NCBI GenBank assembly: GCA_021158185.1
Contig: JAGGVC010000126.1
Coordinates: forward strand, 10,689 to 74,688
From: a bacterium
GTDB taxonomy: Bacteria > 4484-113 > JAGGVC01
DNA: 64,000 nt
Direction of reading: 5' to 3'
Shown: piece after piece, positions 1 to 64,000 of the stretch
Position numbering within the stretch: position 1 is the first letter of the stretch
How the letters are laid out: the number at the start of each line of letters is the position of its first letter
Notes under the pieces: generated by a model
What the model was told of the DNA's origin: nothing
Database searches by the model: none
What the model saw: the letters and a program-made list of their open reading frames with translations, nothing else
Program-made: the position numbers and the translations under genes

Positions 1-1071
1 AGGCATAATGCCCTCTTTGCAGGATCGAATGTAAGGGAAGCAATTTGGGAAGGAAGGGCGGATTGGACTCCGATATTTCTCGGCGAAGTGCCATTGCTGT
101 GGGAAAGAGGCATGATGCCGCTCGATGTATCGCTGATTCACTGTACACCTCCGGACGAACATGGTTTCTGCAGTCTCGGAGTGGGTGTTGATATGACGCT
201 CTCCGCTGTGAGATGCTCGCGATACGTGATAGCGCAGGTGAATCCGCAGATGCCGCGTACGCTCGGCGATGCTTTTGTGCACGTGAATAAGATTACTCAC
301 GCGGTCGAGGTGAACGAGCCGATAGTCGAGGTTCCGCAGGTTACTGAATTTACCGACGTTCATCGCAAGATAGGCAAGTACGTAGCAGATGTAATCGAAG
401 ACGGCTCCTGCCTTCAAATGGGTATAGGGGCCATTCCGGACGCCGTTCTGAACTACCTGAAGGAAAAAAAAGATCTTGGGATTCATACGGAGATGTTCGC
501 GGACGGAGTTAAGGAACTTTTTGAAAGCGGCGTAATAAATTGCGAGAAGAAAAACATCCATACGGGCAAGATCGTTGCAAGCTTCCTGATGGGGACGAAG
601 TCGCTTTACGATTTCGTGGACAATAATCCTTTCGTCGAGATGCACCCGACGGAATACGTGAACGACCCGTTCATTATCGCACAGAACAACAAGATGATTT
701 CGATCAACAGCGCTATCGCAATCGATATTACCGGTCAGATTTGCAGCGATTCAATCGGAAAGCAGATATATTCGGGCTTTGGCGGGCAGGTGGATTTCGT
801 ACGGGGCGCATCGAGAAGCGAGGGTGGAAAAGCTATAATAGGGTTTCCCTCAACGGCAAAGGATAAATCGAGAATCGTGCCGCACCTGGAGCCGGGTGCG
901 GGAGTTGTAACCAGCCGCGCGGATGCTCACTATGTAGCAACCGAATACGGCATTGTTGACCTGTTCGGTAAGAATTTGCGCCAAAGGGCTGAGGCACTAA
1001 TCAGCATTGCACATCCAAAATTCAGAGAGATGCTAGAATGCGAGGCTCGCGAACGAAATCTGATGGAATAG
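1..1071 (+). CDS. Acetyl-CoA hydrolase/transferase family protein (4-hydroxybutyrate / succinyl-CoA:acetate CoA-transferase-like); the 5' end is cut by the window edge
   Basis: Frame 1 is open from base 1 (RHNALFAGSNVREAIWEGRADWTPIFLGEVP...) and runs into the listed ORF 88..1071. The C-terminal half shows the typical CoA-transferase GxGG and IDITGQ stretches, so the gene starts upstream of the window. Confidence 0.65.
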   Translation, partial: RHNALFAGSNVREAIWEGRADWTPIFLGEVPLLWERGMMPLDVSLIHCTPPDEHGFCSLGVGVDMTLSAVRCSRYVIAQVNPQMPRTLGDAFVHVNKITHAVEVNEPIVEVPQVTEFTDVHRKIGKYVADVIEDGSCLQMGIGAIPDAVLNYLKEKKDLGIHTEMFADGVKELFESGVINCEKKNIHTGKIVASFLMGTKSLYDFVDNNPFVEMHPTEYVNDPFIIAQNNKMISINSAIAIDITGQICSDSIGKQIYSGFGGQVDFVRGASRSEGGKAIIGFPSTAKDKSRIVPHLEPGAGVVTSRADAHYVATEYGIVDLFGKNLRQRAEALISIAHPKFREMLECEARERNLME

Positions 1072-1160
1072 ATCACATTTGATTTGCCGACAACTTTATG
1101 TGGTAAGATAGCATCCGGCAGGAGTGCAGCCCGGGTCTTTTCCGCTCTGCATACATTCAT

Positions 1161-2021
1161 ATGGATTTTGGCGTATCAACATTAATTGATTTCAACGTTC
1201 CTTTCGAAGCGCGTCTTGATTTGTTCAAGTCAGCGGGAATGAAACGAATCGCGATTTCAGAGGAGCGAAGCCTGCCACTATCGCAGCCCGATTCGCTCAG
1301 GTTCGTGAAGGACGCGCTCCGGAAGCGCTCTCTCTCGGTGGAGCACGTTCATGGGCCGATTTCGACGAGACTGGATTTTACAAGTTCTGATCGGGATATC
1401 GTTGACGGTACGCTTGCGATACATCGCCAAGTAGTGCGTGCCACAGCGGAGCTGGGTTCATCTATGCTCGTAGTCCACGTTTCGAGCTATCCTGATCTTG
1501 AGTATCAGGATCTTTACGAAACCACCAAACGCGCCATCGGGCATCTACTCGATCTGATCGAATATGCAAGACCATTCGGAGTAGATATAGTTATTGAAAA
1601 CCAGCCGTACAGGTATCGTAGCGAGCGCGTGATCGATCAGATTATCGAGGAATTTCCAAAATCCGAGCTCAAGGTCTGTATCGATACATGCCACATCGTA
1701 ATGGGGAATCCGGAGCCACTTCTGCTCCTGGAGAATTGGGCGGAGTATATCGTGACGACTCATTTGAGCGATTCAAACGGTCTTGCAGATGAGCATTTGA
1801 TCCCGGGATCGGGACAGTTTCCGTGGACGGAAGGAATTGCGATATTGAAGAATGCGGGGCGTATCAAATTTCTGACTTTCGAGAATTCAAGCTGGGGAGC
1901 CGAGTCCTTCGAGCCGTATCTAGAGCGTACATTGCTTGCCGGGGAATGGCTGTGCCAGCTTTGGGAAAAGGTTGATGCGCATACTGCTGATGTTGCGTCT
2001 CCTCGGATCAGAGCTAAATGA
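1161..2021 (+). CDS. Sugar phosphate isomerase/epimerase (xylose-isomerase-like TIM barrel) family protein
   Basis: 286 aa with the TIM-barrel motifs of the AP-endonuclease-2 / sugar-phosphate isomerase family (VIENQPY, CIDTCH, THLSD). Confidence 0.5.
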   Translation: MDFGVSTLIDFNVPFEARLDLFKSAGMKRIAISEERSLPLSQPDSLRFVKDALRKRSLSVEHVHGPISTRLDFTSSDRDIVDGTLAIHRQVVRATAELGSSMLVVHVSSYPDLEYQDLYETTKRAIGHLLDLIEYARPFGVDIVIENQPYRYRSERVIDQIIEEFPKSELKVCIDTCHIVMGNPEPLLLLENWAEYIVTTHLSDSNGLADEHLIPGSGQFPWTEGIAILKNAGRIKFLTFENSSWGAESFEPYLERTLLAGEWLCQLWEKVDAHTADVASPRIRAK

Positions 2022-2081
2022 CCACCGCCAAGTTACCTGAGTCGGAGAGAAAGAAAGCCTCTGTGTGAGCAGCTAAAAGCT

Positions 2082-2573
2082 ATGATTGCCGGTAGAATCT
2101 TCAAGTATGGTGACGATGTCAACACGGACGTTATTTTTCCCGGCAAATATACCTATACCGTAACCGATCCCAAAGAGATGGCGACGCATGCGTTCGAGGA
2201 TCTCGACAGTGAATTCGTGAAAAAGGTGAAGCCGGGCAGTGTGATCGTCGCAGGAAAGAACTTCGGGTGCGGATCGAGCCGAGAGCAGGCCGCCGTATGT
2301 CTGGTTGAGTGCCGCGTAGGAGCGGTAGTCGCCAAGAGCTTCGCGCGTATCTACTTCAGAAATGCGATCAACTGCGGGCTTGCAGTAATCGTGTGCCCCG
2401 AAGCGGTGGACGCCGCGGAAGATGGCGGCGAAATTGAAATTGATATGGCAAATGGCACTATTGCATTAGCGGGGGAGTTGTTTCGATTCGCGCCGCTGCC
2501 GTCTGAAGTTAAGGAAATCCTCGATGCAGGCGGACTGATTCCGTTTATCAAGGCTAAGTTCGCAGGCGGGTAG
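2082..2573 (+). CDS. 3-isopropylmalate dehydratase small subunit-like protein (LeuD / aconitase swivel domain)
   Basis: 163 aa matching the LeuD fold (GDDVNTDVIFPGKY, GKNFGCGSSREQAA, YFRNAINCGL). No large-subunit gene is adjacent. Confidence 0.65.
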   Translation: MIAGRIFKYGDDVNTDVIFPGKYTYTVTDPKEMATHAFEDLDSEFVKKVKPGSVIVAGKNFGCGSSREQAAVCLVECRVGAVVAKSFARIYFRNAINCGLAVIVCPEAVDAAEDGGEIEIDMANGTIALAGELFRFAPLPSEVKEILDAGGLIPFIKAKFAGG

Positions 2574-2650
2574 CTGAGAAACCTGATGACCAAAATAAAT
2601 TAAGAATGCTGACCGCATCTCGTTAGATCCTGCATCACAAGATCCATGCA

Positions 2651-3337
2651 CTATTCAGGACTCAACGGAGACCCACTTATTTCCCGATAGCTGACCCCTC
2701 GCTCGCCGAATATGCTCTCGTAAAGAACAACGCTTGCGAACCTTGCCGTGACAGGTTCGAAGTGAAAAGGGCTTTTCTCGATCTGTTTATCGATTGAACC
2801 GGAAATATCCTGAGTGTTCCGGTTTGCCCAGACGCGATTCAGACGACGAATTTTATTGAGGTTCTTTTCGTTGCGCGCGGACGGTGAATCACCTCGTCGC
2901 AGTTTTTTGAACCTGGCGAGAGTGAGGTGCGGTGTGAATGGCCTGTCATCGGGCTTCACCCATCTCGATGTCGCCTGCCTGAATAAAAATGCAAGGTCGG
3001 AAAGTGTGCCGCGGAGCGAGCGTTCAAGCTCTGCGGACAGAAAGAGCACGCGCGGAAAGCGCGGCTTGCCGAAGAAGCTCAATCGGTCGAAGCGTAATGA
3101 AAATGCGGGGTACATGGATGGAATTGATTCAGTCGCAGTGAGGATGTTGGGAATCTCGGATGCTTCGACCTCACCAATAAAGTTCAGAGTAATATGGAGA
3201 TTATCTGAAGGAACCCACCTGGCATCGTCGAAGTGCTGCATTAGTTCCTTGGATAGGCTGGCAAGTTCGGTGCGCGCACCGCTGTTGATCGGCAGTGCGA
3301 AGAAGATTCTTTTGAAGCCCGGCTCAATCTTCGGCAT
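2651..3337 (-). CDS. thpR: RNA 2',3'-cyclic phosphodiesterase / 2'-5' RNA ligase (2H phosphoesterase, LigT/ThpR)
   Basis: Two H-x-T/S-x motifs (HITLNFIG and HLTLARF) typical of the 2H family. The likely start is the internal Met (MPKIEPGF) rather than the TTG at 3382. Confidence 0.65.
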   Translation of the reverse strand: MPKIEPGFKRIFFALPINSGARTELASLSKELMQHFDDARWVPSDNLHITLNFIGEVEASEIPNILTATESIPSMYPAFSLRFDRLSFFGKPRFPRVLFLSAELERSLRGTLSDLAFLFRQATSRWVKPDDRPFTPHLTLARFKKLRRGDSPSARNEKNLNKIRRLNRVWANRNTQDISGSIDKQIEKSPFHFEPVTARFASVVLYESIFGERGVSYREISGSPLSPE

Positions 3338-3460
3338 TTCACGCCTCGATCTGGTATGAAAATTGCAGGAAGGCTGAATCAATCAGACGAGAACACCGGT
3401 TCTTGTCAGTCCTGCTTTTGAATCAATCCAAGTTACAAACAAATGTGCTTCAGTATTGAG

Positions 3461-5587
3461 CTATTCGCCGTTCGATTTGGTCTTGACGATATTGATGGGA
3501 AGCATGTACATATCGTATATCACGTAGTCCATCGGGATTGTAACTTTGATTTCCTTTTCTTCGTCGGGATGTAGATCGTCTGTGGGAATGCCTTGAGATT
3601 CGGCCTGCTGTTCTTCCGGCGTGGGCGGACGCGGTATTACGACCATGAGCTGGTTGTTTTTCTCGCCTTTCTTTATTTTCTCAAGAGTTTCGTCTACCTT
3701 GAGTATTTCAGGGCCGAGCGGGAGAGGGCCCGCGGAAATAGGGAAGAGCACGGTGCCTTTACCGCCGTATTCGTTGTAAATGCTTACGAGACCGCCGCCG
3801 CCCTGCACGATGAGCGATGTCTGACCTTCAGGGAAATCGCGCGGTATTCTGATCATTAACTCCTGCTCAATCGTTTCACCGCGGTAAGGCTGCAGCGTCA
3901 CTTTGACGTTGACGATCTCTCCCGGCATGAATTCCTTGACTTCAAGGTCCGGAGGAGGTGCCTCTTCTTCCGCTGCCGTGATATCTGGAGCCATTTCAGC
4001 TTCTGCTTGCATGTTTGCCGCTTCGCTCTCGGTATCAATGTTTTCGCTGCCATTCTGTGCTTGTTCGGTTGTTTCGGGCTCAACGTTACCTTCAACTTCT
4101 GATTCCTGTTGTTCCTCTGCGTCGGGATCGATGATTTCAGCTTTGTCCACGCTTGCATTGATACGGTTATTGGTTACCTCAAAGTCAATGCTGAATGTAT
4201 TGATTCGGATGTCGCGATAGTTGTTGAAAAGAATGAACGCAGCTGTGGGGAGGGCTTCTGCGGCCACGAATGAGGCCGCGTTGAAATTGTCATAGAAGTA
4301 GTTCTCGCGCTCGAAAGTCTCTTCAAGTTCGTCCGATTCAATTCTATAGGTGATTTTTATCGTTCCGCCGCCATCACGATCAAGCATCTGGTAGTAGGAC
4401 ATCATCGTAACCATATAAAGCAGCGTTTCGAAAAGGTCTTCGTCACGAATAATCTTGTACACGTAGGTTTTTTTTTGGTTCAGGTCAATATCCTTGATGT
4501 TTATCCTGACATCGATCATGTCAGGCTGAAGGCCGACGATTCCTCCGACTGCTGCCGCGTGATCGTAAGTTAACGTTCCGACCTGGTTCAGCATATAGCC
4601 GTCCTTGAAGCCGCGCATGATGTCGCTGTATGTGTACGAGATATAGGCCTTGCCGAACGGCATGTTGATAATGCCGTCCTGAAACATACCGTGTCCGAAT
4701 GCAAGAATGCGATTCTGGTCGTCGATATATGTGAGAGTTCCTATCCCTGCAAGATCGAAGTCTCCTGTTACAAAGGCGATTGCGAGCGCATCACCGGGCT
4801 GAAGTGTGTTGATGTCGCCCTGTTCTTTGAGAAGGCCGTAGCCTTTCGGTCCCGCGCCGGACGGACCTTGCGCAAGCGTAAAGCCGGAAAGCTTGGAGTT
4901 GCCCTTGAGGATTGGCTCAACCATATCGAAAGTACGTGCGCTAACACCGCCCACGAGAAGCCTTCCCTTCAGTGGAACAGCATAAACGGGAGCGACTGGC
5001 GCTGTTCTAACGGCATTCATTTTAGCGGCATAATCCCAGTCATTCGTGTGGATGACCGAAGGAGCTTCCGTCTCGTTGTTTTCCTCATCCGAGTCGGAAG
5101 GGATGACTGGCCCGCCGGGGCCTGTTGAAAACTGAGTGAATGCGGGAGGCAGTACTGTATTTTCGCTGTAATCACGTTCCTCACCCTGATCGAGAGCTTT
5201 GAGCATCGAGATGATCGGTGTGGCCCCGCAGATATGAGTGTCGGTGCCCGGTATCGCGGAGCTTATTGCCCCTGCAAGCTTGCCCTCGAAGTAAATGGGG
5301 CTGCCCGAATAACCTGCGGCGATTCCATTGGAGAAATCAACGGCTGCACCGGTTACTTTGAGGAGGATCATCGCACCGGCGTCGAACCCGCCCTCCGGAA
5401 TGACATCGATAACTTCGATGTCGAATTCGTCGATTCGGGTTCCTTCGATTACGGTTTTTCCTGTGCCTGCAAGCCCCGGATAGATATCTTCAACGGCGAA
5501 AAAATCGCTTGCGTACGCATTTGATTGGATCAGCACAAAGGCCAAAAGAAGCACAGACAATGAAAACATGATTCTGAGTTTGTTCAT
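3461..5587 (-). CDS. Secreted peptidase S55 (SpoIVB-like) family protein with an acidic low-complexity linker and a C-terminal domain
   Basis: Signal peptide MNKLRIMFSLSVLLLAFVLIQSNAYA. GYSGSPIY matches the S55 catalytic Ser motif (GxSGSP). TLTYIDDQNRILAFGHGM matches the SpoIVB His motif (TYID...ALGHGI). A Glu/Asp-rich linker lies at about aa 470-540. Confidence 0.5.
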   Translation of the reverse strand: MNKLRIMFSLSVLLLAFVLIQSNAYASDFFAVEDIYPGLAGTGKTVIEGTRIDEFDIEVIDVIPEGGFDAGAMILLKVTGAAVDFSNGIAAGYSGSPIYFEGKLAGAISSAIPGTDTHICGATPIISMLKALDQGEERDYSENTVLPPAFTQFSTGPGGPVIPSDSDEENNETEAPSVIHTNDWDYAAKMNAVRTAPVAPVYAVPLKGRLLVGGVSARTFDMVEPILKGNSKLSGFTLAQGPSGAGPKGYGLLKEQGDINTLQPGDALAIAFVTGDFDLAGIGTLTYIDDQNRILAFGHGMFQDGIINMPFGKAYISYTYSDIMRGFKDGYMLNQVGTLTYDHAAAVGGIVGLQPDMIDVRINIKDIDLNQKKTYVYKIIRDEDLFETLLYMVTMMSYYQMLDRDGGGTIKITYRIESDELEETFERENYFYDNFNAASFVAAEALPTAAFILFNNYRDIRINTFSIDFEVTNNRINASVDKAEIIDPDAEEQQESEVEGNVEPETTEQAQNGSENIDTESEAANMQAEAEMAPDITAAEEEAPPPDLEVKEFMPGEIVNVKVTLQPYRGETIEQELMIRIPRDFPEGQTSLIVQGGGGLVSIYNEYGGKGTVLFPISAGPLPLGPEILKVDETLEKIKKGEKNNQLMVVIPRPPTPEEQQAESQGIPTDDLHPDEEKEIKVTIPMDYVIYDMYMLPINIVKTKSNGE

Positions 5588-6420
5588 AATCAGCTCCTGA
5601 TTGGAAAAACAGAACAGAGTTTGTGTTGTCAGCTGCTAACTGTCAACAGGGAATTTATACCCTAAATACCTTGTTCTTTGTAGCTTTTGACTTGCAGGGA
5701 ATGCATTTTGCGTAAATCAATAATTTCACATATCGGGTTCACAAGCATCTTCATGCGAGCAGAAATGCGCTTTTCAGCGTGTACGCAAGTGCTCGGTGGT
5801 TACCCGCTTGTCGTTTGTTTTTGCTGGGCCAAGGGCACACGAGGAGTAATGAGGTAGAGCGGGGGATGGATCAGGATTGCCATCCCAGGCGGAGCAAAGC
5901 ACAGTCGCCAATCCCAACACAATACATTTCGCCTGCACGTTACTCCGCCGGGGATGTTGCAACCCAGGTTGAAGAGAGTCTGAACATTTTTCAAAATGCT
6001 GCCAGTCTACTGATCTACTGAGAAATCTCAGCGAAGACCGGATGCATTTTCTTCTGCAGTGTCGCGTTATCCCGGGGGATGTTCGGGAGAATGAAACTGC
6101 ATGCCGAATTTTAATGTTCACCTGAAGGCAGCGCTTTCCGGGGAAAAACGTTGCCCTGTATCATTTAACCTGAGATAGAGCACTTTGGCTATAGGCTATG
6201 ACAGTGTTTCACAACAGAGACCATTTTTGACATGTCGGATGTCAGTGCGGTTTCGTAGCATTTGCCCATTCACGTTTGGTGATCAAAATCTTGTTTCCTC
6301 TGCTTCGCGCAGATTTACATTTCTTCTTTGTGCTTTCATAAGGTAGAATATATGCAGCAATTTTCCGGGTGTTGAAAGGTGCAGGTTGCCAGTTTATTCT
6401 GGTTATTGTGGGTGAGTGAA

Positions 6421-7983
6421 ATGGAATCATCATTAAGGATTGCTCGTTTTTGTTTTGTCTGCATTGCCGCGATTATGCTGGCGATTACTCTTCTGTCGTG
6501 CAAGGACGGCGGCGGAAGACTAGTCATTACCCAGCCCAGTGACTTGGTCAAGACCAATGCTACAGCAGTTTCACTCGGCGACGACAAGCCGATCGTTCTC
6601 GATTATGACCACGGGAGCGGAGCGACGCCGCAGGGATTTGTGCCCGTCGATTCGTTCGAGCTGGACAATTCCATCGCTGGCGAGTTCACAGCGGCAGTCG
6701 AAGTTACACTCGTTCTGACTGAAGGCGTTGCCCCTGGAACTTCGATTTACATCTACGAGATCATTAGAGCAACCGGCGCACTTATTCCTGTGGCAAGCTC
6801 GGTAGTCGGGGAGGATGGACGAACAATCGTCATTACTCTCAATCGGCAGGGAAGATACCTGGTGCTTATCCTAGCTGACCAGATGGATCCCGCGGCGCAG
6901 TTCGAGGTGTGGGCTTTCGCCGACTTCGCACTAGGGGAAGCGCCGCTGGAAATCAATTTCTTTGCTTTTGAAAGCGGTGGAATCGAGCCTATAACGTATC
7001 TTTGGGATTTCGGCGATGGCGGCGAAGGTGAAGGTTCGGTCGTTTCTCATTCGTACCTTGCGATGGGCGAGTACAACGTTGTGCTTACCGCGACGGACGA
7101 TTCCGGTCGAACAGCGGTCTTTGATTCCACATCCATCGAAATTACAGGTGAGCCTGCACCGCTCGATGTCGTACTTCAGAGTCCGCAGCCTACCGGGAAC
7201 GAAAGAGAGATGCAACTCATCGCAACGGTTTCCGGGGGCTTTGCACCGTTTACATACGAGTGGGATTTCGGCGACGGAACTGCGAGTGAAGAGCCGAACC
7301 CGATTCATACATATGCCGAGTCCGGTATTTTCGCAGTTAGCGTTACAGTGACAGATGCCTTTGGCTTCACATTCACGCCGGATTCACAGACAGCGGACGT
7401 AAGAAGCGCTTCGCTTGATGGTGCACCGCTTGCAGGTCAGCGTGAACTCGATGTTACGTTCGATGTATATGCCGCTGCTGACGATGACAACCCGACTGTC
7501 GTGTCGCTCGACTTTGGTGATGACAGCGGTCTATTTGTACTGAGCACGCTCACTGAAGAGGATCTCACCATTGACGAGCAGGTTCTACACACTTACCTTT
7601 TGCAGGGAACATATACGGCGACGTTGTTGATTTCTACGATGTGGCAGAGCGAAGCGCTGGAGATTCAAGATACCGTGCAGATTGTAGTCGGGCCTGGTAC
7701 TCCCGAGATTCTAGATGTTGCTCCTAATCCTGCCAGTTCGGGAGACCTGATTACCGTTACCGGCAGATTCTTCGAGGACGGCACGAACGGTACGCTCAGA
7801 TGGAGCGGCACGGACATCCCTACGGAAACCTGGTCCGATACCGAGATAACGTTTCTTGTTCCAGCGTCGTCCGTGGATGGTGTTGTAACTGTGGTAAATG
7901 AAGGGCTAGAGAGCATCGGCGCGGATTTGAAAGTGATACCGGATATTCCTGAGTGGGGCGAGGGTGGTCTAGGCCAGTTCTAG
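6421..7983 (+). CDS. Surface lipoprotein with two PKD domains and a C-terminal IPT/TIG domain
   Basis: Signal plus lipobox (…LAITLLSC). Two WDFGDG-type PKD repeats (YLWDFGDGGEG…, YEWDFGDGTAS…). The C-terminal IPT-like segment reads PEILDVAPNPASSGDLITVTGRFF. The ATG at 6421 is preferred over the GTG at 6379. Confidence 0.65.
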   Translation: MESSLRIARFCFVCIAAIMLAITLLSCKDGGGRLVITQPSDLVKTNATAVSLGDDKPIVLDYDHGSGATPQGFVPVDSFELDNSIAGEFTAAVEVTLVLTEGVAPGTSIYIYEIIRATGALIPVASSVVGEDGRTIVITLNRQGRYLVLILADQMDPAAQFEVWAFADFALGEAPLEINFFAFESGGIEPITYLWDFGDGGEGEGSVVSHSYLAMGEYNVVLTATDDSGRTAVFDSTSIEITGEPAPLDVVLQSPQPTGNEREMQLIATVSGGFAPFTYEWDFGDGTASEEPNPIHTYAESGIFAVSVTVTDAFGFTFTPDSQTADVRSASLDGAPLAGQRELDVTFDVYAAADDDNPTVVSLDFGDDSGLFVLSTLTEEDLTIDEQVLHTYLLQGTYTATLLISTMWQSEALEIQDTVQIVVGPGTPEILDVAPNPASSGDLITVTGRFFEDGTNGTLRWSGTDIPTETWSDTEITFLVPASSVDGVVTVVNEGLESIGADLKVIPDIPEWGEGGLGQF

Positions 7984-8082
7984 TATCAGCCAGCCCGGTT
8001 TTTTTGTGTTGCGCCGATTTACGAGGCGAATGTTGATTTGCTTCGATGAGGCGTTAGAGTTGATTAGTATTATTCCTGATCT

Positions 8083-11000
8083 ATGGCGGTGATTGAAGTG
8101 AGGAAATTTGTACTTGCTTCGTTTCTGTTGATTCTGATTGTGCTTGTTTCGCTTGCTTGCGGAAAGGGCACAGGAATGAGGTCCGTTCCGTTCACAAGCG
8201 GATTCACGAACGTTGGCGATGATGCTGCAGACGTCGAGGAATCCCCGAATCTCACGCTGAATGTAATGCGCGATACGAGTGGGCTGCCAACGGGCGTACG
8301 CATCACGTGGCTGTACTCGACTCAGGCGGGGGTGGCTGGTTACAACATCTATCGATCAACCAGTTCCTTTACTGATACAGGGCAGGCGGTGCTGGCAAAC
8401 GCCATCCCAGTTACCGGGGCTCCCGGTGTCCTCGCGGACTTCGAGGATATTTTTCCCGTAACGATCGGTGATGAGTTCTTCTACCGGATTACTGCCGTGG
8501 ATTCCGAAGGTGACGAAAGCCCGTTGTCCGATGAGCTTTCGATTGTGATTTCCCACCATTACATAACCGCCTTGAACGTCTATTCAGGCGGTGCTGATGA
8601 TGTAATCACAATTCTCGGTGGTAACTTCGGTGATTACGATGAACAGAGCGACCGAGTTATGTTCTATGGTGTGACCTTGTATCTGCCGTCATCCCTTGAT
8701 CGTTCGCCTTCGGCTGTAGCTTCACAGGGCTTTGTCAGTGCAACGGTAGTTTCCTGGCAGAATGAGCAGATAGAAGTTGTTGTGCCTCAGTTTACGACAT
8801 CCGGCACGGTTCGGGTTCAAATCAACGGAGTGAATGCCAACCTGGACGGCACGTTTACATCGACGGATCCGTATATGCTCTCAGCCGCACCCGACCCAGC
8901 GATCGAGGGGAAATTGCTTACGATTACTGGAAACAATTTTGGAGACGTTAGGTTGTCGAGCATGGTAAGACTTGGAGCTGTAACATTGAACAAGGATTCC
9001 GATTTCGAAGAATGGTCGAATACCGAAATCAAGTTGATTATGCCTATGAAGATTTTGGGCATCATCAAACTTGACGTCGTAGTTCCCGTAAAACCAGTAT
9101 CAAATTCGTTTATGATGAACATTGCTCCGCTGCCCGATCCGGTCATTTACACGGTAACTCCACTATCCGCGTTCAACGGCAACATTGTTACGATTGGCGG
9201 TGCTAATTTCGCGGAATATGTGGCTACAGAGGATTTTGTATCACTGCGGGGCATTCCAGCTTCCAAGGTGGGTGCGATGCTCAGGAAACCGTCTGCAACG
9301 GCGGTAGAGCAGTATATCGGAGCACGTATCATTAGCTGGACGGATACAATGATCTCCATATTTGTACCCGATTATACAACGATCGGACCGGTGAGAGTTG
9401 ATAGAGGAAGTAAGAGCGTTGTCTTTGATGGCCCGTTTGACTCGCTAAGCCCTGCGATTTTCAGCGCAACACCGGATCCGATCCCTGCAGGTCAGATTCT
9501 TACGCTGACTGGTCGTAACTTTGGCGACATCAGGGGCACGAGCTACGTTAGAGTTGGAAACGTGATGCTCGGCAGCGATGCGCAGTACGACTTCTGGGGG
9601 GATACGGAGATACGGTGCTTTGTTCCAGGCGGTATTGGCGGGATTCAGGACGTGATCGCATCCATTGACGGAAAGGGGCAGTCAAACGCACTTTCAATTT
9701 CCATTACTTCTGCGCTTTTGCCCGTGATAGAAGATGTATCTCCTCAGAAAGCCACAGGCGCTCAACTGGTAACCATCACAGGTCAGCATTTCGGTGATGT
9801 TGCAGGGACAGTGAATATTAACGGAGCTGTGATAAAGACTGGCGCTCCGAATCTTGTGGGGTGGAGCGATACGCTGATAGACATAACTGTGCCTGACACC
9901 GCCGACTTAACAGGCCGAATCAAGGTCAATACAACTGATGGAAGGAACAGCAATGAATGGTACTACAGACGAGGAGTACCGCAGGACGCCGCTTTCAAGA
10001 ATGAGAGCATCCTGTTTGCAGGGCAGATGACGGGAATCGGTTCCGATGCTGTAAATGACGGCGCGTATTCGCACTTCTTCTCCATTTCGGCGAATGCCCG
10101 CGAAATCGTGCATGTCAAAGTAGACGATAACACGGGCGGTGTTCAGGAAGGCATCGTAACGGCTTCATATCCCAACCTGACAGCAAGACTTGCAACGGTA
10201 TTCGATGGGACAAATATTTGGCTCGCGTTCGTTTCAAACAACAAGGTTTACATAACGAGCAGTGCCGATCAGGGATCTACGTGGGATATGCCTGCAACCG
10301 AGGTGTTCGCTGGACCTGCAGATATCGGATCGCTCAGTATTTGCAGCGATTTCGCAGGCAATGCATCCCTCGCGTGGGGTGATATAGCGACCGGCGATGT
10401 GTATTTCAGTCACTTCAGTGCTGCAGCGGGAGGCTGGGTCAATGAGATCGTCGGTATCGGATATACCGTCGGAGATGTTGATGTTGCAATTCAGGATCCC
10501 GTTGCAGGAAAATTGACTCTGGTTACTTACTATACTCTTGCAACGGACGAGATTCAGGTTCTAAGCAACACTACAGGCCTGTGGACACCATACATCGGCC
10601 CGGTCGTCGGCGGCGGACTCTATCACAACGTGTTATTCAAAGACAATGATGCCGAGCCGAGCGTTCTGTTCCTGGATGCTGGCGGCAATATTTCGCTGGC
10701 TTCCGAATGGCCCACTGACCCGGGTGTATGGTCTCTTCTCACGATTCCTACGTCGGCTGGTCTCGGTAACGGACTTGATTCTCTTGATGCAGGAAGCCCG
10801 ATTATGTATATCGCAACCGGAAGTTTCGGTGGTAACATAGATCCGTATTTGATCGAATATAACTATGTTGCCGATTCGAGGATTGAGTACCATATGATTG
10901 ATATCAACAATAAATATGCAGCGTATCCGGCGGTGCTCGTTGATTCTCTGGGCGATGTGAAAAGCATGCATACCGACGTAACGTTGTGGGATCATTGGAT

Positions 11001-12111
11001 TGTCAATTGGGATACATCGGGCGCAGGCAATCATGTACCGGTGAGCTACGGCGATGATTTCGGCGAGATAGTTGCGATGAGCGGTGATGATCATCTGGCA
11101 ATGGATCTTGCAGGTGGAACCGGTTTTCTCTTCAAGGATGCCACTGCAAATAAGCTGTATTTTGGCTACTACAAGGACGGCAAGAAATACTCCCAGCTGA
11201 TTGACGGAGGTGCGGCGACGGACTACCTTGTTGCGGGATTGGACTGCGTTGGGACGAGCTACCATGTCTTTTATCAGAAGGGGACCGATCTGACGCACTG
11301 CATCGTCGATGTTTCAAATCCTGACTCGCTTGATGTGGGAACGAAAACTGCTATTGCCAGCTTTGGTGATACCGTACACGAGGATATTGCAGTTCTTTCG
11401 GGAAGTCCTGGTGATACTGTGATGAATGTTTTGTACGTTGAGACAACAACTGCAACTGGTGCTAATGAGAGGCTGATGCTTGGCAGTATGAGCGAGAGTG
11501 CCTGGGTATTCGAGGAACTTGCTAATCTTGGATCCCTTGCAATAAGCGGTATCGATCTTGCGATGAATCCGAATCTCGAAAACCGTGTCCCTGTCTACTT
11601 TGATTCAAGCTTGAACCAGCTGATGGTCGGCCAGTTCGACGGTACTTCGTGGACGTTTGCGCCAGCGGGGATCACTGCCAATTCAGGCAAATACCCCGTG
11701 CTTGAGTATAAGTATGGAGTTGGGTGTGAGGCTGTTGCATTCGATGAAACCGCCGGAATAGTCGAGCAGTTGATTCAGTTCGATCCTGTTTGGACTCAGG
11801 ACACCATTTCAGATCTCATGGGCACAGATTCGCCATACGATATGTGGGGAGGAGCCTTGAGTTTTGCTGGCGGGGATGCCTGGGGGCTCGTTACAGCGTA
11901 CTACTGTTCACAGAAGGGTGAATTCCAATATGTCATCCGCGAGGAGGAGGGACTGTACACGTACAAGGACGCTTTCTACACAAATCCGATTGGGGATATC
12001 GATTACACTGCGTGCGCAGTGGATGGAAATGCTGGTTCTACAATGATCTACCAAGGAGCGAATGACTTCGGTCTTTATCTCTGCCGTCAGGACCTGCTCG
12101 CCGTATCGTAA
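8083..12111 (+). CDS. Giant (1342 aa) cell-surface protein carrying an FN3 domain, five tandem IPT/TIG domains and a BNR/Asp-box beta-propeller-like region
   Basis: N-terminal signal peptide. FN3-like segment (GYNIYRSTS…YRITAVDSEGDESPLS). Five IPT repeats (ITILGGNFGD, LTITGNNFGDVR, VTIGGANF, LTLTGRNFGDIRG, VTITGQHFGDVAG). Asp-box SSADQGSTWD. Confidence 0.7.
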   Translation: MAVIEVRKFVLASFLLILIVLVSLACGKGTGMRSVPFTSGFTNVGDDAADVEESPNLTLNVMRDTSGLPTGVRITWLYSTQAGVAGYNIYRSTSSFTDTGQAVLANAIPVTGAPGVLADFEDIFPVTIGDEFFYRITAVDSEGDESPLSDELSIVISHHYITALNVYSGGADDVITILGGNFGDYDEQSDRVMFYGVTLYLPSSLDRSPSAVASQGFVSATVVSWQNEQIEVVVPQFTTSGTVRVQINGVNANLDGTFTSTDPYMLSAAPDPAIEGKLLTITGNNFGDVRLSSMVRLGAVTLNKDSDFEEWSNTEIKLIMPMKILGIIKLDVVVPVKPVSNSFMMNIAPLPDPVIYTVTPLSAFNGNIVTIGGANFAEYVATEDFVSLRGIPASKVGAMLRKPSATAVEQYIGARIISWTDTMISIFVPDYTTIGPVRVDRGSKSVVFDGPFDSLSPAIFSATPDPIPAGQILTLTGRNFGDIRGTSYVRVGNVMLGSDAQYDFWGDTEIRCFVPGGIGGIQDVIASIDGKGQSNALSISITSALLPVIEDVSPQKATGAQLVTITGQHFGDVAGTVNINGAVIKTGAPNLVGWSDTLIDITVPDTADLTGRIKVNTTDGRNSNEWYYRRGVPQDAAFKNESILFAGQMTGIGSDAVNDGAYSHFFSISANAREIVHVKVDDNTGGVQEGIVTASYPNLTARLATVFDGTNIWLAFVSNNKVYITSSADQGSTWDMPATEVFAGPADIGSLSICSDFAGNASLAWGDIATGDVYFSHFSAAAGGWVNEIVGIGYTVGDVDVAIQDPVAGKLTLVTYYTLATDEIQVLSNTTGLWTPYIGPVVGGGLYHNVLFKDNDAEPSVLFLDAGGNISLASEWPTDPGVWSLLTIPTSAGLGNGLDSLDAGSPIMYIATGSFGGNIDPYLIEYNYVADSRIEYHMIDINNKYAAYPAVLVDSLGDVKSMHTDVTLWDHWIVNWDTSGAGNHVPVSYGDDFGEIVAMSGDDHLAMDLAGGTGFLFKDATANKLYFGYYKDGKKYSQLIDGGAATDYLVAGLDCVGTSYHVFYQKGTDLTHCIVDVSNPDSLDVGTKTAIASFGDTVHEDIAVLSGSPGDTVMNVLYVETTTATGANERLMLGSMSESAWVFEELANLGSLAISGIDLAMNPNLENRVPVYFDSSLNQLMVGQFDGTSWTFAPAGITANSGKYPVLEYKYGVGCEAVAFDETAGIVEQLIQFDPVWTQDTISDLMGTDSPYDMWGGALSFAGGDAWGLVTAYYCSQKGEFQYVIREEEGLYTYKDAFYTNPIGDIDYTACAVDGNAGSTMIYQGANDFGLYLCRQDLLAVS
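8575..10035 (+). repeat. Five diverged ~100-aa tandem IPT/TIG domain repeats inside the giant surface-protein gene
   Basis: Recurrent xTIxGxNFGD…W(S/G)DTxI motif at about 100-aa spacing in the translated ORF. Confidence 0.5.
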
Positions 12112-12218
12112 GTTGTAGCGACCTCGAATAACGGTATCAGGTTTGAGATGAGCCGGGGTACATGTCCAACACTCAGTTGCCCGATCTCGTCGTTCCGGGA
12201 AGTGAAATCCCCGCTCGC

Positions 12219-14924
12219 TTATTCCGTGACCGTGAAATGCAAAAGGTTTGATACAAAACCGTCCCTCAATATACACACAGGTCCGCTTTCGGCGTTGCTG
12301 AATGGCGGGATTATTGCTGCTTCCGGCTGTGGATAAGGCGGGGGATCGCCTGTATTTTGATCTGTTTCCGCGTCGGGTGGAATTGCTGGCGGAAGCTCGA
12401 CAGGAAGCGAAAGGGGATTATAGGGAACGAGAACCCGTATAAGAGTATCTGTCCAGTCTATCGGAACAGCTTCGACATCTCCGAATGTAATCGTGTTTCC
12501 ACTTGCGCTTGCGCCGAAGGATTCGCCGTGAATTTCCACTGTTGCACCAATGGGCGCGTTATTGGGTGTGATGTTCAGGATCATTGGTGCATAGATGTCC
12601 TCTGAAGAAAAATTTCTCCGTGTCAGAATCTGCGCCAGCGAGACGCCATTATCGATGCCATCACTGTCAAGTATGCTGTCATTCCCGTCTGTAAACCGAA
12701 TGATAATGTAGCGCGCTTGCACAAGCGGAAAACTCAGCATGGCAGCCTGATTATGAATGAGTACAAGCTCTCCATCAGTCATAGCGGATTCATCGATTAT
12801 CGGGATATACGATTCCGCAAGAATAGGCAGAGCGGGATCGTAAACACCAGAAGCAAAAATCCTCAGTGTTTGGCTGTACGGCGGATCGGAAATGCTCATG
12901 GTTCTTCCGGAGAGCATCATCCAGTTAAGCGTTTCGGACTGCGGAAGCTCGATTACAATCTCGCAGGGCGAAGAATCAATCAATTCCGCATACCAGAATG
13001 ATGTTGGAGATTCATCGATCGCTCTTGCTGGTGAATGGCTGGAATCGAATTCGGAGTCAGCTCGGGCGGTTGCGCCGAACGATGAAACTGTCGGACTGTA
13101 CAGGTGTGAATCTGCAGTGAATGAAGTCGATTGGGAGTCCGGTGATTGTGTTGCTCCGTCTGATGCGAGAAGAGTGTTTACGGATAATTCGTACCAGCCC
13201 CCCGGAAAAAGAGGATCCGATTCGAGTCGCACCCTTTTTCCATCGTCCATCAGTACAGCGCGATATATGTATTTTTGAGGTAAAATTGAATAGTGAGAAA
13301 CATCGGTTGCATAGTAAGGATCCAGTGCCCGGTTAAAGAAAATATCCAGATGGGATATTCCATCCGTGCGCACTCCAAGAAGCTCAAGGTCGATTTGCGA
13401 AGGAGACCAGAACGCTTGATATGCATTCACAAGACCCGCACCAAGTTTTCCCGCAAGTTCCGGATATTTGTCGTCAAAGCTCTTAGCGCCGATCATGAGA
13501 GCAGTTCGCACATCATCGAGCGTGTATCCCGGTTTCTCTGAAAGGATGAGCGATGCAAGTCCGCTGATCAGCGGAGCTGAAAGGCTTGTACCGTCTACAG
13601 ACGCGTAAGTTCTTGTTTCGCCATCGGAGTTGACTGTCAATATGCTGGTTGCGGGGGCAAGGATATCGAGGAATTCACCATAATTCGTTCCTTCCGTTGC
13701 CTCGTTCCAGATATCGCTTATTCCCTTTGTTCCGCCCACCGCGATTGCTTCTGGATAGTACGCTGGTGCGCAAAGCTGAGGCGATTCCTCGCCGGCATTT
13801 CCTGCCGCAGCAATAACTATCTTTCCATAATCAGCGCAAACGCTCGTTGCTTCGGCGAGGAGCTTCTGGGATTTCGGATAGACAGCGCTTATGTTGATTA
13901 TTCTTACTTCGGGGTATTTTAGAGTGTGCATCATAGCGCGGATGCAATCGATAACGAGCCAGCCCTTGGATTCGCCAACAAGGGAATCCACTCGGAGCGA
14001 CATAATTCGTACGTTCCAGTCGACGCCTGCGATTCCCTGAGTGTTATTTCCAGCAGCACAAAGGACGCCTGCCACCCTGCTTCCATGTTGGGCACCGTCA
14101 TCAGCATCACCGTTTCCGTCCTCGTCGATTCCGTTTCCTGGCGTTGCGCCGCCATCGCCACGTAAGGATGGGTCATCATCATGTGGCGGGCTAATGAAAT
14201 CCCCGCCTTCAGGGTGAATACGTCCTGCGAATTCAGGATGGTCATAATCAACGCCGGTGTCGATAATTGCGACTGTTAAATCGGAGGAACCAGTTGTCGA
14301 ACCCCAGACATAGTCGATGTATGTTCCGATGATGTAATACTGATCGTTGAAGTACGGGTCATTCGGTGTGACGGGGTCGGATGCGGCTGAACCGTAATAG
14401 TGAGGTTCTGCCAGCCTGACTGAAGGATGCAACTGAATTTTCTCGATATACTCGTCGAGTTCAGGAACATCCGATGAATCTAGTCCGCTTACAAGCCGGT
14501 ATTCTCCGGCTTTCTTGAAGGACGGAATCCTGGAATCAGGGATGGCAAAACGCAATTCAGCAGCAAGAAGCTCAGGTATCCACTCGATCAACTGTGCTCC
14601 TACATCGGATGCTACGGTTCTTGCATCATCCAGCGTGGAGCCTTGCACAAGAATTGCAATCACTTCGTCCGCAACAAACCCGCCCGGCGCGAGCTGTGTT
14701 TTCTTGGGAAGAGCTTCATCAGAAGTATTCGTCACAGAATCAGATATTGGCGATAAGTCGGCATTTTGGTCTTCCGGCTGAGATGCCGGTGAATCCAGTT
14801 GTGAAGAAGAATTTGCTTCAGGGGGAGTAACGCTATGGGGAATATCACGCGATGTGCATCCAAGCAGAAAAACGGCGGTTATCGCCAGAAGTATCTGAGC
14901 GAAAAGGCGACTATTCGATGCCAC
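12219..14924 (-). CDS. Subtilisin-like serine peptidase (S8) lipoprotein with C-terminal discoidin (F5/8 type C)-like and IPT/TIG domains
   Basis: Lipoprotein signal (…AVFLLGC). S8 triad motifs are AIIDTGVDYDHPEF (Asp), HGSRVAGVL (His) and GTSLSAPLISG (Ser). The discoidin-like segment is SPARAIDESPTSFWYAE and the IPT segment is ILNITPNNAPIGATVEIHGESFG. The start codon is GTG. Confidence 0.8.
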   Translation of the reverse strand: MASNSRLFAQILLAITAVFLLGCTSRDIPHSVTPPEANSSSQLDSPASQPEDQNADLSPISDSVTNTSDEALPKKTQLAPGGFVADEVIAILVQGSTLDDARTVASDVGAQLIEWIPELLAAELRFAIPDSRIPSFKKAGEYRLVSGLDSSDVPELDEYIEKIQLHPSVRLAEPHYYGSAASDPVTPNDPYFNDQYYIIGTYIDYVWGSTTGSSDLTVAIIDTGVDYDHPEFAGRIHPEGGDFISPPHDDDPSLRGDGGATPGNGIDEDGNGDADDGAQHGSRVAGVLCAAGNNTQGIAGVDWNVRIMSLRVDSLVGESKGWLVIDCIRAMMHTLKYPEVRIINISAVYPKSQKLLAEATSVCADYGKIVIAAAGNAGEESPQLCAPAYYPEAIAVGGTKGISDIWNEATEGTNYGEFLDILAPATSILTVNSDGETRTYASVDGTSLSAPLISGLASLILSEKPGYTLDDVRTALMIGAKSFDDKYPELAGKLGAGLVNAYQAFWSPSQIDLELLGVRTDGISHLDIFFNRALDPYYATDVSHYSILPQKYIYRAVLMDDGKRVRLESDPLFPGGWYELSVNTLLASDGATQSPDSQSTSFTADSHLYSPTVSSFGATARADSEFDSSHSPARAIDESPTSFWYAELIDSSPCEIVIELPQSETLNWMMLSGRTMSISDPPYSQTLRIFASGVYDPALPILAESYIPIIDESAMTDGELVLIHNQAAMLSFPLVQARYIIIRFTDGNDSILDSDGIDNGVSLAQILTRRNFSSEDIYAPMILNITPNNAPIGATVEIHGESFGASASGNTITFGDVEAVPIDWTDTLIRVLVPYNPLSLPVELPPAIPPDAETDQNTGDPPPYPQPEAAIIPPFSNAESGPVCILRDGFVSNLLHFTVTE

Positions 14925-15005
14925 AGTAATATTGTACCCTCAAAATTCGGCCACGCGCCTGAAATGGCACAATGAGACTGGCAGGCTGGCTTGTTTGCTT
15001 GGAGG

Positions 15006-15992
15006 CTACAGCGCGCCCTCGATGCATGCATAATCGCCGAGGACGAGATTGCGCGGTGGCTGGTTTATGACGGCGCCGATGCCGATCAAGGATCCGCTCA
15101 GGAAACAGCCGTGCATTGAAGCACCGGGATTAACGATCGTATCAGCGAGGATACATCTTTCGACAGCTGCACCGTTTGAAATCGTGACATTGGGTCCGAT
15201 AATCGAATCCTTCACAACGGCGTCGGGAGAAATATACACCGGAGGAATAAACACGCAGTCTTCGCCTTTCGGCTCGGTGTGCATGCTTTCGATCATGTGC
15301 TGGTTGGTTGCGATGAGTTCGTCGGGCTTGCCGCAGTCGAACCAGCCTTCTACGTTGAATATCCGAAAATCGGTGTCTGATTCGACCATCCTTTGGAACG
15401 CGTCGGTCAACTGAATCTCACCGCGCGTCCGGATGTCGTTTTCCACGAGATAGCTTAAAGCTTCAAACAGCTTCTCTGGAGTTTTTATGTAGTTCAAGCC
15501 GATAAGAGCTAGGTCGCCTATGAATTCAGCAGGTTTTTCGACCATTTTGATGATTCTATCGCCTTCCGTTTCGACAATTCCGAATCTTTCAGGATCGTTC
15601 ACCCGTTTTACGCCGAGCGCGCCGTCACTTTCGCATTTGAAAATCTCAGCCAAGTTTCCATCTACAATCGTGTCGCCAAATATGATCAAGAGTTCTTCCG
15701 ATGGCTGAATCGAGTCTCCGCACAGCCATATTGCATGACCGAGTCCGAGTCGCTCGCGCTGGTATATGTACTCGGTATTCAAATTCGGGTAATTGGCGCC
15801 TACGTATTCCTTAATCAGCTCGCCAAGGTATCCGATGACGATGATAACGTCCTCTATTCCGAGCGCAATCATCCTGTCGAGAATATGACCGATTATGGGG
15901 CGGTCGCCCACTTGAACGAGTGCCTTTGGTGTCGTGTTCGTGATCGGCCTGAGACGGCTTCCGACACCTGCCGCGGGAATGATGGCCTTCAT
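15006..15992 (-). CDS. Sugar-phosphate nucleotidyltransferase with a C-terminal left-handed beta-helix (hexapeptide) domain
   Basis: N-terminal AIIPAAGVGSRLRP nucleotidyltransferase signature and a C-terminal hexapeptide-repeat region. It lies 81 nt upstream of the S8 peptidase gene on the same strand. Confidence 0.7.
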   Translation of the reverse strand: MKAIIPAAGVGSRLRPITNTTPKALVQVGDRPIIGHILDRMIALGIEDVIIVIGYLGELIKEYVGANYPNLNTEYIYQRERLGLGHAIWLCGDSIQPSEELLIIFGDTIVDGNLAEIFKCESDGALGVKRVNDPERFGIVETEGDRIIKMVEKPAEFIGDLALIGLNYIKTPEKLFEALSYLVENDIRTRGEIQLTDAFQRMVESDTDFRIFNVEGWFDCGKPDELIATNQHMIESMHTEPKGEDCVFIPPVYISPDAVVKDSIIGPNVTISNGAAVERCILADTIVNPGASMHGCFLSGSLIGIGAVINQPPRNLVLGDYACIEGAL

Positions 15993-16188
15993 AACTTTTT
16001 CCTCCAGAAATCACATGGCTGAATCGCCAGCTCGACGTAAATCGTCTCACATATTACCAGAAAAGGGCGCAAGTCGTAAAGCGCTAGAAGATAAGCGTGA
16101 TTGCCGAGTGCATGTGAAATTTTGCCGTTAATGATTCATGAGCATGCGAGCGCAAATCACATACAGAATTCAAGCAATGGAATTCTAT

Positions 16189-16217
16189 TTGCAAAACCAG
16201 GCGATTAATACTAGAAT
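16189..16217 (+). promoter_or_regulatory. Putative sigma-70-type promoter (TTGCAA-17-TAGAAT) for the dockerin/cytochrome lipoprotein gene
   Basis: TTGCAA at 16189-16194, a 17-nt spacer, then TAGAAT at 16212-16217. A GGAGA ribosome-binding site sits 7 nt before the TTG at 16273. Confidence 0.35.
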
Positions 16218-16272
16218 ATATGCTCAGGAAGTTGACGCTGTTTTTCGTTGCTGGAGATTTGGAGACACGCCG

Positions 16273-18978
16273 TTGTTTAATCTGAGAGCTTGGGCTTTGC
16301 CATTGGCATTGGTGCTTGCACTGGCATTATCCGCGTGCGAAAGCACGGGCGGCACTTCATCGAGTAATCCCATCGCAGGTTTCTCCGCAAGCGATACGGA
16401 TGAAATAGTCTACGATGTTGTGCTTGGAATTCCCCCTGCGGAATCCAGTGAATTCGGAGACAAAGCTGTTCTTTCCCTTGTTCCGACGGAAGATGAAGGC
16501 GGATTTATTCTTACCGCAGACGGGACTGATGTACGTGTCTGCTATGCAACGATCAATTACAACGCGGATTCGATCCGTTTTATCGGTGCATTCGGCGGTG
16601 AGGTGAATCCGGCTATTTTTGCAGCGATCGAAGTTCGTCCGGGCACGGTTCATATCGGCTGGGCAATACCCGACTTTGATGAAAAGAGCGGACCTTCGGG
16701 CAAAACAACCCTTATGAACCTGAAATTTGGCATCGGGGGCGTTCTCGAAATACGCGATATCTCGAAGGTTCCTGACAGTGAAGGGCACGCTGTCGATGAC
16801 CTTGAGAGCGAATGGACGGAAGATGGTCTCAGCATCACGTTCTACGAAAGAAACCCGGGTGACTACGATAGAGGCGGCGAGGTCGGCGTGCCGGATATCA
16901 CGCCTATTGCACAGAATTATCTTGCCGAAGTCAATTCTGAGGATGAAAATGATACGCTTGTCGTAATCGACGGAGATGGCAGCGGCGAGATCGGAATTCC
17001 AGACATCACGCTTATTGCTGAAAATTATCTTTCGGACATAGAAGGCTATGCACTTCAGTTCTCCGTTGACGGCGGAGTCAACTGGATTCCGGATGAACCT
17101 GCGATAACCGGCCTGGAGGGTGTCCCGCTTTACGTCAGGGATGATTCGGCCTTTGTAACGATCGATCAATGCTATCAATTCCCGCGCTGGACAATCCTGA
17201 TTCCCATTGAAGAGGTTTTCGAATACCAGATTCCAGGGCTCGATCCGGGCAACGACAATATGCTTGTACGCGTGTATCCGACTGATGGCGAGGGCGTCGG
17301 CCCCGGCAGCAACGAAGCTGAAATTTCCATCATTAGCGAGGGCGATACGGAACCACCGCAATGGGTCGATACCGAAGGGCTAACACTCCTCGATCCGGTT
17401 TCGAATTTCAACACGCTCCAACTGGAATTCGGTGAAGCAGTTGACGACAGCGGCGAGGACGTGGTGTACAGGATCTATTATGCAAAGTCAGCCGAGTTCG
17501 ATTCGCATTACGCCGAGCTCGAAGAAAATCCCGATGCGATTGGTTTTACCGAAATCTGGCCCCGCTACGACGAAATGCCGCCTTATTCCCATGAGCTTGT
17601 CGGGCTTGAGCCCGGCCAGGAATACAAGGTGCTTGTTCGCGCAAGAGACGATGCGTTTCCCGATATGAATATCGATTCGAACACGAATATTGGAACGGTC
17701 GTTGTTGATGAGCATTCGTTGCTTCTCAGCGAGATTCTATGGGCCAAGTCTGGCGATTCAGGCGAGCCCGCAAACGGCGATGTGATTGAACTGAGCGTTG
17801 AGATTACCGGCGGCACAGGCGAGATTAGTACAGTCTGGAGCGACGAAAGGCCGGACGCCGGGTATTTTGTAGGCGACGGTATTCTTGAAGGCAACGTTGC
17901 AACGAATATGTGGGGTACTGCTCTTGGAAGTGAGTGGTATACGATAAGGATAAGCGCAACTGACGCCGAAGAACGGAACGGGATGCAGGAGACCTCCTTT
18001 TATGTGGGCTGGCAGCCGATCCCGAGCTTCAACGACGACATTTATTCGATAATCGAAGCTTCTTGCATTTCTTGCCATGGCATTGGCGGCGCTTCGGGCC
18101 TTGATATGAGCAATACTTCCACAGCTTTTGAAAACCTTGTGAATGAATCTTCGGCTCAAGTGCCTGAAATATACAGGATAGAGCCATTTGAGCCGGGGCA
18201 GAGCTACCTCATATGCAAGCTCCTGGATGGTTGTCCGATCAACACGGGGGTACGGATGCCGAAGGACGCCGATCCGTTGCCCGAAAGCGAGTTCCTTGAC
18301 ATCTTGAGATGGGTATATACCGGAGCAAATGAAGGTGCTCCCGACCCGACGAAGATCTATTTTGCCGCACCAATTCTTAGGCTGGTGAGCGGAGAAGATC
18401 CTGTGAGTGAGATTCCTGCAGGATTCCTTGGAGAAATTTCGATACCATTCATATCCGAGTTCACAGCTCCTCTTACTGCCGAAGTGTCCGACGACAGCGA
18501 TCACTGCGATGCGTTCATTGATCCGGGTGATTTCTATGATGAAGAGGTACTCTGGATAATGGTCGGCGGTGACAGTGCCGGAACATACAGCGTTGTTCTC
18601 GATGTCGAGGATGCCGAAGGAAAAACGGGGCATCTTGAGATTCCGGTTGCGATTACAGGCTCGGGAGCCAGGCTGTTATCTTATGAAGCACATATCGAGC
18701 CGTTAATTATCCCACGTTGTGCTGCGTGCCACGGTGCAGTCCCACCGGTAATGACCGAGGGGGAAGGATACGGCAACCTTGTAGGCCAGCCATCGTCGCA
18801 GGACGGGATCGACTATGTAACTCCCGTGAACATGACTAAGAGCTATATTGTTTTCAAGACGATGGGATGGTCGCCTGCCGGGCCTGAGCCCCATCATGTC
18901 GATCCCGACGACGATGAAGATATTGGACAGTTCCTCGTACCGATTGCCGAGTGGATTATCGGGGGAGCGCTGCCTTAA
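16273..18978 (+). CDS. Large lipoprotein with a cohesin-like N-domain, two dockerin-type Ca-binding repeats, an FN3-like domain and two PSCyt1-type (CxxCH) cytochrome c domains
   Basis: A TTG start at 16273 puts the signal peptide at the N-terminus (MFNLRAWALPLALVLALALSAC, lipobox LSAC). The ORF-track start at 16138 lies upstream of the predicted promoter. Dockerin repeats are DYDRGGEVGVPDITPIAQNYL and DGDGSGEIGIPDITLIAENYL. The heme motifs are CISCH and CAACH, and the second domain ends …WIIGGA, which is PSCyt1-like. Confidence 0.55.
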   Translation: MFNLRAWALPLALVLALALSACESTGGTSSSNPIAGFSASDTDEIVYDVVLGIPPAESSEFGDKAVLSLVPTEDEGGFILTADGTDVRVCYATINYNADSIRFIGAFGGEVNPAIFAAIEVRPGTVHIGWAIPDFDEKSGPSGKTTLMNLKFGIGGVLEIRDISKVPDSEGHAVDDLESEWTEDGLSITFYERNPGDYDRGGEVGVPDITPIAQNYLAEVNSEDENDTLVVIDGDGSGEIGIPDITLIAENYLSDIEGYALQFSVDGGVNWIPDEPAITGLEGVPLYVRDDSAFVTIDQCYQFPRWTILIPIEEVFEYQIPGLDPGNDNMLVRVYPTDGEGVGPGSNEAEISIISEGDTEPPQWVDTEGLTLLDPVSNFNTLQLEFGEAVDDSGEDVVYRIYYAKSAEFDSHYAELEENPDAIGFTEIWPRYDEMPPYSHELVGLEPGQEYKVLVRARDDAFPDMNIDSNTNIGTVVVDEHSLLLSEILWAKSGDSGEPANGDVIELSVEITGGTGEISTVWSDERPDAGYFVGDGILEGNVATNMWGTALGSEWYTIRISATDAEERNGMQETSFYVGWQPIPSFNDDIYSIIEASCISCHGIGGASGLDMSNTSTAFENLVNESSAQVPEIYRIEPFEPGQSYLICKLLDGCPINTGVRMPKDADPLPESEFLDILRWVYTGANEGAPDPTKIYFAAPILRLVSGEDPVSEIPAGFLGEISIPFISEFTAPLTAEVSDDSDHCDAFIDPGDFYDEEVLWIMVGGDSAGTYSVVLDVEDAEGKTGHLEIPVAITGSGARLLSYEAHIEPLIIPRCAACHGAVPPVMTEGEGYGNLVGQPSSQDGIDYVTPVNMTKSYIVFKTMGWSPAGPEPHHVDPDDDEDIGQFLVPIAEWIIGGALP

Positions 18979-19076
18979 TTCCATTGTGTCCCTGAAGCCT
19001 GATCGTAACCATTCCTTTAATCAACATTCGAATTTGCGCGGCCGCAGATCTCGATTCACTCGATGATCATTTTTGA

Positions 19077-19096
19077 TTAACTGATAGATCAGTTAA
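19077..19096. promoter_or_regulatory. Perfect 9-bp inverted repeat (TTAACTGAT-AG-ATCAGTTAA) about 180 nt upstream of the diguanylate cyclase gene; candidate operator
   Basis: Palindrome read directly from the sequence. Confidence 0.2.
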
Positions 19097-19272
19097 GACC
19101 AGGGAGGATGCAGCGTATTGCTTGAATCCTTGGATAAGCCATAATGTGACGGTATAATCCAAGTGTTACGCCGTATTCCTTTGCTCGTGCTTGATTTTTA
19201 GTTTGGCCGGGTTTTCTCGAAAGCCGAAGATGGACGGCAGCAAGGCGTACGTTACACGTTACTGGATCGATC

Positions 19273-20943
19273 ATGAATAATCAGCAGGAGACGGGTTATC
19301 CGACGGCAAAGTTGGCGACGCCTGGCGGGGAAGGTTTCTTTGCCCGGCTGGATCGCGGCTTCAAGCGGCTGGAACCTGTTGACTGGGTTTTTGGTTTGTT
19401 TCGGGCTTCGGCCGTGATTGTAGTTTCGATCTGGGCTGTTGCGTATCCAGAGCTCGATGGCAGCAGTCGTCTGATCCTTGCGAACCTTGCCTTTTATTTT
19501 GCTGTTTACTCGATGGCGCTTTCGCTTGGCGGCGTACTCAGACCTGCGAAAATCGGCTGGCTTTACCAGATTGCAATGGTCTTCGACATTCTGTTCCTGG
19601 GCATCATAATTTATGCATCAGGCGGAATAGGAAGCAGCTTGTTCTATCTCGGATTTTATTTGCTGATCCCGCTCCATACGTTTTACTTTGGATCCAAGAC
19701 CGGAGGATTGGCATTTGGTCTTTGCATACTCGCATTTATTCTCCCGAATGTGCGAGAACTGGGTTCTGTTCCCTTTCTTGATGTCGCATTGAAACTTGGT
19801 GTGCTTGGAGGGATTTTTCTTTCAAACGTGTTCTTGAGGATGCGCCAGGATTTCGCGCGCAACAGGCTTTTCAGGTTGAACGAAGAGGTCGAGCAAAAGA
19901 ATCGGCTGCTTGCGCACAGATCAGTATCAGAGCGAAACAGAATTTACGAGCTTTATGCACTGAACAAGGTTGGTAAGCTAATCGCAAGCGCTCTCGACAC
20001 GCGCGAGCTCTTCAGCCATATTCTCGGCGCCGTAGGACGCGAGCTGCACTTCCAACATTTTTGCCTGTGGCTCTACGATGAAGCTACCGAAGTACTTATT
20101 GCGAAAGCCGTAGAAGGTATTTCTCCGGAAGTTATCGATGAAGTAACGGTGAGTATTTCAAATCCCGTCGAGGGCGCATGTCTGCGCGACAAGAAATCCA
20201 TACTTTTCGAAGATATCTCGCTTTATCCCGACTACGATTACTTGAAGGGATACCTGCCCGATATTCAGAGTGCGATGTGTGTTCCATTGATTGTGCGTGG
20301 AAGGATTGCAGGCGTAATTTCTGCTTACTCCAAGCACGAGGAAAGCTTCAGTAAGGAAAGGCTCGAAGTGCTTTCGGCCGTAGCTGAGCAGATATCTATC
20401 GCACTAGAGAACAGCAGGCTTTATAACCAGATGCGTTTTCTGTCGATGCAGGATGGTCTTACGCAGCTTTACAACAGACGCTTCTTCGATGAACAGATTG
20501 AAGCTGAGGTAAAGAAAGCAGAGGACGGGGGGGCTCCTTGTGCCCTGCTCATTGTTGATGTAGACAATTTCAAGAAAGTAAACGACGAACTCGGTCATTT
20601 GGTAGGTGATAATGCGTTAAAGAAAGTTGCTCGGGTTCTTATGGGGAATACTCGTCAGAGCGACTATGTCTGCAGGTATGGCGGGGAGGAATTTGCAGTA
20701 ATCCTTCATAACGTTGATTTGAGGAATGCGATCAACCGAGCTGAACGGCTTAGAAGGGCAATTGAGACTGAAGTTTCAGTTCAGAATGCCGACGGGTCTA
20801 AACGCGTGATCACTGTCTCGATAGGAGTTGCTTCGTATTATGAGGGTGCCAAGGTTTTCGATCTTATCGATGTTGCAGATCAGGGTCTTTACCTTGCGAA
20901 GGAATCAGGCCGAAACCTTGTGAAGGCCATTTGCTCTGAATAA
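19273..20943 (+). CDS. Membrane-anchored GAF domain-containing diguanylate cyclase (GGDEF)
   Basis: About five N-terminal TM helices, a GAF-like middle region, and a GGDEF domain with RYGGEEF and the D-x-LT/DNFK motifs. Confidence 0.85.
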   Translation: MNNQQETGYPTAKLATPGGEGFFARLDRGFKRLEPVDWVFGLFRASAVIVVSIWAVAYPELDGSSRLILANLAFYFAVYSMALSLGGVLRPAKIGWLYQIAMVFDILFLGIIIYASGGIGSSLFYLGFYLLIPLHTFYFGSKTGGLAFGLCILAFILPNVRELGSVPFLDVALKLGVLGGIFLSNVFLRMRQDFARNRLFRLNEEVEQKNRLLAHRSVSERNRIYELYALNKVGKLIASALDTRELFSHILGAVGRELHFQHFCLWLYDEATEVLIAKAVEGISPEVIDEVTVSISNPVEGACLRDKKSILFEDISLYPDYDYLKGYLPDIQSAMCVPLIVRGRIAGVISAYSKHEESFSKERLEVLSAVAEQISIALENSRLYNQMRFLSMQDGLTQLYNRRFFDEQIEAEVKKAEDGGAPCALLIVDVDNFKKVNDELGHLVGDNALKKVARVLMGNTRQSDYVCRYGGEEFAVILHNVDLRNAINRAERLRRAIETEVSVQNADGSKRVITVSIGVASYYEGAKVFDLIDVADQGLYLAKESGRNLVKAICSE

Positions 20944-21163
20944 TGCGCAGACAATAAGAAAAGAAATTGTAGGTTCGGGTTGCTCAATCGCTGCTTTAGC
21001 CTGTTTCGAATGAGTTCTTGCAGCCCGATGCTCGTTCTTTATTTCCAGGTAAAATTCAGGTATAATGTTACTAGCGTAGTTCCAGTTGTTGTTGGCCGTT
21101 ACGTAGGTTGTCTTTGTGTAATATGTGTTTGTAAGCGGTACTGTCTAATGAAAGGGGGAATTG

Positions 21164-21454
21164 ATGTCAGAGGCGAAACAAGGCGCCCAAGGAAAGAATT
21201 TCTTGTGGGAGCGGTACAGGGCACTCCAGCAGTTCAGGTCGACTACTCTAATGGAACCCGACAGATTAGAGGACAGGCGCCATGAGATTCATCTGCGGAC
21301 GCTGATAGACTGTGGAGATTTTGAGAAAGCGATTTCGTACGTCGAGGATATGGCTGCATTTTGTGATTCCGTTGAAGATATCATGGCCGCAGAGCTTTAT
21401 CGCGATTACAAGAAGCGCCTTGTCGAGATTAAAGGGCGGAATGCCGGAAAATAG
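21164..21454 (+). CDS. Hypothetical small helical protein (96 aa)
   Basis: ATG preceded by an AAGGGGG ribosome-binding site at a 5-6 nt spacing. No recognisable domain. Confidence 0.3.
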   Translation: MSEAKQGAQGKNFLWERYRALQQFRSTTLMEPDRLEDRRHEIHLRTLIDCGDFEKAISYVEDMAAFCDSVEDIMAAELYRDYKKRLVEIKGRNAGK

Positions 21455-21478
21455 TGAAAGGCAGACTTTAAAAAGCAT

Positions 21479-22657
21479 TTGGATGCTATAACGGCCTGCT
21501 ATAATGGCTGTGTGCGCCCACCTAGAGTTGCAATACTGCACGATTGGCTTACCACGTTTGGCGGTGCCGAGCGTTGCGTCGTCTTGTTTCATAAACTCTT
21601 TCCTGCAGCGCCGATATACACTCTCGTTTGTGACCATGCAAATCTTCCGGAAGAACTTAAGAGCACACGGATTATAACGAGCTTCATTCAAAAGCTGCCT
21701 GATGCTGCCAGGAAGTATCCTAACTATCTACCTCTTATGCCTAGGGCCGTCGAGCAATGGGATCTCTCCGGTTACGACCTTGTTCTTTCGAGCTGTCACT
21801 GCTGTATAAAGGGCGTGATCACGCGGGAGGATCAGGCACATGTCTGCTACTTGTATACGCCGATCAGGTATATCTGGGATCTATACCATATCTACCTGCA
21901 ACATACGAAGATGAGCGGTATTAGGCGTAAGGTCTTCGAATGGACATCTCATTACCTTCGAATGTGGGATTTCTGTGCCGCTCAGCGAGTCGACAAATTC
22001 ATTGCCATAAGCGAAACCGTAAGGAGAAGAATAGAGAAAACTTACCAACGGAAGAGTGGCGTAATCTATCCTCCTGTCAATACTGACTTTTTCGTACCGG
22101 ATCCAGAGGGCGAAAGGGATTATTACCTTGTTGTAAGCAGGTTCGTTCCCTACAAACGTGTGGAGCTTGCGGTAGAAGCATTTGCCAGCCGCCCCGATGC
22201 GCTCCTTGTTGTTGGCGGCGGGCCTGAGAACGCAAAACTCAGGGCAATGGCAACACCCAATGTCGAGTTCATCGGGAAAGTAACTGACAAGGAGCTAAGT
22301 CTGCTTTATCAAAATGCCAAGGCGCTCATTTTTCCCGGAATAGAGGATTTCGGGCTTACTCCGGTAGAGGCGCAGGCTTGCGGAAGACCGGTTGTAGCAC
22401 GCGGAAAGGGTGGTGCTACCGAAACTGTGATTGATGGCGTTACAGGCGTGTTCTTCGAGGATGATTGCGCAGATGATCTCAATGAGGCCATCAGCAGGCT
22501 CAGTAAGCTTGAAGTGGATTCGAAGGCCTGTCGTGAAAGTGCCTTAAGATTCAACGAAGAGCGGTTTCTCGAAGAGATAATGTCAACACTCAAGCCATTT
22601 CTTGAAAAAAAGAGCGGAAGCTTCATCTCGGGCGGAGCGAACAACGAGTTGTCGTGA
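21479..22657 (+). CDS. Glycosyltransferase family 4 (GT-B, group 1)
   Basis: C-terminal EDFGLTPVEAQACGRPVVA motif of GT4 enzymes. Confidence 0.8.
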   Translation: MDAITACYNGCVRPPRVAILHDWLTTFGGAERCVVLFHKLFPAAPIYTLVCDHANLPEELKSTRIITSFIQKLPDAARKYPNYLPLMPRAVEQWDLSGYDLVLSSCHCCIKGVITREDQAHVCYLYTPIRYIWDLYHIYLQHTKMSGIRRKVFEWTSHYLRMWDFCAAQRVDKFIAISETVRRRIEKTYQRKSGVIYPPVNTDFFVPDPEGERDYYLVVSRFVPYKRVELAVEAFASRPDALLVVGGGPENAKLRAMATPNVEFIGKVTDKELSLLYQNAKALIFPGIEDFGLTPVEAQACGRPVVARGKGGATETVIDGVTGVFFEDDCADDLNEAISRLSKLEVDSKACRESALRFNEERFLEEIMSTLKPFLEKKSGSFISGGANNELS

Positions 22658-22690
22658 ACATATTTATTTAGCGCATATTTGGAATGGCGC

Positions 22691-22987
22691 TTAATTATCT
22701 GTTTTTCCCGCACCAGCTTTCGGCTTCGATTCCGTATTGCCCGATTCCGATGAAGTGTCCTTGTCGTGGTCGGTCGGCGTGTCGATGTTTGAATTAATCG
22801 CATTTCTATGATCCGTCAGATAGAAGCCGCTTCCCTTGAAAATGACTTGAGCCGGGCTGATGAGCTTCACAAGATTCTTGCCTGATGCACCGCATAGTTC
22901 GCATTTTAGCGGAGGAGATGCCCCAAAGCGCTGCATCGCCTCGAAAATTCCTCCGCATTTTTTGCATCGATATTCGTAAATGGGCAT
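22691..22987 (-). CDS. FmdB-family putative regulatory zinc-ribbon protein
   Basis: MPIYEYRCKKCGGIFE…CELCG is the FmdB CxxC…CxxC signature. The tail is disordered and Ser/Thr/Lys-rich. Confidence 0.75.
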   Translation of the reverse strand: MPIYEYRCKKCGGIFEAMQRFGASPPLKCELCGASGKNLVKLISPAQVIFKGSGFYLTDHRNAINSNIDTPTDHDKDTSSESGNTESKPKAGAGKTDN

Positions 22988-23189
22988 TCACTTCACCACA
23001 ATAAAAAAGAAAAAAAAATACTACCACATAATCTGCGTAAATGCCGTTGAAAGGCGTACGCCTTGCGAAAAGCCGCAACATATTCCTAAACCGAGTACTT
23101 GCACTATCGCTGTAGTGGAAAGAAAACGCTCATGCAAGAAAGATGGATTCAAAGCCTGGTTGGTATTGGCCCAAAATAAGCGGGCAATA

Positions 23190-23218
23190 TTGACTTTAGC
23201 TGGAAAAATATCTATTAT
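23190..23218 (+). promoter_or_regulatory. Near-consensus sigma-70 promoter (TTGACT-17-TATTAT) upstream of the 23249 gene
   Basis: TTGACT at 23190-23195, a 17-nt spacer, then TATTAT at 23213-23218. GGGAG sits 6 nt before the ATG at 23249. Confidence 0.4.
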
Positions 23219-23248
23219 GTTTAGTTTGTATTCAGTTGGGAGTGCTCT

Positions 23249-24079
23249 ATGCGATTTGCTTTCTTTTTGCCTTTGCTTCGAGTTGATGACAGCGGATTCA
23301 CTTTTGAGGAGTTCTTGAGAAACTTGGTGAATGCCGTTAAAATCAGTTCGCCGGATAATTACTCCTACCCGCTGTACAAGCATTTTTTTGGTGATAACGG
23401 TGGAAGCGACAACGGTAACAGTTCCCGCAGCGATGAAACACACAAGCTTCTTGAGAACTACCTTCATCGGTACAAGGTTCTCCCCGAAGAAGCCGCGCTG
23501 ATCAAATTATTCAAGAAAATTAGCATAGATATCGATCATGCATATAGACACCCAAGGAAACTTGGCTCAGTGAGCCTGTCTCGGTATTTAGACGCATTCG
23601 TAGATTTTCCTGCGCTCAAGTCCTGCCTGGATCTGGTTTGTCACTATTTTCTGCATAAAACGACTGGCTCGGTCAATGCTTCTGACGGACTGGTTCTTAT
23701 CGACAAGTGCTTCTTCGAAAGGAGCGAGCTGCCATTCATCGAGCATCTGGAGCTTTTGCGCGATGAGTGCCGTGCAGGAGTTCACGCGATTCCTGCACTA
23801 TCGATGAATATCGAAACTGAATTGCGATTTCGACGCGACAGGCTTTACTGCATACAATTCGCTGCCGAAAGACCGGTTCAGACATCAAATTCTTTCTTTG
23901 CTCATTTTGAGAAGAAGGACTCAATGAAGAGTTTGGCTTACGTTGAATCATTTCTGTCGGCCGATGAAGCGGAGTTCCATGGAGTTGATCCTTCTGGCTG
24001 GGTCGATCTGAGAAATGAGATGAAGAATATGTTTGATGCGCGTTTTACGAACGCAAGAACTGAAGTAAGTATGACTTAG
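23249..24079 (+). CDS. Hypothetical protein (276 aa) occupying the position where yicC/yloC usually sits
   Basis: Open frame with a promoter and ribosome-binding site. I recognise no domain, and it does not resemble the YicC N- or C-terminal domains. Confidence 0.45.
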   Translation: MRFAFFLPLLRVDDSGFTFEEFLRNLVNAVKISSPDNYSYPLYKHFFGDNGGSDNGNSSRSDETHKLLENYLHRYKVLPEEAALIKLFKKISIDIDHAYRHPRKLGSVSLSRYLDAFVDFPALKSCLDLVCHYFLHKTTGSVNASDGLVLIDKCFFERSELPFIEHLELLRDECRAGVHAIPALSMNIETELRFRRDRLYCIQFAAERPVQTSNSFFAHFEKKDSMKSLAYVESFLSADEAEFHGVDPSGWVDLRNEMKNMFDARFTNARTEVSMT

Positions 24080-24091
24080 AGGGGGGGGATT

Positions 24092-24358
24092 ATGCAGACG
24101 CAGTTTTTACACATCGGCTTTGGAAACATGTTGCTTGTCAATAAGATTGTCGCTATCCTTAAACCGAATCCATCCCACGTGCGAAATATCGTTAGGGAAG
24201 CCAGGGAAAGGAAAGTTCTGATCAGCGCTACTCAGGGGAAAAAAGTAAGGAGCGTTATACTGACGAGCGATGGATATGTTTTTCTTTCAACGCTTAACTC
24301 CGAGAGCTTAGCGGGGAGAATTGACGACGGAAAGCGGCATCCGGGAAGTGATAGCTAG
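24092..24358 (+). CDS. remA: RemA/DUF370 family extracellular-matrix regulatory protein A-like
   Basis: FLHIGFGNMLLVNKIVAILKPNPSHVRNIVREA matches the RemA consensus (INIGFGN…RIIAI…P…R). Confidence 0.75.
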   Translation: MQTQFLHIGFGNMLLVNKIVAILKPNPSHVRNIVREARERKVLISATQGKKVRSVILTSDGYVFLSTLNSESLAGRIDDGKRHPGSDS

Positions 24359-24984
24359 TGTCCAACCTTGTTGTTGTCAGTGGTTCATCGGGTGTAGGCA
24401 AAGGCACGCTGATAAGAGCTTTGCTTGAGCGAATAGCCAACGCTAGATTAACTGTTTCGGATACAACCAGAGTACCTCGCGATGAGGAAGTTGACGGAAG
24501 GGAATACAACTTCATAGGCGTGAGTGAATTCAAGAAGCGAATTGATGAAGGATGCTACATCGAATGGGAGCATTTTTTCGACACCTACTACGGTACTCCA
24601 AAATCTGAGATCGAGAATGCGAAGCTTGGTGAATTCGTTATACTTGAGCTCGATCCGAAGGGAGCGCTCGCAATAAAGCATGCTTACCCGCAGGCAGCGC
24701 TTGTTTTCATTCTTCCAGGTTCGATCAACCAGCTTATTGAAAGACTGCACATACGCGGCACCGAAAGCCGACAACAGGTTAACGACAGAGTCACGCGTGC
24801 ATTGGAAGATCTCAATTTTGCAGGTTTTTTCGACTACGCGATTGTTAATGACGATCTTGGCAAGGCGATTGAAGATCTACTCTCCGTGTTCGATCTACTT
24901 CATTTCAGAATTGCGAACTGCGGGGAGATCATCGCCAGGCTTAGGAAAGAGGCAGGTGATATTCGAGATGATTGCGTTCACTAA
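24358..24984 (+). CDS. gmk: Guanylate kinase
   Basis: P-loop SGSSGVGKGT and the GMP-binding R/E/Y motifs (REVDGREY). The start codon is GTG and overlaps the remA stop by one base. Confidence 0.9.
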   Translation: MSNLVVVSGSSGVGKGTLIRALLERIANARLTVSDTTRVPRDEEVDGREYNFIGVSEFKKRIDEGCYIEWEHFFDTYYGTPKSEIENAKLGEFVILELDPKGALAIKHAYPQAALVFILPGSINQLIERLHIRGTESRQQVNDRVTRALEDLNFAGFFDYAIVNDDLGKAIEDLLSVFDLLHFRIANCGEIIARLRKEAGDIRDDCVH

Positions 24985-25390
24985 AAAAAGAAGAAAGGCA
25001 AATCTGACACAGCCGTCACTTGAAAGGCTTCTTGGCAAGGTACCGAGTAAGTACGAGCTTGTGCTTCTCGCGAGCAAACGGGCAAGGCAGATAAAGCGGG
25101 AAATCGATTTCCGTCCGGAAAGAGCCAGGGAATATGAATTCACAAAACCCCTTACAACAGCACTTTTTGAGATTGTCGAAGGCAGGGTTACTGCTGAGGA
25201 TTTGAAGTACGTCGACCTTTTGGCGGATACCGAAACAGACGAATCTGGCGGCTTTGTTCCGACGGAAGCGGTAACCAAACGGTTCTTTGAGGAAGAAGTG
25301 GCGCAAACCACCTCCGAAGTCGAAGATTTCGGACATGGGTTCGAAGATCTTGAAGAATCCGACGCAATCGCGGGTATTTCCGAGGAGTAA
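24968..25390 (+). CDS. rpoZ: DNA-directed RNA polymerase subunit omega
   Basis: KYELVLLASKRARQI is the RpoZ signature. The start is the internal ATG of ORF 24680..25390. The upstream part of that ORF overlaps gmk. Confidence 0.7.
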   Translation: MIAFTKKRRKANLTQPSLERLLGKVPSKYELVLLASKRARQIKREIDFRPERAREYEFTKPLTTALFEIVEGRVTAEDLKYVDLLADTETDESGGFVPTEAVTKRFFEEEVAQTTSEVEDFGHGFEDLEESDAIAGISEE

Positions 25391-25395
25391 ATGGC

Positions 25396-26610
25396 TTGTA
25401 TTCATCAGAAAAGTCAGTGCTTCTCGGGGTCAGCGGCGGAATCGCTGCATATAAATCATGCGAGATTGCGCGCCATTTTGTAAAGCTCGGTGTGATTGTA
25501 CAACCGGTGATCACTGAAAATGCCGCAAGGTTCGTTGCGCCTCTGACGTTCGAGAGCCTCACAGGTCGCCCGTGTTTTACAGGGATGTTCAACGGCAAAA
25601 CGAAAACGGATGAAGCAGGCGCATTCAGGCACATCGATTTTGGAAGAGATTACGACGTGATGCTTGTCGCGCCCGCCACTGCAAACATCGTCGCTAAATT
25701 CTCTGCAGGAATTGCGGATGATCTCTTAAGCACTACTTATCTGTGCTTTGAGGGCGATGTGGTTATCGCGCCCGCGATGAATTCGCGGATGTGGAGTCAT
25801 CCAACCGTGATGCGCAACCTGGAACGTATTCGCGAGGATGGTGTTGAGATAATTGAACCTACCGCCGGTGATTTGGCCTGTGGCGAAACCGGCATGGGAA
25901 GGATGGCCGATATTGGTATTATTACCGGTCGCGTCGAGAAACTGCTTGGGCTTGGCGGGCCATGGCAGGGGCGCAAGGTTGTTGTGACAACCGGTGCAAC
26001 GAGGGAAACCATCGATCCGGTCAGGTTCATCTCAAACAATTCTACGGGTGATTTCGGACGAGCTGTTGCCCGGCAGCTCATCCATTACGGCGCTGATGTG
26101 AAGCTCGTTGAAGCGAATCCGCCGTCGCCAGTGCACTTCACGCCTGACTGCGAGAGATTTGTCGTTGAAACAGCTGACGAAATTTTGATGCGCACGATAG
26201 AGCTTGCAGATGATGCCGACTGGGTTTTTATGTTTGCTGCAGTATCCGATTTCACTCCTGTAATGCAGTCTGCGAACAAAATCAAGAAGAAAGAACAGAA
26301 AGATGCGTTGAAGATTGAGCTTGCTGGAACTGTGGATGTGCTCGTTGAACTCGGCAAGCTCAAGAACCGTCCTAAACTCGTCGGTGTCAGCGCTGAAAGC
26401 ACTGATGTAATCAGTAATTCAGCAGTGAAGCTGAAAGAAAAAGGGCTTTGCGCGATACTTGCAGTTGATGTCGGCGCTGAGAGTCATCCTTTCGGAGCAA
26501 CGCCTATGGCAGGTACGGTTATTTTCCCCGATGGGAGGAATGTTGAAATCGAAAGCCTGCCCAAAGAAGTTCTCGCAAGGCGATTTGTGGATGAGCTGAG
26601 CGACATTTAG
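25396..26610 (+). CDS. coaBC: Bifunctional phosphopantothenoylcysteine decarboxylase / phosphopantothenate-cysteine ligase
   Basis: N-terminal flavoprotein domain (VLLGVSGGIAAYKS) and C-terminal CoaB domain. The start codon is TTG with a GGAG ribosome-binding site. Confidence 0.9.
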   Translation: MYSSEKSVLLGVSGGIAAYKSCEIARHFVKLGVIVQPVITENAARFVAPLTFESLTGRPCFTGMFNGKTKTDEAGAFRHIDFGRDYDVMLVAPATANIVAKFSAGIADDLLSTTYLCFEGDVVIAPAMNSRMWSHPTVMRNLERIREDGVEIIEPTAGDLACGETGMGRMADIGIITGRVEKLLGLGGPWQGRKVVVTTGATRETIDPVRFISNNSTGDFGRAVARQLIHYGADVKLVEANPPSPVHFTPDCERFVVETADEILMRTIELADDADWVFMFAAVSDFTPVMQSANKIKKKEQKDALKIELAGTVDVLVELGKLKNRPKLVGVSAESTDVISNSAVKLKEKGLCAILAVDVGAESHPFGATPMAGTVIFPDGRNVEIESLPKEVLARRFVDELSDI

Positions 26611-26683
26611 GATGTTAGTGGGGAATGCTGAACGTTTCCCTGTGATTCTGTTATGAGCGTAAATTCCGGACAGGAAAGGTGTT

Positions 26684-27700
26684 GTGATGGGTACACCGAG
26701 ATTTGAGAAACCGGAGAGGAGAAGAATGATGCTGAGGAACTTGTCTCTATGGGGACTGCCCATTTTGTTTCTGATCGCAGGGCTTGTTGTCGGGAATGTT
26801 GCCGGAAAGAATGCAGACGCTTTTGCAGCATCTGATACCCTGATTCTCGAACAGGGCGGCAACACATACGATCTTGACGACTACAGCCTGTTTCTTTTTA
26901 TGAATTCCAGTGATGTTATCGAGATTTTCATCGATATGGTCGTAATCCGAAGCGAGGCGGAATCCCGCGGGCTCAAAGTTACGGAGGCAGAAGTTGATGA
27001 ATTCATAGCAGGCAATATGGTCTCGACCGACGGGCGAAACCGCTATGATCAGTACGTAGAGCTTTTCGATAAGGACACGATACGCCGCCAGATTGCAATG
27101 CAGATCCTATCAGAAAAACTGGAAAAGCAATTGCGCGACGAGATCGTTAGAGAGCAAAATCTGAATGTGACTGAAAAGGACGCAAAGGACTTCTTCCTCG
27201 AACACATTGCCGAGATTCATCGGCCCGCTATGGTGGATGTCAGCCTCCTTTCCACGAGTGATCGGGCAAAGTGCGAGGAAGCTCTTCGCAGGCTTGAGGG
27301 TGGAGCGGACTTCAACGAGCTTTCAGCTGAAATGAGCGATATCAAAGAGCTTGCCCAGCAGGGAGGCCATCTCGGTCGGGCTTCATATCGCGACCTGGAA
27401 TCGATAAATTCCACACTTGCCGACACCGCATTCGGTTTGTCGGACGAGCAGTACAGCGATATTATACGCGGCGAGCACAATTTCCATATCGTATTTGTAC
27501 ACCAGAAATTGCCCGAATACACGCCTACTTTTGATGAAATCAAGGACGACCTGAGAGAGCAGATCTTTGAAGCTAAGCTTAAGCCGCTGATGGCCAACGC
27601 ATACAACAGGATTCTTGCTAAGGGATACGAATCAGTCGAGCCAAAAGTAAGGCTTCTCGAACCGAAAAATCGGGGAACGGGAGATTCCGAGGACGGATAA
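26684..27700 (+). CDS. Parvulin-type peptidyl-prolyl cis-trans isomerase (SurA/PrsA-like), signal-anchored
   Basis: N-terminal TM/signal segment, then a PpiC-type rotamase region (…GGHLGRASYRDLES…FHIVFV…). Confidence 0.6.
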   Translation: MMGTPRFEKPERRRMMLRNLSLWGLPILFLIAGLVVGNVAGKNADAFAASDTLILEQGGNTYDLDDYSLFLFMNSSDVIEIFIDMVVIRSEAESRGLKVTEAEVDEFIAGNMVSTDGRNRYDQYVELFDKDTIRRQIAMQILSEKLEKQLRDEIVREQNLNVTEKDAKDFFLEHIAEIHRPAMVDVSLLSTSDRAKCEEALRRLEGGADFNELSAEMSDIKELAQQGGHLGRASYRDLESINSTLADTAFGLSDEQYSDIIRGEHNFHIVFVHQKLPEYTPTFDEIKDDLREQIFEAKLKPLMANAYNRILAKGYESVEPKVRLLEPKNRGTGDSEDG

Positions 27701-27831
27701 CCCTTGCATTGATTGGTCGTTTTGGTTATTGTATGCACGTTGCCGAAGGGCGGGGCCTTTAGGAGTGACGAAGCCTGCTCTCGCGGCAGATTGTGTGTTG
27801 ACGATGAGTTCCGCTCTGTTTTTGAAATCAA

Positions 27832-30164
27832 ATGGTGAATTTGAACCAGCCGGTTGACGTTGAGCTTCTTTGCAAGGCAGGAGGGGGACGCACTTATACA
27901 TATCGGTACAACCTTCATTATCTGTACCCGGAGCCGGGTGAGATCGTTGTTGTTCCTTTCGGTTCAAGACTTGCCCCCGCCGTCGTTGTCGAGAAACCGA
28001 AGGTCGAACCCGCTCTTCGTCTGCCGCTTGGCAGTGTCGCGTCGAGTTCCTTTTCAGACATAGAAAAGCTTAGGCCGATTCTGGGTGTCGTTCGTGAACC
28101 CGGAATTCTTCACTCAATATCAGTATCCGCAGGTAGATTGATTAAGAAATATCTACGCTCTGCTGCTGCCGCATTTTCGACGTGGACACCGGCATCGTTT
28201 GAGCGAGAATTCAAGCTGTTTTTTTTTGCCCGGGTGGGCGTGAGCGCCTGAAGGAATATATCCGCGCTCTCAATAATAAAGGTGAGCTTGACAAGAATAG
28301 CGCAGCCAGAATCCTAGAAATACTCGAGCCTTGTTGTGATGAACCCAAACAGCTTCTTGCGCGCACGATCCGCTTCTTGATCAAGTATCCCGCACGCTCA
28401 GGAAGGCCGCCGCAGGGTCTTCTGTCAGATGCGAGACTCCAGGCAATGGTCAACCTCGGGCTTCTCAAATTCCTTGTCCGTCCAAAGTACATCGAGGCGT
28501 TTGAAGATTATGCAACCGGATCATCGCCGCCATCTCCATTACCAAACCTGTTTACGGATTTCAAGCTGTTCAAACTGGCTGAACGGAACGCGTTTCTCGC
28601 ATCATTTCCCGAAGCAATCACTATATTTACCGCATTCTCAGGTGTCGATCGAATCCTTTGCGACGGTCTTTCAGAATTTCTTGATGCTTCGGTTGTCGCA
28701 TCAAGGCAAAGGCGGGCAATTATCGCGCCATCGAAGGGCTGGTGCACAATCATCGGGGAGCGGCTAATCAAACTTGGATTGAAACCCGCTTTCTTCAACT
28801 CAGCTCTCTCTCCCGCAAGAACGAGGAAGCTCCTGGGCGATGTTTTGAATGGCAAGCGCGATATCGCGGTGGGTACACGCGCTCTTGCACCACTCACCTC
28901 TCATTTTGGCCCATCGGATGTTTTTTTGTTTGACGCGGACTCGACCGCTTTCGATGCGGAACCGACACATCCCGATGTTCTGGGCATACTCGGCGCCGGG
29001 CTTGCAGATGGGAGTACCGTTTTTATTCACCATTTCAAGGGCGCAGGGGCAAAAGAGGCTGGCATTTCTCCTGACATCAGCCCTGCGTTCAAAGGCAAAA
29101 CCAGCAGAACTCCCACAAAAAAATCCCCTGACTCTGCAAGAAAGCTGCATCGAGGCCTACCGGACAGCCGGCTTGAAGTAGTTAATCTTGCCAGATGGAA
29201 GGAATCCCCCAAAGGTGATAATCCTGTGGCTCTTCTTGCCATCGAGGTAGCCAGAGGTGGTTCACAGCTTTTGCTTGTCCAAAACAGGCTGGGCGAATCG
29301 AGCGGGTTTTACTGTGCCGAATGCTACACAGATATTCCCTGTCCGAGGTGCGGTGCGATGCTCCACTTCACAGGCGGTCGCTACAAGTGCTCGACGTGCG
29401 GATTCTCGGATTCAAAGATAGCGTGCCCGGCTTGCGGTTCAACGAGTCTCGGGCGTACGGCTCCCGGTATTTTTTCGACCGCAAAGGATATTTCGAAGCT
29501 TCTCGGCTCAAAGGACGGGATAAGAACGTTTTTTTCGGAATCAGACATCGGCAGGAGTGATTCATCCAACGAGTCCGGCATTGGAACAAATGCAGACAAG
29601 CGCGTAAACGACAAAGCCGCACCAGGAATCTCTATTTCGACCGATGTGTGCCTGTACCGCAGACTGCCTGTCCATCCTGATGCGATAGTTGTTACGGGCA
29701 TAGAGGACAAGCTTTCCCGATATGCATATAGCGGAGGCGAGCGCTCTTCCGCTTATCTGGCTCGGATTCGCGGAATTTACTCCGGTGAGAGTACAAGGCT
29801 TATAGTGGGCACGTTCCGATATGACCATCCGTTTTTCCGCTGGCTTCGCGGAGAAAATGATGGGTATTTCGTCGAGCGAAAAAAACTAGCCTTGAAGCGC
29901 GGTCTTCCGCCATTTGCGCCAATGTTCGTTGTTCGCGTTAGGGCAAGCGCTTACAAGCAGGCGTGGCTTTTTGCAAAGGCGTTGAAGAGTGAGTTTGGAG
30001 AATCATCCTTTCTTGATCCGGTCGCCCTGCGCGGTGCGAGTGTAACCCGTAAGGTTCTTGAAATCGAGGCGGCTTCGCCCCTTGACAATTTTCAAAGGAA
30101 AACCATTGTTGCTCTCGGAAGAAAGTACAAGATTGAGGCTCTCCCGTACGTTACGTACTTCTAG
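27832..30164 (+). pseudogene. priA: PriA-like primosomal protein, split by a frameshift at a T9 homopolymer (28219-28227) and carrying degenerate ATPase motifs
   Basis: The N-terminal ORF 27832-28251 matches the PriA 3'-DNA-binding domain (YTYRY…GEIVVVPFGSRLAPAVVV). Frame 3 is open from 28203 and continues collinear with PriA through the Cys-rich zinc region (CAECYTDIPCPRCG…CSTCG…CPACGS). Walker A, Walker B and motif VI are replaced by FSGVDR, FDADST and IRGIYSG. Confidence 0.55.
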
Positions 30165-30183
30165 GCGATAACCAAACCCTAAA

Positions 30184-30924
30184 TTATGAATAGTTCGAGT
30201 CAATCATTTCGATCTGCCCGACTACGACCTTAAACACTTCGTCAATTCCTTTTTGAGCAAGTTCAACGAGCTTATCGAACTGCTCCTTCGTATACATGCT
30301 TTCTTCGGCGCTCAAGCCGAAATCCACAAATCTGCCATTATTGAACATGACGGCGTAGCCATCAACTTGAGCGTTCGAGTCTTCTTTGTAATCGAGATCG
30401 AGAAGCGGCACACCTCCGACGATTCCAACGCTCACAGCACAGATCGGCTCGATAATCGGCCACATGGCGAATCGTTTTTCGCTCGCCTTAATCAGGCTGT
30501 AAAGCGCAAGAAAGCCACCTGTAATGCTTGCTGTGCGCGTTCCTCCGTCCGCAGAAATTACATCACAGTCGATGTGAATCGTACACTGACCGATCCCCGC
30601 GAGTTTGACCACATTTCTAAGGGAGCGCCCGATAAGACGCTGAATTTCCTGTGTGCGTCCCGAGACAATCGTACCGCGTTCGCGCTGCGTCCGTTTGTCC
30701 GTTGCGCCGGGCAGCATTGAATACTCTGCCGTAAGCCATCCAAGCCCGCTTCCGTATCGCCACTGGGGAACGCGGTTTTCAAGCGATGCGGAACAAATCA
30801 CCTTCGTATCTCCGCAACTTATGAGCACCTGGTGTGGACGGTGAAAACCCGTCTCGATCGAAACGGGCCTTATTTCATCATTATGCCGTCCATCCGCGCG
30901 CGGCCCTTTTTCTGGCAATCCCAT
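30184..30924 (-). CDS. rph: Ribonuclease PH
   Basis: RADGRHNDEIRPVSIETG…CGDTKVICSAS matches the RNase PH N-terminus. The start was chosen at MGLPEKGP, because the longer ORF overlaps murI. Confidence 0.85.
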   Translation of the reverse strand: MGLPEKGPRADGRHNDEIRPVSIETGFHRPHQVLISCGDTKVICSASLENRVPQWRYGSGLGWLTAEYSMLPGATDKRTQRERGTIVSGRTQEIQRLIGRSLRNVVKLAGIGQCTIHIDCDVISADGGTRTASITGGFLALYSLIKASEKRFAMWPIIEPICAVSVGIVGGVPLLDLDYKEDSNAQVDGYAVMFNNGRFVDFGLSAEESMYTKEQFDKLVELAQKGIDEVFKVVVGQIEMIDSNYS

Positions 30925-30964
30925 CTTTTCTCTCAACGCGTCCAGGCTCTTAAGACGTCCCTCT

Positions 30965-31828
30965 TCAGCCACTGTTTTCCTCCCATTTTTCCGATATTTC
31001 ACGATTGATATTCTCGACTTCAATCAAGGCTTCGATATCGATTCCGAGATACTCGCTGCCCTTTTCTACAAACGTTTCCGACTGCTCGCTCAGATATATG
31101 CGGGTTTCCACATTGCCTGTGTATTTGCTCAGCTCTGCACCTGAAAGACCAGCAAGGTAATTCACTACATCGATTGCTAGATATGCGGCTGGATCAACGA
31201 ATGTGAGCCGTCCGTCCGATATCTCACAGAGCGCATCCTCAAGGAAAGGATAGTGTGTGCATCCGTAAACCACAGTATCGCATCCCGCCTTTAGAATCGG
31301 CGCAAGGTATTCCCTGCATGCGTCCATTACCTTTAATGTGTCGCGCTCTCCCGCTTCAATGAGTGGTACGAACTTGGGGCAGGGAATAGCTTCAACGAGC
31401 GAGTCTGGATTACGCATTTTGATTTCGCGCTGGTAGCTTCCGCTTGAAACCGTGGCAGCGGTTGCAATCACGCCGATTCTGCCGTTCCTCGAAACATTCA
31501 CGGCGTGCTGTGCTCCACCCGTAACAAGTCCAAATACCGGCACCTGAGCATTATCTCTATCCTCGCGGGTAAGGACGCTCGATGAAACATTACAGGCAAT
31601 AGCGATCACACCCGCCCCTTTTCCAACAAGGAAATCAATTGTGTTAAGTGCAAACAAGCGAATCTGCTCAAGAGGACGCGCTCCGTAAGGTACATGGTAT
31701 GTGTCTCCGAAGTAAAGCACCGGAACGGACGGCGCATGTTTCCTGAGTTCACTGAATACTGTGAATCCGCCTATCCCGGAATCGAACATGCCCACCGGAA
31801 CAAGCGGCAGATCATCTGTTGGAATCAT
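30965..31828 (-). CDS. murI: Glutamate racemase
   Basis: VGMFDSGIGGFTV and …YFGDTYHVPYG… are MurI signatures. Confidence 0.9.
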   Translation of the reverse strand: MIPTDDLPLVPVGMFDSGIGGFTVFSELRKHAPSVPVLYFGDTYHVPYGARPLEQIRLFALNTIDFLVGKGAGVIAIACNVSSSVLTREDRDNAQVPVFGLVTGGAQHAVNVSRNGRIGVIATAATVSSGSYQREIKMRNPDSLVEAIPCPKFVPLIEAGERDTLKVMDACREYLAPILKAGCDTVVYGCTHYPFLEDALCEISDGRLTFVDPAAYLAIDVVNYLAGLSGAELSKYTGNVETRIYLSEQSETFVEKGSEYLGIDIEALIEVENINREISEKWEENSG

Positions 31829-32843
31829 ACAACTCCTCAGAGTTTATTCGGGCAAGCGAGGATGCACAGGACTCCATACTTAGGTCAACGTCAAAGAGTG
31901 TAACAACTTCCTCTCCGTTATACTCCACGCGGTAGCCCTGAAAACCTACGCGCGATTGAACGAAGCTGTAAACTGTAAACACGAGTGATTTCACAACTGA
32001 CACAGCTTTATCCCGCTCAAGCTCCATCAGCGAGTCATCGAGCGAGACAACAATTGTGCCCTTTTCCTCTCGCAGGCTGAATTCGATGTCCAGAAGTCCT
32101 GCTTCGTAAATGCCGCCATATGTATACTCATCGGTGAGTTTTTTGTAAAGCTCATCGGGCGTTTCGGCGGCAATTGAGGAAGGTACAAGATACCCCGTGT
32201 TCCTGAGTACAAAATATGCACATATTTTCTTAGAATCCTCCGCAGGATCGAAGTTGTTTACCCAAACCGGAACGAGCATAGGCGCCCTTATTCCAGTTCC
32301 TTCAGGCAGGTAGTCTTGCTTTGACCCGTCAATCAGGATTTGCAGCCTGGTAACTCCCGGAATCTGTTTTGCCGCATGCTCAAGCGAAAGCACGAGCCCT
32401 ATTTCGTAAGTGCTTCCGCCGCCGTAGCTGACCACTTCCCGGCTGAGATCAAGCGTCAACAAGTCCTCCTCGACGACCGCAGAAATCACCTGCGTTTCTT
32501 CAGGGATTGTTCTTGCAAGGAGCATAGATGCATGCGGCCCCTCGATCATCTCGTCGAATATCACTTTCGGATACGGAAGGCTTTTGTCTACCATCCTGGT
32601 AACGGGTACAAGAACCGTGGCCATCCGATCATAGAAATAGAGCCTAATAGGGATCTGGTCGCTTGATTCGCTCGTATCCATCGCACCTATATCAATATCC
32701 TGGCTGTCAGCCTCCTTTTCACCGCTGTCCCGCGGGCAGCCTGTCGTGAAAACCACGGCAGCGAGAATTAGAATGAGCATTGCGATCAGGCGAGCCGCGA
32801 TGCTGGCTTTAGTAATGAGCGATAATTGGTTTCTGCAACACAT
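31812..32843 (-). CDS. GerM-like lipoprotein with tandem GerMN domains
   Basis: Signal anchor (…LILILAAVVFTTGC). Two GerMN-like segments (IRLYFYDRMATVLVPVTRMV…; TGYLVPSS…). It lies directly upstream of murI, as gerM does next to racE in Bacillus. Confidence 0.5.
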   Translation of the reverse strand: MCCRNQLSLITKASIAARLIAMLILILAAVVFTTGCPRDSGEKEADSQDIDIGAMDTSESSDQIPIRLYFYDRMATVLVPVTRMVDKSLPYPKVIFDEMIEGPHASMLLARTIPEETQVISAVVEEDLLTLDLSREVVSYGGGSTYEIGLVLSLEHAAKQIPGVTRLQILIDGSKQDYLPEGTGIRAPMLVPVWVNNFDPAEDSKKICAYFVLRNTGYLVPSSIAAETPDELYKKLTDEYTYGGIYEAGLLDIEFSLREEKGTIVVSLDDSLMELERDKAVSVVKSLVFTVYSFVQSRVGFQGYRVEYNGEEVVTLFDVDLSMESCASSLARINSEELYDSNR

Positions 32844-32854
32844 ATTCGTCGGTT

Positions 32855-33307
32855 TCAGAATGATTGTCCCCTTTGCTCGCGATCCTGATCGCGCTTTTTG
32901 ATGGTTTCGCGCTTGTCATATTCCCGCTTGCCCCTGCAAAGCCCGATTTCCACCTTCACCCGACCGCGCAGGGTGTACATCCTCAGCGGTACGATTGCAA
33001 ATCCCTTTTCCTCGCTCTTTTGCCTTAGACGGAAAAGCTCTCTTTTATGCGCAAGGAGCTTTCTTGGCCGTTCCGGCTCGTGACCCAGGCTTCCGCTTTC
33101 CTCGTATCGGGCAATATTCAGGCCGATCAGCCAAAGCTCGTCGCCTCGAAACTGGGCATAGCTGTGGCGGAGATTTGCACTGCCTCTCCTTATGCTTTTC
33201 ACTTCGCTTCCGACAAGCACAATACCGCATTCGAGACGTTCGCGCACATGATAGTCGCGAAACGCACGCCGGTTGTGAACTTCAATTTTCTTCAGGAATT
33301 CAGACAC
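32855..33307 (-). CDS. smpB: SsrA-binding protein
   Basis: Full-length match to the SmpB consensus (…NRRAFRDYHV…GIVL.GSEVKS…). Confidence 0.9.
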   Translation of the reverse strand: MSEFLKKIEVHNRRAFRDYHVRERLECGIVLVGSEVKSIRRGSANLRHSYAQFRGDELWLIGLNIARYEESGSLGHEPERPRKLLAHKRELFRLRQKSEEKGFAIVPLRMYTLRGRVKVEIGLCRGKREYDKRETIKKRDQDREQRGQSF

Positions 33308-33564
33308 AGAACCTTTATTATATCATCGTGATCGTTCCAGCCTGTTGGATTTCGTGTGCATTTACAGCCATCTGTGCTGGTCTGTCGTCAGTAGTAAGAT
33401 CAGACGAAATGCCTTTATTGATATTTGCCGAAAGAAGAATTGTGCGTCAGAGCAGCCAATTGGGGGAGTCATTCTCAATGGCAATGCATCCGAGAGGGAA
33501 TCACCGGATAATATCCATGCAAAGGCATCCTGTATAATAGGATTTTTCATCTGGAGGACTCACA

Positions 33565-35403
33565 ATGCACATCAACCTGGTGCAGTTTTCGTCACGCGTG
33601 ATCCTGTCTGCTCTCGCAGTGCTGTTATTCCTGTCCACGGCTCAGTGGTTCTCGCCAATAACGGTGAACGCACAGACACTTGGGCGCACAGATCTTTCTG
33701 TCCCTGTACTTGAATACCTTGCGGAAAAGTACTTTGTCGGCCTCGCTCCTTTCGATCCTGCAATTACGGAAGCGGTCGAAACGTTTGTTCTGCCTGAAGC
33801 TATTCTCGATCACATCTGCGAACTTGACTGGGAAAAGGGGCAGATCGAGAACTTCGCTGCGGACAAGCTCTTCGTCATCGTCCACTGCCTGGACGGCTCG
33901 ATGCGCGCAATCACATTCCGCGATGGACAGGTGCGCAAGGATCGCGAGATAGACGAATCGCGCGCGCGCGTTCTCAGGCGGCTATATTCAGACGAAGCCT
34001 TCATCGCCGCGCCAGCCCCGGAACTGCAGGCGTGGCTCGACCGCGCAGATGTCGACGCGCAAGCAGTGTTCGAGAGTGCCGTCGAACTGGCCGAAACGAG
34101 TGATCTGCCAGCGCTCGATGACGATACGATCGGCAGGGCGCGTGAAAATATGATGGCCGACGAAACGAACACCGACGCTCTCACGCGCGCGCTTGGCGCG
34201 CTTACGGAGTCGGAATACGCTGCCGAGTGCTGCCGGGCGGCGGTCTGGCTGATCTCGCGTATGGACCAGATGTTCTTCAGACGTGAGGACAGTGAGCTTT
34301 CCATAAGCGACCTCAAGACGGTTGAAGCACAGTTGTTTTTCGAAAACGTGTTTTATTCCGTGAAGGCGAAAAACGAACTTCCCTGGGGCGGCGGCGTCTC
34401 GGATGAGGATTTCCTGCAGCAAGTACTTTCGCCCAGATGCACGGGAGAACCGCTTCAACGCTGGCGCAGGCATTTCTGGAGTGCGTTACTTCCTGAAATT
34501 GAGGGCTTATTGGCAGATGATATCGACGTGGCGATGAGCGTAGCATCGAACGCCTACGGCGATTACTTCCAGTACGAAGGCGACACGACGTGGGAGGATT
34601 TTGGGATGTTGACATCGCTCGCAGTTCACGAGGGGCGCTGCGAGGATTGCAGTAACGTATTAAACGCGATGTACCGGACTATCGGGATTCCCGCATGCCA
34701 GACCTACACGCCGTGGTGGGGGCATTCGAGCGGAAACCACGCGTGGACATGGGTCAGGGGTGTCGGCGATCCGCCCAGGGACGGCAACAATGCGGTGAAA
34801 CTTTACGTGAAAACTTGGGACGGGCTCGAAGATGTCACTGCCGAATATGTTCCTGTAACTGAGATAGATGTCGAGATTGTGATAAAGGAATCTTCAGATG
34901 AGAATGTGCGGCAGGAAACCGATTCCGAAACCGAGGAGAAAGCTGAACTGCTCGTTTGGAATCATGACGAGTGGCGACGGGTGGCGCGCACGCCGATTGA
35001 AGAGGGCAGGGCGCTTTTCGAAAAAGTCGGCTGCGGTCTAAACTTCGCTCTGATGGTGCGCGCACCGGGCTGCGCGGATAGAATCGCAGATGTGCGGACG
35101 GACGGCAGCGTGCGGTGGCTGAATCTGGATCCGGTGCTCGAATACGGTTCGGATTCATTCGATGTGATCTTCGACAAGATGAGTGCGCTCGGTGAATTTC
35201 TGCCGGATGCCGAATACACGCTAGATGTTTTCACGCTGAACGGCTGGATTGAGCATCCCTTTGAGCGGGAATGGACAGGCGCGATCAGCTTTACGGGTGC
35301 GACCGACAGACTTTACCGCGTTCTCGGCGAAGGGATTTCCGACAGGCCGTTCACCGTGGAAACCGATGCTGCAACCGGCGAGGTCGCAGTTCTCAAGCGG
35401 TAG
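33565..35403 (+). CDS. Secreted transglutaminase-like (papain-fold cysteine protease superfamily) domain protein
   Basis: Signal peptide. Transglutaminase core Cys…His motif (CEDCSNVLNAMYRTIGIPACQTYTPWWGHSSGNHAWTWV). GGAGGA ribosome-binding site. Confidence 0.6.
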   Translation: MHINLVQFSSRVILSALAVLLFLSTAQWFSPITVNAQTLGRTDLSVPVLEYLAEKYFVGLAPFDPAITEAVETFVLPEAILDHICELDWEKGQIENFAADKLFVIVHCLDGSMRAITFRDGQVRKDREIDESRARVLRRLYSDEAFIAAPAPELQAWLDRADVDAQAVFESAVELAETSDLPALDDDTIGRARENMMADETNTDALTRALGALTESEYAAECCRAAVWLISRMDQMFFRREDSELSISDLKTVEAQLFFENVFYSVKAKNELPWGGGVSDEDFLQQVLSPRCTGEPLQRWRRHFWSALLPEIEGLLADDIDVAMSVASNAYGDYFQYEGDTTWEDFGMLTSLAVHEGRCEDCSNVLNAMYRTIGIPACQTYTPWWGHSSGNHAWTWVRGVGDPPRDGNNAVKLYVKTWDGLEDVTAEYVPVTEIDVEIVIKESSDENVRQETDSETEEKAELLVWNHDEWRRVARTPIEEGRALFEKVGCGLNFALMVRAPGCADRIADVRTDGSVRWLNLDPVLEYGSDSFDVIFDKMSALGEFLPDAEYTLDVFTLNGWIEHPFEREWTGAISFTGATDRLYRVLGEGISDRPFTVETDAATGEVAVLKR

Positions 35404-35441
35404 CAGCGCGAAGCTGTTAGCATGGGATCAACGCTGGATAT

Positions 35442-36479
35442 CTAGTTCCCGATATATTTGGAGATGAATGAGCGCAGTTTTGTTTCATCATCGCTGCCTT
35501 CGAGTGTCACTCGTCCGTGGCTGAATACCGTGTAAACGAGCGAGTTCGACTCATCCATCGCGCGGATAAGGTACGGATTGACACTCACATTAAAATCCGC
35601 GCCTAGTGTATCTGTGAGGGATGAAGGCGCAATTTCGGTATCGAGGCTTATCGCTATGGCGTTTTGGCCGCAAACGGAGATTGCCCGATTATCTCCTTTG
35701 CTGTCGAGAAACTCAAACTTTCCCTGACATGTAGGGCATTCAGGATTTTGCGCGGCACTCGCACCGAGAATTCGAAGAGACGAGCCTTCCACGCCAAGCC
35801 TCACTTCAATAACAGCACCGGTATTCTCGGTCTCATTGCCGATCAGGATGCCGATTGCCGCATCCACCATCAATGCTGAAAGAAACGGAATAATCGGCAG
35901 ATGGACGCCGTAGGCATCGCACGTACGAACGGTGCCGGGTTCTGGCGGCTCCGGTATGAGGCATCTCAGACAACTCGTTTTTCCAGGGACGACGACCTTC
36001 ATAGACGCTTCGGATTCGACGAGTCCGCCGTAGATATATGGCACAGAGTTTTTCATACACCAGTCGTTAATGATGAAACGAGTGGCGAAATTATCGAGTC
36101 CATCAATAACGATGTCGCTTCCTGAGAGCAGTTCGTCTGCGTTATTACTCCTGATATCGTCGAATAGCGACTTGGTGTTTATATCCGAGTTCACTGTAGA
36201 GATATATTCGGTTGCTGAGACGACTTTAGGCGTGAGTTGAGCGATGTGGTGTTCAAACACAAGCGCTTGGTGCGCCAAATTTGTCTCATCCATAACATCG
36301 CGGTCGATAAGCCTGATTTCGCCGACGGGGTAACGTGCGAGCATTGTAATGATGCTGCCCCCAAGCCCTCCGCAGCCGGCAACAGACACTTTCGCATCGC
36401 GCAGACGCGACAGACCGCTTTCTCCAAGCCCATGATACCTTCCAAGGCGGTCGTAACGCTTTGACTTAATTGAGATCAC
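35442..36479 (-). CDS. ThiF/MoeB/HesA-family E1-like adenylyltransferase with two CxxC zinc motifs and a ~95-aa C-terminal extension
   Basis: Nucleotide-binding motif VAGCGGLGGS, plus CLRC and CPTC zinc pairs. An extra C-terminal region of unknown function is present. Confidence 0.7.
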   Translation of the reverse strand: MISIKSKRYDRLGRYHGLGESGLSRLRDAKVSVAGCGGLGGSIITMLARYPVGEIRLIDRDVMDETNLAHQALVFEHHIAQLTPKVVSATEYISTVNSDINTKSLFDDIRSNNADELLSGSDIVIDGLDNFATRFIINDWCMKNSVPYIYGGLVESEASMKVVVPGKTSCLRCLIPEPPEPGTVRTCDAYGVHLPIIPFLSALMVDAAIGILIGNETENTGAVIEVRLGVEGSSLRILGASAAQNPECPTCQGKFEFLDSKGDNRAISVCGQNAIAISLDTEIAPSSLTDTLGADFNVSVNPYLIRAMDESNSLVYTVFSHGRVTLEGSDDETKLRSFISKYIGN

Positions 36480-36618
36480 CAGTTCATTCTAGCAAACAGG
36501 GGAATTTCGATATCTTCCAAGATAGGATGGTGAACCTGCGGAGATTGGACTCATAAGACAGCGCGCTATCAAGAATCATAAAACTGGAAGCGTCCAAGGT
36601 TCCGTTTGAAGCCTATGC

Positions 36619-37722
<1,104 letters not shown>

Positions 37723-37784
37723 TCAGCATACTCTCCCGTTGAAACACCGCATTTGAGATGGAAACGCCATCCCTGAGAAGATGC

Positions 37785-38279
37785 CTAATCATTGCTTCTC
37801 AAGTACATCAGCACTGGGCTTTCGTCCAAGATGAATGCAATCGAATCAGCTGACTCAAGGATAGAATTCCATTCGGGAACGCTGATATTCTTGATTAAGG
37901 GTACCGTGAGATCGAAAATCGGGTCGTCTCCTTCAAGGGCGGTAAGCAGATTTCCACAGATTACATTAAGCACTTCCTTCAATGCATCTTCAGCGTGGCC
38001 TATGACGATCTCATCATCGATATCCATCCCAAGAACGTTCGCCGCGATTTCCGAACATACATCAGTCGGTACGACAATTCCGAGGGTTCCCGACCTCGGG
38101 CCTTTGAATGTCATATAAGCCTCGGTGCAGTCGGATGACGGCTCTGGTATCTCATCCTTCGGAACAGCATCCCCGAACATGAAGGCAAGTTTCTCCAGAA
38201 CGTCAATAAAGACACTCTTGGCAATATCTCTGTTGTTTTCAGCTTCCATCCTGTACCCCCAGAATATCATCGACAACAT
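37785..38279 (-). CDS. cheX: CheC/CheX-family chemotaxis phosphatase (CheX-like)
   Basis: About 155-aa CheX-like protein (…ICGNLLTALEG…). It lies between cheY and cheB. The start may be the internal Met at about 38249. Confidence 0.5.
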   Translation of the reverse strand: MLSMIFWGYRMEAENNRDIAKSVFIDVLEKLAFMFGDAVPKDEIPEPSSDCTEAYMTFKGPRSGTLGIVVPTDVCSEIAANVLGMDIDDEIVIGHAEDALKEVLNVICGNLLTALEGDDPIFDLTVPLIKNISVPEWNSILESADSIAFILDESPVLMYLRSND

Positions 38280-38628
38280 TCTTCAAAAGCTCAGGGGTGA
38301 ACGGCTTGCGCAAATATGCGCTAACCCCTTTCTGCTTGAGTTGCTCCATTCGAGTCTTACTGCCTTCGGTTGATACGATTACAACCGGAACTGATTTCAG
38401 AAGTCCGTCTTCACTCATTTTGTCGATCATCTCTACGCCCCCCATTACAGGCATATTAATGTCGGCGAAAATAAGGTCGATCCAGTTGTCAGCAAGGATA
38501 TCAAGAGCTTCCTTGCCGTTGGCAGCCTCATAAAGCTGTCCTACTGGTATTTCGGCCAGCTTCAGCGTTTTCCTTATTACTGCCCTAACCGTGGAAGAAT
38601 CATCCACAACAAGAATATTTAGAGCCAT
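38239..38628 (-). CDS. cheY: Chemotaxis response regulator CheY
   Basis: 129-aa single receiver domain (ILVVDDSSTVR…DLIFADINMP…K). Confidence 0.85.
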   Translation of the reverse strand: MALNILVVDDSSTVRAVIRKTLKLAEIPVGQLYEAANGKEALDILADNWIDLIFADINMPVMGGVEMIDKMSEDGLLKSVPVVIVSTEGSKTRMEQLKQKGVSAYLRKPFTPELLKNVVDDILGVQDGS

Positions 38629-38640
38629 AATGACCTCCGT

Positions 38641-39486
38641 CTACTGGTTGAACCAGCTGTGAAATCCCTCAAGCCCAGTAACGATTTGCATAACAACAGG
38701 CTCGGTGATTTTGGGTTTAAGGTTGTATTTCTCGACAATAATACGTGATGGACGATAATTCAGTCCGTCCATGCCTGAGCCGATACCGCCTAACAGACAT
38801 AGATTATTTGCCAGGTGTACCATTTCAAGCACCTGTGATCCATGCTCAGCCTCATCAGGAATATGATGGTATCGCACGATCTCGGTGATATCGGTAGGGA
38901 GCTTCCATGCAGCCAGGAGCAAAGAACCAACTTCGGCGTGGTCTATGCCCAGAATTTCCCTTTCTGCTGCATCAAAGCTGACGCCTTCATTGAATGCAAG
39001 CTGCATTATTGGACTCGCGTCCACTTCGATAAACGTACCCATGATGATCTTGCCGATATCATGAAGCAGTCCGGCCGTGAATGCATGATCGGGAAGCTTC
39101 AGATTAAGAGCCAATCCCATCTTTTCTGTGCCAATTGCGACTGCAACGGCGTGCGTCCAAAGATCGCCTGCGGGAAGATCGTAGCCTTTCACGGCTTTAC
39201 TGGCAATTGGCGCAATAGCGGACGCGATTACGAGTTGCGAAATCCGGTTTGTACCGAGTCTGATAGCTGCTTCGCGAACTGAGTTAACTTTGCGGGGCAT
39301 ACCGAAGTATGCGGAATTTGCCAGCTTCAGGAGGTTTGCAGTAAGCCCTGGATCGAATTCGATAATTTTCGTCAGCTCACCGATGTCTATGTCAGGATCC
39401 TGGATCATATTCAGTATTTGAACCGCGGATGCAGGCAGTCCTTGGAGACTTCTGATCCGTTCAATTATCTCGTTCCTTCGACTCAA
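38641..39486 (-). CDS. HDOD domain signalling protein
   Basis: HDOD signatures (…LPASAVQILNMIQDPD…LANSAYFG…HDIGK). Confidence 0.8.
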   Translation of the reverse strand: MSRRNEIIERIRSLQGLPASAVQILNMIQDPDIDIGELTKIIEFDPGLTANLLKLANSAYFGMPRKVNSVREAAIRLGTNRISQLVIASAIAPIASKAVKGYDLPAGDLWTHAVAVAIGTEKMGLALNLKLPDHAFTAGLLHDIGKIIMGTFIEVDASPIMQLAFNEGVSFDAAEREILGIDHAEVGSLLLAAWKLPTDITEIVRYHHIPDEAEHGSQVLEMVHLANNLCLLGGIGSGMDGLNYRPSRIIVEKYNLKPKITEPVVMQIVTGLEGFHSWFNQ

Positions 39487-39959
39487 AGCTCACTCTCCTT
39501 ACCGCCTGACTTGACAATCGTTTTGCCAGTTGCCATTTGAAGGTACATAGTTCTTGCAATTGTGCCGCCGATGTCTTCCGATTTGATGAGGATATTGTTC
39601 TTCCAGAGGATTTTTCGCAAGACCGTATAGTTCCTTTCGCCGATCTTGAAAAGCCCCTTTGCATCCAGAAGCGAAGCAGCTCCAGCAACCTTGGCGATGA
39701 GTCGTTTTCTCTCTGCACCCAGCCTGTATACTTCCGTCAGGAGTTCAGGTATTCCGGTATCAACAAACATGCACGGGTTTGTATCAGCCTTCTTGCGATC
39801 AATTTTGGACAGTGGGAGCATGCAATGTATGAGTCCGCCGACCAATACGACAGGATCATATACTGCAAGGCCGATGCATGAGCCAAGAGAGTATGTTACG
39901 AGAATGTCGTCGCTCTGGGTTGAAACTCGCATGTCTGAAATTCCAATTGTATACTGCAC
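39483..39959 (-). CDS. cheD: Chemoreceptor glutamine deamidase CheD
   Basis: …YSLGSCIGLAVYDPV…GGLIHCMLP is a CheD signature. Confidence 0.85.
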   Translation of the reverse strand: MQYTIGISDMRVSTQSDDILVTYSLGSCIGLAVYDPVVLVGGLIHCMLPLSKIDRKKADTNPCMFVDTGIPELLTEVYRLGAERKRLIAKVAGAASLLDAKGLFKIGERNYTVLRKILWKNNILIKSEDIGGTIARTMYLQMATGKTIVKSGGKESEL

Positions 39960-40018
39960 GTTACAACTCCGTGTTCCAGAAATAAGTCCGCGCTTATGTC
40001 AACAGTACAACAGCAGAA

Positions 40019-40840
40019 CTATCCCTGCTTTATGTACGTCGCAGGTCTGACAGTTTTGAAATCGCTAACAATGCCTGTCAGGCTTTCTGAATGGCCTACA
40101 AACAAGTATCCGCCGGGTTTCACTAAACGGTAAATCTCGCTGAGGAGATTCCTGCGTACAACATTATCGAAGTAAATCATGACATTGCGGCAGAAAACCA
40201 CATCCATCGGGCCCCTCATAGGAAACGGAGGGGTGGCGAGATTCAGCCGCTTATATACTATCATTCTTTTCAGCTCATCCTTGACATGGTATAGAGCTCC
40301 GTCTGCGGTTTTTTCTTTTGTGAAGTATTTATGTTTCAGCATAGGGGGTACGGTTTCCAATTTTTTGGCCTGATACGCTCCGAGCATTGCCTTGTTAATG
40401 ACCTTTGTTGAAATATCGGTTGCAAGAATCCTTATGTCGCAGTTATGCCCTTCTGAAACCTCCTTGAGCGTTATTGCCATGCTGTATGGCTCTTCACCGC
40501 TGCTACATCCTGCCGACCAGAATCGGAACTTGCGTTGTCCATTCTCAAGCCATTTTGATGCCAACTGGGTGAGAAGCTCGAAATGGTGGGTTTCGCGATA
40601 GAAACTCGTCACATTCGTAGATATTGCATCAAGCAGATGTACGATTTCCTCGCCGGATTTATCTTGGCTAAGATATCTAAGATACGTCGCAAAATCACCG
40701 TGTTCAATACCGAGAGCGCGAATTCGCTTGGCAACCCTTGCGGATACGAGTGCTTCCTTGCCCGGTTTCAAAGCAATTCCACTTTTCTCGTAGACAATCT
40801 TGACGAACTTATTGAATATTACCTTTTCCATTCTGCTCAC
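40019..40840 (-). CDS. cheR: Chemotaxis protein methyltransferase CheR
   Basis: …TSFYRETHHFELL…WSAGCSSGEEPYSMAI… is the CheR SAM-methyltransferase signature. Confidence 0.9.
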   Translation of the reverse strand: MSRMEKVIFNKFVKIVYEKSGIALKPGKEALVSARVAKRIRALGIEHGDFATYLRYLSQDKSGEEIVHLLDAISTNVTSFYRETHHFELLTQLASKWLENGQRKFRFWSAGCSSGEEPYSMAITLKEVSEGHNCDIRILATDISTKVINKAMLGAYQAKKLETVPPMLKHKYFTKEKTADGALYHVKDELKRMIVYKRLNLATPPFPMRGPMDVVFCRNVMIYFDNVVRRNLLSEIYRLVKPGGYLFVGHSESLTGIVSDFKTVRPATYIKQG

Positions 40841-40851
40841 GAATCAAAGCT

Positions 40852-43800
40852 CTACGATGAAGGAATACTCTTTTCATCCACCATTTCCTGCTGATCGGCG
40901 GATCGGTCAGTGGCTGACAGCTTAATGAGCCCGTCGATGTCGAGTATCAAGCCTACGCGGCCATCCGGCATAATCGCTCCTCCGGCAATTCCGGGGATTC
41001 CGCTCATATACTCGCCGAGCGATTTGATAACGATCTGTTGTTGCCCAAGAATATCGTCCACCACAATGCCTATGCGTTTGTTGTCGTTCTCAACGACTAT
41101 CGTAGTTGCCTTTACTATATCGCTCTCAGCGTTCGGAATGCGATAAAGGCCTGCGAGGTGAACAATCGGAATGAGTTCGCCTTGAAAATTCATCACACTC
41201 CCGCGTTCCAGAACACCCGAAATATCATGTTTATCCGGACGGACGGATTGCAGGATAGATAATGTCGGCATAATGTAGCGCTCTCTTCCCACACGAACCA
41301 CCATTCCATCGATAATTGCAAGTGTGAGAGGTAATCTTATGCTGAATACACTACCCTTGCCGGGCTCCGAGGAAACAACGACTTGGCCGCGGATAGCATC
41401 GATGTTCTTTCTGACAACGTCCATGCCTACACCGCGTCCGGATACATCAGTTATCTTTTTTGCAGTTGAAAAACCCGGCTCAAAGATAAGATTGAATATT
41501 TCATTGTCCGATAGCTGATCGCCATCATTGACTAGGCGGCGTTCAACGGCCTTTGCGACAATGGCATCCTTGTCAAGACCGCGCCCGTCATCCTCGATTT
41601 CAATGAAAATACTTCCACCCTTGTGGAAAGCACGCAATTCAACGTTCCCCGCAGATGGCTTTCCTGCAGTGATTCTTTCGTTATGATCGTGTTCGATGCC
41701 GTGGTCGATTGCGTTTCTAACCATATGAACGAGAGGGTCGCCGATACGATCGATCACACTTTTGTCCAGCTCAGTATCTTCACCAACTGTATTGAAGTTC
41801 ACCACTTTACCGGCTTTTTTTGAAAGGTCACGCACAAGCCTAGCCATTTTCTGGAATGTGGGGCGAATCGGTACCATTCGAAGAGAAGTGCCCATTTCCT
41901 GAAGTTGACGCGTTATCTTGTTAAGCTGCCCCATATGGCGTTCGAGTGATTCTGATGCGATCTTGCGAATCTCGTCGGACTGTCCGACCATTGACTCGGC
42001 AATGACAAGTTCACCAATCAGATCCACAAGGCGGTCGAGCCTATCGGCATCGACCTTGAGCGCTTCCTTTATGACAACAGCTTTACCGGTTGCGGGAGCC
42101 TTCTGACCTCGAAGAGCGCGAACGATATCTTTGCCTGATGCTCTCTTTTCGCGCACAAGCACTTCTCCAAGTTTCTTTGGTGGCTTATCCTGTTTTTGAG
42201 CGATCAGGCCATCGACAACATCGTTAGGCGTTATCGTGCCAGTTTCAACGAGGATTTGCCCCAGCTTCATCCCTTTCGGGGCAATAAGCTCGGGTTCGGT
42301 TGCTATGGGCTTACCTTCGGATACCGCCTTAAGATTTTTGATGAGAGGCGAAATAGACCCGTCAAACGGAAGAGGCTTTCCGGTTTCAAGCGCTCTTGAT
42401 ACGTTGGCTACAAGCCGCTTCATCGCATCAATAGCATCGAATATTGTATCGATAACCACTCCCTGCAATACAAGCTCTTTTTTTCTTGACTTGTCAAGCA
42501 GGCTCTCAGCTTCATGCGCAAGCGACTGAATCTGATCTAGATCGAGAAAGCCGGATACGCCTTTTATCGTATGAAATGCCCTGAAAACAGCGTTAACGGC
42601 TTCCTCGTCTTCAGGATTGCCCTCTAGCTTAAGAACGTTCAAGTCTGCGTTATCGAGATGCTCATTCGATTCAGAAATAAAGTCAGTAAGGAGTTCTTCA
42701 TCTAAGCCTGCAAGCGATGTCTCTTTGCCTTCTTCATCTTCAGCAGGAATCTCATTTTCGGCCTTTGCTGCTACTAAATCTGCAGAGCCAGTCGAAAGCA
42801 TGTTGATGATCGAATCCACACTGCCTGGGAGCATGCTCTTTCCCATATATGCATTGATAGTTCGCGCGAGCCAGTCCTTTGCAGCAAAGAGCTCATCAAT
42901 GATCGCTCGCACTCCTCTTTCCGCCAAGGCATCCTCGATAGCATGGCAGAGACGCCCAATTTCCATCAATCCCATAAGGCCCGAGTCGCCCTTCAATGTA
43001 TGAATGAGCCGCTTCAACTGAGCAAGTTTCTCTACGTCATCCTGTCCTTCGAGTGCAAGGATCAGCTCTTCAAGTTCGCGCAATGATGCAGTCTGACTCT
43101 GCAGAAAGTCCTTGAATATTGCTTCATCGACATTCCGTGGAATCTTCGCTGCCAAGCCCGGTTTATCTTCCGTCTTTTCTTCAACGATTCCGCTTACAAT
43201 TTCAGGTGGAAAACCGGCTTCAGCGATTGTTTTGCCTTCGACAAGCACGTTTGTCAGGCTCTTTACCGTGTCTGAAAGGAGGTTTACTGCATGTCCTGTA
43301 TCGTTCACTTCGTCGAGAAGTATCTTCTCGACAAGATCTGCTGCATTCCTGGCAGCAGTTGCACAACGCAATTCCGTCATCTCATCTGCAATGTCCGCAG
43401 CCTTTGTAAATTCGGTATGAAGGTCGGCCAGAGACCTTGGATCGGATATATCCAGTAACTTGATGGCTTTGGCAAGTGTTTTCAAATGAACCGCGGCATC
43501 GATCTCTTCATCGTCTAATTCCGGAACCTCTTCTGTTGGTGTTGGGAGTTGAATATCGTCAAAAGCAAGATTCAGCTCAGGAGGAAAATTTGCCTCGGCG
43601 AATGTTCTGCCATCCGAGAACATTGAAATCAGACTATTGCAGGTCTTACGCACGACAGATATGCCTTTAGCCGGTTCGAATTCCTCAAGCAGGATATTTT
43701 CAACGATATCGGCAGCCGCGCGTGCAGCAGCAGCGGCCTTATCGTCGGATAAATCCTCAGCGGCTTCTCCAACTCCGGTAATAATTGTATGAAGGTCTGC

Positions 43801-44265
43801 GAGTGCACGAGGATCACCTGCATCAGTTGATGTAGTCATTGTCAGCAGAGTTTCAAGAAGAGCTGTGATTTCTCCTTCTTCCCCTGGCGGCTCCTCGGAT
43901 GCTTCCACTATTTTTGCCTCTGCGGATTCAACATCCAGTTCAGCGGGGAAGTGCGATTCATCGAACGTGCGACCGTCAATAAACATCATCTGAAGGCCCG
44001 ATGCAACCTTTCCTACTAGGTCCATTCCCTTCTCAGCATCAATATCTTCAAGAAGAACCTGCTCGACAATATCAGCGGCAAGGTGCGCCGCCGCCGCAGC
44101 TTTCGATTCTGTCAAATCCTCTGCAACGTCCTCAACTTGCATAAGAAGAGTGTGAAGATCGGCAAGGGATCTCGGATCCGATCGATCGGTGAAGACTATC
44201 GTTTCGGATAGTTTTTTCAGGAGTTCCTCAATTTTTCCATCTTCCGATTCGGGTGTCTTTGGCAT
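40852..44265 (-). CDS. cheA: Chemotaxis histidine kinase CheA (1137 aa) with three N-terminal ~110-aa repeats, two Hpt domains, dimerisation, HATPase and C-terminal CheW-like domains
   Basis: Hpt motifs HTLKGDSGLMG and FHTIKGVSGFLDL. HATPase G-boxes (DDGRGLD, GRGVGMDVV). A CheW-like C-terminus. Three N-terminal repeats share D(I/A)SDPR(S/A)LADLHT…AEDL…KAAAAA…. Confidence 0.9.
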   Translation of the reverse strand: MPKTPESEDGKIEELLKKLSETIVFTDRSDPRSLADLHTLLMQVEDVAEDLTESKAAAAAHLAADIVEQVLLEDIDAEKGMDLVGKVASGLQMMFIDGRTFDESHFPAELDVESAEAKIVEASEEPPGEEGEITALLETLLTMTTSTDAGDPRALADLHTIITGVGEAAEDLSDDKAAAAARAAADIVENILLEEFEPAKGISVVRKTCNSLISMFSDGRTFAEANFPPELNLAFDDIQLPTPTEEVPELDDEEIDAAVHLKTLAKAIKLLDISDPRSLADLHTEFTKAADIADEMTELRCATAARNAADLVEKILLDEVNDTGHAVNLLSDTVKSLTNVLVEGKTIAEAGFPPEIVSGIVEEKTEDKPGLAAKIPRNVDEAIFKDFLQSQTASLRELEELILALEGQDDVEKLAQLKRLIHTLKGDSGLMGLMEIGRLCHAIEDALAERGVRAIIDELFAAKDWLARTINAYMGKSMLPGSVDSIINMLSTGSADLVAAKAENEIPAEDEEGKETSLAGLDEELLTDFISESNEHLDNADLNVLKLEGNPEDEEAVNAVFRAFHTIKGVSGFLDLDQIQSLAHEAESLLDKSRKKELVLQGVVIDTIFDAIDAMKRLVANVSRALETGKPLPFDGSISPLIKNLKAVSEGKPIATEPELIAPKGMKLGQILVETGTITPNDVVDGLIAQKQDKPPKKLGEVLVREKRASGKDIVRALRGQKAPATGKAVVIKEALKVDADRLDRLVDLIGELVIAESMVGQSDEIRKIASESLERHMGQLNKITRQLQEMGTSLRMVPIRPTFQKMARLVRDLSKKAGKVVNFNTVGEDTELDKSVIDRIGDPLVHMVRNAIDHGIEHDHNERITAGKPSAGNVELRAFHKGGSIFIEIEDDGRGLDKDAIVAKAVERRLVNDGDQLSDNEIFNLIFEPGFSTAKKITDVSGRGVGMDVVRKNIDAIRGQVVVSSEPGKGSVFSIRLPLTLAIIDGMVVRVGRERYIMPTLSILQSVRPDKHDISGVLERGSVMNFQGELIPIVHLAGLYRIPNAESDIVKATTIVVENDNKRIGIVVDDILGQQQIVIKSLGEYMSGIPGIAGGAIMPDGRVGLILDIDGLIKLSATDRSADQQEMVDEKSIPSS
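43209..44208 (-). repeat. Three tandem ~330-nt intragenic repeats encoding the unknown N-terminal repeat domain of CheA
   Basis: DPRSLADLHT, DPRALADLHT and DPRSLADLHT recur at about 110-aa intervals with conserved flanks. Confidence 0.5.
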
Positions 44266-44480
44266 GTGTATTCTCCTGGAAAAAGCTGAAATACTAACGT
44301 TCCCTTAAAAGGTATCCAATCCTACCCTTTTGGACAATTATTTTCAATAGATGTCGTTTTCACCTGTAAAGAAGCGCATGCAGGTTCGCAAGGAAATTAA
44401 GATTTAGATTCGGCGGCATCTCTGTATTTTTCGGGCTTGAAATTGTCTGCGAAAACCGTTATAATTCTACTACCGGGGAT

Positions 44481-44759
44481 ATGGTGTTAAGGAGCATCTC
44501 CGGAGATTATATGATAATCAGTCACAATACTCAGACGCGTTACTGCTCTGAAATCGATGCTCCCGTAAGGGTCACGATTAAGACGAAACTGCCAATGCAG
44601 CGAGGATTGGGCGGTATGCTTCGTCCCAAGAAAGGCGGGTTTACGCAGGTGACATGTGAATTTGAAGAACAGTGCAAAACGGAACGCAGGGATTGCGTAT
44701 GGGCTGTTGGCGCAATGAGAAGCAAGAGAGACCCGATCGAGCTTAATATCCCTATTTAG
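44481..44759 (+). CDS. Hypothetical small Cys-containing protein in the ~590-nt cheA-mutS intergenic region; doubtful
   Basis: Open frame only. The ribosome-binding-site context is weak. Confidence 0.15.
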   Translation: MVLRSISGDYMIISHNTQTRYCSEIDAPVRVTIKTKLPMQRGLGGMLRPKKGGFTQVTCEFEEQCKTERRDCVWAVGAMRSKRDPIELNIPI

Positions 44760-44855
44760 TCGCTATCACTGAAATCAGCTATAATCACCTCGAGGGCGAA
44801 ATGCCTTCGTTTTTTTTGCCGTATTCATAAAGGCAGTTTTCGTCGTCGGCATGCG

Positions 44856-47393
44856 TTGTCGTCGGTGGTTTTTATGTGCAAAACCGATATTTCGAAAGCG
44901 ACGCCGCTTTTTAAGCAGTATTACGCTCTCAAGAAAGATCACATGGGAGCGATTCTGCTTTTCAGGCTCGGCGACTTTTACGAGATGTTCGGCGCCGACG
45001 CCGAAGCAGCCAGCCGTATACTCGGCATCACGCTCACATCCCGCAGGCTCAGCAACGAAGCGCGGGTGCCGATGTGCGGCGTGCCGCACCACAGTATTAA
45101 ACGCTATATCAAGCGATTGATCGAAGCCGGCTTGACCGTTGCCGTGGCTGATCAGGTTGAAGACGCGAGCGAAGCGAAAGGCATCGTCAGGCGCGAAGTT
45201 ACAAGGGTAATCATGCCGGGCACGATTATCGAGGAAGACTACCTGGATGAAGGATCGCTGAATTACCTTGCGGTTGTTACGAAAAGAAAAGACAGAATCG
45301 GGTTTGCAGTTCTCGAATCGAGCGGAGGCATAGTCCACGCGGGCGAAATGTCCTATGATTCAGCTGGTAGCGTCGCAAATGAAATAGAAAGCCGCGGCCC
45401 GCGAGAGCTTAAACTATCTCCCGAACTCATGAATGACAGAACGTTCAGCCATCTCCGCGCAAGTTTGCCTAAAGATACAGTTCATGAAACAGGCGAGTTT
45501 CCATCCGAGCCGGACCTGGTTTTCTTCGCCGAAAGGCAGTTCAACGCACCTCTGAAATCACTTGGAATAGAGGGCAAGCCAGCGCTTCTCCAGGCTCTTT
45601 TCGAAATCATTCGCACACTCCAGTACAGCTTCAAAGTGACCGATCTTCCACTAACGCTTGTATCGCTCGATCTATCCGACCATATGGTTCTTGACGGCCA
45701 TACGATTACAAACCTGGAAATACTCGCAAGCCCGTATGCGGGCGGTGAAGCGCTTATCGATGTTTTTGCCCGCCCAAAAACTGGTATGGGCAAGCGGATG
45801 CTTACGGAATGGCTTCGTGCTCCGCTTCGCAATGCATCGTCCGCGTCCGAACGCCTCGATGCCGTGCAATCGCTGCAAAACGAAAGTGAAGTCCTGGATG
45901 CAATACAGGAACTTCTCACGGGAATATGCGACATCGAGCGAATTGCGAACAGGGCGGGGCTCGACCGCACAAATCCGCGCGAACTTGCAGCATTACGGGA
46001 GTCCCTTAAGAGGCTTTCAGAATTATCGGATGTACTGAATAATGCTCCGCAGGATAAATCAGATGTCGATCTGAGTAGCTTGGTGAATCTACTTGCGCGA
46101 ATCGCAGAACGGCTTGGGGCAAAACTTGAGCTTGCAGAGAAGCTTGCGCTCATCCTGGCTGAAGAACCGCCCGTGAACGTCTCGGATGGCGGAGTGATAG
46201 CCGAAGGTTTTTCCGCTGAACTTGACGATCTTAGAAAGATTATTCGAGAGGGCAAGAATTGGTTTCTCAGCTATCAGAAGAGCGAGGCAGAGCGTTCAGG
46301 AATCCGTTCTCTTAAAGTCAAGTATACTGGTGCATTCGGCTATTTTATAGAAGTATCAAATGCAAATCTTCATCTGGTTCCGAAGGATTACACGCGTAAG
46401 CAAACTCTTGTGAATGCCGAGCGCTTCACGACATCAGCGCTTTCGGAGCACGAATTGAAGCTTTCTTCCGCGGAGGAGGATTCGCTCAGACTTGAGACGG
46501 AGTTGTTTAACAAGCTTGTTTCCGATGTTGCGAACGAGAGAGACACGCTTATTGGCATTGCAGATGCTGTCGGGATGCTTGATGTGCTTGCAAGTTTCGC
46601 CGTGACTGCCGAGCGGGATCAATGGATGCGTCCGGAGTTTGTAGAGACCTGCGGAGTTGACATCAAATTGGGGCGGCATCCGATGGTGGAGCGCGCAGTC
46701 GGAAGGAACAGGTACGTTGCCAACGATGTAGTGCTTTCACCCGAATCACAGCAGATCGTTATCCTGACTGGGCCGAACATGGGCGGGAAATCCACGTATA
46801 TGCGGATGGTTGCGCATATTGTACTTCTTGCCCATGCAGGCAGCTTTGTTCCAGCGGAATCGGCTCGCATTGGTGTAACGGACCGCATTTTTACTCGTAT
46901 CGGTGCATCCGACGCGCTGGCGATAGGGCAGAGTACGTTTATGATGGAAATGATCGAGACAGCGGAGATACTTCGTACGGCCACGAATCGCAGCCTTGTA
47001 ATCCTCGATGAGGTAGGGCGTGGCACTGGAACATACGACGGACTTTCGATTGCGAAGGCGGTTGTCGAGTATTTGCACGAACATCCGCGCGCACGCCCGC
47101 TTACGCTCTTTGCGACCCATTATTTCGAGCTGACCGAGCTTGCATCGATACTCCCGAGGGTTTTGAATCTCCGTATGGAAGTGCTGAAGGAAGGCGACGA
47201 GTTCGTATTTCTGTATGCGGTCGAGCAAGGATTCGCCGATGAATCCTATGGAATCGAGGTTGCCAGGCTCGCGGGACTGCCGGAAGGCGTAGTTTTACGC
47301 GCTCGCAGAATCCTTGAGGAGCTTGAAGAAGTGAAACATGCCCACCTGAAACACGCTCGCGAAATAATTCAGTTGGGTCTTTTCGAGGAATGA
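44856..47393 (+). CDS. mutS: DNA mismatch repair protein MutS
   Basis: N-terminal mismatch-binding motif (…TPLFKQYYALKKDH…LFRLGDFYEMFG…), Walker A GPNMGGKSTYMR, and DE…HELT. Confidence 0.95.
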   Translation: MSSVVFMCKTDISKATPLFKQYYALKKDHMGAILLFRLGDFYEMFGADAEAASRILGITLTSRRLSNEARVPMCGVPHHSIKRYIKRLIEAGLTVAVADQVEDASEAKGIVRREVTRVIMPGTIIEEDYLDEGSLNYLAVVTKRKDRIGFAVLESSGGIVHAGEMSYDSAGSVANEIESRGPRELKLSPELMNDRTFSHLRASLPKDTVHETGEFPSEPDLVFFAERQFNAPLKSLGIEGKPALLQALFEIIRTLQYSFKVTDLPLTLVSLDLSDHMVLDGHTITNLEILASPYAGGEALIDVFARPKTGMGKRMLTEWLRAPLRNASSASERLDAVQSLQNESEVLDAIQELLTGICDIERIANRAGLDRTNPRELAALRESLKRLSELSDVLNNAPQDKSDVDLSSLVNLLARIAERLGAKLELAEKLALILAEEPPVNVSDGGVIAEGFSAELDDLRKIIREGKNWFLSYQKSEAERSGIRSLKVKYTGAFGYFIEVSNANLHLVPKDYTRKQTLVNAERFTTSALSEHELKLSSAEEDSLRLETELFNKLVSDVANERDTLIGIADAVGMLDVLASFAVTAERDQWMRPEFVETCGVDIKLGRHPMVERAVGRNRYVANDVVLSPESQQIVILTGPNMGGKSTYMRMVAHIVLLAHAGSFVPAESARIGVTDRIFTRIGASDALAIGQSTFMMEMIETAEILRTATNRSLVILDEVGRGTGTYDGLSIAKAVVEYLHEHPRARPLTLFATHYFELTELASILPRVLNLRMEVLKEGDEFVFLYAVEQGFADESYGIEVARLAGLPEGVVLRARRILEELEEVKHAHLKHAREIIQLGLFEE

Positions 47394-47394
47394 T

Positions 47395-47422
47395 GGAATA
47401 ACGTCGTAATTTCGGTTATTCC
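47395..47422 (+). terminator. 8-bp-stem hairpin (GGAATAAC…GTTATTCC) directly after the mutS stop; possible terminator or attenuator
   Basis: Inverted repeat read from the sequence. A T6 run follows at 47441-47446. Confidence 0.2.
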
Positions 47423-47432
47423 GGCAGATTCC

Positions 47433-48641
47433 GTGGCTCATTTTTTGTCATTAACGAGGGTAATTCCAGTAGCTGTGAGGCATATTTTGAATACTGGAGC
47501 AGAAACGCGTCTATCCGAAAAAATGCGCGATTTTGAAGCAGATCGCGCGCGCGAAAATGCACTTTCGCGCCTGTTTCGCGCCTATAACCCGCGGTCAGGA
47601 TCGCGCGTCTGCCGACATGTCGAAAATCGGGGTGTTTCTGAACGATTTTCAAGGATTTTTGCAGCATTTTTGGTCTTTTTCGTCGTTTTTTCAGGATTTT
47701 ATGACGCGATCGCGAAACCGCGCGTTGACGAATCGAACTATTTCGCGGCGACGCTCTATCCAAAGAATTCGGCAAAGAGTTTCATCATCTACCACGTTGA
47801 CACAGACCGGGTTGTCGCGAGTCTGAATTTGGATTACATCGGTCCGGTTGCTTCGCTCACCAAGATGATGACCTGTCTTCTTGCCGACGAAATGCTCGAC
47901 TATAACGGGAAGTACAAGCTCACGCCCGATGAGGCGAAGGCTCTCGGGCTTGCAAAGCCTGCAAGCGGAAAATCAAGCTCCAGAAAAGGAAAAAAAGGCG
48001 GTGCGGTCGCTTCAAAGGATGCGCCGCCGGTTTATATTTCGCTTGAACAGATGCTCGACCTTGCGCTGGTTCCCAGCAACAATACCGTGTGCAAGATCAT
48101 TGCAAGGCTGATCGACGGAAACGAAAAAACATTTGCTGCACGGATGACGCGCAGGGCGAAAGAACTGGGGATGGAAGACACTGTATACTCGAACTCATCT
48201 GGGTTACCGTCAAAGACCGATCAATACTCGAACGTACGCGACCAGGTGATCCTGGCGCTCGAAGTGATGAAGCGTCCGAACCTGATGGGCACTGTGGGGA
48301 AACATTATATTTTCCATCTGGAGCGCTGGGACTCGACGATGTATTATCTCAAGCAACGCTATCCGGTCGCCGGAATCAAGACCGGGTGGACAATCAAGTC
48401 CGGACGATGCATCGTGATTCTCGTAGAGCATCCAAAGTTCGGCAGGTTCGTTGTTGTACAGCTTGGTTCGGTGAGCATTCCGCAGGGATTTGTGGATGCC
48501 GAGATTATACTATCGCGCTTCGGCATAATCAAGCTTGCCGACGATTCGCTCCTGAGCGAGGCTCGCAGACAGGAAAAGGAAAGAAAGCGTGAAGCCGAGC
48601 AGGAAACGAAAGACCGTGCCAAAAAGAAGAATGCTGCATGA
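47433..48641 (+). CDS. dacA: Serine-type D-Ala-D-Ala carboxypeptidase (peptidase S11, PBP5/DacA-like), membrane-anchored
   Basis: SxxK (ASLTKMMT), SxN (SNSSG) and KTG (KTGWT) motifs. The N-terminal TM anchor is IFAAFLVFFVVFSGF. The start is uncertain and could be the internal MRDFEAD. Confidence 0.7.
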   Translation: MAHFLSLTRVIPVAVRHILNTGAETRLSEKMRDFEADRARENALSRLFRAYNPRSGSRVCRHVENRGVSERFSRIFAAFLVFFVVFSGFYDAIAKPRVDESNYFAATLYPKNSAKSFIIYHVDTDRVVASLNLDYIGPVASLTKMMTCLLADEMLDYNGKYKLTPDEAKALGLAKPASGKSSSRKGKKGGAVASKDAPPVYISLEQMLDLALVPSNNTVCKIIARLIDGNEKTFAARMTRRAKELGMEDTVYSNSSGLPSKTDQYSNVRDQVILALEVMKRPNLMGTVGKHYIFHLERWDSTMYYLKQRYPVAGIKTGWTIKSGRCIVILVEHPKFGRFVVVQLGSVSIPQGFVDAEIILSRFGIIKLADDSLLSEARRQEKERKREAEQETKDRAKKKNAA

Positions 48642-48715
48642 AACTGGGCGGGTAAGCATTCACGCCGGTGAAACCGCACGAGAATGCAAAATGGTCACAT
48701 TTCGCCTCTTGAAAT

Positions 48716-49207
48716 ATGCTGGAAATGAAACCGTTGTATAATGATGTCGTGGAAGGCGGAAAGGTGACCGCGGGCGAATGCTCCACGGTTGCAGATGGAA
48801 AGCAGGATGTCACACGTGGGGACAGCGTGACTGCAGGCGAGCAGGAAGCTCTTGGCGAGCGGAATCTGCTCCTTAGGGGTCTTTCCCTCATCGGTGGCTG
48901 GTTTGCGGCGGTGTTGACGTACATTCGCAATCTGCGTCTCCGGAAAATGCCCCATCCGGATCCTGAAATCAGGCATCTTGAAAACCAGGAAGAACTCATC
49001 AAATGGCTGAGGATTCAAGCGCGGCTTCTTACCCCTCTCCACAGCTTCTATCGCGGCATCGCAATCGGTCTTGGCGTGATGATCGGCACAGGTCTCGTTC
49101 TCAGTATCATCGTTCATCTGCTTTCCCAGCTTGCACTTGCGCCGCTAGTCGGTGATTTCGCAAAGCAGATTATGGAATACCTCGAAACCGCTACAAACGG
49201 TTCCTGA
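48716..49207 (+). CDS. Hypothetical membrane protein (two predicted TM helices)
   Basis: Open frame with hydrophobic segments GLSLIGGWFAAVL and IAIGLGVMIGTGLVLSIIV. Confidence 0.3.
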   Translation: MLEMKPLYNDVVEGGKVTAGECSTVADGKQDVTRGDSVTAGEQEALGERNLLLRGLSLIGGWFAAVLTYIRNLRLRKMPHPDPEIRHLENQEELIKWLRIQARLLTPLHSFYRGIAIGLGVMIGTGLVLSIIVHLLSQLALAPLVGDFAKQIMEYLETATNGS

Positions 49208-49229
49208 AATCCCGTCGGAGAATACTGAC

Positions 49230-50693
49230 ATGAAAAAGGATGAATTTGGCTCTCGGCTGACGCGCTTCTTATTGATCTGGATTGCCGTAGTGGGCGTTTT
49301 ACTGTGCATTCCCGGCTTCGCAATGGCGCAGGCTGATCCGATAGGCGAGAAGATTAAGGCGATCAGCATCGACTCAAGCAACGAATGGACGATCGTGAAG
49401 CTCGATTTCGATAACGCGATTCCCGAATACACTCTGCATTTCGAAAAAGGCTCGCCCAAGCTAGTCCTGATAATGATCGGTACAAAGATTCCCGAAGATG
49501 TTTTGAAGGGCGAGACGCCTGTCGATCGTTTTCCCTTGTGGAAAGTCACGCCGTATCAGGGCAGCGTGAATTCGAGCCTTACGCTTTACCTCGCTTATAG
49601 CTGTGAATATCTCATTGGCAAGACAGAGAAGTCGCTTCTGCTCAAATTTCCAAGGCGCATGAGCTATTCAAGGGAAATCGAAATTGGCGAAGGCGTGTTA
49701 TGGCGCACGGAAGGCAAGGAAATCGCGGATCGCCCGCTTCGGTACGACTGGCTTGTCATTCCTAAGTCGAGTGAGGTGAAGCTTGCGGTCGAAAGCGCGA
49801 GCAGCTTAAACCGATCGCGTCGAACGATGGAATTAACAGAAATGTGCAGCGCAACAGGTGCAATCGCTGCCGTGAACGCGGGCTTTTTCAACGGTCAAGG
49901 CTATCCCGTGTCCACACTCGTCGAGGACGGGCTTTTCGTAACGAGCGGCCGATACCCGTCGCGCCCGATGCTGCTTCTCCTCAGGGACGGATCGATAAGG
50001 CTCGGTAGGTTCACGGTCAGGCCGGAGCTTGTAATTGGAGGAAAAGTTATTCCGCTGAATGGGCTTAATGTTCCGATCAGCGACAGCGCGACGGTTGTTT
50101 ACAACTGGAATTATCCTTTCGAAAATATCCCGCTTTCGGGATTTGTATATCTGCTCAAGGGCGGAAGGCTTACGCCGGAACTTGAAGGGATAAGGGAACT
50201 TTCGGGATCTGATGAGTACTATATCGTTACGACGCTGATGCCTGAGGCGAATCCACTGAGCAATGTATCGCCCGATACTCCGGTCGAAGTTCGAACAAGG
50301 ATTTACGATAGGGCAACCGGCAAGATGCTCGATGTCGAGGATGCGGTAGGCGGCGCTCCGATGCTTGTTAAAGACGGCAAAATCAACGTGTCCATTACTG
50401 AAGATTTTGTGCGTGAAGATATCAGCAAGAATCCGCGTGCTAGGACAGCAATAGCTATTCTCAAGGATGGAACGATTCTGTTGGTTGTGGTGAGCGAAGT
50501 GCGTGATACGTTCTACAAAGGCGTGAAACTTGAAGAGCTTGCTAAGTGGCTGTTGGCGAAGGGCGCAGTGGATGCGTTCAATTTGGATGGCGGCGGATCG
50601 AGCCAACTTGTCATAGAGGGAGCGCTCGTGAATCCTTACCAGGGCTCGCCAAGGAAGGTGCATAATGGGATTTTCCTTGTGCCAACGAACTAA
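49230..50693 (+). CDS. Secreted phosphodiester glycosidase family protein (NAGPA-like / DUF2233) with an N-terminal AMIN-like domain
   Basis: Signal peptide after MKKDEF, with a GGAGA ribosome-binding site. The C-terminal NLDGGGSSQLV signature matches the phosphodiester glycosidase family. Confidence 0.55.
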   Translation: MKKDEFGSRLTRFLLIWIAVVGVLLCIPGFAMAQADPIGEKIKAISIDSSNEWTIVKLDFDNAIPEYTLHFEKGSPKLVLIMIGTKIPEDVLKGETPVDRFPLWKVTPYQGSVNSSLTLYLAYSCEYLIGKTEKSLLLKFPRRMSYSREIEIGEGVLWRTEGKEIADRPLRYDWLVIPKSSEVKLAVESASSLNRSRRTMELTEMCSATGAIAAVNAGFFNGQGYPVSTLVEDGLFVTSGRYPSRPMLLLLRDGSIRLGRFTVRPELVIGGKVIPLNGLNVPISDSATVVYNWNYPFENIPLSGFVYLLKGGRLTPELEGIRELSGSDEYYIVTTLMPEANPLSNVSPDTPVEVRTRIYDRATGKMLDVEDAVGGAPMLVKDGKINVSITEDFVREDISKNPRARTAIAILKDGTILLVVVSEVRDTFYKGVKLEELAKWLLAKGAVDAFNLDGGGSSQLVIEGALVNPYQGSPRKVHNGIFLVPTN

Positions 50694-50771
50694 GCAGGTT
50701 GTTTGAAGAACATTGGGATTTGATTCCCAATTTGATTGAGGAAGTTCGGGGATTGCGAAGGAGAGAAGCCG

Positions 50772-52361
50772 ATGAAAGTAGGCACGAGGTTATTTCTGGG
50801 ATTTGCGGTGGTTCTCGCTTGCCTGTGGGTATTTGCTTTCCTTTCCATAAGCACATACAGGAACACTTATTCGGAATTCATACTCCTGCAGAACGATATA
50901 ATCCCCGGCGTGATGGCAATGACCGAGATGTACTCTCTGGTAAATGAAACATCTCATACGATCACTGAGTATATATACTTCGGCGGTACAGAAGAAAGGG
51001 AGCAAGTGCTTGCAGGTATTGAAGAGCTTAAAAGAGCCGGGCAGGTTCATTTCGAACATGAAACGCACATTGGAGAAAAAGAAAAACAAGCAGCGGAAGA
51101 GCTGACAGCCGGGATACAGGAGTATGCATCGCTGGTCATTAAGCTCGTAGATCTCAAGGATCAAGGTGCGAGCATCGAGGAATTGACAGCTATCGATCAC
51201 GATGAGCTTCATACTGCAGCTGAGGCATTGTCGCCTGCGCTTTTGGCGCACAAGGCAGTACATATGGAAGAAATGGACGGTTCTCTTAAGGCGGTCTGCG
51301 ATGGAATGAGCTTTGGAAAGAGAATCTCCGTTCTGGCAAGCGAACTTGCTGTACTCGCGGCGATACTCGCGGCGTTCGTTGTGGCAAGGTCGCTCCTGAA
51401 GCCGATTCACGCTCTCAGGCAAGGAATGGCTTACGTGGGCGAAGGCAATCTTGACTACAGAGTTGGGTCAACGGCCAGAGATGAAATCGGGGATCTTTCA
51501 CGTGAATTCGATGCGATGACAGGCAGGCTGGCGAAGACAACTACTTCAATTGAGGATCTGAACGAAGAAATTGATGAGCGTAAGCAAATTGAGGAAGCGC
51601 TTCGTGAACATGAAGAGAAGCTGCGATCCGATATTGAACTTGCCGCTGAAATCCAACGGCGTATGGTGCCCCCTCTTCCTACAAGCTTTGGCGATGTGAT
51701 CGTTGAAGGCGTTTATAAGCTGTCCGAAGAGGTTGGAGGTGATTATTACGACTTTACGTGCGATCCTATGGGTATCGAGCATCTGATTGTAGCCGACGTT
51801 GCCGGACATGGCATAGCTTCTAGTCTCTTCTGCGGGGCGATTAATGTGCTTTTTAGGCAGGCGGCACCGTTTGCGGACGCACCGGATGAATTCTTCAATT
51901 TACTTAATCATGAACTTATTCAGCTATCCGGAGAATCTGCAAAATTCGTAACGGCGGTTTATATCCAGATAAATCCGGATGATGGAGGGCTAAGGATATT
52001 GAATGCTGGGCATCCTGCAGCATACATTATTGGGTCTGAAGGTATCAAGGCCCGGATCGAATCTAGCGGTATTCCTTTAGGATTGTTTAGTAGCGCGGAA
52101 TGGAAAGCTGAAGAATTTGTGTTTGATATTGGCGACGTACTGCTTATTTACACTGACGGAGTGATCGAAGCGAAGAAATCCGATGGCGCGTTTCTTGGCG
52201 TTGACGGGCTAGAGAGATTTATTAACGACATTTGCGAGAAAGAGGGGCGGGGCAAAGTTCCGCAGAACCTGGCACAGAAAGTTGTGGATACAGCGTTTGA
52301 ACTCTGTCCGAAAATCGAGGACGACGTGACTGTTCTGACGGTTCGATGGCCGGAAATATAA
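50772..52361 (+). CDS. Membrane sensor with HAMP domain and PP2C/SpoIIE-type serine phosphatase domain (RsbU-like)
   Basis: Two TM helices flank a periplasmic region of about 170 aa. A HAMP domain follows. The PP2C motifs are LIVADVAGHGIASS and …GDVLLIYTDGV. Confidence 0.8.
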   Translation: MKVGTRLFLGFAVVLACLWVFAFLSISTYRNTYSEFILLQNDIIPGVMAMTEMYSLVNETSHTITEYIYFGGTEEREQVLAGIEELKRAGQVHFEHETHIGEKEKQAAEELTAGIQEYASLVIKLVDLKDQGASIEELTAIDHDELHTAAEALSPALLAHKAVHMEEMDGSLKAVCDGMSFGKRISVLASELAVLAAILAAFVVARSLLKPIHALRQGMAYVGEGNLDYRVGSTARDEIGDLSREFDAMTGRLAKTTTSIEDLNEEIDERKQIEEALREHEEKLRSDIELAAEIQRRMVPPLPTSFGDVIVEGVYKLSEEVGGDYYDFTCDPMGIEHLIVADVAGHGIASSLFCGAINVLFRQAAPFADAPDEFFNLLNHELIQLSGESAKFVTAVYIQINPDDGGLRILNAGHPAAYIIGSEGIKARIESSGIPLGLFSSAEWKAEEFVFDIGDVLLIYTDGVIEAKKSDGAFLGVDGLERFINDICEKEGRGKVPQNLAQKVVDTAFELCPKIEDDVTVLTVRWPEI

Positions 52362-52405
52362 ATTCGTATCGAATCCCCGCACAACAGATGGGAATAAGAA
52401 AAGGA

Positions 52406-52436
52406 ACGACCTTCCATCTCTGACCCGAAGGCGTCG
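52406..52436. terminator. Imperfect 10-bp-stem hairpin between the convergent PP2C and hpf genes; possible bidirectional terminator
   Basis: ACGACCTTC … GAAGGCGTCGT inverted repeat. There is no clear U-tract. Confidence 0.2.
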
Positions 52437-52437
52437 T

Positions 52438-52974
52438 CTAAGCCTCCGGAATCAAAAGACCGAGCGTTCCGTTGCTGCGTCGGTAGAGAACGTTCATTTC
52501 ATTCGCTTCCTGATGTGAGAAGATATAGAAGTCGTGCCCGGAAAGATCCATCTGCATGATCGCTTCCTCGATATCCATCGGCTTGATTTTGAAGTGTTTC
52601 ACGCGGGCAATTCTTCTTGCCGTTTCCTCTGGAGTTGGCGCATCTTCGCCTACAAGTTCATTTTCACTCGGCTGACGGTATTTGTCGATAAGCTTTGTCT
52701 TATACCTGCGCAGCTGCTTCTCGACCTTTTCTACCGCAAGGTCACAGGCTTCCTCAAAGCTCTGCCCGTATTCTTCTCCACGAACGAACTTACGGGCTAC
52801 ATCAACCGTTATTTCAACGCGGAAATTCCTGCCGTTTTTTCGTGAATGATACTCATGCATCTCGACTTTGGCCTGCTCGGCTTTACTGAAGAACTTGCTG
52901 AGCTTTTCCACTTTCCCACGGATGTAGTTCTGAACCTTATCACTAACGCTCGCGCCGGTTAAGATTACCTGCAT
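52438..52974 (-). CDS. hpf: Ribosome hibernation promoting factor (long HPF / RaiA family)
   Basis: N-terminal S30AE domain (MQVILTG…VEKQLRRYK) and a C-terminal dimerisation domain. Confidence 0.9.
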   Translation of the reverse strand: MQVILTGASVSDKVQNYIRGKVEKLSKFFSKAEQAKVEMHEYHSRKNGRNFRVEITVDVARKFVRGEEYGQSFEEACDLAVEKVEKQLRRYKTKLIDKYRQPSENELVGEDAPTPEETARRIARVKHFKIKPMDIEEAIMQMDLSGHDFYIFSHQEANEMNVLYRRSNGTLGLLIPEA

Positions 52975-53188
52975 ATCTACCTCCGAACCATATTTTCCAA
53001 GAAACCATTCTTAACAAATTATAACGCAAAACCACGTTTCATTCCAGTACGCTAGGATTTACGCAAATCGCATGATGGCCATCAGTGTGCAAATGTCAAT
53101 CCTTCGTTGCTTGAATCACACAATTTTCAGCCGATTCTGCGCAAACAGTACCGATATCCTTGCAAAGAGAGCAGGAAATCGTTTCCCG

Positions 53189-53827
53189 CTAATGAGTATC
53201 GTGGCTTTTGTCCGTATTCCAGGAATCTCCCCAATCCACTCGCACTTCCCTGCGAGGCCACGCCTTCGGCTCATCCGCGCTGTATCCAAGAAGCACGCAC
53301 CCGACAAGTTTTCTGTCTTCGTCAAAAAAAGCGTCGATCTGCTCACGTATCGTCAGCTGCGCAGCCATATATAGACTTCCGAGCCCTTCCGCAGTAGCCG
53401 CGAGCATAATGTTTTCTGCAGCCATTGCGCAGCTGACAAGTGTCCATCCATCATCAGAATCGTCATTATCGGCGTAAATCACGATCGCTGCGGGCGCGTC
53501 GCCCAAGTTGTGGTAGAAAGACTCACGAAGCTTTACGCCCTCCGGCCCGTAACGTTTTTCGATCACAGGTTTCAGCTTGTCCCAGATAACTCGACAGATA
53601 ACAGCGAATTCATCGCGTTTTTTACCGGTCAGAACATGAAGAAACCATGGCTGCGTGTTGAGCGCTGACGGAGCCCAGAGACCTGCTTCGATGATTCTCT
53701 CAAGCACAGGTATAGGTACAGGTTTCGTCTCGTACTTGCGAACACTTCTTCTTGAGAGAGCCACTTCATAGAAGCCCTTGAGTTTGTCGTCCATATGCAT
53801 CTCCTCGAATGCAAGGTTGTCGAGCAA
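53189..53827 (-). CDS. Nitroreductase family protein
   Basis: …RRSVRKY…IPVLERIIEAGLWAPSALNTQPW… is the nitroreductase signature. Confidence 0.75.
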   Translation of the reverse strand: MLDNLAFEEMHMDDKLKGFYEVALSRRSVRKYETKPVPIPVLERIIEAGLWAPSALNTQPWFLHVLTGKKRDEFAVICRVIWDKLKPVIEKRYGPEGVKLRESFYHNLGDAPAAIVIYADNDDSDDGWTLVSCAMAAENIMLAATAEGLGSLYMAAQLTIREQIDAFFDEDRKLVGCVLLGYSADEPKAWPRREVRVDWGDSWNTDKSHDTH

Positions 53828-53938
53828 ATATTCTAGCCTGTGCGAAGTGCAATTGTGATAGTATTCGTCCGGTTTTGAGATATTCTAACCCTTTGAACGC
53901 GGTTGTACATGAGGCAATTATGTCTCAGGAGTATTGAA

Positions 53939-54967
53939 ATGCCCGGGAGATTGATTACGGTTGCAGATTTCAGCGATACAGACATCCTTGAAACTGTTTC
54001 GCTCGCAGTCAGGCTTGCTGCGTGGCTTGAAGCGGATGGATCACTGCCCAACGATGCGCCATTCGGAGACGTACTTGCCGGATGCCTGGTCCATCTTGCA
54101 TTCTTCGAGCCATCCACCCGGACGCGAATCAGCTTTGAAACGGCGGCAAAACTTCTTGGAGCTGACACGGTTTTGTTTACGGGTGCGGATTCAAGCATTG
54201 TGAAGGGCGAATCACTAGAAGATACGGCACACACTCTGCTGGCAATGTGTCCACATCTTGTCGTAGTGCGCCATCCCAATGCAGGTTCCGCAAGTCAATT
54301 TCAATCATACTTCGATATTCCGGTTGTAAATGGCGGTGACGGGCGCGGTCATCACCCGACGCAAGCACTGCTTGATATTGCGACAGTTCATTCCGAAATT
54401 CCTCTTTGGGAGATGGATTCAGACTTTGAATTTCTGAAAGCAAGGCCTGATGGAGAGATTGATCTCAAGCCGAAAGCCGGCCCGCTTCACCTTGTGATTG
54501 TCGGCGATATCAGAAACTCGCGTGTCGCGCGAAGCAATGCAGAAATCTGGACTAGAATCGGACACAGAGTGACGCTTATCGGGCCAAAGGCGCTTCTTCC
54601 GGTGATGCCCATTAACGATCTCGTCGCGCTGACCTTCGATTTCGATGAAGTGATACCCACAGCTGATGTAATTATGATGCTCAGGATGCAAAAGGAGCGC
54701 CAAACTGCATACGCGGAAAGCGGAATAGCAGGAGCGAGCGCGCGATACGCGCTTACGGAATCGCGTCTCGATCGCGCACGTCCCGACGCTCTAATACTGC
54801 ATCCAGGTCCGTGTAATCGCGGGACGGAAATTGAAGATGCAGTGTACCGCGATCCGCGTTGCCGCATCCGACAACAGGTTCGATTCGGTGTTGCAGTGAG
54901 GATGGCTGTACTCGCGAAGCTCCTTGAACGGAGGGACAAACTCTGCGACGTGCTTTCTTCACTGTGA
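53939..54967 (+). CDS. pyrB: Aspartate/ornithine carbamoyltransferase family protein, most likely the aspartate carbamoyltransferase catalytic subunit
   Basis: STRTR carbamoyl-phosphate motif, HPTQALLD, and HPGP near the C-terminus. An AGGAG ribosome-binding site lies 8 nt before the ATG at 53939. Confidence 0.6.
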   Translation: MPGRLITVADFSDTDILETVSLAVRLAAWLEADGSLPNDAPFGDVLAGCLVHLAFFEPSTRTRISFETAAKLLGADTVLFTGADSSIVKGESLEDTAHTLLAMCPHLVVVRHPNAGSASQFQSYFDIPVVNGGDGRGHHPTQALLDIATVHSEIPLWEMDSDFEFLKARPDGEIDLKPKAGPLHLVIVGDIRNSRVARSNAEIWTRIGHRVTLIGPKALLPVMPINDLVALTFDFDEVIPTADVIMMLRMQKERQTAYAESGIAGASARYALTESRLDRARPDALILHPGPCNRGTEIEDAVYRDPRCRIRQQVRFGVAVRMAVLAKLLERRDKLCDVLSSL

Positions 54968-55044
54968 ACCTGGTGTTGTTGTATACTTAAAGCTCCAAGT
55001 ATGATGTAAATGAGGAGAGGATTTTCCTTGTCCGGGAGGTTGAG

Positions 55045-56397
55045 ATGAATGGTTTAAGAGCATTTTCGATTGTCATTGTTGCGCTGATGTTCCTTGCGGG
55101 ATGCAACCCGCCTCCAGCGGAGGACACTTCTGGTACGGGCGGTGCAGGAGCAGGCACTACTGGATTCATGAGCGAAGGGGACACGATCAAGATCGGAGTT
55201 AACCTGGAGCTTACTGGTGAAGTTGCGAGCTTTGGTGTTTCCTGCCTGAATGGCATAAGGCTTGCCCTTGAAGAGATTAACGAGAATGGCGTTCTTGGCA
55301 AGAAGATAACGCTTATCGAGGACGACAATAAGGGCAAGGGTACGGAAGCCGCGAGCGTTGCAAAGAAGCAGGTCGAGGTTGATAATGTTCCCTTGATGAT
55401 AGGCGCGGCTGCAAGCACAAACTCGATAGCAATAAGTCAGGTTGCCGAGGGAAAGGGTATTCCCCAGGTAACACCCGCGAGTACGCGCACCGATCTTACG
55501 GTTGATAAATACGGGAACGTGAAGAGATACGTCTTTCGAACATGCTTTACTGACGATTTTCAGGGCGACGCAATAGCCAAGTTCTGCTGGGACGAACTCG
55601 GGGCTCGTCGGATTGCGATTCTATATGACAACGGCCAGGATTATTCGAAGGGAATATACCAGCGCGTGAAAGAAACATTCACAAAGTTGGGCGGAGTAGT
55701 TGCTTCGGAGCGTACGTACGATGCCAAGGTTGACAACGATTTCAGCGCACACCTCAGCCAGATAAAGACTGCGAAATTCGATGTTCTGGTTGTCCCAGGA
55801 TACTACCAGCAGGTCGGACAGATTGCAAAGCAGGCAAGGGGACTCGGTATTGAGCAGCCGCTCGTAGGCGGGGACGGGTTTGACAGTCCTCAGTTAATTG
55901 AAGTGGGTGGTGATGCGGTTGAAGATGCATTCTTTACCACGCATTTCTCTGCGGATGATCCGAGCGAAAAGGCGCAAGCCTTCGTTTCGAAGTATAAGTC
56001 AAAGTATGGCTTAACCCCTGACGCCATGGCGGTGCTCGGCTACGATGCCATGAAGCTCTGCGCGGATGCAATCGAGAGAGCGGGATCCGCAGATCCTGAA
56101 GCGATTACAAAGGCTCTAGCGGATACGAGGAACTATCCCGCTGTTACCGGAAACATAACGATTGACGAACTCCACAATGCCGTTAAGGACATTGTTGTGA
56201 TGAAAGTGGAGAACGGCAAGTTTGTGATGCACAAACGGGTTGAGGCCGATATTCCTGAGATCGATGAAGCCTCGAATGATGAAGAACAAGTTGAAGAAAC
56301 AGTAGGTGGAGACGGGGCAGATTCCGACGGTGAAACGTCGGATGAAGATGCCGCATCAACTGCGGAAGGTCAAGGTGATACCGAGGGCAGCGAGTAA
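55045..56397 (+). CDS. livJ: Branched-chain amino acid ABC transporter substrate-binding lipoprotein (LivJ/LivK family) with an acidic C-terminal tail
   Basis: Lipobox (…MFLAGC). Type-I periplasmic-binding-fold motifs (IKIGVNLELTGEVASFG). The Asp/Glu-rich C-terminal 50 aa look disordered. Confidence 0.8.
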   Translation: MNGLRAFSIVIVALMFLAGCNPPPAEDTSGTGGAGAGTTGFMSEGDTIKIGVNLELTGEVASFGVSCLNGIRLALEEINENGVLGKKITLIEDDNKGKGTEAASVAKKQVEVDNVPLMIGAAASTNSIAISQVAEGKGIPQVTPASTRTDLTVDKYGNVKRYVFRTCFTDDFQGDAIAKFCWDELGARRIAILYDNGQDYSKGIYQRVKETFTKLGGVVASERTYDAKVDNDFSAHLSQIKTAKFDVLVVPGYYQQVGQIAKQARGLGIEQPLVGGDGFDSPQLIEVGGDAVEDAFFTTHFSADDPSEKAQAFVSKYKSKYGLTPDAMAVLGYDAMKLCADAIERAGSADPEAITKALADTRNYPAVTGNITIDELHNAVKDIVVMKVENGKFVMHKRVEADIPEIDEASNDEEQVEETVGGDGADSDGETSDEDAASTAEGQGDTEGSE

Positions 56398-56514
56398 ATA
56401 CCAGATTGTTGAGCGCGAACATCTTAGCGGAATGATGGCAGGTGCATACTCTGATATGCGTTGCGATTTTCCGGCGCCGGGGATGAAGCGCCCCTGCTTT
56501 TTCGAATGGGATAA

Positions 56515-57972
56515 ATGGCAGTGCGGATCAAGCTAATACCAACAACCAGGAAGGGGTGGCTTGCCCTTGGCAGCACGCTCGGCGTGCTGATCGTCCTGTA
56601 CGTATTTTTTACAATATTGGGCAGGCTGTATCCCGAAAACCAACTGCTTTCGGGCGGATATTTCGTTGATCTCCTTTTTAGGGGCATAGTGCTTGGCAGC
56701 GTCTATGCACTTATTGCACTCGGTTACACGATGGTTTACGGAATAATTCAGCTTATCAATTTTGCTCATGGCGAAATATATATGCTGGGTGCGTATGTCG
56801 GCTATTTCTTTCTCCGATTGTTTATTGACAAGCTCTATCTTGGTGCAGGCGTACCTCTTTGGGTTTCCTTCTTTCTGGCAATGAGCATCGCCATGGTGGT
56901 ATGTGCAGTAGCCGGCGTAATAATGGAAAAGTTCGCGTACCTCCCACTCCGCAATTCCACCCGAATAGCAGTATTGATCACTGCTGTTGGAATGTCACTT
57001 TTCCTGCAGAACCTGGGCCTCATTGCATTCACGCCGAATCCGCGGAGCTTTGCTCCTAATACTTTTGCGGTATATTCCGTACAGGTCGCAGCTTCGGACA
57101 AGTTTACTTCACCGCGTGAAATGAAGATTCAACAGGATACGAACGCCCAAGCATCCTCTCGTGGCGACGTTTATGTGCGAATAAAGGCAAGATCCCAAGC
57201 GGGAGAAAGCGAATGGAGCGCCCCTGTTTTTCTTGGAGCGGATTCGCCCAGCAGTATCGGGGAGTTTGCCGACTATCCAACCGAGAGCGAGGCTGGCATA
57301 CCTGCACCCGCCGGAATTGTGCTTAAAAGGGAGCTTTCAAGTGACAAGCTTGAAATCAGTTGGGCTGAAATTCCCAAGGTGTTCCGCGATATCAAGCCCA
57401 TCTTCGGTGAAATGCCTGTGTTCATCCCGCTTGATTTCGGAATCGGAGCCGATAGAAGCGAATCTGGTGAAGGCAGAAGGTTTGGTGTTCATGTTGCAGG
57501 CATCCATATTCTGATTCTTGCAACAACTATCGCCATGCTTGCAGCGCTCTGGTGGTTGATCAATCGAACTGATTTTGGTTTGGCTATGCGTGCGGTAAGC
57601 TTTGATAAGGAAACGACAAGGCTTATGGGTATCGACACCGACCGTGTGATAAGCCTAACTTTCGCACTGGGGAGCGCACTTGCTGCGGTTGCGGGATGTC
57701 TCGTCGGACTCTACTTGATTCGAATCGATCCTCTGATGGGTTTCTTGCCGGGAATAAAGGCGTTTGTCGCAGCAGTCGTAGGAGGGATTGGCAGCATACC
57801 GGGCGCCGCCGCCGGAGCGATGATAATGGGAGTATCCGAAACGCTCGTGAAGGGCTACATACCAGCAAAGATAAGCCCACTGTCGGATGCAGTTGCGTTT
57901 GCATTTCTGATCATCGTTCTGCTTGTAAAGCCAACGGGTCTATTCGGAAGGGCGATAAAGGAGAAGGTGTGA
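56515..57972 (+). CDS. livH: Branched-chain amino acid ABC transporter permease LivH, with a ~150-aa insertion
   Basis: LivH signature GYTMVYGIIQLINFAHGEIYMLGAY. At 485 aa it is much longer than the typical ~300 aa. The extra non-hydrophobic segment sits mid-protein. Confidence 0.8.
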   Translation: MAVRIKLIPTTRKGWLALGSTLGVLIVLYVFFTILGRLYPENQLLSGGYFVDLLFRGIVLGSVYALIALGYTMVYGIIQLINFAHGEIYMLGAYVGYFFLRLFIDKLYLGAGVPLWVSFFLAMSIAMVVCAVAGVIMEKFAYLPLRNSTRIAVLITAVGMSLFLQNLGLIAFTPNPRSFAPNTFAVYSVQVAASDKFTSPREMKIQQDTNAQASSRGDVYVRIKARSQAGESEWSAPVFLGADSPSSIGEFADYPTESEAGIPAPAGIVLKRELSSDKLEISWAEIPKVFRDIKPIFGEMPVFIPLDFGIGADRSESGEGRRFGVHVAGIHILILATTIAMLAALWWLINRTDFGLAMRAVSFDKETTRLMGIDTDRVISLTFALGSALAAVAGCLVGLYLIRIDPLMGFLPGIKAFVAAVVGGIGSIPGAAAGAMIMGVSETLVKGYIPAKISPLSDAVAFAFLIIVLLVKPTGLFGRAIKEKV

Positions 57973-58056
57973 TTGCTTTTTATTGTTGGCAGATTACGGA
58001 TGATAGGAGAGGCTAAGGAAGGTTTGCTTGAGAAGGAGAGAGGTTAGGGCAGGGGA

Positions 58057-59337
58057 ATGATAAACGAGTATATCGAGACAATCATCATTCTGATAATGAT
58101 CAACTCAATCTTCGCGCTCAGCCTCAATCTGATCATTGGATTCAACGGACAGTTTTCACTGGGGCATGCAGCCTTCCTCGCGATTGGCGCTTATGCGAGT
58201 GCCATTGTTGTTGCCGCATACAATTTCCCATTCCTGATCGGACTGTTTGTCGCTGGCGTGATGGCTGCTGTACTCGGCCTTGTTATAGGAGTACCCACGC
58301 TCAGACTGCGCGGTGATTATCTTGCAATAGCGACTCTCGGTTTCGCAGAAATCACAAAAATGGTGCTCTTGATTATGCCGGAAAAGATTTTCGGCGGGGC
58401 AACAGGAATCCCGGGCGGCGCCAAGGAGATAGATAAAGTACCCCAGTTATCGGATCTGCTGCGCATGCCGGGCGCAATCGCTCCTGAATTTGCGGGAAAG
58501 CTTCCAAGCCAATGTACCGGCGCGGCCCCTGTCAATATAAATCAGACAATGAACCTGATCTTCTGTTTCGTCTGGATTATCGCAACATTAATAGTCGTAG
58601 GTTATGGTTTTTATGCGCTTTACCGCTGGCTGAAAGGAACAGTGGAAAGACGAATATCAGGAAAGAAATGGGTGCTGTGGTCGCTGCGCCTAGTTTATTG
58701 GGGTGGACTAATCGTTCTTGCAGTAACAAACACCAAGCGGATCAACGATTCTTTCTACGGTGTTTTCGGCGTACATCGATCCCACACGTGGAACAGCTAT
58801 CTCTCTACACAGTGGACGGTGTTTCTTTTCCTGATTGTTGCCGTTCTTCTAATCACCTGGCTTTGCGTAAACTACCTGAGGAGTACATATGGAAGAGCTG
58901 TAATTGCCATTCGTGAAGACGAGATTGCCTCTACGATGCTTGGTATCGGAGAATTCAAGTTCAAACTGATGAACTTTCTTGTTGGCACGTTTTTCGCAGG
59001 AGTTGCCGGCGGCCTCCTGGCTCACTCCATTCCGTCATTCAATCCATTCGAGTTCGATCTCCTAAAAAGCGTCGATGCGCTTCTGATGGTTGTTCTCGGT
59101 GGGATGGGCAGTATCACAGGCACATTTTTCGGAGCAACCGTTCTGACGATCCTTCCCGAAGCTCTAAGGCAAAGCAAAGAGTGGCGAATGGTGATCTATT
59201 CGCTGACACTCGTGCTTCTGATGATATTCAAGCCTAAGGGATTTTTTGGCTCATCAGAGTTCAGCCCAAAAATCCCGGATTTCCTCAGGCGATTGATGGA
59301 CAATCGACGCGGGGCAAAGGGGGCTTCCGATGCTTGA
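58057..59337 (+). CDS. livM: Branched-chain amino acid ABC transporter permease LivM
   Basis: LivM-type permease motifs (…GQFSLGHAAFLAIGAY…). Confidence 0.8.
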   Translation: MINEYIETIIILIMINSIFALSLNLIIGFNGQFSLGHAAFLAIGAYASAIVVAAYNFPFLIGLFVAGVMAAVLGLVIGVPTLRLRGDYLAIATLGFAEITKMVLLIMPEKIFGGATGIPGGAKEIDKVPQLSDLLRMPGAIAPEFAGKLPSQCTGAAPVNINQTMNLIFCFVWIIATLIVVGYGFYALYRWLKGTVERRISGKKWVLWSLRLVYWGGLIVLAVTNTKRINDSFYGVFGVHRSHTWNSYLSTQWTVFLFLIVAVLLITWLCVNYLRSTYGRAVIAIREDEIASTMLGIGEFKFKLMNFLVGTFFAGVAGGLLAHSIPSFNPFEFDLLKSVDALLMVVLGGMGSITGTFFGATVLTILPEALRQSKEWRMVIYSLTLVLLMIFKPKGFFGSSEFSPKIPDFLRRLMDNRRGAKGASDA

Positions 59338-60100
59338 ACTAAGAAACGTGAGCATCATATTCGGAGGTCTTCGAGCTGTCGATCAGCTGAGCATTTCAGT
59401 TCGTGCGGGCGAGCTCAACGGCCTGATTGGTCCCAACGGTGCTGGAAAGACAACGGTGTTTAACGCTATAACTGGCGTTTATGTTCCGAATGAGGGCGAG
59501 ATATTCCTGGGCGGCACTATTTTGAATAAAATGCCCACGCATATTATATGCCGCAAGGGAATAGCCAGAACTTTCCAGAACCTTCGCTTGTTCAAGAACC
59601 TTACGGTACTTGATAATGTCAAGATTGCTCTTGACCGGAACTATCGGTACAGCCTGCTTGACGCGTTTTTAAGGACACCGAAATGCCGCCGGATCGAACG
59701 CGAGATTGAAGCAAGAGCATATTCGATTCTTGATGAGCACGGGCTTGTTTCGCATGCGAAATCGCTCGCAAAGAACCTTCCTTATGGTCTTCAGAAACAT
59801 CTCGAAATCGCACGTGCGATGGCGACAAGCCCAAAAATACTCTTGTTGGATGAACCCGCTGCAGGTCTTAACGATGCTGAAACTGAAAGCCTGATGAAGA
59901 AAATTCATAATCTCCGCGACGAGTACAAGCTTGGAATTCTGCTTATTGAGCATGATATGAAGCTTGTCATGGGGATATGTGAGACCATCACTGTTCTTGA
60001 CTACGGAAAGAAGATTGCGGAAGGAACAGCTACTGAAATCCAGAATAATCCCCGCGTAATCGAGGCCTATCTCGGAGACGAGAAGGAGGTTAAAGGCTGA
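59330..60100 (+). CDS. livG: Branched-chain amino acid ABC transporter ATP-binding protein LivG
   Basis: Walker A GPNGAGKTT, ABC signature, and LLLDEPAAGL. Confidence 0.9.
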   Translation: MLELRNVSIIFGGLRAVDQLSISVRAGELNGLIGPNGAGKTTVFNAITGVYVPNEGEIFLGGTILNKMPTHIICRKGIARTFQNLRLFKNLTVLDNVKIALDRNYRYSLLDAFLRTPKCRRIEREIEARAYSILDEHGLVSHAKSLAKNLPYGLQKHLEIARAMATSPKILLLDEPAAGLNDAETESLMKKIHNLRDEYKLGILLIEHDMKLVMGICETITVLDYGKKIAEGTATEIQNNPRVIEAYLGDEKEVKG

Positions 60101-60804
60101 TGCTTGCAGTCGAAGACCTCCATGTTAAGTACGGTGCGGTGCATGCGCTTCGCGGCGTGACACTCGATTGCCCGAGAGGGAAGATCGTCTCGCTTATCGG
60201 TGCAAACGGTGCGGGTAAGAGCACGATACTCAACACAATCATCGGACTTGTGCCAGCTCATAGCGGAAATGTAACCTATGACGATCTGGATATCACAAAC
60301 AGGAAGACACACGCTTTGGTTGCAAAGGGCATCAGCCTTGTGCCCGAAGGTCGGCGCATCTTCTTGAATCTTACTGTTGTTGAGAATCTTCTTGTAGGAG
60401 CATATTTGACGCGAGACAGGAAGGAACGGACTCGCCGACTCGGCGAAGTTTTTGCGTTATTCCCGCGCCTCAAGGAGAGGATGACGCAGATTGGCGGTAC
60501 ATTATCCGGCGGCGAGCAACAGATGCTTGCCATTGGGCGCGCAATGATGCAGAATCCGCGTCTGCTTTTGCTGGACGAGCCTTCGCTCGGCCTTGCACCT
60601 AACCTCGTCACCGACATTTTTGCGACGATAAGGAAGATTAACGAGCGCGGAACGACCATTCTGCTTGTCGAGCAGAACGCCTTCCAGGCATTAAAAATCG
60701 CTGATTATGCGCACGTTCTCGTAACAGGAACGGTTGAAATATCCGGGACTGGCGGGGAGCTTCTTGAAAACAGCGATGTAAAACGAGCTTATTTGGGCAT
60801 GTAG
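60100..60804 (+). CDS. livF: Branched-chain amino acid ABC transporter ATP-binding protein LivF
   Basis: Walker A GANGAGKST, LSGGEQQML, and LLLDEPSLGL. Confidence 0.9.
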   Translation: MLAVEDLHVKYGAVHALRGVTLDCPRGKIVSLIGANGAGKSTILNTIIGLVPAHSGNVTYDDLDITNRKTHALVAKGISLVPEGRRIFLNLTVVENLLVGAYLTRDRKERTRRLGEVFALFPRLKERMTQIGGTLSGGEQQMLAIGRAMMQNPRLLLLDEPSLGLAPNLVTDIFATIRKINERGTTILLVEQNAFQALKIADYAHVLVTGTVEISGTGGELLENSDVKRAYLGM

Positions 60805-60911
60805 CCGCTTCCCTGATGATTAACCCGTGCCCGAATACGTTATATGGTGTAAAATACCCCGCGCCGCCTTGGGATTATTTTCCCTATTCACAGATGATCA
60901 ACGGAGGAAAA

Positions 60912-61730
60912 ATGAGTTACACAGTATCAGGGAATCGAATGAAATTCACAGCGATATCGGACGGCAGCTTCGCGCTTGACGGCGGTCTGATGTATGGAAT
61001 CGTACCCAAGGTCTTCTGGCGCAAATGGCACGAAGTTGATGATCTGAACAGGATTAGGCTCGGAATGTGGTGCCTCGTGTGTGAGCATCCTGACGGGTTG
61101 ATCGTCGTTGATACAGGATGCGGCGATAAGCTTAGCGAAAAGCAGGCAAAGATATTCGATCTGGCGCGTCCGCAGGGCGACATGCTTTCCTGCTTCAAAG
61201 CGCAGGGCTTTAATCCTGAGGATGTTCGGGCTGTAGTCCTTTCCCACCTTCATTTCGATCACAGTGGAGGGGTAACTCGAATGGACGATGAGGGTTCATA
61301 TCAGCTTCAGTTTCCCAATGCGTCCGTTTACACAACCAGAACCGAATACAAGGATGCGGTAGATATCAATGAACGTACAAGGGGCAGCTATTTCCCAAAT
61401 ACGCTCAAGGGCTACGAGCCTGGTACACGCGCTTATCTTCTCGAAGAGGAAAAAGAGATTCTGCCAGGTGTGCACCTAATGCCGGCACCGGGGCACACTC
61501 GCGGGCATCAGATAGTCCTTTTCGATGATGGCGAGTTTAAACTTGCATACTGGGGTGACCTTATCCCGATGTCCACGTTTTCATATGTACCGTACATTGC
61601 GGCGATCGACAATTACCCGATGGAGACTCTCGCACAGAAGAAGGCCCTTTTATCAAGAGCAAAGGCTGAAGGATGGCATCAATTCTTCTGCCACAACATG
61701 AATAACCCATTCGGAGGGCCGCCCGAGTAA
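60912..61730 (+). CDS. MBL-fold metallo-hydrolase
   Basis: HxHxDH motif (HLHFDHSGG). A GGAGGA ribosome-binding site precedes the ATG at 60912. Confidence 0.75.
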   Translation: MSYTVSGNRMKFTAISDGSFALDGGLMYGIVPKVFWRKWHEVDDLNRIRLGMWCLVCEHPDGLIVVDTGCGDKLSEKQAKIFDLARPQGDMLSCFKAQGFNPEDVRAVVLSHLHFDHSGGVTRMDDEGSYQLQFPNASVYTTRTEYKDAVDINERTRGSYFPNTLKGYEPGTRAYLLEEEKEILPGVHLMPAPGHTRGHQIVLFDDGEFKLAYWGDLIPMSTFSYVPYIAAIDNYPMETLAQKKALLSRAKAEGWHQFFCHNMNNPFGGPPE

Positions 61731-61800
61731 TCGCGATTGAAAGTCAACAGAGATTTGACAAACTCAAGATTTTCTCAATGCAGATGAGGAGAAACGCTTG

Positions 61801-62709
61801 CTAGAAATCAATCGGGGGAGGAACGTAGAACTTATCGAAGTCAACTTGTTCGCGAGCTGCGTCTTCCTCGCCTGAAAGTGTGGGCACAGTCGAAAACAGG
61901 CAAAGAACATATACCTCTTTAGCCCCTGCACCCTTTAGAACCCGTGAGCACTCGCTTGTTGTTGATCCGGTAGTGAAAAGATCGTCGATCAACAGGACAG
62001 TTTTTCCATCAATTAGCCTTTTTCCGCGAGCGGAAACATCGAATGCTCCTTTCACATTCCTTTTGCGTTCAGATTCCGAGAGACCGATTTGTGAAGGTAT
62101 GTCCTTGATTTTTTGAAGAACATCACGTTGCCAGGGAACCTTTATTTTATCTGCGATACACTGCGCAATGAGCCTTGAGAAATTGAAATCACGCCGATTA
62201 TTGATCTTGATCTTCCGCGGCTTAAGTGAAAAAAGGCCTTGAACGCGTTTTGTGAAGGATAACGGTCGCATCACCGGAACCTCAGTTATGAGGTTGAATG
62301 AGGGTGTATCCGTTCCGAAGCTCAGCTTTCCTTTGCTTTCAACGAGCCATACATCCGCGGATGCTTCAGCCAATCTCTTTGCCAAAGCAGCTCTGTCAAC
62401 GTTAAACTTGGCCTGAAGAAAAATACTGCGCGCCTTTCCTGAGTACGCGTAAATGCTTCGCGATGCTTTGAAGCGGTAATTTTCACCGTGACAAAGGCCG
62501 CAGTCCTCGCCCGGTGAACCGCTGAGTCTCATTCGTCCGCATCTCCCGCAGGTATTCTCAAGTGGAACAAAGATGGAATTGAAGCAGGAATCACAGATAA
62601 CGTGTGGGTTTTCTATTCCGCATTCCGAGCAGTGCTGTGGAAACATCAACTCCGAATACGCTGAAAGAATAATTCGAATGATTTTAGGACGATTCATAAA
62701 TGTTTCCAA
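61801..62709 (-). CDS. comF: ComF-family protein (double zinc ribbon + phosphoribosyltransferase domain)
   Basis: N-terminal Cys pairs (CSECG…CDSC…CGRCG) and a C-terminal PRTase motif (VLLIDDLFTTGST). Confidence 0.8.
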   Translation of the reverse strand: METFMNRPKIIRIILSAYSELMFPQHCSECGIENPHVICDSCFNSIFVPLENTCGRCGRMRLSGSPGEDCGLCHGENYRFKASRSIYAYSGKARSIFLQAKFNVDRAALAKRLAEASADVWLVESKGKLSFGTDTPSFNLITEVPVMRPLSFTKRVQGLFSLKPRKIKINNRRDFNFSRLIAQCIADKIKVPWQRDVLQKIKDIPSQIGLSESERKRNVKGAFDVSARGKRLIDGKTVLLIDDLFTTGSTTSECSRVLKGAGAKEVYVLCLFSTVPTLSGEEDAAREQVDFDKFYVPPPIDF

Positions 62710-62787
62710 GTTCGCTCGATAGATTCCTCAATTGTTGGCAAAATGCCCGTCCATCCTCAACGGCAAAACGAGAAGCACTTTCGAATG

Positions 62788-63273
62788 TTATTGATGGTTA
62801 TCCGACAAACGTTTCATTAACTCGGATGTGGAAAACCCCGGAAGCAAATCGAGGATTACAACCTTCCCACCCAATGATTCAACAATATCAGCACCCACAA
62901 CATCTCCAACTGCGTAATCGCTGCCTTTGACCAGTATATCCGGCTTCACGTAGGCAATCAGTCTGTGTGGTGTATCGTCATCAAAGACTATTACGAGATC
63001 TACCGACCGAAGCTCCTCAAGGGACATTTTTCGCAGATGTTCCGGAATAAGCGGTCTCTGAGCCCCTTTAAGCCGCCGCACAGACGAATCTGAATTAAGC
63101 CCGACGACAAGTACACCGCCAAGTGCTTTTGCGCGCCTCAGAATGTCAATATGCCCGGGGTGAATGAGGTCAAAGCAGCCGTTCGTGAAGACGACTGTCT
63201 TTCCTGAATTTCGCCACTCGTCTAGTTTTGTGCGAGCATCTTCCGGAATCAACGAATCCCTCTTGTCGATCAT
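62788..63273 (-). CDS. hldC: D-glycero-beta-D-manno-heptose 1-phosphate adenylyltransferase (RfaE domain II / HldC)
   Basis: Cytidylyltransferase-fold motif VVFTNGCFDLIHPGHIDIL. Confidence 0.8.
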   Translation of the reverse strand: MIDKRDSLIPEDARTKLDEWRNSGKTVVFTNGCFDLIHPGHIDILRRAKALGGVLVVGLNSDSSVRRLKGAQRPLIPEHLRKMSLEELRSVDLVIVFDDDTPHRLIAYVKPDILVKGSDYAVGDVVGADIVESLGGKVVILDLLPGFSTSELMKRLSDNHQ

Positions 63274-63344
63274 ACCGGGTTTCCAAAATCGTTGTTCGAG
63301 TGCTTCATATTTCGTCCATATAGCCTAAATGATGTGCTTGGGCA

Positions 63345-64000
63345 TTACTCTGCCTGGAGAGGAAAATCACTTTCGAGCACACTGATGATTTCTTCTGGCG
63401 TTACCCTTGCAATGCCCGGAATGGATACCGCAGCGGCACCGGCAGCATTTGCAATGCGAGCAGCATCCGAAAGATCGAGTCCGGACGCGATGGCGAGAGT
63501 TAACGATGCAATTACGCTGTCACCGGCACCTGTGGGATCATACACGCGAACACGGTGTGATGGTATCACTTGGAGCTCGTGACCGTCCCACGTGTATATT
63601 CCTTCAGCGCCCCAAGTCATAACCGCTTGCTTTGCATCGGCGATTTGCGTCACACTCCTAGCGATATCCTCCACCGAGCAGAGCTCTCGCTCAGCTGGTG
63701 GAACGGTACTTAGGCTTTCCTTCCGATTTGGAGTCACAACGTCGCAGCCGGAATAAAAGCCCCAATTAGGCGGCTTAGGATCTACAATTACCTTAATTCC
63801 TCGCGATCGTGCGTCACTAACAAACCCCTTTGCCCAGAGCGGAATCACGCCCTTGCTGTAATCGGAAATGAGAAGTGCATCGCATCCGTCAAGCAGTGAA
63901 TGTGTAGTCACGCCGATATCGTCCGAAAAAGAGATAGCTTTCTCTTCGTCAAGACGCATGAGCTGTTGCCCCATTGAAACAAAGCGCGACTTGACAGTTG
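63345..64000 (-). CDS. hldA: D-glycero-beta-D-manno-heptose 7-phosphate kinase (RfaE domain I / HldA, PfkB family); the N-terminal part lies beyond the window end
   Basis: PfkB C-terminal signature DPTGAGDSVIASL. The reading frame stays open to the window edge. Confidence 0.7.
   Translation of the reverse strand, partial: TVKSRFVSMGQQLMRLDEEKAISFSDDIGVTTHSLLDGCDALLISDYSKGVIPLWAKGFVSDARSRGIKVIVDPKPPNWGFYSGCDVVTPNRKESLSTVPPAERELCSVEDIARSVTQIADAKQAVMTWGAEGIYTWDGHELQVIPSHRVRVYDPTGAGDSVIASLTLAIASGLDLSDAARIANAAGAAAVSIPGIARVTPEEIISVLESDFPLQAE

What the first reader, a model, noticed from the sequence alone, without database searches (positions are those of the whole stretch)
6379..14924. Contiguous trio of IPT/TIG-bearing surface (lipo)proteins, including a 1342-aa FN3-IPTx5-BNR protein and an S8 protease with discoidin+IPT
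Three adjacent genes each end in or contain IPT/TIG domains combined with different heads: PKDx2, FN3 plus an Asp-box propeller, and a subtilisin plus a discoidin domain. Two are clear lipoproteins. A sugar nucleotidyltransferase sits directly upstream on the same strand as the protease.

The shared domain on adjacent surface proteins suggests a functionally linked cell-surface binding and proteolysis module, possibly for polymer or prey adhesion, rather than unrelated genes.
Basis: partly seen in the sequence, partly recalled or inferred. Interest (0 to 1): 0.6.

Follow-up and report, generated by a model that had tools for sequence, protein, structure and literature searches.

The report
Conserved surface lipoprotein and protease cluster
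Three neighbouring genes of an uncultured bacterium encode lipid-anchored proteins built from Ig-like TIG domains, one of them an active subtilisin-type protease, and the set stays together in distant relatives, so it is probably one cell-envelope module, but it is made of ordinary parts and its substrate is unknown.

Summary
The three ORFs are real, and Pfam finds TIG in all three and in no other ORF of the 64-kb window.

- **A (6421-7983, +):** lipoprotein with PKDx3 and one TIG.
- **B (8083-12111, +):** lipoprotein with a weak FN3-like domain, TIGx5 and a 714-aa all-beta C-terminal region. That region has no Pfam family and one conserved Asp-box. A low-confidence model of it matches beta-propellers. 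It is very rare: 3 full-length relatives among 1.84 billion representatives.
- **C (12219-14924, -):** lipoprotein with a prodomain, an S8 domain with an intact triad, an Ig-like domain, a discoidin domain (profile-level support only) and TIG.
- **Upstream of C:** a sugar-1-P nucleotidyltransferase, probably co-transcribed.

The block A>B><C<NTP recurs in a sister lineage (L004). It also recurs in a distant lineage (L009) whose flanks are unrelated, which argues for functional linkage. Three other lineages keep NTP+S8 but lack A+B, so the protease does not need them.

In C the lipid anchor lies upstream of the prodomain. Activation should therefore cut the protease off its anchor, as published for dentilisin PrtP, and partner lipoproteins would have to hold it. 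That mechanism is inferred, not shown.

Verdict: a lineage-specific member of a known kind of surface protease/adhesin cluster, of modest interest.

The parts
6421..7983 (+). Gene A, a 520-aa lipoprotein (the ORF also opens at GTG 6379). Layout: signal with lipobox LLSC (Cys27); conserved N-domain of unknown fold (res ~40-180); PKD x3 (res ~181-426, the third degenerate); TIG (427-506); conserved C-terminal tail P(D/E)WxxGG..Q(F/L).
   Evidence: Pfam PKD_4 E 6.6e-38, PKD E 2e-29 (3 stretches each), TIG E 3.7e-7. Orthologs are 51% (L004), 42% (L009) and 48% (L013) identical. The N-domain has no informative PDB match.
8083..12111 (+). Gene B, a 1342-aa lipoprotein (Cys26). Layout: FN3-like domain (res 55-157, nt 8245-8553); TIG x5 (res 160-628, nt 8560-9966), in which TIG3-4 are a tandem duplicate of TIG1-2; 714-aa all-beta C-terminal region.
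   Evidence: Pfam TIG E 8.2e-25 with 5 stretches. The local HMM finds 5 domains. The duplication is shown. FN3-like support is weak.
9967..12108 (+). C-terminal 714-aa region of B. It has no Pfam family and is probably beta-propeller(s). One conserved Asp-box, SADQGSTW, sits at res 727-734 (nt 10261-10284).
12219..14924 (-). Gene C, a 901-aa lipoprotein subtilase. Layout: signal with lipobox LLGC (Cys23, nt 14856-14924); low-complexity linker; fervidolysin-type prodomain (res ~75-185, nt 14370-14702); S8 catalytic domain (res 186-505, nt 13410-14369); Ig-like domain (506-605, nt 13110-13409); discoidin/F5-8C-like domain (606-778, nt 12591-13109); TIG with a ~40-aa Pro-rich loop (779-901, nt 12222-12590).
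   Evidence: Peptidase_S8 E 3.5e-36 and TIG E 1.3e-8. The triad and oxyanion Asn are invariant. The prodomain PF22148 scores 20.3 bits here (cut-off 21), and 29.0 and 26.1 bits in orthologs. For discoidin. Mature thermitase residues 2-276 align to residues 186-504.
15006..15992 (-). Sugar-1-phosphate nucleotidylyltransferase with a C-terminal left-handed beta-helix. It lies 81 bp upstream of C on the same strand and is adjacent to the S8 gene in all six lineages.
   Evidence: NTP_transferase E 9.3e-32. It resembles rmlA_long and Arch_glmU but scores below their cut-offs. It is 64-76% identical across lineages and always directly upstream of S8.
16138..18978 (+). Possible associate of the cluster: a 933-946-aa lipoprotein with two conserved CxxCH motifs, dockerin-like paired repeats and a weak FN3. 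It is divergent from the NTP gene.
   Evidence: It is next to the NTP gene in the window, L004, L005 and L006, and a paralog lies convergent to the giant in L013. Pfam gives only weak hits.
5588..6420 (.). An 833-bp gene-free gap upstream of A. In L004 and L009 this position holds a 705/702-aa secreted G(D/N)DxY-repeat protein, which is absent from the window.
   Evidence: tblastn of the 705/702-aa proteins against the window gives no hit. There is no Rfam family or tRNA here. Public gene calls place no gene here.

Best explanation
This is a lineage-restricted, conserved cell-envelope gene cluster. Its constant core is a sugar-1-P nucleotidyltransferase plus a lipoprotein S8 protease. Its accessory part is a pair of Ig-stalk lipoproteins, A (PKD/TIG) and B (FN3-like, TIGx5, propeller-like head). 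In two other lineages the accessory part also includes a 705-aa repeat protein.

Shown:
- The domain architectures of the three proteins.
- Conserved lipoboxes in all three.
- An intact catalytic triad in the protease.
- Conservation of the 4-gene block in a genome with unrelated flanks.

Inferred mechanism:
1. All three proteins are exported and N-terminally acylated.
2. In the protease the acylated Cys lies upstream of the prodomain. Autocatalytic removal of the prodomain, predicted near residue 185, therefore separates the mature enzyme (catalytic, Ig-like, discoidin and TIG domains) from its lipid anchor.
3. The mature enzyme is then held at the envelope by non-covalent contacts with partner lipoproteins. 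A and B are the candidates, possibly through the shared TIG domains and the invariant Pro-rich loop of the protease's TIG. This is the published logic of the Treponema dentilisin complex.
4. The discoidin domain and B's distal propeller would capture a substrate, possibly a glycoprotein or glycan, for proteolysis.
5. Where A and B are absent, the protease would be released or held by other partners.
For: - TIG is present in all three proteins and in no other ORF of the window.
- Lipoboxes are conserved in orthologs of A, B and C.
- The catalytic residues are invariant.
- Prodomain hits lie between the lipobox and the catalytic domain. Mature thermitase aligns from residue 186.
- The block A>B><S8<NTP is conserved in L004 and in L009. 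L009's other genes have no orthologs in the window.
- A and B occur together in 4 of 4 lineages that have B.
- By parsimony on identities, (window, L004), then (L005, L006, L095), with L009 outside, the full cluster is ancestral.
- Published precedent: dentilisin PrtP is a preproprotein, its acylated N-fragment is released on activation, and PrcA/PrcB lipoproteins stabilise the mature protease at the surface (PMC8167434).
- The discoidin profile matches PDB F5/8C proteins.
- The model of B's C-terminal region matches propeller lectins, sialidases and WD40 proteins.
Against: - Three lineages keep NTP+S8, with its TIG and discoidin intact, but have no A or B. Any A/B-protease interaction is therefore not essential to the protease.
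- A/B and S8 are transcribed convergently, not as one operon.
- In L013 the gene convergent to B belongs to the 912-aa family, not to S8.
- The TIG domains of A, B and C are only 25-41% identical to each other, so they give no sign of co-evolving interfaces.
- The prodomain hit in the window protein itself is just under threshold (20.3 against 21 bits).
- No physical interaction, localisation or substrate evidence exists.
- The envelope type of the organism is unknown.
Confidence: 0.4

Rival explanations
1. The genes have no functional link. They are independent envelope proteins that are neighbours through inherited gene order. TIG is simply a common building block of this clade's exported proteins.
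For: - S8+NTP persist without A/B in L005, L006/L015 and L095.
- The transcription units are convergent.
- Inter-protein TIG identity is only 25-41%.
- Other multi-domain lipoproteins lie nearby, namely the 946-aa family and, in L005, its paralogs.
Against: - The 4-gene block keeps its order and orientation in L009, where every flanking gene differs.
- A and B are never seen apart (4 of 4).
- No other TIG ORF exists in 64 kb.
Confidence: 0.25
2. This is a glycan or glycoprotein foraging locus, PUL-like in logic. B's propeller is a lectin or glycosidase head on an Ig stalk. The protease's discoidin domain binds carbohydrate. The nucleotidyltransferase reflects sugar metabolism.
For: - The discoidin profile hits F5/8 type C proteins.
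- B has a conserved Asp-box.
- A TIG+BNR_2 lipoprotein (P0128) is a weak relative of the Asp-box blade.
Against: - No glycoside-hydrolase family, SusC/D or sugar transporter is found in or next to the cluster in any lineage.
- There is a single Asp-box and no BNR Pfam hit.
- The model confidence is too low to tell lectin from WD40.
- A nucleotidyltransferase is anabolic, not catabolic.
Confidence: 0.2
3. A, B and the 705-aa protein are structural surface-layer or sheath components. The NDP-sugar from the nucleotidyltransferase glycosylates them, and the S8 protease matures them. The A/B cassette is lost in lineages with a different surface.
For: - The nucleotidyltransferase is tightly linked to S8 in all six lineages.
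- The presence/absence pattern of A/B is typical of surface variation.
Against: - No glycosyltransferase lies inside the block; the nearest GT4 is about 6 kb away and is not orthologous between the window and L009.
- There is no S-layer homology domain.
- Lipid-anchored monomers with long stalks do not look like lattice formers.
Confidence: 0.1

Closest known systems
Treponema denticola dentilisin complex (PrcB-PrcA-PrtP)
   Same: It is an acylated subtilisin-family protease encoded next to accessory lipoproteins. The lipid anchor sits on the prepropeptide that is removed on activation. The mature protease is kept at the surface by the accessory lipoproteins (PMC8167434). The window's S8 has the same order: lipobox, then prodomain, then catalytic domain.
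   Different: Only the S8 catalytic domain is homologous: NF033595 denti_PrtP scores 65.5 bits against a cut-off of 300. A and B are built of PKD, TIG and propeller domains. [quoted passage not shown]
Thermitase / Ak.1 protease / fervidolysin-type S8A subtilases
   Same: The catalytic domain is most similar to Ak.1 protease and thermitase (E 2.9e-27 and 2.1e-25). The N-terminal prodomain is of the fervidolysin type, PF22148. Beta-sandwich domains follow the catalytic domain.
   Different: This protein adds an N-terminal lipobox, a discoidin-like domain and a C-terminal TIG carrying a conserved Pro-rich loop. Only five full-length orthologs (about 50% identical) appeared in the 5.8-billion-protein search, and a sixth, L009's, lies at about 40% identity.
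Ig-stalk surface lipoproteins (Bacteroidota SusE/F and SGBP type; Leptospira Lig/LIC10067-type). This comparison rests on general knowledge.
   Same: An N-terminal lipid anchor is followed by tandem Ig-like domains that project a C-terminal binding head. There is a weak NCBIfam similarity to LIC10067_lipo in the orthologs of A (L004) and B (L009), not in the window's own proteins.
   Different: There is no SusC/D partner and no PUL context. The head domain of B belongs to no described family.
TIG + BNR_2 propeller lipoproteins (for example P0128)
   Same: The architecture is lipobox, TIG, then an Asp-box beta-propeller. The Asp-box blade of B aligns to P0128 (E 4.1e-4 against the whole library). 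P0128 hits BNR_2, BNR and TIG in Pfam.
   Different: P0128 has many Asp-boxes and clear BNR Pfam hits. B has one Asp-box, no BNR hit, and a head about twice as long (714 aa).

Membership tests
IPT/TIG domain (PF01833) | Pfam score above the gathering cut-off (20.9 bits) in each of the three proteins | tested here: met
   A scores 30.5 bits, B 80.1 bits (87.1 bits with 5 stretches on the sub-sequence) and C 35.1 bits.
PKD domain (PF18911 / PF00801) | Pfam score above the cut-off in A | tested here: met
   PKD_4 scores 129.1 bits and PKD 101.8 bits, with 3 stretches each.
Peptidase S8 (subtilase) | Pfam PF00082 hit plus the Asp-His-Ser triad and the oxyanion Asn | tested here: met
   125.4 bits. 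D222, H280, S447 and N376 are invariant in 6 orthologs.
F5/8 type C (discoidin, PF00754) | Pfam score above the gathering cut-off (28.2 bits) | tested here: inconclusive
   The window protein scores 15.1 bits and orthologs score 24.7 and 26.1 bits, all below the cut-off. A 6-ortholog profile does match PDB F5/8 type C proteins 7jnb and 7jfs at E 1.6e-7 and 1.3e-6.
Fibronectin type III (PF00041) in B | Pfam hit, or a significant profile match to FN3 structures | tested here: inconclusive
   There is no Pfam hit even at E<=10. The profile against PDB gives the FN3-like region of 5z06 at E 0.0036 and the chitinase A1 FN3 domain 1k85 at E 0.097.
BNR / Asp-box sialidase-like propeller (PF02012, PF13088) | Repeated Asp-box motifs and a Pfam BNR hit | tested here: not met
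   There is no BNR hit on the whole protein or on pieces. Only one SxDxGxxW motif exists, although it is conserved in all 4 orthologs. A propeller-like fold is suggested only by a model of pLDDT 50.6.
Bacterial lipoprotein | Signal peptide ending in a lipobox with an invariant Cys | tested here: met
   A has LLSC (Cys27), B has SLAC (Cys26; orthologs FVGC, LTSC, LFAC) and C has LLGC (Cys23; orthologs VMAC, ILSC, LCSC). Acylation itself is not testable here.
Dentilisin PrtP (NCBIfam NF033595, equivalog) | Score above the equivalog cut-off (300 bits) | tested here: not met
   65.5 bits, covering only part of the catalytic domain. It may work like dentilisin but is not a member.
Dentilisin-like assembly | The acyl anchor is on a cleaved propeptide, and the mature protease is held by partner lipoproteins | not testable with these tools
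   The domain order lipobox, prodomain, catalytic domain is shown. Cleavage and partner binding are inferred from PMC8167434.
Polysaccharide utilisation locus | SusC/SusD pair or a glycoside hydrolase in the cluster | tested here: not met
   Pfam on the cluster and its neighbours, in the window and in L004, L005, L006 and L009, shows none.

The most novel reading that the evidence does not exclude
The cluster encodes a previously undescribed envelope protease complex of an uncultured, unclassified bacterial lineage. The subtilase is shed from its own lipid anchor on activation and is docked on two dedicated Ig-stalk lipoproteins. One of these carries a new family of double beta-propeller head that selects the substrate. 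This would be a non-spirochaetal analogue of dentilisin that arose independently.
Probability: 0.2. Interest if true: 0.5.

Novelty: new member of a known kind. Interest (0 to 1): 0.3.

Why it matters
If the model holds, it would be a second, independent case of the dentilisin principle, in which a protease is anchored through partners rather than through its own lipid. It would also attach a function to a 714-aa domain family that currently has no annotation and only a handful of members. As it stands, the locus is a well-defined, testable gene cluster in an uncultured bacterium. It is made of common extracellular modules, has no known substrate, and bears on no long-standing question.

Tried and rejected
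- **Single-sequence AF2 of B's C-terminal region:** pLDDT 33, useless.
- **Structure job with the 4-sequence alignment:** The 3-sequence run reached only pLDDT 50.6.
- **afdb50 fold library:** unavailable.
- **Word-indexed protein searches with B and with its profile:** they returned almost nothing and missed the 43%-identical L004 protein.
- **Metagenome scan with B's profile:** found nothing.
- **Metagenome scan with the S8 alignment:** one true ortholog, identical to the L006 lineage, plus 79 generic S8 hits.
- **hhalign self-comparison of B's head for internal repeats:** only E 0.07-0.6, not significant.
- **PDB sequence and profile searches:** uninformative for B's head, the TIG region, A's N-domain and the 705-aa protein.
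- **Promoter and terminator scans:** at or below the level of shuffled sequence. The B/S8 convergent gap has no stable hairpin (z 0.17).
- **Rfam and tRNA scans of the window:** empty.
- **Literature searches for the domain combination and for the sample accessions:** nothing relevant.
- **A mobile-island origin of A+B:** not supported. GC is flat at 0.50-0.51 across 4-16 kb and no integrase or transposase is nearby.
- **NCBIfam 'choice-of-anchor Z repeat' hit on A's TIG:** it hovers around the cut-off (31.5, 34.0, 27.0 and 21.8 bits against 30) and adds nothing beyond 'TIG-like'.
Full report
**1. Observation**

The three ORFs exist as described: A at 6379/6421-7983 (+), B at 8083-12111 (+, 1342 aa) and C at 12219-14924 (-, 901 aa). 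A 328-aa gene at 15006-15992 (-) lies 81 bp upstream of C.

Domains that Pfam confirms:
- TIG is above its cut-off in all three proteins, with five TIG stretches in B.
- A has PKD, in three stretches.
- C has Peptidase_S8.
- The upstream gene has NTP_transferase plus a hexapeptide-repeat tail.

A TIG HMM built from the seven domains finds no further TIG among the 426 six-frame ORFs of the 64-kb window at E<=1. Three adjacent TIG genes are therefore not background.

The rest of the window is ordinary chromosome (MutS, RNase PH, Dfp, CheA/CheB, OTCase, Liv transporter), and GC is flat. All three proteins begin with a signal peptide ending in a lipobox, and the Cys is conserved in every ortholog.

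- **fn3 in B.** Pfam finds nothing. A 4-ortholog profile of residues 55-157 gives weak matches to FN3-like domains in PDB (5z06 at E 0.0036, the chitinase A1 FN3 domain 1k85 at E 0.097).
- **BNR in B.** Pfam finds nothing on the whole protein or on pieces. One Asp-box (SADQGSTW, residue 727) is conserved at the same position in all four orthologs.
- **Discoidin in C.** It is sub-threshold in the window protein (15.1 against 28.2 bits) and in orthologs (24.7 and 26.1 bits). A profile of six orthologs does hit the PDB 'F5/8 type C domain protein' entries 7jnb and 7jfs at E 1.6e-7 and 1.3e-6. I accept this domain as likely.

**2. Anatomy**

**Protein A.** The order is lipobox (Cys27), a conserved roughly 140-aa N-domain with no recognisable relative, three PKD repeats, one TIG (two in L009), and a short tail P(D/E)WxxGG..Q(F/L). 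That tail ends the protein in all four lineages.

**Protein B.** The order is lipobox, FN3-like domain, five TIGs and a 714-aa head. TIG1/TIG3 and TIG2/TIG4 are each other's best matches, so a two-TIG unit was duplicated. The L009 and L013 orthologs have three TIGs.

The head has no Pfam, NCBIfam or PDB sequence relative. HMMER against 1.84 billion representatives finds only three full-length relatives: itself, P0123 at 33% identity and P0124 at 28%. A scan of 185,579 species genomes finds one relative.

AF2 without an alignment failed (pLDDT 33). With three sequences it gave an all-strand model of pLDDT 50.6, with two better regions at residues ~30-170 and ~380-560.
- Foldseek returns tandem-propeller proteins at low TM-scores.

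'Propeller-like, probably more than one' is as far as this goes. Internal repeats are not statistically detectable.

**Protein C.** The order is lipobox (Cys23), low-complexity linker, prodomain, S8 domain, Ig-like domain, discoidin-like domain and a C-terminal TIG.
- The fervidolysin-type prodomain (PF22148) scores 20.3 bits here against a cut-off of 21. It scores 29.0 and 26.1 bits in orthologs.
- The thermitase-like S8 domain has D222, H280, S447 and N376 invariant.
- The last strands of the C-terminal TIG are separated by a roughly 40-aa Pro-rich loop that begins with the invariant LVPYNPLSLP.

**3. Related loci**

The exact genes occur on several public contigs of the same organism. NCBI names them 'IPT/TIG domain-containing protein', 'S8 family serine peptidase' and 'NTP transferase domain-containing protein [bacterium]'.

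Five full-length S8 orthologs at about 50% identity appeared in the protein search. Their contigs, plus those of B's relatives, give six further lineages.

| Lineage | Gene order at the locus | Notes |
|---|---|---|
| L004 (GCA_964602075.1, labelled uncultured Planctomycetia) | NTP, S8, B, A, a 705-aa protein, S55 peptidase | B is 43% and A 51% identical to the window's |
| L009 | CsgG/TPR lipoprotein, 702-aa protein, A > B > < S8 < NTP | S8 40%, A 41%, B 32%, NTP 64% identical. No other L009 gene has an ortholog in the window |
| L013 (4.7-kb contig) | A > B > < a 912-aa-family gene | Contig too short to see further |
| L005, L006 (= L015), L095 | NTP > S8 > S55 | No A or B and no remnant of either |

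Three conclusions follow:
- A and B are always together.
- The four-gene block survives where everything around it has been rearranged.
- The protease and its upstream nucleotidyltransferase survive without A and B.

From the identities, the window and L004 are sisters, the L005 group is next and L009 is outside. The simplest history is an ancestral cluster of 705-aa gene, A, B, S8 and NTP. The L005 group then lost the 705-aa gene, A and B, and the window lost the 705-aa gene. In the window an 833-bp empty gap lies where the 705-aa gene would be.

**4. Mechanism**

Shown:
- Three lipoproteins built around a shared Ig-like module.
- A catalytically intact subtilase.
- Conserved linkage of the genes.

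Inferred steps:
1. In C the acylated Cys23 lies upstream of the prodomain, and mature thermitase aligns from residue 186. Normal subtilase autoprocessing would therefore leave the lipid on a roughly 160-residue N-fragment. It would free the mature enzyme, made of the catalytic, Ig-like, discoidin and TIG domains.
2. This is what is published for Treponema denticola dentilisin. PrtP is made as a preproprotein, the acylated N-fragment is released on activation, and the lipoproteins PrcA and PrcB stabilise the mature protease at the surface (PMC8167434).
3. By analogy, A and B are candidate docking partners. B's six-domain stalk would place a propeller head, and possibly the protease, well away from the membrane. 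The discoidin domain and the propeller are the likely ligand-binding parts.

The nucleotidyltransferase is cytoplasmic. Its constant position 40-81 bp upstream of the S8 gene suggests co-transcription, but its role is open. It might supply sugar for glycosylating these proteins, or its position may reflect nothing more than a shared promoter.

I put about 0.6 on 'functionally linked in some way' and 0.4 on this specific model.

The main counter-evidence:
- A and B are dispensable for the protease in three lineages.
- Transcription of the two units is convergent.
- The TIG domains of the three proteins are only 25-41% identical to each other.

**5. Comparison with known systems**

It works most like dentilisin but is not a member. 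The PrtP equivalog model scores 65.5 against a cut-off of 300 bits, and the accessory proteins are unrelated to PrcA and PrcB. The catalytic domain is an ordinary thermitase/Ak.1-type S8A domain.

A and B resemble the general class of Ig-stalk surface lipoproteins. The nearest architecture to B is TIG plus a BNR_2 propeller in a lipoprotein such as P0128, although B fails the BNR test. It is not a PUL, because there is no SusC/D, glycoside hydrolase or transporter in the cluster.

**6. Verdict**

The interpretation that the genes form a linked module is partly supported by synteny. 'Polymer or prey adhesion' is untested.

Novelty is limited to three things: a lineage-specific cluster, a very rare unannotated head domain, and a plausible independent instance of partner-anchored protease assembly. 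Interest is 0.3.

Noticed in passing
window 16138-18978 (+); orthologs L004:6214-8715, L005:6034-8772, L006:5679-8417; fragment L013:4299-4682: A 833-946-aa lipoprotein family with two CxxCH motifs conserved in every full-length ortholog. It has dockerin-like paired repeats (GEVGVPDITPIAQNYL / GEIGIPDITLIAENYL) and a weak FN3, and passes no Pfam or NCBIfam family threshold. It sits next to the nucleotidyltransferase gene in four lineages and convergent to the giant gene in L013. It may belong to the same module.
   Followed up: partly
L004:18536-20653 (-) and L009:5922-8030 (+); absent from the window (gap 5588-6420): A 705/702-aa secreted protein with about twelve G(D/N)DxY repeats, 50% identical between the two distant lineages, which is more conserved than A, B or S8. 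It has no Pfam family and no significant NCBIfam or PDB match. It lies directly upstream of the PKD/TIG gene and was lost in the window.
   Followed up: partly
window 12222-12590 (-), residues 838-880 of the S8 protein: The C-terminal TIG of the protease is interrupted by a roughly 40-aa proline-rich loop. It begins with LVPYNPLSLP, which is invariant across orthologs that are only 40-50% identical overall. It could be an interaction or modification site.
   Followed up: no
window 7939-7980 (+), last 14 residues of A: A conserved extreme C-terminal tail, P(D/E)WxxGG..Q(F/L)-COOH, is present in all four lineages. I do not recognise it as a known sorting signal.
   Followed up: no
window 3461-5587 (-): A 708-aa exported protein with a SpoIVB-type S55 peptidase domain (E 9.3e-11). 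It is the conserved left-hand neighbour of the cluster in the window, L004, L005, L006 and L095, but not in L009.
   Followed up: partly
L005:12760-12800 and L006:12425-12465: A conserved hairpin, GCGGCAAGCTTCCCCGGAGTGAGCCGC, lies in the S8-S55 intergenic region of the lineages that lack A and B. Closer to the S55 start there is a conserved TTGACA-type promoter-like stretch.
   Followed up: no
L009:3106-5655 (+): An 849-aa lipoprotein that fuses a CsgG-like N-terminal domain to a long TPR array. It lies upstream of the 702-aa gene in the distant lineage.
   Followed up: no
window 28377-30164 (+) and 23249-24079 (+): Two sizeable ORFs (595 and 276 aa) with no Pfam hit at the thresholds used.
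   Followed up: no
tool behaviour: The word-indexed protein search returned only the query's own cluster and one weak hit for B. It missed the 43%-identical L004 protein and, in the first search, the 33%-identical P0123. 'Few homologs' from that tool alone would have been misleading.
   Followed up: yes

Follow-up and report, generated by a model that had tools for sequence, protein, structure and literature searches.

Three groups of heme proteins and two groups of cohesin/dockerin systems come closest to the protein described here. FoxE of Rhodobacter ferrooxidans SW2 (5mab) is a small soluble protein of 291 aa with two adjacent monoheme domains in tandem, whose distal Met ligands are swapped between the domains (PMC10654088). 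The alpha-II domain of hydrazine synthase (HZS; 5c2v) belongs to the same domain family and serves as a single-heme electron-transfer module joined to beta domains free of heme, within a soluble catalytic complex in the anammoxosome. PSCyt1 proteins of Planctomycetes and Verrucomicrobia typically combine PSCyt1, PSCyt2 and PSD1 next to a DUF1501 gene (PMC3542564; 10.1101/150078). Cohesin and dockerin modules are represented by cellulosomal proteins such as Clostridium thermocellum CipA (Coh-X-DocII, 3kcp) and by non-cellulosomal examples from Archaeoglobus fulgidus (2xdh), from ANME archaea and syntrophic SRB, and from Clostridium perfringens GH84C (cohesin plus FN3, 2w1n). Non-cellulosomal modules sit on diverse non-cellulolytic envelope proteins, are expanded within lineages and often occur without large scaffoldins (PMC9012536, PMC10553843).

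Like FoxE, the protein encoded at this locus has two monoheme domains of the same family and is predicted to be exported to the envelope; the two proteins align over the entire domain, which takes in CxxCH, the methionine of RMP and the WI..GA at the C terminus. Unlike FoxE, it is a predicted lipoprotein of 901 aa in which an Ig-like domain splits the heme domains, domain 2 has His-His for Met and the foxYZ context is missing. Because the distal Met of FoxE comes from the partner domain and the heme domains here lie ~100 aa apart, the FoxE ligation geometry is not simply transferable. HZS alpha-II lacks the family Met and is bis-His (PMC12758564), as proposed for domain 2, but the His-His of domain 2 coincides with none of the ligand positions identified in HZS, and our protein has no catalytic domain. 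With PSCyt1 proteins it shares CxxCH, the MP motif and WI..GA, whereas PSCyt2 and PSD1 are absent from it, DUF1501 is absent from its neighbours, and it falls under PF07635 detection.

The dockerin-like pair differs from its cellulosomal counterparts in being inserted within an FN3-like domain rather than placed after it, in lying with the cohesin-like domain at the N terminus directly behind the lipid anchor, and in having Gly at loop position 9 and an invariant T-P-I-A in the helix; Pfam matches, carbohydrate-active payloads and a multi-cohesin scaffoldin are all lacking. Non-cellulosomal systems are recognised by standard domain models, whereas the tag studied here is divergent. The available text of PMC9012536 and PMC10553843 does not name a cytochrome as a tagged payload; in this lineage the tag goes together with a lipobox and occurs on cytochromes of the PSCyt1-like and multiheme kinds.

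Architecture of a predicted lipoprotein

The gene, from an uncultured, deep-branching bacterium, lies on the plus strand of the 64-kb window (the whole stretch of DNA analysed, 64,000 nucleotides) as an open reading frame at 16138-18978, which gives 946 aa counted from the first ATG and holds every motif listed in an earlier, sequence-only reading. TTG 16273 is the likely true start, yielding a 901-aa lipoprotein precursor; the NCBI annotation begins at TTG 16297. Residue positions follow the 901-aa numbering (add 45 for positions in the open reading frame). The domain identities are shown by computation; the parts of the gene, with accompanying features, run as follows:

16188-16217, plus strand: promoter-like site TTTGCA-18-TAGAAT, a consensus match only, upstream of the proposed start
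16261-16266, plus strand: Shine-Dalgarno-like GGAGAC, 6 nt ahead of TTG 16273, read from the sequence
16273-16338, plus strand: lipoprotein signal peptide, aa 1-22, MFNLRAWALPLALVLALALSAC, with lipobox LSAC and predicted lipidated residue Cys22
16408-16752, plus strand: cohesin-like beta-sandwich domain, aa ~46-160
16753-17352, plus strand: FN3-like domain, aa ~161-360, split by the dockerin-like pair, which seems to lie in the B-C loop
16858-17031, plus strand: dockerin-like duplicated Ca-loop/helix pair, aa 196-253, GDYDRGGEVGVPDITPIAQNYL ... DGDGSGEIGIPDITLIAENYL
17353-17718, plus strand: second FN3 domain, aa ~361-482, Pfam fn3 E 6e-4, 20.4 bits
17755-18009, plus strand: Ig-like beta-sandwich spacer 1, aa ~495-579, with beta strands in the AF2 model (pLDDT 45-83)
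18010-18363, plus strand: cytochrome c domain 1, PSCyt1/FoxE type, aa 580-697, with CISCH at aa 598-602 (18064-18078), the Met of 'RMP' present and C-terminal end RWVYTGA
18364-18657, plus strand: Ig-like beta-sandwich spacer 2, aa ~698-795, with strands in the AF2 model
18658-18975, plus strand: cytochrome c domain 2, PSCyt1/FoxE type, aa 796-901, with CAACH at aa 816-820 (18718-18732) and C-terminal end EWIIGGALP

Since the promoter-like site falls inside the extension that starts at ATG 16138, it mildly favours the later start; this is weak evidence, as 4 promoter-like sites were found against 3.9 expected in shuffles. At the motif level, MFNLRAWALPLALVLALALSAC shows a positively charged n-region and a hydrophobic core along with the lipobox L-S-A-C, and MFNLRAWALPLALVLALALS-A-C fits the Sec/SPII pattern [LVI][ASTVI][GAS]C. 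Equivalent lipoboxes are present in the orthologues P0002, P0020 and P0136, and the consensus of 55 paralogues contains 'SC' with an almost invariant Cys. As judged from these motifs, the protein is a predicted Sec/signal-peptidase-II lipoprotein built as a modular stalk. The motifs exceed what chance would give: of the 10 Cys in the protein, 4 lie within the two CxxCH motifs, and a survey of every stop-to-stop ORF of 120 aa or more in the window turned up CxxCH in one other case only, which encodes a ComF-like zinc-ribbon protein.

The second FN3 domain scores under the PF00041 gathering score of 25 bits, but the orthologues P0002 (26.8 bits) and P0136 (27.6 bits) exceed it. AF2 is most confident about this domain in the full-length model (mostly pLDDT 74-93); taken as a whole, the AF2 models reach low to moderate confidence (mean pLDDT 54 and 65), and the heme domains are modelled poorly. 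Spacer 1 has no family match, and the two spacers show no detectable relation to each other (z 1.6). A full-length orthologue in a related genome is ~44% identical and keeps the order S55, S8, NTP-transferase, target, GGDEF; two further paralogues with the same N-terminal modules lie in the same locus of that genome.

Heme domains of the PSCyt1/FoxE family

The earlier reading had called PSCyt1, dockerin and cohesin modules and counted its claim as lost if no statistical PSCyt1 or dockerin hit appeared. In the direct test it does fail: an hmmscan of the target at E <= 10 returned none of PF07635, PF00404 and PF00963; sensitive profile and fold methods recover all three at the superfamily level. 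PF07635, a model of 59 positions with a gathering score of 22 bits, likewise had no match in P0002 or P0003 at E <= 1, and P0020 reached 17.6 bits (E 0.006), under the cut-off. P0020 passes the Pfam cut-offs for Cytochrome_CBB3 and Cytochrom_C, both of which match domain 1 of the target below threshold (Cytochrome_CBB3, E 3e-4); domain 2 has a sub-threshold match to PccH.

The two heme segments are mutually similar (z = 8.6 against shuffles) and have one CxxCH motif each, as claimed, but measure ~105-118 aa rather than the ~90 first proposed. A profile built from five such segments retrieved 13,742 cluster representatives. Pfam PSCyt1 occurs in 47 of 60 sampled top relatives (best E 7.2e-31), on the same stretch that our profile covers (in P0016, 386-485 for the profile and 400-466 for the Pfam model), which establishes homology to bona fide PSCyt1 through intermediates. 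The PSCyt1 call is therefore right in kind, although no direct PF07635 match backs it.

The Cys...Cys-His triad is kept in 381 of 407 domain copies (~208 as CxxCH, ~154 as CxxxxCH), the family Met in 368 and the Trp in 375. Both domains of the target, P0002, P0020 and P0136 keep Cys, Cys and His, as does the single-heme paralogue P0003. The WI..GA ending, taken earlier for the terminus of PSCyt1, does close heme segment 2 and the protein alike (EWIIGGALP*), but it is a property of the wider domain family and lies beyond the end of the Pfam PSCyt1 model.

Searched against the PDB, the profile matched FoxE (5mab, E 2.2e-9), with both FoxE heme domains aligned through WI..GA and Met148 of 5mab within the aligned 'RMP' motif, and the C-terminal heme domain of hydrazine synthase alpha (5c2v, E 3.5e-6); a single-sequence phmmer search gave no match. 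The FoxE hemes are His/Met-ligated (PMC10654088) and HZS heme alpha-II is bis-His (PMC12758564), so the family includes both ligation types. In domain 2 the family Met is swapped for a conserved His-His (PHH/AHH), a trait common to P0002 and P0020.

Of the 149 best relatives, 89 begin with a lipobox-like N terminus and nearly all carry 2-7 domain copies; partner domains include Ig, CHRD and GSDH. There is thus nothing uncommon in a lipoprotein that joins Ig-like domains to PSCyt1-like hemes. The cytochrome domain is not limited to giant proteins with PSD1 and PSCyt2, its usual companions in the earlier reading, and the architecture, described earlier as unusual, is so in its N-terminal part alone.

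An N-terminal handle shared across the lineage

We refer to the cohesin-like and dockerin-like modules together as the handle. Its dockerin-like pair consists of two dockerin-type loops, DYDRGGEVGVPDITPIAQNYL at 197-217 and DGDGSGEIGIPDITLIAENYL at 233-253, which form the repeats DYDRGGEVGVPD+ITPIAQNYL and DGDGSGEIGIPD+ITLIAENYL. Each is a dockerin-type segment of ~22 residues, with a 12-residue Ca loop (D1, D/N3, D/N/S5, D12) followed by a helix, and the median repeat spacing of 36 aa lies in the dockerin range of ~30-40 aa. The Ca-loop residues are invariant in 13 of 13 homologues, and the pair is the best-conserved region of the protein (53-70% among orthologues). AF2 models two main loop-helix units, with a helix after each loop (pLDDT 71-81). 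In a profile search of the PDB the best matches were the dockerins 4fl4_A (E 0.049) and Amy16 (9qf9, E 0.07), both aligned with the two repeats in register, although these E values are marginal; both loops have Asp at position 12, which matches the aligned 4fl4 repeats, and the 36-aa spacing fits that alignment. PF00404 was also not matched in nine homologues at E <= 1 and does not figure among the 25 commonest families listed for 55 paralogues. Two Ca-loop repeats of dockerin type are present, then, but the word 'canonical' overstated them.

The cohesin-like domain has a cohesin-type jelly-roll beta-sandwich fold, and cohesins rather than generic sandwiches lead both fold searches, with 2xdh and 2w1n among the top matches. 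This upholds the cohesin-like call at the level of fold, although PF00963 matches only relatives, and weakly (P0003, E 0.023; 2 of 55 paralogues, best E 4.5e-5). The sequence evidence for dockerin and cohesin together is marginal (E 0.05-0.8).

The handle is a lineage-specific N-terminal tag carried by dozens of predicted surface proteins. It was found at 67 loci in GTDB representative genomes, with ~30 in each of two related MAGs, and in ~91 distinct proteins from the analysed loci, always as a single copy near the N terminus. A cohesin-like domain directly adjoins the dockerin-like pair in 39 of these ~91 proteins; more than half have none. Payloads include PKD, fn3, PQQ propellers, C11 and S8 peptidases, AhpC and a 6-heme cytochrome; PSCyt1-like cytochromes are seldom among them, and most handle-bearing paralogues carry non-redox, PKD/Ig-type, adhesin-like payloads. 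No multi-cohesin scaffoldin turned up among the analysed loci, which are a biased sample, and no cohesin partner was assigned to the pair. Nor do loop positions 10-11 show a significant link to cohesin presence (p = 0.08), and no specificity classes were detected. The pair would bind Ca and take part in docking of the cohesin-dockerin type; docking of the target onto another protein is plausible.

Competing explanations and a proposed role

Much of the same evidence can be read without docking: the protein would be a periplasmic anchored cytochrome in which the pair is a purely structural, EF-hand-type Ca insertion stabilising the FN3-like domain, with the cohesin-like domain as a generic beta-sandwich spacer. 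The failure of PF00404 and PF00963, the embedding of the pair in another domain rather than as a free-standing unit, the many tagged paralogues that lack a cohesin-like domain, the missing scaffoldin and the lack of a significant link between loop positions and cohesin presence all fit this account, as do the EF-hand proteins that rank close behind dockerins in the PDB profile search (E 0.6-3). Yet the top two matches in that search are dockerins with the repeats in register, the expected Asp and the expected spacing; the conservation of the pair exceeds what a purely structural loop would lead one to expect; and both the lead of cohesins in the fold searches and the direct adjacency in 39 proteins argue against a generic spacer. 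We consider this explanation unlikely. The sequence-only reading went the other way and proposed a surface heme protein docked onto another protein, possibly for extracellular electron transfer or redox sensing; spelled out, this would mean a true dockerin on a cohesin scaffold, with electrons passed to minerals or partner cells or, for sensing, a signal fed to the downstream GAF-GGDEF protein. Both modules are indeed present, a 6xCxxCH multiheme cytochrome in a related MAG bears the same dockerin-like tag, and cohesin/dockerin proteins outside cellulosomes feature prominently in syntrophic consortia engaged in extracellular electron transfer (PMC9012536, PMC10553843). However, two hemes with an Ig-like domain between them cannot form a wire or conduit, the window holds no porin-cytochrome or multiheme conduit genes, no scaffoldin was found, most handle-bearing paralogues carry non-redox payloads, and a periplasmic location fits the data equally. 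For redox sensing, both genomes have a GAF-GGDEF gene immediately downstream, in the related one at a distance of only 46 bp from the single-heme paralogue, but in the window it is 295 bp from the target and has its own promoter-like site (10/12 consensus matches). This proposal is unsupported in both its forms, and we regard it as quite improbable.

Among solved homologues FoxE ranks best, with both heme domains aligned to the profile, and this di-heme protein is implicated in phototrophic Fe(II) oxidation (PMC10654088); in a FoxE-like role, the heme domains of the target would accept electrons at the membrane surface from soluble Fe(II). The homology is only at the level of a domain family with >13,000 representatives and many architectures, foxY/foxZ-type and phototrophy genes are absent from the window, and the Met ligand of both FoxE hemes is missing from domain 2; such an Fe(II) oxidase is very unlikely. 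The CxxCH motifs might instead be vestigial and the protein a heme-free adhesin or structural surface protein, in line with its mostly adhesin-like paralogues and with gene content: no cytochrome c maturation genes were found in the window or the related loci, and no WWD-motif CcsA/CcmC/CcmF ORF occurs in 1.19 Mb (related loci plus window). The retention of the triad in both domains of four orthologous proteins, in P0003 and in nearly all copies of the wider family argues against this, and related MAGs make c-type cytochromes, encoding NrfH/NrfA (E 2e-133) and multiheme cytochromes. We give a heme-free protein almost no credence.

The account we favour, and hold to be somewhat probable as a whole, is an electron carrier with two hemes, tethered to the membrane and kept in a protein assembly that depends on Ca. 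Its architecture runs from a predicted lipid anchor to a cohesin-fold domain and an FN3-like domain with the dockerin-type pair apparently in its B-C loop; beyond this handle, the FN3 domain and two Ig-like spacers present two monoheme c-type domains of the PSCyt1/FoxE class. The precursor would be exported unfolded and lipidated at Cys22, and the cell's cytochrome c maturation system would attach heme covalently at the two CxxCH motifs. Heme 1 would be His/Met-ligated through the conserved family Met, and heme 2 is probably His/His-ligated, because a conserved His-His replaces that Met; two ligation types would give two different potentials. The protein may then move single electrons between redox partners of the envelope, as a carrier or acceptor module that is neither wire nor enzyme; no redox enzyme or partner gene lies beside it in the window. 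Weighing against this account, besides that last point, are the missing direct Pfam matches, the marginal dockerin and cohesin E values, the modest confidence of the AF2 models, and the lack of maturation genes and of a scaffoldin in the sequence covered.

The protein is a new combination of known parts and not a new kind of system. Its unusual element is the N-terminal handle, which is not specific to the cytochrome and through which the protein would be held together with similarly tagged paralogues in a Ca-dependent assembly.

Reading frame, motifs and family searches

The target gene is an uninterrupted ORF at 16138-18978 on the forward strand, encoding 946 aa from its first ATG. A GGAGAC at 16261-16266 precedes a TTG at 16273, and translation from this TTG opens with MFNLRAWALPLALVLALALSAC, a standard lipoprotein signal with the lipobox L-S-A-C. 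The NCBI start for the same gene (hypothetical protein J7K50_09225 [bacterium]) is a TTG eight codons downstream. We number residues from TTG 16273 (901 aa). The motifs named in the sequence-only reading were all recovered on inspection of the protein.

Motifs of the target (901-aa numbering)
aa 197-217 and aa 233-253, two dockerin-type loops
aa 598, heme-attachment motif CISCH
aa 816, heme-attachment motif CAACH
Heme segment ends, WV..GA on one and WI..GA on the other

These motifs are not chance occurrences, because 4 of the 10 cysteines sit within the two CxxCH, CxxCH is rare in the window (one further ORF of at least 120 aa, 61801-62709 on the reverse strand), the two heme segments resemble each other (z 8.6) and the Ca-loop residues show no variation in any homologue. 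The ORF at 61801-62709 was ruled out as a cytochrome and encodes a ComF-like zinc-ribbon phosphoribosyltransferase.

Standard searches returned little. At E <= 10, hmmscan against Pfam matched neither PSCyt1 (PF07635), dockerin (PF00404) nor cohesin (PF00963) in the target; all Pfam matches were sub-threshold, namely Cytochrome_CBB3 (E 3e-4), fn3 (6e-4), PccH and Cytochrom_C. NCBIfam added nothing further, and single-sequence phmmer against the PDB gave no meaningful match. The sequence-only reading had made its claim depend on a statistical PSCyt1 or dockerin match, which the direct Pfam scan does not provide; its PSCyt1, dockerin and cohesin calls nonetheless hold in kind by the profile and fold methods described below. 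Full-length similarity extended to only 13 proteins in 5.8 billion, two of which, the orthologue P0002 and the single-heme paralogue P0003, retain CxxCH. A full-length AF2 model built on this 13-sequence alignment had a mean pLDDT of 54, falling under 50 in the heme and dockerin-like parts, and was left out of the fold search.

A predicted two-heme module of the PSCyt1/FoxE family

An exhaustive search with A1, a profile of five heme segments, retrieved 13,742 cluster representatives at E <= 1e-3, of which 2,885 reach E <= 1e-10; a protein usually has 2-7 domain copies. Among 407 domain copies in the best A1 matches, the Cys...Cys-His triad is kept in 381 (CxxCH in ~208, CxxxxCH in ~154), the 'rMP' Met in 368 and the terminal WI..GA Trp in 375. 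CxxxxCH replaces CxxCH in about 38% of domain copies of the closest relatives (P0014-P0162), and CxxCH is wholly absent from 60 of 149 proteins that are still strong members of the cytochrome-domain family. Pfam PSCyt1 matches the same stretch as A1 in 47 of 60 A1 relatives (best E 7.2e-31), and the target's orthologue P0020 scores above Pfam cut-offs for Cytochrome_CBB3 and Cytochrom_C with a faint PSCyt1 match. Because the Pfam PSCyt1 model stops before WI..GA, this terminus belongs to the larger domain rather than to the Pfam model.

A1 also matched two solved structures. It aligned end to end with both heme domains of FoxE (5mab, E 2.2e-9), and in hydrazine synthase alpha (5c2v, E 3.5e-6) it matched the heme domain at the C-terminus. 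The hemes of FoxE are His/Met-ligated, the Met coming from the partner domain (PMC10654088), and 5mab Met148 aligns with the RMP motif; heme alpha-II of hydrazine synthase is described as 'atypical bis-histidine' (PMC12758564). Domain 1 of the target keeps RMP and domain 2 has P-H-H there, with P-H-H in P0002 and A-H-H in P0020 at the same position. We infer one His/Met heme and one His/His heme in the target. The FoxE precedent, together with the presence of at least two copies in nearly all relatives, suggests that the two heme domains may work as a pair.

The Ig-like spacers of the target are not detectably related to each other (z 1.6), and this value, beside the z of 8.6 for the heme domains, does not show that an (Ig + cytochrome) unit was duplicated in tandem. 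Nearest cytochrome-domain relatives bear other N-terminal parts (CHRD, Big_7, GSDH). Lipoproteins with Ig-like domains and PSCyt1-like hemes are common, as 89 of 149 cytochrome-domain relatives have a lipobox-like N-terminus; their joining to the N-terminal handle, a cohesin-like domain plus an FN3-like domain with a dockerin-like Ca-loop/helix pair, is rare. Described PSCyt1 proteins have PSCyt1/PSCyt2/PSD1 architectures adjoining DUF1501, with unknown function (PMC3542564; 10.1101/150078), whereas the target lacks both that architecture and an adjacent DUF1501.

An N-terminal handle shared by many lipoproteins

Modelled separately with AF2 (mean pLDDT 65, 71-81 in the dockerin-like region), aa 37-362 form, in order, a beta-sandwich, two strands, the dockerin-like loop-helix units and the strands that complete a second sandwich. 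Foldseek with this model returned a CipA Coh-X-DocII fragment (3kcp) as its best match. All matches of the cohesin-like domain profile at E <= 10 are cohesins, yet with E 0.83; Pfam Cohesin is matched by P0003 (E 0.023) and by two paralogues (4.5e-5), so far as sequence goes a faint pointer to cohesin identity. For the dockerin-like pair, the two best PDB profile matches are true dockerins (4fl4_A, E 0.049; R. bromii Amy16, E 0.07), which align both repeats in register and rank above EF-hand proteins. Both target Ca loops have Asp at position 12, and the repeats lie ~36 aa apart. Since the flanking motifs 'LtW.y.N' (before) and 'GY.i..S' (after) are conserved, the pair may be inserted in the B-C loop of the FN3-like domain. 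It is the most conserved region among orthologues (53-70% identity versus 29-51% for other domains). A word-indexed search with its profile found just seven short fragments, none with Pfam labels. The handle as a whole looks like a branch of the cohesin/dockerin world that is unannotated and that Pfam does not see.

Patterns derived from the dockerin-like pair, run against a single genome for each GTDB species, gave 67 loci, ~30 in each of CAYMAI01 and CAZRQJ01, two related MAGs labelled 'uncultured Planctomycetia'; a few others fell in a Planctomycetales MAG, Kazan and Saccharibacteria genomes and unclassified MAGs. The Kazan (L058, L062, L063) and Saccharibacteria (L059) copies, at 38-45% identity over ~80-100 aa, suggest that the module either spread horizontally or has a more ancient origin. 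Within the fetched loci, ~91 distinct proteins carry the pair, one copy each, N-terminal and usually behind a lipobox-like Cys, and in 39 a complete cohesin-like domain lies directly upstream. Loop position 11 (Pro or Ser) was not significantly associated with presence of the cohesin-like domain (p 0.08), giving no sign of dockerin specificity classes. In these loci, chosen via dockerin patterns, no ORF with several cohesin-like domains was found, weak evidence against a multi-cohesin scaffoldin, and a cohesin-like domain without the pair occurred once, as a fragment.

Payloads of 55 tagged proteins include PKD (25), fn3 (12), Ig, PQQ-type propellers, C11/S8 peptidases, BNR and AhpC/TSA. A PSCyt1-like payload is rare, being confined to the target, its orthologues P0002, P0020 and P0136, P0003 and one further paralogue. 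This third heme-bearing paralogue, in L005 (CAYMAI010000008.1; 9614-11986 and 18576-20654, both forward, are the coordinates for it and the NrfH/NrfA observation), combines the pair with a single PSCyt1-like domain, fn3 and I-set/PKD x2; ~7 kb downstream of it lies an NrfH/NrfA pair (NapC/NirT family; Cytochrom_C552, E 2e-133). Separately, a 450-aa ORF with six CxxCH (L029:583-1932, forward, CAZRQJ010000251.1; Pfam Cytochrom_CIII and Cytochrome_C7) bears the pair at ~aa 161-243; thus a multiheme cytochrome carries the same N-terminal tag as the target. Non-cellulosomal cohesin/dockerin systems tag diverse envelope proteins in archaea, ANME and syntrophic SRB, and those accounts, in the portions consulted, name no cytochrome payload (PMC9012536, PMC10553843), whereas here cytochromes are tagged.

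Genomic setting and interpretation

The orthologous locus keeps the gene order of the window (S55 peptidase, S8/TIG peptidase, NTP-transferase, orthologue, GAF-GGDEF) and adds a small ferredoxin gene, single-heme P0003 and a tagged PQQ-propeller paralogue. One such locus (L001:6875-17169, Logan SRR36519099 contig 88; likewise L002 and L003) holds three handle-bearing paralogues, a 912-aa di-heme orthologue, the 670-aa P0003 and a 1128-1153-aa PQQ-propeller/fn3 protein, with a 64-aa Fer4_13 ferredoxin gene and a GAF-GGDEF gene between them. In the window, the target and the GAF-GGDEF gene are 295 bp apart; the gap (18979-19272) contains a strong promoter-like site, TGGATA-16-TATAAT at 19131-19158 (10/12 consensus matches), and no terminator-like site. 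Just 46 bp lie between P0003 and the GGDEF gene downstream of it in the related genome.

Other genes of the window
6379-7983, PKD/TIG protein
8083-12111, TIG-repeat protein of 1342 aa
12219-14924, reverse strand, S8 subtilase of 901 aa with a TIG domain and lipobox-like N-terminus
3461-5587, reverse strand, S55 SpoIVB-type peptidase
31812-32843, reverse strand, GerM 'Germane' protein
50736-52361, forward strand, HAMP-SpoIIE phosphatase
26684-27700, SurA-like PPIase
36619-44265, reverse strand, complete chemotaxis gene block (CheA, CheR, CheD, HDOD protein, CheX, CheB)
23249-24079, forward strand, 276-aa ORF with no Pfam match at E <= 1e-3
28377-30164, forward strand, 595-aa ORF with no Pfam match at E <= 1e-3

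The first three form a block of large envelope proteins immediately upstream of the target (6379-14924) and contain no cohesin-like, dockerin-like or cytochrome modules; nor does the window hold a second protein with these modules. The closest relatives of window MutS are a handful of metagenomic sequences at 62-66%; beyond these, identity to anything named is <=49% and spread over many phyla, so that the gene points to no particular phylum. Judging by MutS, the organism is in a deep-branching uncultured lineage, in which the sporulation-named domains (S55, GerM, HAMP-SpoIIE) occur. Tetranucleotide composition ties the window to CAYMAI01 and CAZRQJ01 (r 0.75-0.80). MAG AUK046 (locus L061), considered as a candidate for the genome of the window itself, was rejected on composition (GC 0.58, tetranucleotide r 0.47). 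The SurA-like PPIase fits a diderm envelope. The window CheA is 1137 aa with two Hpt stretches, and an Rfam scan of the window found no RNA families.

Cytochrome c maturation genes are absent from the window, and no Ccm/Ccs (CcsA/CcmC/CcmF) WWD-motif ORF was found in 1.19 Mb comprising the window and related loci, which cover only part of the related genomes. Since genes for NrfH/NrfA (E 2e-133) and for multiheme cytochromes are present in related MAGs, the lineage must, on gene content, mature c-type cytochromes.

The best-supported reading makes the target a modular protein of the envelope, held there by a lipid anchor. Its pair of monoheme domains of the PSCyt1/FoxE class would form a single-electron carrier module, and its cohesin-like and dockerin-like handle would mediate Ca-dependent assembly with likewise tagged paralogues. 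Two hemes parted by an Ig-like domain cannot make a long-range wire, and the window contains no multiheme or porin genes; the extracellular electron transfer or redox sensing proposed earlier is unsupported on these grounds. A more ambitious proposal makes the handle the unit of an undescribed cellulosome-style, lipid-anchored, self-assembling envelope lattice (a 'redoxosome') organising extracytoplasmic electron transfer. Dozens of lipoproteins, many with both modules, would then join head-to-tail by Ca-dependent contacts, setting the target, the single-heme paralogue and the tagged six-heme cytochrome beside tagged PQQ-type propellers, peroxiredoxin and peptidases; we regard such a lattice as quite improbable.

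What is new in the modular envelope protein is an unannotated, lineage-specific arrangement, the domain superfamilies themselves being already known. Many thousands of proteins contain PSCyt1-type domains, and what these do is unknown according to the literature (PMC3542564; 10.1101/150078); the target links a divergent member to the solved FoxE and hydrazine synthase alpha, and its natural Met to His-His swap within one polypeptide could tune heme potential. A genome may bear the handle on tens of its lipoproteins, and scattered copies turn up among candidate-phyla-radiation bacteria. If its modules do not bind each other, the target is a plain tethered two-heme electron carrier. If they do, the handle would represent a new way of assembling proteins, compact, anchored by lipid and recruiting redox proteins, which would be of interest for how uncultured bacteria build their envelopes and as a source of parts for synthetic scaffolds.

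Follow-up and report, generated by a model that had tools for sequence, protein, structure and literature searches.

A divergent priA gene without ATPase motifs carries a conserved nine-T run at its frame break, probably bridged by transcriptional slippage

Conserved programmed frame changes in the non-mobile chromosomal genes of bacteria are few, with prfB and dnaX as the classic cases. Runs of nine A or T give efficient transcriptional slippage in bacteria (PMC5009743, PMC1088944, PMC3711429), and a length of about nine or more serves as the criterion for a slippage run (PMC1088944, PMC3711429). Slippage of this kind on a T run fuses mxiEa and mxiEb in Shigella flexneri (Penno et al. 2005, as related in PMC1088944 and PMC5009743). 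Chlorobi dnaX genes with two ORFs make their long product only by recoding (PMC3711429), as the gene described here would. The closest described protein is PriA of Deinococcus radiodurans, in which the catalytic residues of Walker A and Walker B have not been kept (Lopper et al. 2015, PMC4504706); it binds single-stranded DNA and forks and interacts with DnaB, with no ATPase or helicase activity (PMC4504706). Replication restart is likewise supported without ATPase activity by the priA300 (K230R) allele of Escherichia coli (PMC5778457). The literature that we searched on priA mentions no frame break, and a search for recoding in priA returned no report.

The gene studied here lies in a 64,000-nucleotide window (the whole stretch of bacterial DNA that was analysed) and is laid out as two overlapping reading frames (Table 1). 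ORF1 encodes a complete PriA 3'-DNA-binding domain (3'BD) followed, 3' of a run of nine T's (T9), by a short non-conserved tail (ARVGVSA, then the stop); these zero-frame tails vary among relatives. From the sequence, the ORF1 protein is the predicted product of standard decoding. The frame-3 ORF holds a winged-helix (WH)-like region, two degenerate SF2 helicase lobes, the Cys-rich region (CRR) and the C-terminal domain (CTD). ORF1 and the frame-3 ORF overlap at the T9 and can be joined only by a -1 frame change there: one added T yields a single open frame of 777 aa, with the predicted junction ...KLFFFCPGG... (junction peptide EFKLFFFCPGGR), and places the site at fused residue 131, on the boundary between 3'BD and WH. 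Since the window sequence has no canonical frame-3 start codon upstream of ORF2, most of the linker would be translated only after a frame change.

Table 1. Features of the priA locus (positions in the window)
Feature	Position	Strand	Description
ORF1, zero frame	27832..28251	+	139 aa, frame 1; PF17764 match, ORF listing
Frame-3 ORF	28203..30164	+	653 codons to stop
Candidate recoding site TG-T9-GC	28217..28229	+	T9 at 28219-28227; identical in four lineages
Winged-helix-like linker	28228..28445	+	73 codons, -1 frame (frame 3)
ORF2	28377..30164	+	595 aa, frame 3; ORF listing
Walker A remnant FSGVDR	28635..28652	+	GKT lysine replaced by V, threonine by D; profile-profile alignment
Walker B remnant FDADST	28929..28946	+	where DEEH is expected; profile-profile alignment
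Cys-rich region, intact	29313..29438	+	four CxxC pairs (eight cysteines); family alignment
Motif VI remnant IRGIY	29766..29780	+	where GRAGR is expected, arginine fingers gone; profile-profile alignment

When the two parts were compared with curated models, ORF1 matched the Pfam PriA_3primeBD domain (PF17764, residues 20-108) at 27.4 bits against a cut-off of 22.7, and ORF2 matched NCBIfam priA (TIGR00595) weakly, at 49.1 bits against a cut-off of 230, thus not reaching the curated equivalog level; all PRK05580 models scored far under their own cut-offs. We attribute these low PriA model scores to divergence of the whole family and not to decay. ORF2 also matched PriA chains in the PDB at E 1e-6, and aligning the fused family with 11 PriA homologues by hhalign gave a probability of 99.8% (E 8.7e-30) over 613 columns and query residues 8-723, with the 3'BD and the linker/WH region also aligned, so that the product is collinear with full-length PriA (3'BD, WH, two helicase lobes, CRR and CTD). 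An AlphaFold model of ORF2 reached a mean pLDDT of 61, which is moderate confidence (low for the WH part), and in a Foldseek search with this model the nine best PDB matches were all PriA (E 5e-21 to 3e-11), the next helicase following at 4e-6.

This locus is the only PriA profile match in the 64-kb window, where an Rfam scan gave no matches. Its gene order, remA-gmk-rpoZ-coaBC-ppiC-priA-rph-murI, is common to the window and relatives, the part from remA to priA being found in the window and four relatives. In Bacillus, too, priA lies downstream of gmk-rpoZ-coaBC (B. subtilis map). The suggestion that the gene is a paralogue is unsupported, as it sits in the conserved priA slot after remA-gmk-rpoZ-coaBC. 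The MutS protein of the source genome has its nearest relatives at 62-66% identity, with all others, from many phyla, at 49% or less. By all indications of its sequence, the gene is the orthologous priA in its ancestral position, in a deep-branching uncultured bacterial lineage.

The ATPase signatures of this protein are replaced. In the profile alignment GSGKT of PriA falls on FSGVD, DEEH on DA-D, and QVAGRAGR on ARIRGIYS, and no member of what is a small, deep-branching family has the SF2 ATPase/helicase signatures (Walker A, Walker B and motif VI). Relatives read AGLAD, SNWQR and SSLVD at the Walker A position, and LDANAP, VVASSS and INSDSS at Walker B. The eight cysteines (C495, C498, C504, C507, C520, C523, C532 and C535), by contrast with these missing motifs, are invariant in the family alignment. 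An initial annotation of this DNA, made from its letters alone, had already placed the two ORFs, the opening of frame 3 and the T9 correctly, as the ORF listing and the sequence confirm; its proposals that the ORFs are collinear with full-length PriA, that they join by one base added in the T9, and that the three motifs are replaced next to an intact eight-Cys zinc-binding region all hold in the comparisons above.

Comparison with a strain 97.5% identical gave dN/dS values of 0.25 for the fused frame and 0.20 for ORF2, against 1.07 and 6.0 for the wrong frames, and the differences show a strong third-position bias. Selection thus acts on both frames, with a weak signal for the N-terminal ORF alone (3 synonymous and 6 non-synonymous differences, dN/dS 0.68). 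By these estimates the gene is under purifying selection and is not decaying, and its ATPase motifs appear to have been lost long ago. Given the family-wide loss of the motifs, the invariant cysteines, the PriA-like fold and the purifying selection, we read the product as a probable PriA pseudohelicase of the D. radiodurans kind, which supports the scaffold-only PriA that was among the options first proposed. Such a protein would retain the 3'-end-binding domain, the WH-like region, two RecA-like lobes, the predicted zinc-binding Cys-rich region and the C-terminal domain, and would lack the Walker A lysine, the DEEH box and the motif VI arginines; presumably its task is to bind abandoned forks and bring in the replicative helicase, with no unwinding of DNA. 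It had been supposed that replication restart must then depend on another copy or pathway, which is unneeded, since neither E. coli priA300 nor D. radiodurans PriA requires ATPase activity to function (PMC5778457, PMC4504706). Among 137 full-length top library matches, more than 50 also lack all three ATPase motifs, and ATPase-dead PriA-like proteins appear, judging from these sequences, to be far commoner than the single published case.

Relatives of the gene were found by exhaustive HMMER search. A word-indexed protein search, whether with the fused protein or the family alignment, returned the gene itself and distant canonical PriAs and no true relatives, and scans of genomes and metagenomes added more assemblies of known lineages, the fragment L015 and distant PriA homologues, with no further lineage. 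L015 is an N-terminal fragment ending before the site. Two family fragments were left out, L019 (a 1-kb contig) and the GCA_039961635.1 contig, which begins about 20 codons past the site; for the species of the latter, a Logan contig provided the site. The sample is small, with four T9 lineages and one non-T9 lineage.

The window, L009, L010/L012/L014 and L021 share a T9 at the equivalent codon, along with the two-ORF layout and the -1 continuation; these four lineages are mutually 41-52% identical in nucleotides and 30-44% in amino acids. No stretch of nucleotides shared without change by all four genes is longer than the 13-nt TGTTTTTTTTTGC (TG-T9-GC), and the next longest has 5 nt. As TTT makes up 41-57% of Phe codons in the genomes of the T9 lineages, finding TTT at 12 of 12 codons across the four runs has a probability of about 1e-4, even taking the three phenylalanines as given. 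Past the T9, the linker is conserved in the -1 frame only, with 32% identity over 68 aa between the window and L009 and 47% between L009 and L010, and its length is 72-73 aa throughout. The initial annotation did not include the conservation of the frameshift site itself, which is the main point of the present analysis.

The T9 is found in all recovered assemblies and strains of these four lineages, from JGI, ENA, NCBI and Logan. The window lineage contributes six T9 sequences (the window, L001, L002/L005, L004, L022 and L023), the L010 species three assemblies from two studies, and L009 and L021 one each, with the proviso that assemblies within one lineage may share reads. These assemblies, which are consensus sequences, include neither a T10 nor a T8 allele. 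Five contigs, Logan assemblies among them, carry exactly this 139-aa ORF1 product. In the relative L008 the same junction is encoded as a continuous ORF, and a neighbor-joining tree, on which branches are long, nests L008 within the T9 lineages with 93-98% bootstrap support. The continuous ORF and its nested position imply an ancestral T9 and a gene whose functional product is the fused protein.

We consider it probable, from the sequence comparisons as a whole, that this is an orthologous priA encoding a pseudohelicase in two overlapping frames joined by transcriptional slippage at the T9. Standard decoding would end soon after the run, yielding a 139-aa protein with the 3'BD alone; in some transcripts RNA polymerase would slip on the nine template A's and add a tenth U, which would bring the frame-3 ORF in phase and give the 777-aa full-length protein. 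The frame change at the RNA level, the U10 transcripts, the 777-aa protein and the ratio of the products are what we infer from the anatomy of the locus. Two features expected of slippage genes are present, an uninterrupted A/T run, at least about nine long, where two ORFs overlap, and the conservation of run and ORF organization among homologues, here in four lineages.

The same two ORFs could be joined by the ribosome. In programmed -1 ribosomal frameshifting, two tRNA-Phe would slip back one base on U_UUU_UUU and continue with UGC on an mRNA that stays U9. The TTT TTT TTT codons hold this heptamer in the correct zero-frame phase (X_XXY_YYZ), the junction peptide would be FFFC, identical to that predicted for slippage, and E. 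coli dnaX is a replication gene that uses such a frameshift. For ribosomal slippage, however, seven T's would do, yet exactly nine are kept in all four lineages, which is the length at which transcriptional slippage turns efficient in bacteria; mxiE, too, slips on a T run. Nor did we find the usual stimulators: RNAalifold detected no conserved structure upstream or downstream of the run, hairpin or pseudoknot (consensus energy about 0, with limited power from four divergent sequences), single-sequence folds around the run differ among the four sequences, and inspection of these four showed no Shine-Dalgarno (SD)-like element 5' of the run. No conserved terminator was found around the run either. 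For these reasons we prefer transcriptional slippage and regard ribosomal frameshifting, its main rival, as possible but unlikely. It is improbable that PriA is truly split, with ORF1 (3'BD) and an ORF2 initiated internally, at or near the AMVNLG Met (28446), cooperating in trans. E. coli PriA cut in the WH domain at 154/157 keeps nearly all of its function provided that both pieces are there (PMC5778457), and gene callers place the ORF2 start at the conserved Met in three lineages. Such a split would leave unexplained, however, why all four lineages keep the 72-73 codons between T9 and Met open, and their -1 frame conserved, if these codons, which align to the WH region of PriA, are untranslated; it offers no reason for the conserved 13-nt block, and the junction in L008 is encoded continuously. 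No SD-like sequence precedes 28446 or 28377; SD usage, with such a motif in 10 of 23 genes, is too weak a guide to internal initiation of ORF2.

Two other explanations place the change in the DNA or in its reading. The run might be a phase-variable contingency locus at which replication slippage toggles full-length PriA on (T10) and off (T9) within populations, since homopolymers this long are hypermutable in DNA too (PMC1088944, PMC3711429). Every recovered consensus is nevertheless T9, so that no run-length polymorphism is seen among assemblies and the 'off' state would have to be fixed across lineages, which makes phase variation very improbable. Least credible is an artefact of sequencing or assembly that shortened a T10 run, or a decaying pseudogene recently inactivated by mutation; the initial annotation had raised both a homopolymer assembly error and a decaying pseudogene. 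Homopolymers are classic sites of indel errors, and the PriA score is far under the curated threshold (49 against 230 bits). An error, however, would have to recur in independent JGI, ENA, NCBI and Logan assemblies, and another nine-base run, at 4468-4476 of the window, lies within an uninterrupted 708-aa ORF, which indicates that nine-base runs are not generally mis-assembled here. Decay is contradicted by the same T9 and frame layout in four lineages at 30-44% amino-acid identity, as well as by the dN/dS of the fused frame and the third-position bias.

If the T9 is indeed a programmed site, priA would be a second replication gene among the few known conserved programmed frame changes of bacterial chromosomes, with its site kept across very deep divergence. 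In annotation pipelines the locus comes out as a pair of hypothetical proteins, and tools that assess genome quality would score it as a pseudogene. The ATPase-dead PriA of Deinococcus would be no oddity, given a separate deep lineage and many metagenomic homologues that have lost the three signatures but retain the zinc-binding region, and this speaks for fork recognition and helicase recruitment, rather than unwinding, as the central task of PriA. Much more speculatively, decoding at the conserved T9 might act as a switch that controls how much free 3'BD is made relative to a full-length, ATPase-dead fork-recognition scaffold, a notion to which we give rather little weight. The short product would then have a role of its own; it might, for instance, cap the nascent 3' ends of stalled forks or compete for them, and the ratio might follow UTP supply, elongation rate or other conditions that affect slippage by RNA polymerase. 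Such a switch would add a new regulatory layer to replication restart in a lineage without PriA helicase activity.

Compared with D. radiodurans PriA, the family described here has also lost the lysine of GKT, the DEEH box and motif VI and has kept the PriA architecture and cysteines, but it belongs to another, very divergent lineage (about 49 bits with canonical models) and is known from sequence alone. Both E. coli priA300 and the E. coli split-PriA suppressor, which shows that PriA can withstand a chain break near the WH domain, close to the position of the T9 site (PMC5778457), are laboratory mutants, whereas the ATPase loss and frame break here are natural, fixed and conserved. As in mxiE, overlapping ORFs would be joined by one non-templated U, with the long product needing the slip and standard decoding giving the short one; in Shigella, the long mxiE protein is the functional one. 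Unlike mxiE, a plasmid-borne virulence regulator of one genus, this priA is a chromosomal replication-restart gene with a site kept across 30-44% protein identity, and its slippage is putative. The dnaX gene is the nearer parallel in function, as a replication gene in which a homopolymer or slippery site yields a full-length and a truncated protein (tau and gamma) at a set ratio, as the two putative products of priA would be yielded here; Thermus thermophilus reaches this outcome by transcriptional slippage on A9 and E. coli by -1 ribosomal frameshifting on A_AAA_AAG. A function for the short 3'BD product of priA is hypothetical, and the logic of the two genes is reversed: in dnaX the zero frame gives the long product and recoding the short one, whereas in the priA described here recoding would be needed for the long.

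The priA-like gene of the window lies in two reading frames (see the table), annotated as hypothetical proteins under locus tags J7K50_09280 and J7K50_09285 of a metagenome-assembled genome. As the initial annotation had proposed, the frame breaks at a run of nine T's (T9), where one inserted T yields a 777-aa product with no interruption. Passing from frame 1 to frame 3 there is a -1 change, with an extra U in the mRNA or a -1 ribosomal slip as routes. ORF1 matched the Pfam PriA 3'-DNA-binding domain (3'BD) at 27.4 bits (cut-off 22.7); ORF2 (28377-30164, within the frame-3 ORF) matched curated PriA models weakly (TIGR00595 49 bits; cut-off 230) and PDB PriA chains at E 1e-6, spanning the Cys-rich region, lobe 2 and the C-terminal domain, and these two ORFs gave the only PriA-profile matches in the window. 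Their proposed collinearity with PriA held in a profile-profile comparison of the fused family with 11 PriA homologues, two of which themselves lack the ATPase motifs (probability 99.8%, E 8.7e-30, 613 columns, residues 8-723). For an AlphaFold model of the frame-3 ORF, of moderate quality (mean pLDDT 61), the nine best PDB matches were PriA (E 5e-21 to 3e-11), and the next helicase followed at E 4e-6. The window protein carries two Ser/Lys/Asp-rich insertions (29076-29156 and 29535-29612), both with predicted disorder (pLDDT <50), which its relatives lack.

Coordinates of the priA-like gene features and codon context of the T9 run in four lineages
Feature	Position	Frame	Detail
ORF1	27832-28251	1	139 aa
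Frame-3 ORF	open from 28203, end 30164	3	
T run, exactly nine T's	28219-28227		
Walker A position	28635-28652		FSGVD against GSGKT (profile-profile alignment)
Walker B position	28929-28946		DA-D against DEEH (profile-profile alignment)
Motif VI position	29766-29780		ARIRGIYS against QVAGRAGR (profile-profile alignment)
T9 context, window			CTG TTT TTT TTT GCC CGG
T9 context, L009			GTG TTT TTT TTT GCA TAA
T9 context, L010			GTG TTT TTT TTT GCC GTA (same species independently assembled as L012 and L014)
T9 context, L021			GTG TTT TTT TTT GCG CGT

The gene follows a remA-like gene, gmk, rpoZ, coaBC and a PpiC-type rotamase gene, with rph, murI, a GerM-domain gene and smpB beyond it on the other strand. 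Since Bacillus subtilis has the arrangement gmk-rpoZ-coaBC-priA, the gene is best read as the ancestral priA and not as the paralogue initially considered. A G8 run (24081-24088) in the SD-like sequence just 5' of the remA-like start (TTAGAGGGGGGGGATT ATG) could vary in length and thereby influence how translation of that gene starts. A minus-strand chemotaxis cluster 6 kb downstream (36619-44265) encodes CheB, CheX, a response regulator, an HDOD/HD protein, CheD, CheR and a 1137-aa CheA with two Hpt stretches, and mutS lies at 44856-47393.

Word-indexed searches returned nothing beyond this gene and distant canonical PriAs. A small family (library proteins P0005, P0006 and P0007 at 32-36% identity, plus fragments) emerged from an exhaustive HMMER scan of 1.84 billion cluster representatives, followed after a large gap by canonical PriAs from E 6e-14. 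Five family lineages are known, four with T9 and one (locus L008) without, and remA-gmk-rpoZ-coaBC-PpiC synteny is common to all family loci. In a neighbour-joining tree with outgroups, whose long branches advise caution, the family was monophyletic (100%), with L021 basal (98%), the window grouped with L008 (93%) and L009 with L010 (100%). The MutS of the window has relatives at 62-66% identity and otherwise matches at no more than 49%, across many phyla.

In three further lineages (loci L009, L010 and L021 on other contigs) the identical T9 run interrupts the gene at the homologous codon, after which the -1 frame of every T9 lineage encodes a homologous protein: FFC, a segment of constant length (72-73 aa) and the conserved AMVNLG motif (SELVSEG in L021). 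The four genes share 41-52% pairwise nucleotide identity, 30-44% amino acid identity and 20% four-way nucleotide identity; their longest four-way identical block is TGTTTTTTTTTGC (13 nt), the runner-up being 5 nt. TTT makes up 41-57% of Phe codons in these genomes, so that 12 of 12 TTT codons at the site has a probability of ~1e-4, taking the three phenylalanines as given. L008 reads V-C-F-Q-V (GTT TGC TTT CAA GTA) at the homologous place, a junction in one continuous ORF, which shows that the protein does not require the three phenylalanines. Past the run, the zero frame ends in tails that bear no relation to one another (ARVGVSA*, A*, AVILKRPRLT* and one of 42 aa), and the segment from the run to the conserved Met is conserved in the -1 frame only (window-L009, 32% over 68 aa; L009-L010, 47%; L009-L021, 40% over 40 aa). 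In the profile-profile comparison this segment aligns to the part of PriA that separates the 3'BD from helicase lobe 1, and in the window the -1 frame has no ATG, GTG or TTG before 28377, 50 codons past the run. The 13-nt block, TTT usage, L008 junction, unrelated tails and start-less conserved segment together support selection acting on the T9 site itself. By the neighbour-joining tree, the ancestral state is T9, and its loss in L008 restored a continuous frame, which indicates that the fused protein is probably the functional product.

L008 (CAZRQJ010000044.1) has a different -1 break near its 3' end, at about 7849-7865 in a short A3 run (CGG AAA TCG), with ORFs 6001-7938 and 7935-8255; it separates the last 106 aa (P0013), and one added A gives a 751-aa protein aligning to the family end. 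Found in L008 alone, with the other lineages lacking it, this break may reflect either faulty assembly or a genuine lesion. Position 1 of L020 (JABRWB010000090.1, GCA_039961635.1) lies ~20 codons downstream of the T9 place in L021, a Logan contig of the same species; the homopolymer or its immediate vicinity may be where that assembly broke.

A homopolymer assembly error, one of the initial readings, is contradicted by the copies of the window locus, some of whose assemblies may share reads: T9 is read in the JGI contig, the ENA contig, a second ENA sample (L004), a second JGI sample (L022, 97.5% identical) and a co-occurring strain with an in-frame 27-nt tandem duplication (L023). The JGI and ENA contigs are one or two substitutions from the window; both have C against its T at 34907, and the ENA contig has A against G at 30005 (synonymous in ORF2), which makes at least three versions of the locus that differ slightly. 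The exact 139-aa ORF1 product is also recorded in Logan assemblies. A second nine-base run (4468-4476) lies inside an uninterrupted 708-aa ORF, and runs of nine are therefore not generally mis-assembled here. That run is A9 on the sense strand of a minus-strand ORF (3461-5587, weak Peptidase_S55 match); it should be prone to transcriptional slippage, and the frame is not broken there. The L023 duplication repeats DISKLLGSK at about 29517, adjoining the second Ser/Lys/Asp-rich insertion.

The degenerate Walker A, Walker B and motif VI and intact Cys region described in the initial annotation were confirmed against PriA profiles, the replacements falling in the aligned motif columns. Other family members have AGLAD, SNWQR or SSLVD at Walker A and LDANAP, VVASSS or INSDSS at Walker B, so the loss is old and family-wide. 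None of the eight cysteines in the Cys-rich region varies within the family. Comparison with the 97.5%-identical strain gave dN/dS values of 0.25 for the fused frame and 0.20 for ORF2, as opposed to 1.07 and 6.0 in the two wrong frames, and third codon positions hold 36 of 59 differences. By these measures the gene is a conserved pseudohelicase and not decaying, leaving a scaffold-only PriA as the one early interpretation that held. More than 50 of the 137 full-length best library matches (from P0003-P0153), scored by simple pattern match, lack Walker A (GK[TS]), DEEH and motif VI and keep four CxxC pairs; ATPase-dead PriA homologues thus seem to be common among uncultured bacteria, extending far past the one published case in Deinococcus.

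As for how the frames are joined, RNA polymerase slippage would add a U at T9 and bring the frame-3 ORF into phase, whereas -1 ribosomal frameshifting on U_UUU_UUU is a real possibility predicting the same peptide, ...KLFFFCPGG... The ribosomal heptamer needs only seven T's, yet nine are kept in all four T9 lineages; once they reach nine, A/T runs make bacterial RNA polymerase slip efficiently and start to be depleted in coding sequence (PMC5009743, PMC1088944, PMC3711429). Nothing else is conserved around the site: we found no consensus RNA structure upstream or downstream, no SD-like element 5' of the run and no terminator-like call at T9. On these grounds, and because Shigella mxiE has the same design, we favour transcriptional slippage, predicting U10 transcripts and full-length protein. 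Phase variation of run length is unlikely, as T10 or T8 occurs in no assembly of any lineage. A truly split PriA of two polypeptides would have a laboratory precedent in E. coli PriA split at residues 154/157 (PMC5778457), but leaves both the conserved T run and the conserved start-less -1-frame segment unexplained.

T9 falls at fused residues 129-131, just past the 3'BD (Pfam match end, residue 108), so that in each lineage standard decoding is predicted to give a free 3'BD of about 130-165 aa, and the full protein to arise through the frame change. The short product might compete for nascent 3' ends or cap them; another possibility is that the site simply keeps full-length PriA scarce. The initial annotation missed this conserved, probable recoding site, which we consider the more interesting result; the literature searched contained no account of priA recoding. 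Both components, a pseudohelicase PriA and the proposed T9-mediated ORF fusion, are of known kinds. The pseudohelicase reading has two precedents: PriA of D. radiodurans, which has no ATPase or helicase activity yet binds forks and DnaB (PMC4504706), and E. coli priA300 (K230R), which is nearly wild type in vivo (PMC5778457). For the fusion, the design proposed for the window priA is that of Shigella mxiE, in which a single non-templated U, added at a T run, links two overlapping ORFs.
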